Source: Promethearchaeota archaeon Loki_b31 (GTDB taxonomy: Archaea; Asgardarchaeota; Lokiarchaeia; Sigyniarchaeales; SOKP01). From it: a DNA stretch of 15,900 bases. The stretch is taken from assembly GCA_005222975.1 (NCBI GenBank), contig NJBI01000066.1, positions 1 through 15,900 on the forward strand, written 5' to 3'. This document shows, piece by piece, positions 1-15,900 of this stretch. Position 1 is the stretch's first letter, and each line of letters opens with the position of its first letter. The position numbers and the translations under genes were made by a program. The notes beneath the pieces were generated by a model. That model had not been told where the DNA came from, did no database searches, and saw nothing but the letters and a program-made list of their open reading frames with translations.

Positions 1-99
1 CTGCCACACATTGGACGTACCAAAATTAATTGTTAGCTTGAATGACTTTGAATAACTAACACCTATAATAAACCATAACCTTAAAAAGATTTCGATTTA

Positions 100-127
100 A
101 AAAAATGCTAAGAAAAAAAAAATAAAA
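100..127 (-). terminator. Oligo-T terminator after aor
   Basis: Long A tracts on the + strand (T tracts on the - strand) adjacent to the aor stop. Confidence 0.5.
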
Positions 128-1990
128 TTATAAAATTCCAAGTTTTTCTAATTTTTCTTTAGTAGGCCATCCTGTCTCCCTGTCCCAACCACGTTTTTCA
201 TAATAGACTTTTAAGTTTTCTTCTAAATCAACAGCGATTCCAGCTGAACCTCCAGTTTCTAAAGCTGTTGATACAATCTTTGGTAAATAATCATCTTCTC
301 GCCTGCACCCTAGTTTACAAGAGATTAGCCTTTTTAGATTCGAAGCACGTTCTCCCATTTTGAACAAATTTCCACTACTTCCTAAAGATTGAATTCCAGT
401 AGATGCTTTTAATAACCTTGCTAAAGCTGTATCATTAAGATGAGTGAAATTACAAATTACAGCAGAATCGTAAACATTTGTTAAATCTTGGTAAAACATT
501 ATAGCTTTTTCTCTTTTATTTACTGTAAATCTATCTTTTTTTCTAATTTTTTGGAATGAAGCGGCATCACCATCAATATTAAAGAAATCACCCTTATTAT
601 GGTTTGCTCCTGTACAACCTGTCATGTAAGTAAGAGCTTGCCCAAGATATGCACGTGGATCATGCATTGGTACTTCTAAACCTTTTACATGAGCCGCTAA
701 ATCGGGATCAACACCCAGCTTTTCAGCCATTATTTTTACTCCCTCCGCTAATATGTTCCCAATTCCTTCTCTCCTAATAATTTGGTCTAATAATTTCAGA
801 ACAATTTTCTCATTTCCCCATCGAATTTCTTCAAGATTGATTTCATTTAGATATTTATTAATTTCATCCTTAGCAATGTTATTCTCGACTAAATATATTA
901 AAAATGATATTGATACTCCACTAGAAATTGTATCTAGCCCTTCAAGATTACACATATGGTTTGCTTTGATTATTGGTTTAAAATTAAGGATGCCACACAT
1001 TGGACCATAAGCAGCAGTGGTTTCGTATTCGGGACCATCAACTTCAGTCTCAATCCCATCGATTTCTGCCAAAGTTTTCCTCCCACAACCAATAGCACAT
1101 CCCGCACAGGCATACTTTAAAACCACATATTGCTCTTTTAATGCTCGCCCTGTAAGATCCTCTGCTATAAATTCAGTGTTAGTAAAATAGTTTGCTGGAA
1201 CATCTCCTATAACCATACCCATATCAGTGTATATTAAAGTTCCATAGTGAGAAAACATGTTTGATGCAAAAGAGATCATTACATTTTCTGATGTAGCTTT
1301 TCCTTGATTTCTTAATTCCTCCTTATCGAAATATTCGATTGTTTGGCTTCCTTTGATCGCAATAGCTTTTAATTTCTTTTTACCCATGAGTGCCCCTAAT
1401 CCACACCTACCCGCTGCTCTTCCCTCATCATTAATTATTGCAGCATACTTTACTAAATTTTCACCTGCTTTTCCAATACAAGCAATCCTAAGTTTATCAT
1501 CATCTAGAATCTCTCTAATTGACGTTATTGTTTCCCGTGTATTTTTTCCCCAAATATTTGCAGCATCTTTAATTTCGATTTCTCCATTATTAACTTGAAT
1601 GAATTTAGGCTGTTCACTTTCACCAGTGATTACTATTGCATCATATCCACTTCTCCTTAATGCAATCGGAAAAAAACCTCCTGAAGTTGATTCACCCCAA
1701 ATCCCTGTAAGAGGCGAAATCCCTGTAACACAATATCTACTACTAGAAGGTGTAGTAGTTCCTGTTAAAGGCCCTGTTGCAAAAATCAATGGGTTTTTAC
1801 TGAACAATGGGTCTTTTTGCAAGGTTTGATAATCACTTTCAGTAAGCAAATCATGTGTAAGCTTAGCTGAAAGCCCAGCTCCTCCTAAATAATCCTCAGC
1901 AATTTTCGGATCGAGATCCTTTACTTCTACATCTAAAGAACTTAAATCAATATACGCTATTTTACCATTATATCCATATAGTTTATCCAT
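128..1990 (-). CDS. aor: Tungsten-dependent aldehyde:ferredoxin oxidoreductase family protein
   Basis: 620 aa. N-terminal GYNGKIAYIDLS, SPLTG, GRCGLGALMGKKKLKAI, Fe-S motif CAGCAIGC, GPEYET, GLDTIS, HDPR, late Cys (SAVICNF) and YYEKRGWD C-terminus are all AOR-family hallmarks. GGAGG SD upstream overlaps the adh stop. Confidence 0.95.
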   Translation of the reverse strand: MDKLYGYNGKIAYIDLSSLDVEVKDLDPKIAEDYLGGAGLSAKLTHDLLTESDYQTLQKDPLFSKNPLIFATGPLTGTTTPSSSRYCVTGISPLTGIWGESTSGGFFPIALRRSGYDAIVITGESEQPKFIQVNNGEIEIKDAANIWGKNTRETITSIREILDDDKLRIACIGKAGENLVKYAAIINDEGRAAGRCGLGALMGKKKLKAIAIKGSQTIEYFDKEELRNQGKATSENVMISFASNMFSHYGTLIYTDMGMVIGDVPANYFTNTEFIAEDLTGRALKEQYVVLKYACAGCAIGCGRKTLAEIDGIETEVDGPEYETTAAYGPMCGILNFKPIIKANHMCNLEGLDTISSGVSISFLIYLVENNIAKDEINKYLNEINLEEIRWGNEKIVLKLLDQIIRREGIGNILAEGVKIMAEKLGVDPDLAAHVKGLEVPMHDPRAYLGQALTYMTGCTGANHNKGDFFNIDGDAASFQKIRKKDRFTVNKREKAIMFYQDLTNVYDSAVICNFTHLNDTALARLLKASTGIQSLGSSGNLFKMGERASNLKRLISCKLGCRREDDYLPKIVSTALETGGSAGIAVDLEENLKVYYEKRGWDRETGWPTKEKLEKLGIL

Positions 1991-2002
1991 TTTCTTTTCC
2001 TC

Positions 2003-3310
2003 CTATTTATAAAATAAATCCATTAGATCTTCTAATTTATTTTCGTATGCTGTTTCTAATATCTTTCTATATTGTGGGGGATTAATTCTACGAGTAGATG
2101 ATAACGTGCAATAATCATTAAACGCGAAATCAACCATTTGATCTATTTGTTTTTTATATTCTTCCTTTGGGATGTTGGGATTATCAAGCTCTTGGATTGA
2201 TAAAGGACAATTTACCTCGTCCATGAAATTCCTTAAACTAACGAGCAAATCTCTCAATATTTCGGCTCTATCTCGATCTTGAATTTTAATCCCAAAAAGC
2301 TTCGCAAGATCAAAGAATCTGTTAGTGACTTTTGCTTGAAAAGCAATAGATGCACATAAAAATAATCCTACACATATCCCATGATGAACGTGGAATAGAG
2401 CTCCAAACGAATGACCTAATGAATGTTCGATGCCACCAGATATGTTTCCAAAACCTATACCTGCGATGTAAGCTGCTATTTGCATTTTTTCACGGGCTTC
2501 CATATCGCTTCCTCTTTTAACAGAACGGGGTAAATATTTTAAGATCAGCTCAATTGCTTTCAAGTTATGCATATCTGTAAATAACGTACTCATTGTAAGC
2601 ATGTAAGAACCCATTGAATGGGCAAGTGCGTCCATGCCCGTTCCTGTGGTTAAATTAGCGGGCATTGTCTTTACAAAATCTGGATGAAGAACTACAAAAT
2701 CGGGACAAAATTCATATAATACTACCTCCGTCTTCTTCGGTGGATCTCTATCTGTGTCTGTTACAACTGCTATAAATGTAGTTTCTGCCCCAGTTCCAGA
2801 TGTTGTAGGTATTGCTGCTAATATTTTAACCCTTCTCCGGAGGCCAGCGTAGTAGGGAGCACTCATGTTGTTGATATTAATTTCGGGTTTTTCATAAAAT
2901 AACAGAATTAACTTTGCCGTATCCATGGCAGATCCTCCTCCAACAGCCAGAATTACTTTCGGATCGTATTCTTCACAGATTTTAGCCCCTTCAAGTACTG
3001 TATGCTTAGGGACGTCAGGAAGTACATTATCATAAAATTTACTATCAATATTTCGTTTAGACAGCCTGTTAGCAACTCTTTCCCCAAATTTGTGTAAATC
3101 CTTATCAACCACAATTAAAACACGCCTATCATCATCAGATAAATAGGCAGAGAGGTGATTAATAAAATCATTTAAACTATTAGTTCCAACGAAAGTGGTT
3201 TTTGGACTTATAATAGGTGAATGGTAACCCCTAAAAGCATTGGAACTTGCTTTGATATACATATCTTTGAGAAGATCATTTTCATACCACGCAATATCTC
3301 TTCTTGACAT
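2003..3310 (-). CDS. Iron-containing (type III) alcohol dehydrogenase
   Basis: GGGSAMDTAK, IPTTSGTGAE, metal ligands in DALAH and HSLGH...HHG. Lies 12 bp upstream of aor on the same strand (operon). Confidence 0.93.
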   Translation of the reverse strand: MSRRDIAWYENDLLKDMYIKASSNAFRGYHSPIISPKTTFVGTNSLNDFINHLSAYLSDDDRRVLIVVDKDLHKFGERVANRLSKRNIDSKFYDNVLPDVPKHTVLEGAKICEEYDPKVILAVGGGSAMDTAKLILLFYEKPEININNMSAPYYAGLRRRVKILAAIPTTSGTGAETTFIAVVTDTDRDPPKKTEVVLYEFCPDFVVLHPDFVKTMPANLTTGTGMDALAHSMGSYMLTMSTLFTDMHNLKAIELILKYLPRSVKRGSDMEAREKMQIAAYIAGIGFGNISGGIEHSLGHSFGALFHVHHGICVGLFLCASIAFQAKVTNRFFDLAKLFGIKIQDRDRAEILRDLLVSLRNFMDEVNCPLSIQELDNPNIPKEEYKKQIDQMVDFAFNDYCTLSSTRRINPPQYRKILETAYENKLEDLMDLFYK

Positions 3311-3430
3311 TAATATTTTTCACTATTTCGATTGTTTTTTTTATGAATATAATATACCATTATATTAAATATAGTTTTTTAAGCCAAATGAAAAGGTATA
3401 AAATACTTTAAGAACAAATATAAAATTATC

Positions 3431-3925
3431 ATGGTAAAACAATCAAAAGAAAAAATCTTAGCAAAAGCTTTTGAATTAGGTCAAAACTTTGAAAAAAAAA
3501 ATACTGGCTGTGCTCAAACATCATTAGCTGCTATATTTCAAGCATTAGGAATCTGGAATGATGATGTATTTAAAGCCGGAAGTGGGCTTGCTGATGGTTT
3601 AGGACTCACGGGAGACGGATCTTGTGGTGCTCTTGTAGGAGCATCCATGGTAATAGGCTACCTTTTTGGAAGAGAATATAAAGATTTTGGAGATATGTAT
3701 AAACCAATGGAATCATATAGGCTTGTTAAGAATCTTCATGATCAATATGTTGAAAAATACGGTTCTTGTAGATGTCATGATGTTCAAGAATCATTAGTGG
3801 GTAGAACTTATAATTTGTGGGATCCTAATGATCTAAAAGAAGCATTTAATTCCGGAATGATGGAACATTGTTCAAAACTTGTAGGCTCTATTTCCTTCAT
3901 TTTTATCGAACTAAATTTATTTTAG
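3431..3925 (+). CDS. C_GCAxxG_C_C family putative redox-active protein; C-terminus possibly replaced
   Basis: GCAQ, GLADGLG..GSCGALVG, SCRC and late HC motifs. The last ~12 residues (SISFIFIELNLF) come from intergenic-looking DNA. Confidence 0.85.
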   Translation: MVKQSKEKILAKAFELGQNFEKKNTGCAQTSLAAIFQALGIWNDDVFKAGSGLADGLGLTGDGSCGALVGASMVIGYLFGREYKDFGDMYKPMESYRLVKNLHDQYVEKYGSCRCHDVQESLVGRTYNLWDPNDLKEAFNSGMMEHCSKLVGSISFIFIELNLF

Positions 3926-4002
3926 AAATTTAAGATTATAATTTTAAATGTATAATTCTCAAAGCTAAACTATTGTAAAAAGTTTTATTTATTTAATTAA
4001 AT

Positions 4003-4851
4003 CGTGAATATCTTCACGATTACTATAGGAAAACCATTGGTAAGAAGCCGACCCATGCGCTAGTGATGCGCGGTATAGAGCGTCTCAAGCAACATGGTGT
4101 AGAATTTAATATATTAACATTAATTAACAACCAGACCGTAAAAAAAGCTAAAGAGATCTATCGCTACCATTGTGATAATGGTTTTTTTTTCCATCAGTAT
4201 ATCCCCTGCGTTGAATTTGACGAGGATGGTAATCTTAGGCCATTTTCTATTAATGGAGAAGATTGGGGTAAATTTCTCTTCGATTTATTCGAGGAGTGGA
4301 TAAAAGAAGATGTTAAAAGGGTTTCAATTCGTTTATTTGACTCAATTATGGAATATTTAGTCTACGGACGCTATAACGTTTGTTATATGGGAAAAAGTTG
4401 CGTTCAATATTTTGTTGTTGAATACGACGGTAGCGTATACCCGTGTGATTTTTTTGTACGCGATGACCTATTATTAGGAAATGTTAAAACTGATTCATGG
4501 AAAGACCTTTTATTATCTAAGAAATATCAAAGCTTTGGAAATCAAAAAGCAAATTGGAATCAAGAATGCGATTTATGCCCTTATCTTAATTTCTGTCATG
4601 GAGATTGCCAAAAATTTCGCTTTGGAGCGCCTAACTTTTCAAAAGAGTTAAGTGTTCTATGTAAAGGTTGGAAGTTGTTTTATTCTCGTACATTACCTCG
4701 TTTTAAAAGTATAGCAGAAAAATTTAAAGCTGAGCACCAAATTAACGCTCCAACACCCTTTAAAGCAAAAAAGATTGGAAGAAACGAGCCGTGCTCATGT
4801 GGAAGCTGAAAAAAGTATAAATATTGTTGCGGAAATATAAATACTAATTAA
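4003..4851 (+). pseudogene. 5'-truncated anaerobic sulfatase maturase-like radical SAM/SPASM gene with a SEC-C tail interrupted by TGA
   Basis: The frame is open upstream of the called start (EYLHDYYRKTIGKKPTHALVMRGIERLKQHGVEFNIL, typical anSME mid-region) back to a TAA at 3994. The CxxxCxxC motif is absent. SPASM cysteines are present (CYMGKSC, YPCD, CDLCPYLNFCHGDC, LC). SEC-C motif GRNEPCSCGS*KKYKYCC has TGA at 4807-4809 and the next stop at 4849-4851. Confidence 0.85.
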
Positions 4852-4872
4852 ACGATAAAATACTTAAAAAAA

Positions 4873-6012
4873 ATGGCAGATAAAGTAATAATAAATGGAT
4901 TTTGCGACGATCGGTTTATGGCAGTTAAGGAAGTTTTCGCGAAAAACTTTGAAGATGGATTGGATGTCGGAGCTTCATTTGCCGCAACGATTGACGGTAA
5001 ATACGTGATTGATATATGGGCGGGTTATGCTGACGCAGCTAAAACGCAACCATGGGAACGCGATACAATTATTAACGTATATTCAACTACAAAAGTAATG
5101 ACGGTTCTTTGTACGCTCATGTGTGTGGATAGAGGGTTGCTTGACCTTGACGCACCCGTTGCGAAGTACTGGCCTGAATTTGCTCAAGCTGGTAAAGATA
5201 AAATTCTTGTTCGCAATATTCTTAGTCATACTTCTGGTCTATCTGGTTTTGGTAAAATTGTTCGACTTAAAACGCTTTATAATTGGGATCGCATTATTAA
5301 AATACTCGCTGAACAAGAACCTTGGTGGGAACCCGGAACTCAAAGTGGATATCATTCTATAACGCACGGTTATTTATTAGGCGAATTGGTTCGTCGAGTT
5401 ACCGGTAAAACTGTTGGTACATTTTTTCGAGAGGAGGTTGCAATCCCACTTAACGCGGACTTTCACATTGGCTTAGCTGAAGAACACGACCACCGAGTTG
5501 CTGAATTATTACCCCCTGACCTAACCGAAATGGGCGATCTTAAAGACCTTGGACATATTGCTATCAAATCTCTTACTAACCCTATTGTTGAACCTAAAAA
5601 AGCTAGAGATAGAGCTTGGCTAGGCGCAGAGATTCCTGCAGCTAACGGTCAAGGTAACGCGAGATCAGTGGCTCGAGTAGCCTCGTTATTAGCTTGTGGA
5701 GGCCAAGTAGATGATATTCGCCTTCTTTCGCTTAAAACGATTGAAAAGTCGATCGAAGAACAAATTTACGGTATCGACCTCGTTCTAAACAACACGATAC
5801 GCTATGGTTTAGGTTGGGGGTTGACGAGCAAAGAAATGCCGATTAGTCCTAATCCCCGAACATTTTATTGGGGTGGATTTGGAGGGTCTGTAGTTGTAAT
5901 GGACCTCGACGCTAAATTAAGCTTTGCGTTTGTTATGAATAATATGGTGATGTCAATCACAGGCGACCCTCGTACAACTAAACTTGGTGAAGCGCTTTAT
6001 AAATCGTTATAA
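4873..6012 (+). CDS. Beta-lactamase-fold serine hydrolase (family VIII carboxylesterase, EstA/EstB-like)
   Basis: SxxK (YSTTK), LDLDAPVAKYWPEF, LSHTSGL, WEPGTQSGYH and WGGFGGS motifs. Confidence 0.92.
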   Translation: MADKVIINGFCDDRFMAVKEVFAKNFEDGLDVGASFAATIDGKYVIDIWAGYADAAKTQPWERDTIINVYSTTKVMTVLCTLMCVDRGLLDLDAPVAKYWPEFAQAGKDKILVRNILSHTSGLSGFGKIVRLKTLYNWDRIIKILAEQEPWWEPGTQSGYHSITHGYLLGELVRRVTGKTVGTFFREEVAIPLNADFHIGLAEEHDHRVAELLPPDLTEMGDLKDLGHIAIKSLTNPIVEPKKARDRAWLGAEIPAANGQGNARSVARVASLLACGGQVDDIRLLSLKTIEKSIEEQIYGIDLVLNNTIRYGLGWGLTSKEMPISPNPRTFYWGGFGGSVVVMDLDAKLSFAFVMNNMVMSITGDPRTTKLGEALYKSL

Positions 6013-6013
6013 C

Positions 6014-6032
6014 TCTTCTTTTTTATTTTTTT
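6014..6032 (+). terminator. Oligo-T terminator after the esterase
   Basis: TCTTCTTTTTTATTTTTTT directly downstream of TAA. Confidence 0.5.
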
Positions 6033-6155
6033 AAAACAAATACTTCTAATTATGATTTAAAATTTGTCATAACCAATTAGATTTATAAATATAAAAATCA
6101 AATATATTCACACTATTGTAATTAAAAAAAAATTTATTTTAAGAGTAGAAATTTT

Positions 6156-7916
6156 ATGACAGTACCTAAATGGTATGTTGATGATAGTAAACCTTGGCTT
6201 AAGAAATACCAAGATGGCGTCCCAAAACATCCAGAATTTCCAGTTATTAGTTTAGGTGACTGGTTTGACCAAAAAACTGAGGAATTTGCTAAGAATAAGT
6301 GTATATGGTTCGCAAAAACATTCATGAATTATCGAGTACTACGAAAATATACGGATTCTCTCGCTACCTCGTTATCACGGCAAGGAATAAAAAAAGGGGA
6401 TGTTGTCGCAATTCTACTTCCAAATTGTTTCCAATTTACAATAACCTATTTTGCGACTGTTAAATTAGGAGCCATAGTTATTCCGATAAATCCTACATAT
6501 AAACCGCTAGAAATCCTTCATGTGCTACAGCAAGTGAAACCAAAAGGATTGATTTGTATGGATGTAATGTATGGTTTGATTAAACCCATACAAGATAAAT
6601 ATAAATTTGACTTCGTGATTTCTACTTGTATTGTTGATTTAGCTGCGATACCTCCAGCGATTAAGGAGCAAATGCTGACTGATGGGACTATTCCCTCAGG
6701 AGAAGTTCCAGGAGCTATTAATTTCCTTGATGTATGCCAAAAACGTGGTGAAATTGACATTCTGGAAGTTGAAATTGATCCTTTAAATGATCCGGCAGTT
6801 TATTTAATGACTGGAGGAACAACAGGTGTTCCCAAACCTGCTATTATCACTCATTACAACTGTGTGACTAATGCTAAGCAAAATGTTATGTGGATGCCTG
6901 ATGCCTCTCACCCAATTGCATGTATCGGTATTTTACCCATGTTCCACGCTTTTGGGATGACAATTGTTCAAAATGTCGTTATTGAAGGGGGCGATTTTAA
7001 CATTCTTTTCGCAAAAAGAGAATTGGAATTAAAAGAAGTGGTAGATACCATAATAGAAGTTGGTCCTGAAGGTGGAGTTATTTTACCAGGAGTTGAAAAT
7101 CTTTTCATTGGTCTAACTCGCTATTTAAAAGCGAATCCCGAGCCTAGATTGGAAAAAATGTTTCGTTTGTGCGTTAGTGGTGCGGGACCGCTTCATAAAC
7201 CCGTAAAGGATGCATTCGAAGCAATCAGTAATGGACACCTTGTTGAGGCTTATGGACTTACGGAATGTACAACTGCAGTAAGTATAGGTCCATTCAACGG
7301 AACAGATACCCCAGGCACCATTGGTTTACCATTACCGGGTGTTGAATGGGCTATATTCGATTCAGAAGATTTCAGTAAGGGACAATTAAAAGGTTACGGA
7401 ATAGATTTTACAGGAGAAATCTGTGTATGTGGTCCACAAGTAATGAAAGGTTATTTAAATAGGCCTGAAGCCACAGCAGAAACCTTAAAGGAGTGGGAAG
7501 GACGAATTTGGTGTTTAACTGGAGATATTGGATACATGGACGAACACGGCCAAATGGTTATTCGAGATAGAAAGAAGCAAATGATTAAATATAAGGGTTA
7601 TTCCGTTTTTCCAAAGGAAGTAGAAGACCTATTGGGAACTCACCCTGATGTAATGGAAGTAGCTGTTTCTGGGTTGCCTGATCTTGAAACGGGAGAACTA
7701 GTAAAAGCATGGGTCCAACTAGAAGTCGAATCAGTGGGTAAAGTTACTTCTGAAGAGCTAATTGCTTGGAGTAAAGAAAATATTACGCATTATAAGTGCC
7801 CTAAACAAATTGAAATTATTGACGAAATTCCAAAATCTATGGTTGGAAAAGTCCAGAGAAGGGTTTTACAAATCAACGATCCTATCTGGAAAGAGAAATA
7901 CGGAGAAACTCAATAA
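6156..7916 (+). CDS. Long-chain fatty acid--CoA ligase (AMP-binding, FadD-like)
   Basis: MTGGTTGVPK, LPMFH, YGLTE, GPQVMKGY, TGDIG, DRKK and PKSMVGK adenylation motifs. Confidence 0.93.
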   Translation: MTVPKWYVDDSKPWLKKYQDGVPKHPEFPVISLGDWFDQKTEEFAKNKCIWFAKTFMNYRVLRKYTDSLATSLSRQGIKKGDVVAILLPNCFQFTITYFATVKLGAIVIPINPTYKPLEILHVLQQVKPKGLICMDVMYGLIKPIQDKYKFDFVISTCIVDLAAIPPAIKEQMLTDGTIPSGEVPGAINFLDVCQKRGEIDILEVEIDPLNDPAVYLMTGGTTGVPKPAIITHYNCVTNAKQNVMWMPDASHPIACIGILPMFHAFGMTIVQNVVIEGGDFNILFAKRELELKEVVDTIIEVGPEGGVILPGVENLFIGLTRYLKANPEPRLEKMFRLCVSGAGPLHKPVKDAFEAISNGHLVEAYGLTECTTAVSIGPFNGTDTPGTIGLPLPGVEWAIFDSEDFSKGQLKGYGIDFTGEICVCGPQVMKGYLNRPEATAETLKEWEGRIWCLTGDIGYMDEHGQMVIRDRKKQMIKYKGYSVFPKEVEDLLGTHPDVMEVAVSGLPDLETGELVKAWVQLEVESVGKVTSEELIAWSKENITHYKCPKQIEIIDEIPKSMVGKVQRRVLQINDPIWKEKYGETQ

Positions 7917-7920
7917 ACAT

Positions 7921-7940
7921 TATTCTTTTTTTTTATTATT
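7921..7940 (+). terminator. Oligo-T terminator after the acyl-CoA ligase
   Basis: TATTCTTTTTTTTTATTATT just downstream of the stop. Confidence 0.45.
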
Positions 7941-7986
7941 ACTTCTACTTTTTAATTCTATAGGATAGGATATAAAGAATTTTGAT

Positions 7987-9066
7987 TTGAAAAAATTGAT
8001 TAAGTACGAGACGGAACGATATATCGTTTCACAAATTAATGGTAAGTTAACAGGACAAGAAAAAGACCATAACATTTTAAAGAAAGATGATGTAGTATTA
8101 ATCCAAAAGCTAAAAAAAGGAAAAGAACTATTAAAATCTGTTTCTGACGCATTCGATAAAATTGAAGCTGAGTCTATAATTAATAAAGGAGATATTGTTG
8201 CTATTAAAGTAAATTTAGGTGGTGGTATTGATTATGTCCCTACTACATATTCAGACCCAGAGATTTGTGAAGCAATAATTAAAAAACTTCGAATAATGGG
8301 CGCCAAACCGTTTGTTTGCGAAGCTAATATGAGAGCGCGTATCATCCACGATAAGTTGTTAAAAATTAGGGGTTATTTTGATATGTTAAAGAGAAATAAT
8401 TGTAAATTTGTAAACTTATCAAAATATAATACCGTAGAAATGCATTGCCATCATCTAACAATACCATTAAGATTACCAGAAATTTTATTAAAACCACAAG
8501 TTAAAATTGTAAGCTTTGCTCCTCCTAAGCATCATTGGGAATGTGGAATTACTTGTAATCAGAAGAACATGTATGGAGCCATAGCAGAATTTAGAAAATC
8601 AAAATATCATCGTAAGTATGAAAGAATTGATCGAGCTATAGCCGCTGCTGCCAGAATAATGTCTCCCGATATCAACATTTTAGCTGCTTTCGATATAGGT
8701 ACTGGAGTAGGTCCACATTTTATATACTCCGTAGAAAACTTTGATCGTATGATAATCTCTAAGGATATGATAAGAGGAGACAAAGTTGCTTCAGAAATCC
8801 TTGCTTATCAGTTTCATCTCGTAAAATATGCAATGATTAATACAAAAGGCAAAAATATTGATTACTCCTTACATCCTGATTCAAGTTGGCCAGACCAAGA
8901 TTTGCTTGAACTAATAAAAGAACATGTTATGGATTATGGAGAGGTTAATTTTTGGAAACCCATTTTATATCTTCAATATTTTTTACCACATTATCTACAA
9001 ATTAAAATGTTTCCACAAATGGAGTTTTTCTTCACTTGGATTAACCGCGAGTTTTATAGTAATTAG
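7987..9066 (+). CDS. DUF362 domain-containing protein (putative Fe-S protein)
   Basis: GDIVAIKVNL, SDP..EAII and PKHH...ITCNQKNMYG match the DUF362 pattern KxN...KxH...T...KNxxG. TTG start is uncertain. Confidence 0.75.
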   Translation: MKKLIKYETERYIVSQINGKLTGQEKDHNILKKDDVVLIQKLKKGKELLKSVSDAFDKIEAESIINKGDIVAIKVNLGGGIDYVPTTYSDPEICEAIIKKLRIMGAKPFVCEANMRARIIHDKLLKIRGYFDMLKRNNCKFVNLSKYNTVEMHCHHLTIPLRLPEILLKPQVKIVSFAPPKHHWECGITCNQKNMYGAIAEFRKSKYHRKYERIDRAIAAAARIMSPDINILAAFDIGTGVGPHFIYSVENFDRMIISKDMIRGDKVASEILAYQFHLVKYAMINTKGKNIDYSLHPDSSWPDQDLLELIKEHVMDYGEVNFWKPILYLQYFLPHYLQIKMFPQMEFFFTWINREFYSN

Positions 9067-9158
9067 TAATCTAATCAAAGAATAAATTTTTTTATTTTAA
9101 TTTTTATATTATATAGTAATAATTAGGTAGAATTGCTGGAATGTTTTCTTTGTGTAAA

Positions 9159-9695
9159 TCAAGAAATATTTTTCAGTATTCGAAGAGTTAATTCAACAAA
9201 AGCATCTTCAACATTATCTCCTGTTTTAGCAGAGGTTTCAATATACAATAAATTTTCTTTCTTAGCAAATTGTTGGGTATCTTTTCGATCTACAACTTCA
9301 CCAATTTCAGGAATCAAATCTAATTTATTTCCTATTAACACCACAGGAATTTTGTCTTGAATAATTGACCGCATATCATTTAACCATCTTTTAGATTCAG
9401 TATATGTGTTTTCCCTCGTAAGATCAAAAACCAATAATGCTCCATTAGCTCCTTTATAAAAACTACGATTTAGGAATCGAAACCTATCTTGACCTCCGAT
9501 ATCCCATATTGTGAGCTTAGCATTTTTGGATGGTTTATACTCTACATTTTTCATAAGAAAATCTGCTCCAATTGTAAATTTATACTTTAAAGAAAATTTA
9601 TTGTTGACAAACCTATTTATTAGACTAGTTTTTCCTACTGCTCCAGGTCCAATAATTAGTACTTTAAAATTATATTTTGATTCATTCTCATTCAT
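9159..9695 (-). CDS. Rab-like small GTPase (Ras superfamily, eukaryotic signature protein)
   Basis: G1 GPGAVGKT, G2 FTIGADF, G3 WDIGGQ, RFRFL, G4 NKLD, G5 ETSAK. ATG at 9695 is preferred over TTG at 9704. No C-terminal Cys. Confidence 0.95.
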   Translation of the reverse strand: MNENESKYNFKVLIIGPGAVGKTSLINRFVNNKFSLKYKFTIGADFLMKNVEYKPSKNAKLTIWDIGGQDRFRFLNRSFYKGANGALLVFDLTRENTYTESKRWLNDMRSIIQDKIPVVLIGNKLDLIPEIGEVVDRKDTQQFAKKENLLYIETSAKTGDNVEDAFVELTLRILKNIS

Positions 9696-9845
9696 ATCAA
9701 TCAATTGGATTAATTTAATTAATTTATTTGAAAATTTTTTTTTTAATTTTTATTAATATATTAGATATTTTCCTTACTAAGTTATATGCTTTTCTGCAAT
9801 TAATTTTGAAAAAACTTTTTCAACTAATAATGATTTTTAATAGTG

Positions 9846-10288
9846 CTATTCTTTTAGCGTGTAAATTGTATCACAATATTGATCGCCTGCTGCAACGGTT
9901 TTAATAATCTTAAGTTCGACCTTGTCGCTAACTGCTTCACGAAAATACTCGTGGTCGATTGCCATAACGGCTTCGCATAACGCCCTAGCGTATTTTCAAG
10001 ACCAAAAGGACACCTGGTGCCTTGAATTTGAAATTTTTCATCTGAGACAGAAATTATCTTAACAAAATTAGGATTAAAGCTCTTTGAAAATGCATGTGCT
10101 ACAGTTGTTAATTTATTATCTGGTAATTTTTTCATTACTTTTAAGCCTAAAGCACGACCTTGTCTTCCACAAACACTTTCTATAATAGGTAATGCTTCAT
10201 TTCCGAATTTTTTATAAAATTCTTTTATCAATATACCTTGAGCTTCTATGGGATTATTTGGCAATTTTTCCGAATTTTTTTGAACCAT
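9846..10288 (-). pseudogene. Frameshifted L-2-amino-thiazoline-4-carboxylate hydrolase-like (ATC_hydrolase / V4R-like) gene
   Basis: After TRCPFGLENT the family-like sequence continues in another frame: RALCEAVMAIDHEYFREAVSDKVELKIIKTVAAGDQYCDTIYTLKE* (TAG at 9846-9848). This restores the CP...LC...D...T.A.GD..C pattern and implies a 1-nt loss near 9988. Confidence 0.8.
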
Positions 10289-10391
10289 TATATTATCAAC
10301 CTTAGTAAATATACTTAAAGATTCTATTTAAAAATTTTTTTAATGAAGAAAAAAACAATTATTATCTTTTGACTCTATGTCGTAAAGCGAT

Positions 10392-11204
10392 CTATTGTTT
10401 AATAAAATTGTACTTTCTTCCATATTTCTTAAAGAATTTCATTCCACCACCCTCTTGCAGAACTTTAATTGCTGATTCAGAATCAATTATATTCATACCT
10501 CCAACGATATCCACACCTTTATCAAATAAAATATCAGGTAGAAAGCTGATGCTTGGTCCGATTAAAACAACATTTTTAGCTTTGTTTTTAAACACAGATA
10601 AGATCTTTTCAAGTGTATTATTGATTAACGATGTTCCTGTACAAAATAGAATATCTATTGCTAAATTACTTTCCTTTAAATCGTCGATATCATTTAATAT
10701 TGGGATATTTTGATAAGATCTCTTAATTGAAGGGTTGTTATCAATTATGCTAATGAATTTGGTTTTGTTCAAAATCTTTCTTATCATAGGTTTCATGAAA
10801 CCAATGAAGAGGATTTTTGTAGTTTGTTTTATTTTTAAAAAATCTACTAAATCTTCCTCAATCTCTTTATATGGGGATTTCACTGCTAAAATATGTTGAG
10901 ATGCAGCATTTAAAGTTGCGATACCGATAATTTTTTCTAAACTAGGAGTTTGATATGACCAACTTATTAATTCTTTAAAAGACTTATCAGTTAAGCTTCC
11001 TGCAAAATCGATTTTGGTACAATTAGTTGATTGTATAATAGCAGGTAAAGTAGCCGCTAACCCTAAAAAGGGATCGTAAGCTAAGGCTTCTAATTCAACG
11101 CCCGTATATCCCAACCCAATAACTACTTTACTAACTCTTGGTGGTATGATTTTATGATATTTATAGATATTTAGAACAAGTTTAACAGTGTTCTCTAAGA
11201 TCAT
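10392..11204 (-). CDS. DUF364/DUF4213 family protein (enolase-N-like plus Rossmann-like domains)
   Basis: VVIGLGYTGV, IGIATLNAASQ, IGFMKP, TGTSLINNTLE..L, GPS and GVDIVGG motifs. Confidence 0.85.
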   Translation of the reverse strand: MILENTVKLVLNIYKYHKIIPPRVSKVVIGLGYTGVELEALAYDPFLGLAATLPAIIQSTNCTKIDFAGSLTDKSFKELISWSYQTPSLEKIIGIATLNAASQHILAVKSPYKEIEEDLVDFLKIKQTTKILFIGFMKPMIRKILNKTKFISIIDNNPSIKRSYQNIPILNDIDDLKESNLAIDILFCTGTSLINNTLEKILSVFKNKAKNVVLIGPSISFLPDILFDKGVDIVGGMNIIDSESAIKVLQEGGGMKFFKKYGRKYNFIKQ

Positions 11205-11335
11205 AAAATTTTAACCATATATTCCCTTAATATCTTCTTTTTATTATGTTTAATAATCTTATTGATTATTAAAACTCTGTTTAAATATGAAGTATAATTA
11301 TCTAATGTAATATTCCTTTTTTTAGTGATTACTTT

Positions 11336-11713
11336 ATGGATTACATAATTATTGAAAACGAGAAAATTGGTCAAATTAAAGCTAAATTACTTACTGAAAA
11401 AAATCCGGAAACCTGTAAAACAATTTGGGAAAACCTCCCTTTTGAATTGAATTTGTCTAGATGGGGGGAAGAACTATATGGAGAAATCCCCGTTTCAATT
11501 GAAAAGGAGAATTCACAGGTTGTTTGTGAAGTAGGTGATATTGGATACTGGCCCGATGGAAAGGGGTTTTGTATCTTTTTTGGTCCCACTCCAGTGAGTA
11601 AGGACGATAAACCAAAGTCAGCATCTCCAGTGAATATCTTTGCTAAAATTGAAGGAGATGCTAAAATATTCAATCAATTTTCTTCATTCAACGGAAATGT
11701 ATCTAAAGGATAA
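11336..11713 (+). CDS. Cyclophilin-like fold protein (DUF369 / TM1367-AF2241-like)
   Basis: PETC..IWENLP, WGEELY, VGDIGYWPDGKGFCIFFGPTP and ASPVN motifs. Confidence 0.88.
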   Translation: MDYIIIENEKIGQIKAKLLTEKNPETCKTIWENLPFELNLSRWGEELYGEIPVSIEKENSQVVCEVGDIGYWPDGKGFCIFFGPTPVSKDDKPKSASPVNIFAKIEGDAKIFNQFSSFNGNVSKG

Positions 11714-11827
11714 TAGATAGTTGCTCTAAATTTAATAAATAACAAATTAATAAAAATGTGAAGACTTATTCATACGACAACACAAGATCAAAGTGAGAAA
11801 CTCGACAAACGTCTTTTAATCATTTTC

Positions 11828-12985
11828 ATGATACAATTTACGGAAGTTTTAGGATTTAGCAGTGTGATGCCTATAATTCCATTTTTAGGAATTTCTTTAG
11901 GTTTGAATGCGTTTCAAGTTGGCTTAATTCTAAGTATTTTTAGCCTATGCCAACTTTTCGCTAGTCCAATTACTGGAAAACTTAGTGATAAATACGGAAG
12001 AAAACCTTTACTGCTTTTCAGTCAAACGAGCACGCTAATAGGATTTTTTCTCCTTGGAATCGCTATTAATGTCTGGATATTAGTTGCAGCTCGTCTTGTA
12101 GACGGTTTTCTTGGAAGTAATATGACTGTTGCTCAAGCGTATATTAGCGATGTGACAAATCCTAAATATCGAACTAAAACTTTCGGTTATTCAAGCGCTG
12201 TTTTTGGTGCCGGGTTAATATTTGGGCCTGTAATTGGTGGAATATTATCAACAATTAACTATTCGGTTCCCATGTTTTTTGCTGCTGGAGTTAGCCTTCT
12301 CTCCATAATATTGGTATTAATTTTTTTACCTGAATCACTAAATAAAAAAGAGAGAGAGATTAAATTAGATTTCAAGTTCGGAGATATAATCCCAATTATA
12401 GAAGCCAAAAGATTCTTTAAAACGGCTAAAATTCGGGGTATTTTAGTGGTTTTTTTCATCTATAATTTCGGGTTTTTTCTATTCATTTCAACATTTGCAC
12501 TATTGGCTGAAAAACAATTTAATGTTACTGTCCTAGAGGTTAGTTTTTACATGGCCTGGATTGGAGTGCTTAGGGTCATTTTCCAAAGTGCTCTCATCAA
12601 TCCATTATTGAAGAAGTTAAGTGAAAACACAACTCTGAGGGTAGGTATTTTCGCCATGATTTTCACAATGACATTTCTTATTTTTTCCACTAGCTACTGG
12701 ATCGTGTATCTTCCCCTTAGCTTTTTAGCATTTGGATCAGGTGTAGTTCGTCCCATTCTTACTAGTAAGTTAACCAAAGCTGTTAAAAAGGAGGAGACTG
12801 GTAGTTTGCTAGGAGTAAGTAACGCGTTAGCCAGTATTGGTCAGATTATAACCCCAATTCTCGGTGGATTAATCTTACAATTTCTACCTACACAAACGCT
12901 TCCATTCTTTTCAGCAGTTATATTCGCACTTATATTTCTAATATGGAAATGGGTATTTGTCAATTCGGTTCAAGAAGAAAAATAG
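11828..12985 (+). CDS. MFS transporter, TetA/DHA1-like; true start probably upstream of 11828
   Basis: Motif A GKLSDKYGRK, ARLVDG, AYISD, motif C-like GLIFGPVIGG and about 12 hydrophobic segments. The frame is open to 11762 and encodes the rest of TM1 (KLDKRLLIIF). Confidence 0.92.
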   Translation: MIQFTEVLGFSSVMPIIPFLGISLGLNAFQVGLILSIFSLCQLFASPITGKLSDKYGRKPLLLFSQTSTLIGFFLLGIAINVWILVAARLVDGFLGSNMTVAQAYISDVTNPKYRTKTFGYSSAVFGAGLIFGPVIGGILSTINYSVPMFFAAGVSLLSIILVLIFLPESLNKKEREIKLDFKFGDIIPIIEAKRFFKTAKIRGILVVFFIYNFGFFLFISTFALLAEKQFNVTVLEVSFYMAWIGVLRVIFQSALINPLLKKLSENTTLRVGIFAMIFTMTFLIFSTSYWIVYLPLSFLAFGSGVVRPILTSKLTKAVKKEETGSLLGVSNALASIGQIITPILGGLILQFLPTQTLPFFSAVIFALIFLIWKWVFVNSVQEEK

Positions 12986-13234
12986 CAAGTAATAAAATCT
13001 AAAGAACAAGTTATTAACTGATAATTTTTTCATTTTTCTTTTTCAATTCTTCGTAATATCACCATAATATCGAGGTAATAGGTTAATTTTCCAAATGAAT
13101 GATATATAAGTATTCCATTTAATAATTTTTTAAAAGAAGAAGAAAACAAAAATCTGATGATGGATATTTTTATTGAAAACGAAAAAATAAAGTAAAGAAA
13201 GGAGACTAGACCTAAAGCATTTAAAATTCTAAAC

Positions 13235-13825
13235 TTAATTTTCGAATTTATCTAGAATCTCTTTTGAGATATTTCGCAAATTATTATTAAAATCTAATCT
13301 AAATCCTTTTAGAATCTCTTTAAAATCGCTTTCTAGATCCATCCTTTTTAATCGAAAACGAAGGTATTTCCAATCTAATTTATCCTTATTCGCAATGATA
13401 ATTTTTAAGATATCACTAATATCGATCGAACTACGATCAGATCTCCCAAGTTTTGTCAAGATATAATCTTCAACGGCTAGCACATAAACATTATCAAAAA
13501 ATTTTTGTATTCTTCCGACCATTTGTTCATCCCAATGAAAAGCATCACAAGGTTTTAACCATATCTCTGCTTCCCCGAGCTTTCCGAATACTGTAAATAA
13601 ATTATGAATTATTTTTGGTTTTTGGACAGTTGAAATCTCGTTTTGATTCAAGGCTTCAATAAATCTGTTTAACTCTTCTTGAGACATAATATATATACAA
13701 ATATCAATATCTAGCGTTGTTCTTGCTACGCTATAAGCTGGAAGAGCTAATCCACCAATAAGAACGATAGGAACCTTACAATCGGCAGCTATTTTTAAAA
13801 TTGTTTGAAGAAGATCACTTATCAA
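13235..13825 (-). CDS. Nucleotidyltransferase (Pol-beta superfamily, DUF6036/AbiEii-like)
   Basis: LIGGLA......RTTLDID catalytic motif, EDYILTKL...R...D..DI, and C-terminal LDWKYL. Confidence 0.82.
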   Translation of the reverse strand: MISDLLQTILKIAADCKVPIVLIGGLALPAYSVARTTLDIDICIYIMSQEELNRFIEALNQNEISTVQKPKIIHNLFTVFGKLGEAEIWLKPCDAFHWDEQMVGRIQKFFDNVYVLAVEDYILTKLGRSDRSSIDISDILKIIIANKDKLDWKYLRFRLKRMDLESDFKEILKGFRLDFNNNLRNISKEILDKFEN

Positions 13826-13976
13826 CTTGAATCAACTTGAGTATATCTTTAAAAATTTGTTCTGTGGTTTTTCCTCGCTCAATTAGGCGTTGGAACTCCT
13901 CTACTTTTTTATATGCCCGTTCTACATCTGAAAGAGTAACATGAATAGGAGCGCGGGTTTTTTTTTTCACGACCAT
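13815..13976 (-). CDS. Small hypothetical protein (53 aa) not in the ORF track; putative partner of the nucleotidyltransferase
   Basis: Read by hand: MVVKKKTRAPIHVTLSDVERAYKKVEEFQRLIERGKTTEQIFKDILKLIQVDK*. ATG follows AT-rich DNA, and the 3' end overlaps the NTase TTG start by 11 nt. Confidence 0.7.
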   Translation of the reverse strand: MVVKKKTRAPIHVTLSDVERAYKKVEEFQRLIERGKTTEQIFKDILKLIQVDK

Positions 13977-14109
13977 GTTCATTCTTATTACTAAAATAAA
14001 TTTATTCCTTTTTATAATTTTATATCTGTTTATGGTTTATAATTTCTCTCAAACTAAAAATAATATCCTTATATACATAATATATCGTGAAACTCAGCTT
14101 TCATAGTTC

Positions 14110-14151
14110 TTTTTAATGAAAATAATGATGTTTTTAATGAAAATTATGAAG
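14110..14151. repeat. 21-bp tandem direct repeat (2 copies)
   Basis: TTTTTAATGAAAATAATGATG followed by TTTTTAATGAAAATTATGAAG, with 2 mismatches. Confidence 0.7.
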
Positions 14152-14169
14152 AATTTTCAAAATTTTATT

Positions 14170-14268
14170 ACTTAATAAAGATTTATTAAGTTCAAAACAT
14201 TAAACTTAATAAAAAGCAATAAAGTTAAATACGAATTATTCTGTTATCTTAATAACAACCTATTAAGT
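14170..14268. promoter_or_regulatory. Three palindromic operator-like sites CTTAATA-N6-TATTAAG
   Basis: 14171-14190 CTTAATA-AAGATT-TATTAAG; 14205-14224 CTTAATA-AAAAGC-AATAAAG (2 mismatches); 14248-14267 CTTAATA-ACAACC-TATTAAG. Each is followed by TT. Confidence 0.7.
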
Positions 14269-14284
14269 TAAAAAAGTGATAAAA

Positions 14285-14617
14285 ATGAAAAAAAAATTAT
14301 CAGAAAAAAACCAGATTTTAGAGCTATTGACCAAAACCGACCTAACTTCTTCTAAAATTCACGAATTAACGGAAATCGACAAACAACACGTATATATCTA
14401 TTTAAATTCTTTATTAAAAGATAAAAAAATAGAAAGGTTAAACGATAAAAAACCATACATATATTTCGCAGTTAAAACTAAGGAATACTTAGCGTTTCTA
14501 AACGATTTTTTTAAAGATAACATAGAATATCTAATGGGGGATCCTAAAATCGATAAATTCATCGAAAAGAACGAAAAAACGTTCGATAAAATCGAAAGGG
14601 TGGTAACTAATGCCTAG
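14285..14617 (+). CDS. Winged helix-turn-helix DNA-binding protein
   Basis: QILELL...LTSSKIHELTEIDKQHVYIYLNSLLKDKKIER....PYIY fits the wHTH (TrmB/ArsR-like) pattern. ATG at 14285, alternative GTG at 14276. Confidence 0.75.
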   Translation: MKKKLSEKNQILELLTKTDLTSSKIHELTEIDKQHVYIYLNSLLKDKKIERLNDKKPYIYFAVKTKEYLAFLNDFFKDNIEYLMGDPKIDKFIEKNEKTFDKIERVVTNA

Positions 14618-14891
14618 CCTAGCAGAATTAAGAAAACAAAAATTAAAAGAACAGGAAGAAAGAAAAAAAGGACCTGAAGTTAAAAAAGTGCAAAAATCGG
14701 ATTTTACACCGGAAAAATTCCCCAGGGAGAAAAAACCTAAATTAAAAATAAAGACAGATAGAGATGCAAATAAAAAGCGTTTACTAAACAGAATTACTAA
14801 TACACTTGAAGGGGAGATGGAGAATATTCCGATTGAGGTTTTCAGAAGTTTTGATTTATTTTTTAGAACAATAAAAGAAAGAGGTAAATAA
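14610..14891 (+). CDS. Small Lys/Glu-rich hypothetical protein
   Basis: ATG overlaps the upstream gene end by 8 nt and has a G-rich SD (GGGTGGT). Charged N-terminus, helical C-terminus. Confidence 0.7.
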   Translation: MPSLAELRKQKLKEQEERKKGPEVKKVQKSDFTPEKFPREKKPKLKIKTDRDANKKRLLNRITNTLEGEMENIPIEVFRSFDLFFRTIKERGK

Positions 14892-14894
14892 AAA

Positions 14895-15290
14895 ATGTGT
14901 AAATGTAAAAGATGTGGAAGAACGCTAAAAAATCAAAAATCAAAAAAATTGGGTTACGGTCCTACTTGTTATCGGATCGTTCAACTACAAAAAATACAAC
15001 CTAAAAAACTTGATATGATAGAAATAAAACGGTTTATTACTTCAGAAATTCAAAGAGCTTTTAGAGATTCCAATTTTAATAGAATTGCTACACAACATAA
15101 CGGTTCTGAAATAGTTCCAATTAAAGTTGATAAACCACCTAAATTTGATTCAATAGAAGTGGATAAACGACTAGTTATAAAGGAATTAAAAAACCAATTG
15201 GAAAAAGGAATCGAAAACATACTTCATAAAGTTGGAAGTTTTGACGATCAGATTGCTTTTATTGAAATTCCTGTGGAAATTTCCACTTAA
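14895..15290 (+). CDS. DUF6011-like zinc-finger protein
   Basis: N-terminal CKRCGRTLKNQKSKKLGYGPTC matches the CxxCGRxLxxxxSxxxGxGPxC signature. SD GAGGT; starts 3 nt after the upstream stop. Confidence 0.8.
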   Translation: MCKCKRCGRTLKNQKSKKLGYGPTCYRIVQLQKIQPKKLDMIEIKRFITSEIQRAFRDSNFNRIATQHNGSEIVPIKVDKPPKFDSIEVDKRLVIKELKNQLEKGIENILHKVGSFDDQIAFIEIPVEIST

Positions 15291-15314
15291 TTAATTTTTT
15301 TTCTTTTTTTTTTT
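15291..15314 (+). terminator. Archaeal-type oligo-T terminator
   Basis: TTTTTTTTCTTTTTTTTTTT immediately after the operon stop codon. Confidence 0.6.
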
Positions 15315-15596
15315 AAGATTTAGACATTTAGACGTGATTTATATCAACTTAAAAATAATCGATTGAAATTTCGCCTTAAAACGAAGGTTTTTTGGCGATT
15401 TATTAGAGATATGATTTTAGATACACAATTTTATAAATTTTTCTAGTTTTTTCGAATTCTTTCAAAAATTCTGCAAATCTACATAGTAGAGTTGTAAAGT
15501 CTTGAGAGTTTAATGACATAAAACAATAACGTCTTATTTTTATTGTATCTCTTATTTTGGTTAAATTTACAACTTTACGATTAGAAGGCAAATCTC

Positions 15597-15699
15597 GATT
15601 TCAGGAAGATAATTTTATCCTGGATAATATGTAATTTTTAAAAAAATATGGCCATCCTGAAATCAAAAATTTACAAAATATTTGGATCCAGGATAAAAT
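15597..15699. repeat. Two interleaved inverted repeats sharing a TCCTG(G/A)A core
   Basis: GATTTCAGGA (15597-15606) pairs with TCCTGAAATC (15655-15664). ATTTTATCCTGGAT (15612-15625) pairs with ATCCAGGATAAAAT (15686-15699). Both pairs are perfect. Confidence 0.75.
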
Positions 15700-15806
15700 C
15701 TAAAAAAAAAGTAATTAATTTTTTGATTCCCACAGTTTTTCACTAGAATACAGCTCTTTTTGGGTGATTTCTATCTTTCTTTTGAAAGTATATCTTATTA
15801 TATAAA

Positions 15807-15900
15807 GTGACTGAGATTATTAGTATAACTCCAAAACCTAAAACAATTGATTCGAGCCATGGAGGTCGTTGGACAATTGTAAAGAATGGGATAGGTCCAT
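15807..15900 (+). CDS. Possible 5' end of a gene running off the window
   Basis: GTG-initiated open frame MTEIISITPKPKTIDSSHGGRWTIVKNGIGP..., with higher GC than the preceding DNA. No recognisable motif. Confidence 0.3.
   Translation, partial: MTEIISITPKPKTIDSSHGGRWTIVKNGIGP

Follow-up and report, generated by a model that had tools for sequence, protein, structure and literature searches.

A regulatory gene trio, probably of an integrating element, at a palindromic junction in Promethearchaeota archaeon Loki_b31

Three small genes near the end of contig NJBI01000066.1 are best explained as the regulatory operon that stands beside the att site of Asgard integrating elements of about 10 kb, with positions 14104 to about 15755 being mobile DNA joined at a 22-bp palindrome. 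We give this reading a probability of roughly 70%. The window analysed here is the contig at its full length of 15,900 nucleotides, and the contig ends at position 15900. As a kind of cassette, a mobile element's autoregulated operon for a DNA-binding protein is nothing unusual; to our knowledge, few Asgard mobile elements with a defined integration site are available, and we know of none whose regulators have been studied. A preliminary description of the locus had suggested the regulatory, replication or partition module of an Asgard mobile element, or a remnant of one. Mobility was confirmed and the wHTH protein with its operators agrees with a regulatory module, but no Rep or partition ATPase is linked to the trio, and the replication and partition part was not upheld.

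The trio is single-copy in this genome (G000). The features of the cassette and its borders are, in window coordinates:

14085-14106, no strand: attL-like junction, TCGTGAAA CTCAGC TTTCATAG; left arm and 6-bp spacer chromosomal, right arm replaced
14110-14151, no strand: 21-bp tandem repeat, lying between junction and operator 1 (14110-14149 holds 1.9 copies with 94% matches)
14171-14190, 14205-14224 and 14248-14267, no strand: three candidate operators, CTTAAT-N8-ATTAAG with at most 1 mismatch
14225-14231, no strand: TATA-like TTAAATA, between operators 2 and 3
14285-14617, plus strand: wHTH gene, 110 aa; alternative GTG start at 14276
14610-14891, plus strand: lysine-rich protein gene, 93 aa
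14895-15290, plus strand: DUF6011 zinc-knuckle (ZnF) protein gene, 131 aa
15295-15314, plus strand: oligo-T run T8CT11, 3' of the last stop codon
15337-15445, no strand: non-coding segment also conserved in a different cassette variant (91% identity to L051 over 15367-15419)
15447-15632, no strand: segment of about 200-275 bp missing from some variants, absent in L051
15597-15699, no strand: interleaved inverted repeats, TTTCAGGA/TCCTGAAA and TTTTATCCTGGAT/ATCCAGGATAAAA
15743-15898, minus strand: ORF, 3' end of a membrane-protein gene

The triple coupling recognised in the preliminary description (8-nt overlap, 3-nt gap, SD motifs and oligo-T run) is present at the coordinates it gave. The wHTH gene and the lysine-rich protein gene share 8 nt (ATGCCTAG), 3 nt separate the latter from the zinc-knuckle gene, and the three starts are preceded, in gene order, by GTGAT, GGGTGGT and GAGGT; the oligo-T run is likely the archaeal terminator of the operon. 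The proposed composition of the trio, a wHTH protein, a basic protein and a DUF6011 protein, was likewise recovered. The first protein matches the TrmB-type family PF01978 marginally (26.4 bits against a cut-off of 25.6, reaching the gathering threshold), and the third matches DUF6011 (PF19474) with 37.1 bits against a gathering threshold of 26.6. No tRNA gene or Rfam family was found in or near the cassette, a CRISPR-DR22 match was dismissed (E 0.31), and a scan for sigma-70 promoters and hairpin terminators, signals not relevant to archaea, gave nothing above shuffles.

The left border of the cassette falls within the TCGTGAAA-N6-TTTCACGA motif that this group of elements targets. Three members of the genus have the intact palindrome, TCGTGAAA CTCAGC TTTCACGA: G021 and G004 at the equivalent place, and G136. 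Synteny with the 95%-identical relative G017 stops at 14056 and with other members of the genus at 14103-14104, inside the palindrome. Within the genus, relatives of the ZnF gene are just 33-42% identical, occur in 7 of the 36 genomes sampled and stand in other contexts. These observations contradict the possibility, raised with the preliminary description, that the trio is a set of syntenic core genes.

The use of such a palindrome as an integration site can be read from the closest relative. In contig G017:C82, two genes that are direct neighbours in G000:C33 are separated by a 10.1-kb insert; the empty site in G000:C33, TCGTGAAA CCACTC TTTCACGA, is intact. The insert has a wHTH gene and a second gene at its attL end and an integrase and an RHH gene at the opposite end; its attL and attR have AACCACTCTT in common, and the comparison with G000:C33 places the crossover in the palindrome spacer. 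In G142 and G131, too, half-sites of the palindrome precede the cassette. The motif occurs in G000 in six perfect and two near-perfect copies, each with its own 6-bp spacer. Insertion of the neighbouring NTase module via the same palindrome was considered and rejected, as its borders (13069 and 14070) carry no palindrome. A reading of the palindromes as AbrB operators, considered as AbrB-PIN pairs adjoin them in three places, was set aside: convergent genes flank most copies, and at one of them integration is proven.

In the probable source metagenome (run X1), occupied and empty forms of the site coexist. The flank contig has a depth of 57.5 and continues after 14103 with CGAAC..., that is, with the intact palindrome, whereas the cassette contig, with 0 mismatches, has a depth of 4.51; depths are means per contig rather than read counts. 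Within the population sampled, those carrying the cassette are a minority, and the coverage shift suggested as a check is present. Empty sites were also found: intact palindromes in G021, G004, G136 and the majority contig of run X1 and, as the counterpart of the G017:C82 element, in G000:C33. The majority-haplotype continuations after 14103 and before 15774 were found neither in the MAG nor in the relatives' loci compared.

Homologous genes stand at the matching att position in the complete, integrase-bearing L034, and in G017:C82 a wHTH gene with a second gene occupies the attL end. L034 (10,678 bp, 24% GC) is probably circular, judging from its 55-bp terminal direct repeat. An attP-like palindrome, TCGTGAAA GGATAA TTTCACTC, lies about 100 bp upstream of its first operator, followed by the operators and the trio; two Promethearchaeota genomes of the family, G122 and G104, contain a 19-mer identical to this palindrome, with the arms intact (control matches, 0). 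The trio of L034 has the same gene order as in the window and keeps the 8-nt overlap and the 3-nt gap. Its proteins are 81% (wHTH), 42% and 54% (ZnF) identical to those of the window, and its DNA is 80% identical over 14170-14736 and 71% identical over 14980-15321, with homology stopping at 15321. L034 also encodes a Phage_integrase protein (E 2e-20), an RHH/NikA-like protein, a Cas4-like nuclease and a 768-aa protein with a weak Pox_D5 match. G131, too, has all three genes together; with L034 it answers the doubt that the three genes might never co-occur elsewhere. The wHTH protein of G142, which belongs to a different genus, is 86% identical and the DNA 83% identical; by these similarities the cassette crosses genus boundaries. 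Judged by gene content, the core that recurs is the wHTH gene with the second gene, the ZnF gene being an optional addition in third place. Eight other integrase and RHH elements of the family have no detectable trio homologue within 12-16 kb, which makes the cassette one module among several alternatives.

The absence of integrase, capsid and Rep genes from the window, as first described, was borne out. The search for an integrase and att repeats had a mixed outcome: the attL-like junction lies at 14085-14106 and an integrase is encoded in L034, but the contig ends at 15900. G000 has no L034-like integrase and no other L034 gene, its single PF00589 match is Xer-like, and no ...CTCAGCTTTCACGA junction (attR) was detected in it. 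With no integrase or second junction here, the cassette would be a remnant or an unresolved edge. Pfam recognised no virion genes, such as those for capsid, portal or terminase, in the window or in L034, several proteins of which have no match at all; archaeal capsid proteins are often unrecognisable. IMG/VR contained no relative of the wHTH or ZnF protein, no match to the downstream motif and no viral-contig match, and the JGI metagenomes gave only one 1.2-kb contig. The suggested check for CRISPR-spacer hits found none: the 26 spacers of two arrays on G000:C14 matched neither the cassette nor the related elements compared, and none of 14 short matches (26-50 nt) between L034 and family genomes lies in a repeat array.

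The wHTH protein is matched by MarR/ArsR-type wHTH structures (E 5e-4 to 1e-2). Its homologues form 24 clusters at E ≤ 0.001; 21 of them are 71-95% identical, and 19 of these 21 sit on contigs shorter than 8 kb. Upstream of the trio, the three palindrome copies noted earlier (starting at 14171, 14205 and 14248) are enriched over shuffles, with 3 copies at ≤1 mismatch against a shuffle mean of 0.31 and 0 of 200 shuffles reaching 3. The exact motif occurs three times in the 3.5-Mb assembly, twice here, and this is its sole cluster. Homologous cassettes in G142 and L034 keep the operator arms and vary in the centres. The 21-bp tandem repeat, also noted earlier and present, is absent from the stretch common to the G142 and L034 cassettes, whose homology to the window begins at 14170; it is possibly an arm-type site.

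From this arrangement, the wHTH protein is most likely an autorepressor that would act via the three candidate operators, each bound by a dimer. The operators flank the TATA-like TTAAATA, a putative promoter element, and cover the expected transcription start, so that we propose that binding represses the protein's own transcript; this would comprise the three genes and end at the oligo-T run. Lambda CI with OR1-OR3 is an example of the immunity region of temperate phages and elements. As in lambda immunity regions, a small DNA-binding protein, predicted to be autoregulated, is combined with three neighbouring dimer-type operators that overlie the promoter of its own gene, and as in immunity regions blocks are exchanged among unlike elements, different elements having different protein/operator pairs. 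The element of G017, for example, has an unrelated wHTH gene preceded by its own repeats, ATGATA/TATCAT. Unlike lambda, the cassette has a wHTH rather than a lambda-type HTH, an archaeal TATA promoter, no divergent antagonist and two extra proteins that are predicted to be co-transcribed.

Another small archaeal DNA-binding protein, the plasmid-borne ORF80/PlrA of Sulfolobus pRN, gives weak matches to the wHTH protein. ORF80 reportedly binds repeats containing TTAA that precede its own gene. The matches (PF05584, E 0.021; NF053660, E 0.0016) stay below the respective thresholds (15.3 bits against 20.8 and 18.3 against 95), and the best Pfam family is TrmB, which places the wHTH protein outside ORF80/PlrA. 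Both ORF80/PlrA and the CopG-type pRN regulators also differ from it in host phylum and element type.

The lysine-rich second protein has a conserved N-terminus of about 25 residues (MPSLAELRKQKLKEQEE...), followed by a C-terminal part that, from the alignments, is exchangeable. DNA homology inside its gene stops at 14677 in G142 and at 14736 in L034, and L051 and run X2 contigs, which diverge at 14685, encode other C-termini; the mosaic breakpoints thus fall inside gene 2. The block made up of the operators, the wHTH gene and the first ~25 codons of the next gene would be swapped among elements in an immunity-region-like manner. No family in Pfam, NCBIfam or PADLOC matched the protein, the model predicted for it in ESM Atlas is of low confidence (pLDDT 0.57), and a search of that atlas gave no usable match. 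The protein probably serves as an adaptor, of which the conserved N-terminal peptide would pair with the wHTH protein while the C-terminal part varies.

The third protein consists of an N-terminal DUF6011 cysteine knuckle with the motif CxxC...GxGPxC (residues 1-33, modelled with a pLDDT of ~89) and two long helices (41-58 and 86-113). In 15 relatives C4, C7, G22 and C25 are invariant, so that only three cysteines are. This knuckle and two-helix form is represented by 66 representative clusters at E < 1e-10; its longer relatives show no informative domain fusion. The model has no fold match in the PDB, and a profile search of PDB sequences was also empty. Tailed-phage DUF6011 (PF19474) proteins have the knuckle of ~25-30 residues in common with it, and BFVD models of them superpose within less than 1 Å at 30-58% identity; they differ from the present protein, in which the knuckle is N-terminal and joined to two long helices. 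We know of no characterised member among the DUF6011 proteins of tailed phages. The optional third protein of the cassette is probably a nucleic-acid-binding oligomer.

Could the trio instead be a partition cassette, the three palindromes forming a centromere to which the wHTH protein binds, with an adaptor role for the second protein? The small wHTH gene 3' of repeated palindromes, coupled to a basic protein with a conserved N-terminus and a variable C-terminus, would suit this, and the small, probably circular L034 would need stable inheritance. However, no ParA, ParM or other NTPase lies in or next to the trio in the window, L034, G131, G142 or G017, and none of these five loci has the Walker- or actin-type NTPase of an AspA-ParB-ParA or ParA/ParB cassette, with AspA-ParB of the Sulfolobus plasmid pNOB8 serving as the comparison. 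The operators overlap the promoter, as autoregulation predicts, and elements that integrate have less need for partition. We regard a partition function as unlikely. An addiction or defence module, with the wHTH protein as an antitoxin-type regulator and protein 2 or 3 as a toxin or an anti-host or anti-virus effector, is slightly less probable still. Small genes coupled as tightly as in a TA operon, the DUF6036 nucleotidyltransferase pair adjoining the cassette, the AbrB-PIN pairs beside the palindrome in G004 and G021 and the ATPase genes after the cassette in G142 all point in that direction. Yet neither a toxin nor a defence domain was found, the toxin families of Pfam, NCBIfam and PADLOC miss proteins 2 and 3, and no recognisable toxin domain adjoins the would-be antitoxin as in type II toxin-antitoxin systems. 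PADLOC returned only weak wHTH-type matches (Csa3, E 6e-5) and one PDC-M49B match (E 0.004); protein 2 is lysine-rich with a low-confidence model, and protein 3 is a cysteine knuckle with a coiled coil.

Comparably improbable is that the trio is a host regulatory operon in a strain-variable region, or that chromosome and extrachromosomal element were falsely joined in the contig. The locus is hypervariable, the NTase module being itself a 1-kb indel, several relatives' contigs end here, and ZnF paralogues are solitary in seven members of the genus. Among the Logan matches listed no contig bridges 14103-14104, so the join rests on the MAG contig and the att logic. Against this, the homology break falls exactly in the att-type palindrome; the shared stretch of ~20 bp falls far short of the 127-bp overlaps at the ends of this contig, which makes a false join unlikely. 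The cassette, moreover, adjoins the palindrome in L034, which is integrase-bearing and probably circular, and in two other genomes, and it is similar across genera (wHTH 86% identical in G142).

For the integrating elements to which the trio probably belongs, the integrase of the family would be of the Xer-like tyrosine type and would recombine in the 6-bp spacer of TCGTGAAA-N6-TTTCACGA. The core site of G017:C82, with inverted arms round a 6-bp spacer, resembles Xer/dif-type sites. As with the pNOB8-type and Xer-like archaeal tyrosine integrases (PMC8371274), integration leaves the integrase gene of these elements intact. Unlike in the SSV type, where the site is inside the integrase gene, these elements target palindromes in intergenic DNA, each with a spacer specific to the element. 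NMV2S, a putative virus satellite of a Lokiarchaeon (bioRxiv 10.64898/2026.08.12.739948) that could be compared by its description only, was set beside the RHH protein, the D5-like 768-aa protein and the Cas4-like nuclease of L034; the accessible part of that account mentions no integrase and no wHTH and DUF6011 trio, and no helper virus is known for L034.

The palindromes might, speculatively, be chromosomal landing pads addressed by their spacers, at which integrase-less cassettes are moved or exchanged in trans by the integrases of resident elements; we consider this doubtful. If true, Asgard archaea would possess an integron-like system of cassette exchange, in which the wHTH protein with its operators would act as the switch of the cassette. 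The 1.65-kb trio would be an example of a short integrase-less cassette of this sort. We know of no genetic system for Promethearchaeota, and the locus and its relatives offer parts of a site-specific integration and regulation toolkit: the probably circular L034 with its attP, matching unoccupied attB sites, an integrated copy flanked by attL and attR, a population with occupied and empty forms of the site, and a compact repressor-operator unit.

Downstream of the trio, the ~500 bp of structured non-coding DNA of the preliminary description is present as about 450 bp (15291-15742), but its folding is only moderately above shuffles (RNA z = -2.2; inverted repeat DNA z = -2.5). L051, with which part of this DNA is conserved, is a metagenome contig that carries the wHTH gene and a different second gene without the ZnF gene. 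Contigs of runs X2, X3 and X5 join 15358, 15376 or 15425 to 15632-15635. Positions 15636-15672 are common to L051, and 15647-15672 are common to G009:C404, where they are sited among virus-like genes. A 19-mer of the downstream motif was discarded as a candidate: of its 17 genome matches all but one are bacterial, and about this number was estimated for chance.

No relative of the ORF at 15743-15898 was found in 41 other genomes of the genus. On the right, the low-depth insert ends at about 15756, in the last codons of this membrane-protein gene; only degenerate palindrome-like sequence occurs there, and the flank is unlike the majority sequence. Contigs that cover 15774-15900 differ from the window before 15774. 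Their depth is flank-like in four runs, at 59.6 against 57.5, 31.4 against 20.6, 66.1 against 52.8 and 4.8 against ~6 for the flank.

The window is an entire 15.9-kb contig from an assembly of 3.5 Mb with 31.5% GC, and its features are as follows.

1-13000: ordinary cellular genes, including aldehyde ferredoxin oxidoreductase, Fe-alcohol dehydrogenase, a Ras-family GTPase and an MFS transporter
13070-14069: module holding, at 13235-13982 on the minus strand, a DUF6036 nucleotidyltransferase (NTase) gene and a small upstream gene (13235-13825 and 13815-13982; the second encodes 55 aa)
14085-14106: TCGTGAAA CTCAGC TTTCATAG, 64 bp upstream of the first operator
14110-14151: 21-bp tandem repeat
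14171, 14205 and 14248: three operators, CTTAAT-N8-ATTAAG, upstream of the wHTH gene
14285-14617: wHTH gene (PF01978, 26.4 bits, cut-off 25.6)
14610-14891: gene for a lysine-rich 93-aa protein, overlapping the wHTH gene by 8 nt
14895-15290: gene for a 131-aa protein (DUF6011, 37.1 bits, cut-off 26.6), after a 3-nt gap
after the 131-aa gene: oligo-T run T8CT11

The three coupled small genes, the triple palindrome, the tandem repeat, which is real, and the oligo-T run were thereby confirmed where the preliminary description had placed them. Three operator copies compare with a mean of 0.31 after shuffling (0/200 shuffles reached three), and this cluster is the only one in the assembly; the trio, too, is single-copy in its own genome. 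No family match was obtained for the 93-aa protein. Between operators two and three lies a TATA-like TTAAATA; by our own reading of the sequence the third would cover the expected start site. In the G142 and L034 cassettes described below, the arms of the operators are conserved but their centres are not.

The trio recurs at other loci. The contig CAYPBR010000011.1 (L034; 10,678 bp, 24% GC) is probably circular, since it ends in a 55-bp terminal direct repeat, and it contains all three genes, overlapping and spaced by as many nucleotides as in the window (81, 42 and 54% protein identity; DNA identity of 80% over 14170-14736 and 71% over 14980-15321). Further L034 genes encode a tyrosine integrase (Phage_integrase, E = 2e-20; best NCBIfam match archaeal XerA), an RHH/NikA-like protein, a Cas4-like PD-(D/E)xK nuclease, a HAD-like protein and a 768-aa protein with a weak Pox_D5 match. 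A complete trio of the same architecture was found in genome G131, at an identity of only about 30–35%. In G142, which belongs to another genus of the same family, the wHTH protein is 86% identical, and the DNA is 83% identical from the first operator to about codon 23 of the second gene. The wHTH and second genes occur without the zinc-knuckle gene in G142, G062, G091, G017 and one JGI contig; this recurrence indicates that the pair is the core and the third gene optional. Cassette homology always starts at the first operator and stops inside the second gene, past its conserved N-terminal ~25 residues. Behind the pair in G142 (locus L029 on C53, 3127-9343) we observed two genes for P-loop ATPases (548 and 339 aa) and one for a protein of 288 aa, all of which look defence-like by eye.

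The attachment site was located with G017, the closest relative of the window genome (95% identity over 9100-12988). Its contig C82 carries a 10.1-kb insert separating two genes that are adjacent on C33 of the window's own assembly. One end of the insert bears a wHTH gene and a second gene whose C-terminal part has 82% DNA identity to its L034 counterpart, and the other end an integrase (66% identical) and an RHH protein. The empty site is the palindrome TCGTGAAA CCACTC TTTCACGA, and the junctions read GATCGTGAAACCACTCTT|ATTCTA and TATGAT|AACCACTCTTTCACGAAC, placing recombination within the 6-bp spacer, or beside it, with an 8-bp inverted arm on either side. Tyrosine-recombinase core sites have this layout; unlike with SSV-type integrases, whose gene is not left intact on integration (PMC8371274), the integrase gene of the G017 element stays intact.

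The window's assembly contains six perfect CGTGAAA-N6-TTTCACG palindromes (C14:27414, C33:1852, C34:47230, C35:57867, C94:1674 and C97:14753), all with different spacers and mostly between convergent genes; we estimate that fewer than 0.1 would arise by chance. The copy on C33 is the proven empty site of the G017 element. Two further copies are near-perfect, with one right-arm mismatch (near copy: C56:11437). In L034 such a palindrome (spacer GGATAA) precedes the first operator by about 100 bp; two genomes of the window's family have it unbroken and with an identical 6-bp spacer, against 0 control matches. G021 and G004 have the window palindrome with an intact right arm at the corresponding position, and G136 has it too; the G034 copy is broken, and different foreign DNA follows it. 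Half-sites of this type stand between chromosomal genes and cassette in G142 and G131. L034 comes from a bin submitted as 'Candidatus Woesearchaeota'. In DNA, its integrase gene is 64–71% identical to genes of numerous genomes in the window's family, and as its integrase, its cassette and its att site all indicate Promethearchaeota, its host is a Promethearchaeote and the binning probably wrong.

We compared Logan contigs of four metagenomes with window 12900-15900. The marine-sediment run X1, which contained 75% of sampled words, is on that ground probably the source sample. There, a contig of depth 57.5 covers the flank 12900-14103 and continues CGAAC..., through an intact palindrome, while 14418-15630 lies without mismatch on a contig of depth 4.51 and the last 127 bases on one of depth 59.6. 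This coverage shift makes the cassette-bearing form a minority haplotype, roughly 8% of the population by coarse figures, the depths being means per contig. Also in the three other runs the depth of the last 127 bases tracks that of the flank. The foreign stretch spans 14104 to about 15755, where it stops within the final codons of a strain-specific gene for a membrane protein; no contig among those listed bridges 14103/14104.

The integrase-bearing relative, the homologue in another genus, the palindromic att site and the minority haplotype together support the proposal of a mobile element. The cassette would belong to a kind already known, the autoregulated DNA-binding operons of integrative elements. 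Of the regulatory, replication or partition module once suggested, the regulatory part stands on the wHTH gene and operators; genes for replication or partition, like an integrase, attR or virion genes, do not accompany the trio in this assembly, the window being the whole contig, and no CRISPR spacer evidence was found. The cassette here may have decayed to a remnant, may be short and have been placed in trans, or may lie at the edge of an element that was not assembled. The wHTH protein and operators would form a repressor-operator unit that limits its own operon and, in the manner of an immunity region, is exchanged between elements; the N-terminal peptide of the second protein would be tied to the wHTH protein. 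Between the wHTH genes of the window and of the G017 element no similarity was detectable, and the latter gene is preceded by its own repeats. The value of the setting lies in a family of Asgard elements, apparently undescribed so far, with a defined palindromic att site, of which a literature search found no description in Asgard archaea.

The third protein was modelled as a confident 33-residue cysteine knuckle with two short helices, followed by two long helices; only three cysteines are invariant. Many uncharacterised proteins of tailed phages have the knuckle as well. We found no similar solved structure, and the literature search returned no paper mentioning DUF6011. Relatives with 33–42% identity are solitary genes in 7/36 sampled genomes of the genus, in a different neighbourhood each time. 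These DUF6011/coiled-coil paralogues (L011-L017, in G026, G018, G010, G012, G036, G024 and G033) share a conserved stretch ~90 bp upstream (AAAATTCAAAAATTATAAATTAG...TATGATTAAAAAGG.TAGAGAAA...), and may constitute small mobile units of a second kind; the G018 copy is preceded by an ORF of 506 aa.

Some metagenome variants, such as the contig L051, lack about 200–275 bp of the downstream non-coding DNA. A motif, GGCCATCCTGAAATCAAAA...ATCCAGGA, accompanies wHTH cassettes of differing gene content (window 15597-15699; L051 613-645) and is also found in G009, a genome from the window's genus, where the surrounding genes are virus-like (locus L050 on C404, 1350-1375). In the window its repeats are interleaved because an extra ~200-bp upstream segment carries inverted copies of the motif halves.

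The NTase gene pair is a presence/absence variant of 1.0 kb, absent from some strains: in contigs of two cold-seep runs 13069 is joined to 14070, and in G021 the module is located elsewhere and the MFS gene directly abuts the palindrome. No palindrome was found at the module's borders. AbrB/SpoVT-like and PIN-like gene pairs, judged from translations, directly adjoin att-type palindromes in three places (locus L049 on G004:C180, 1640-2300; locus L048 on G021:C11, 1-100; C34:46456-47129 of the window's assembly). On C14 of that assembly, a 93-bp stretch (61383-61475) matches the 3' end of the L034 Cas4-like gene at 91% identity, with a CRISPR array some 3 kb away (arrays at 64453-64969 and 76547-77883), which suggests that a host cas4 gene and the nuclease gene of the element exchanged sequence. 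The first 127–135 bases of the window (1-135) are found again at 95–100% identity in C38, C93 (its end) and C78, a repeat or graph overlap that accounts for the left end of the contig.
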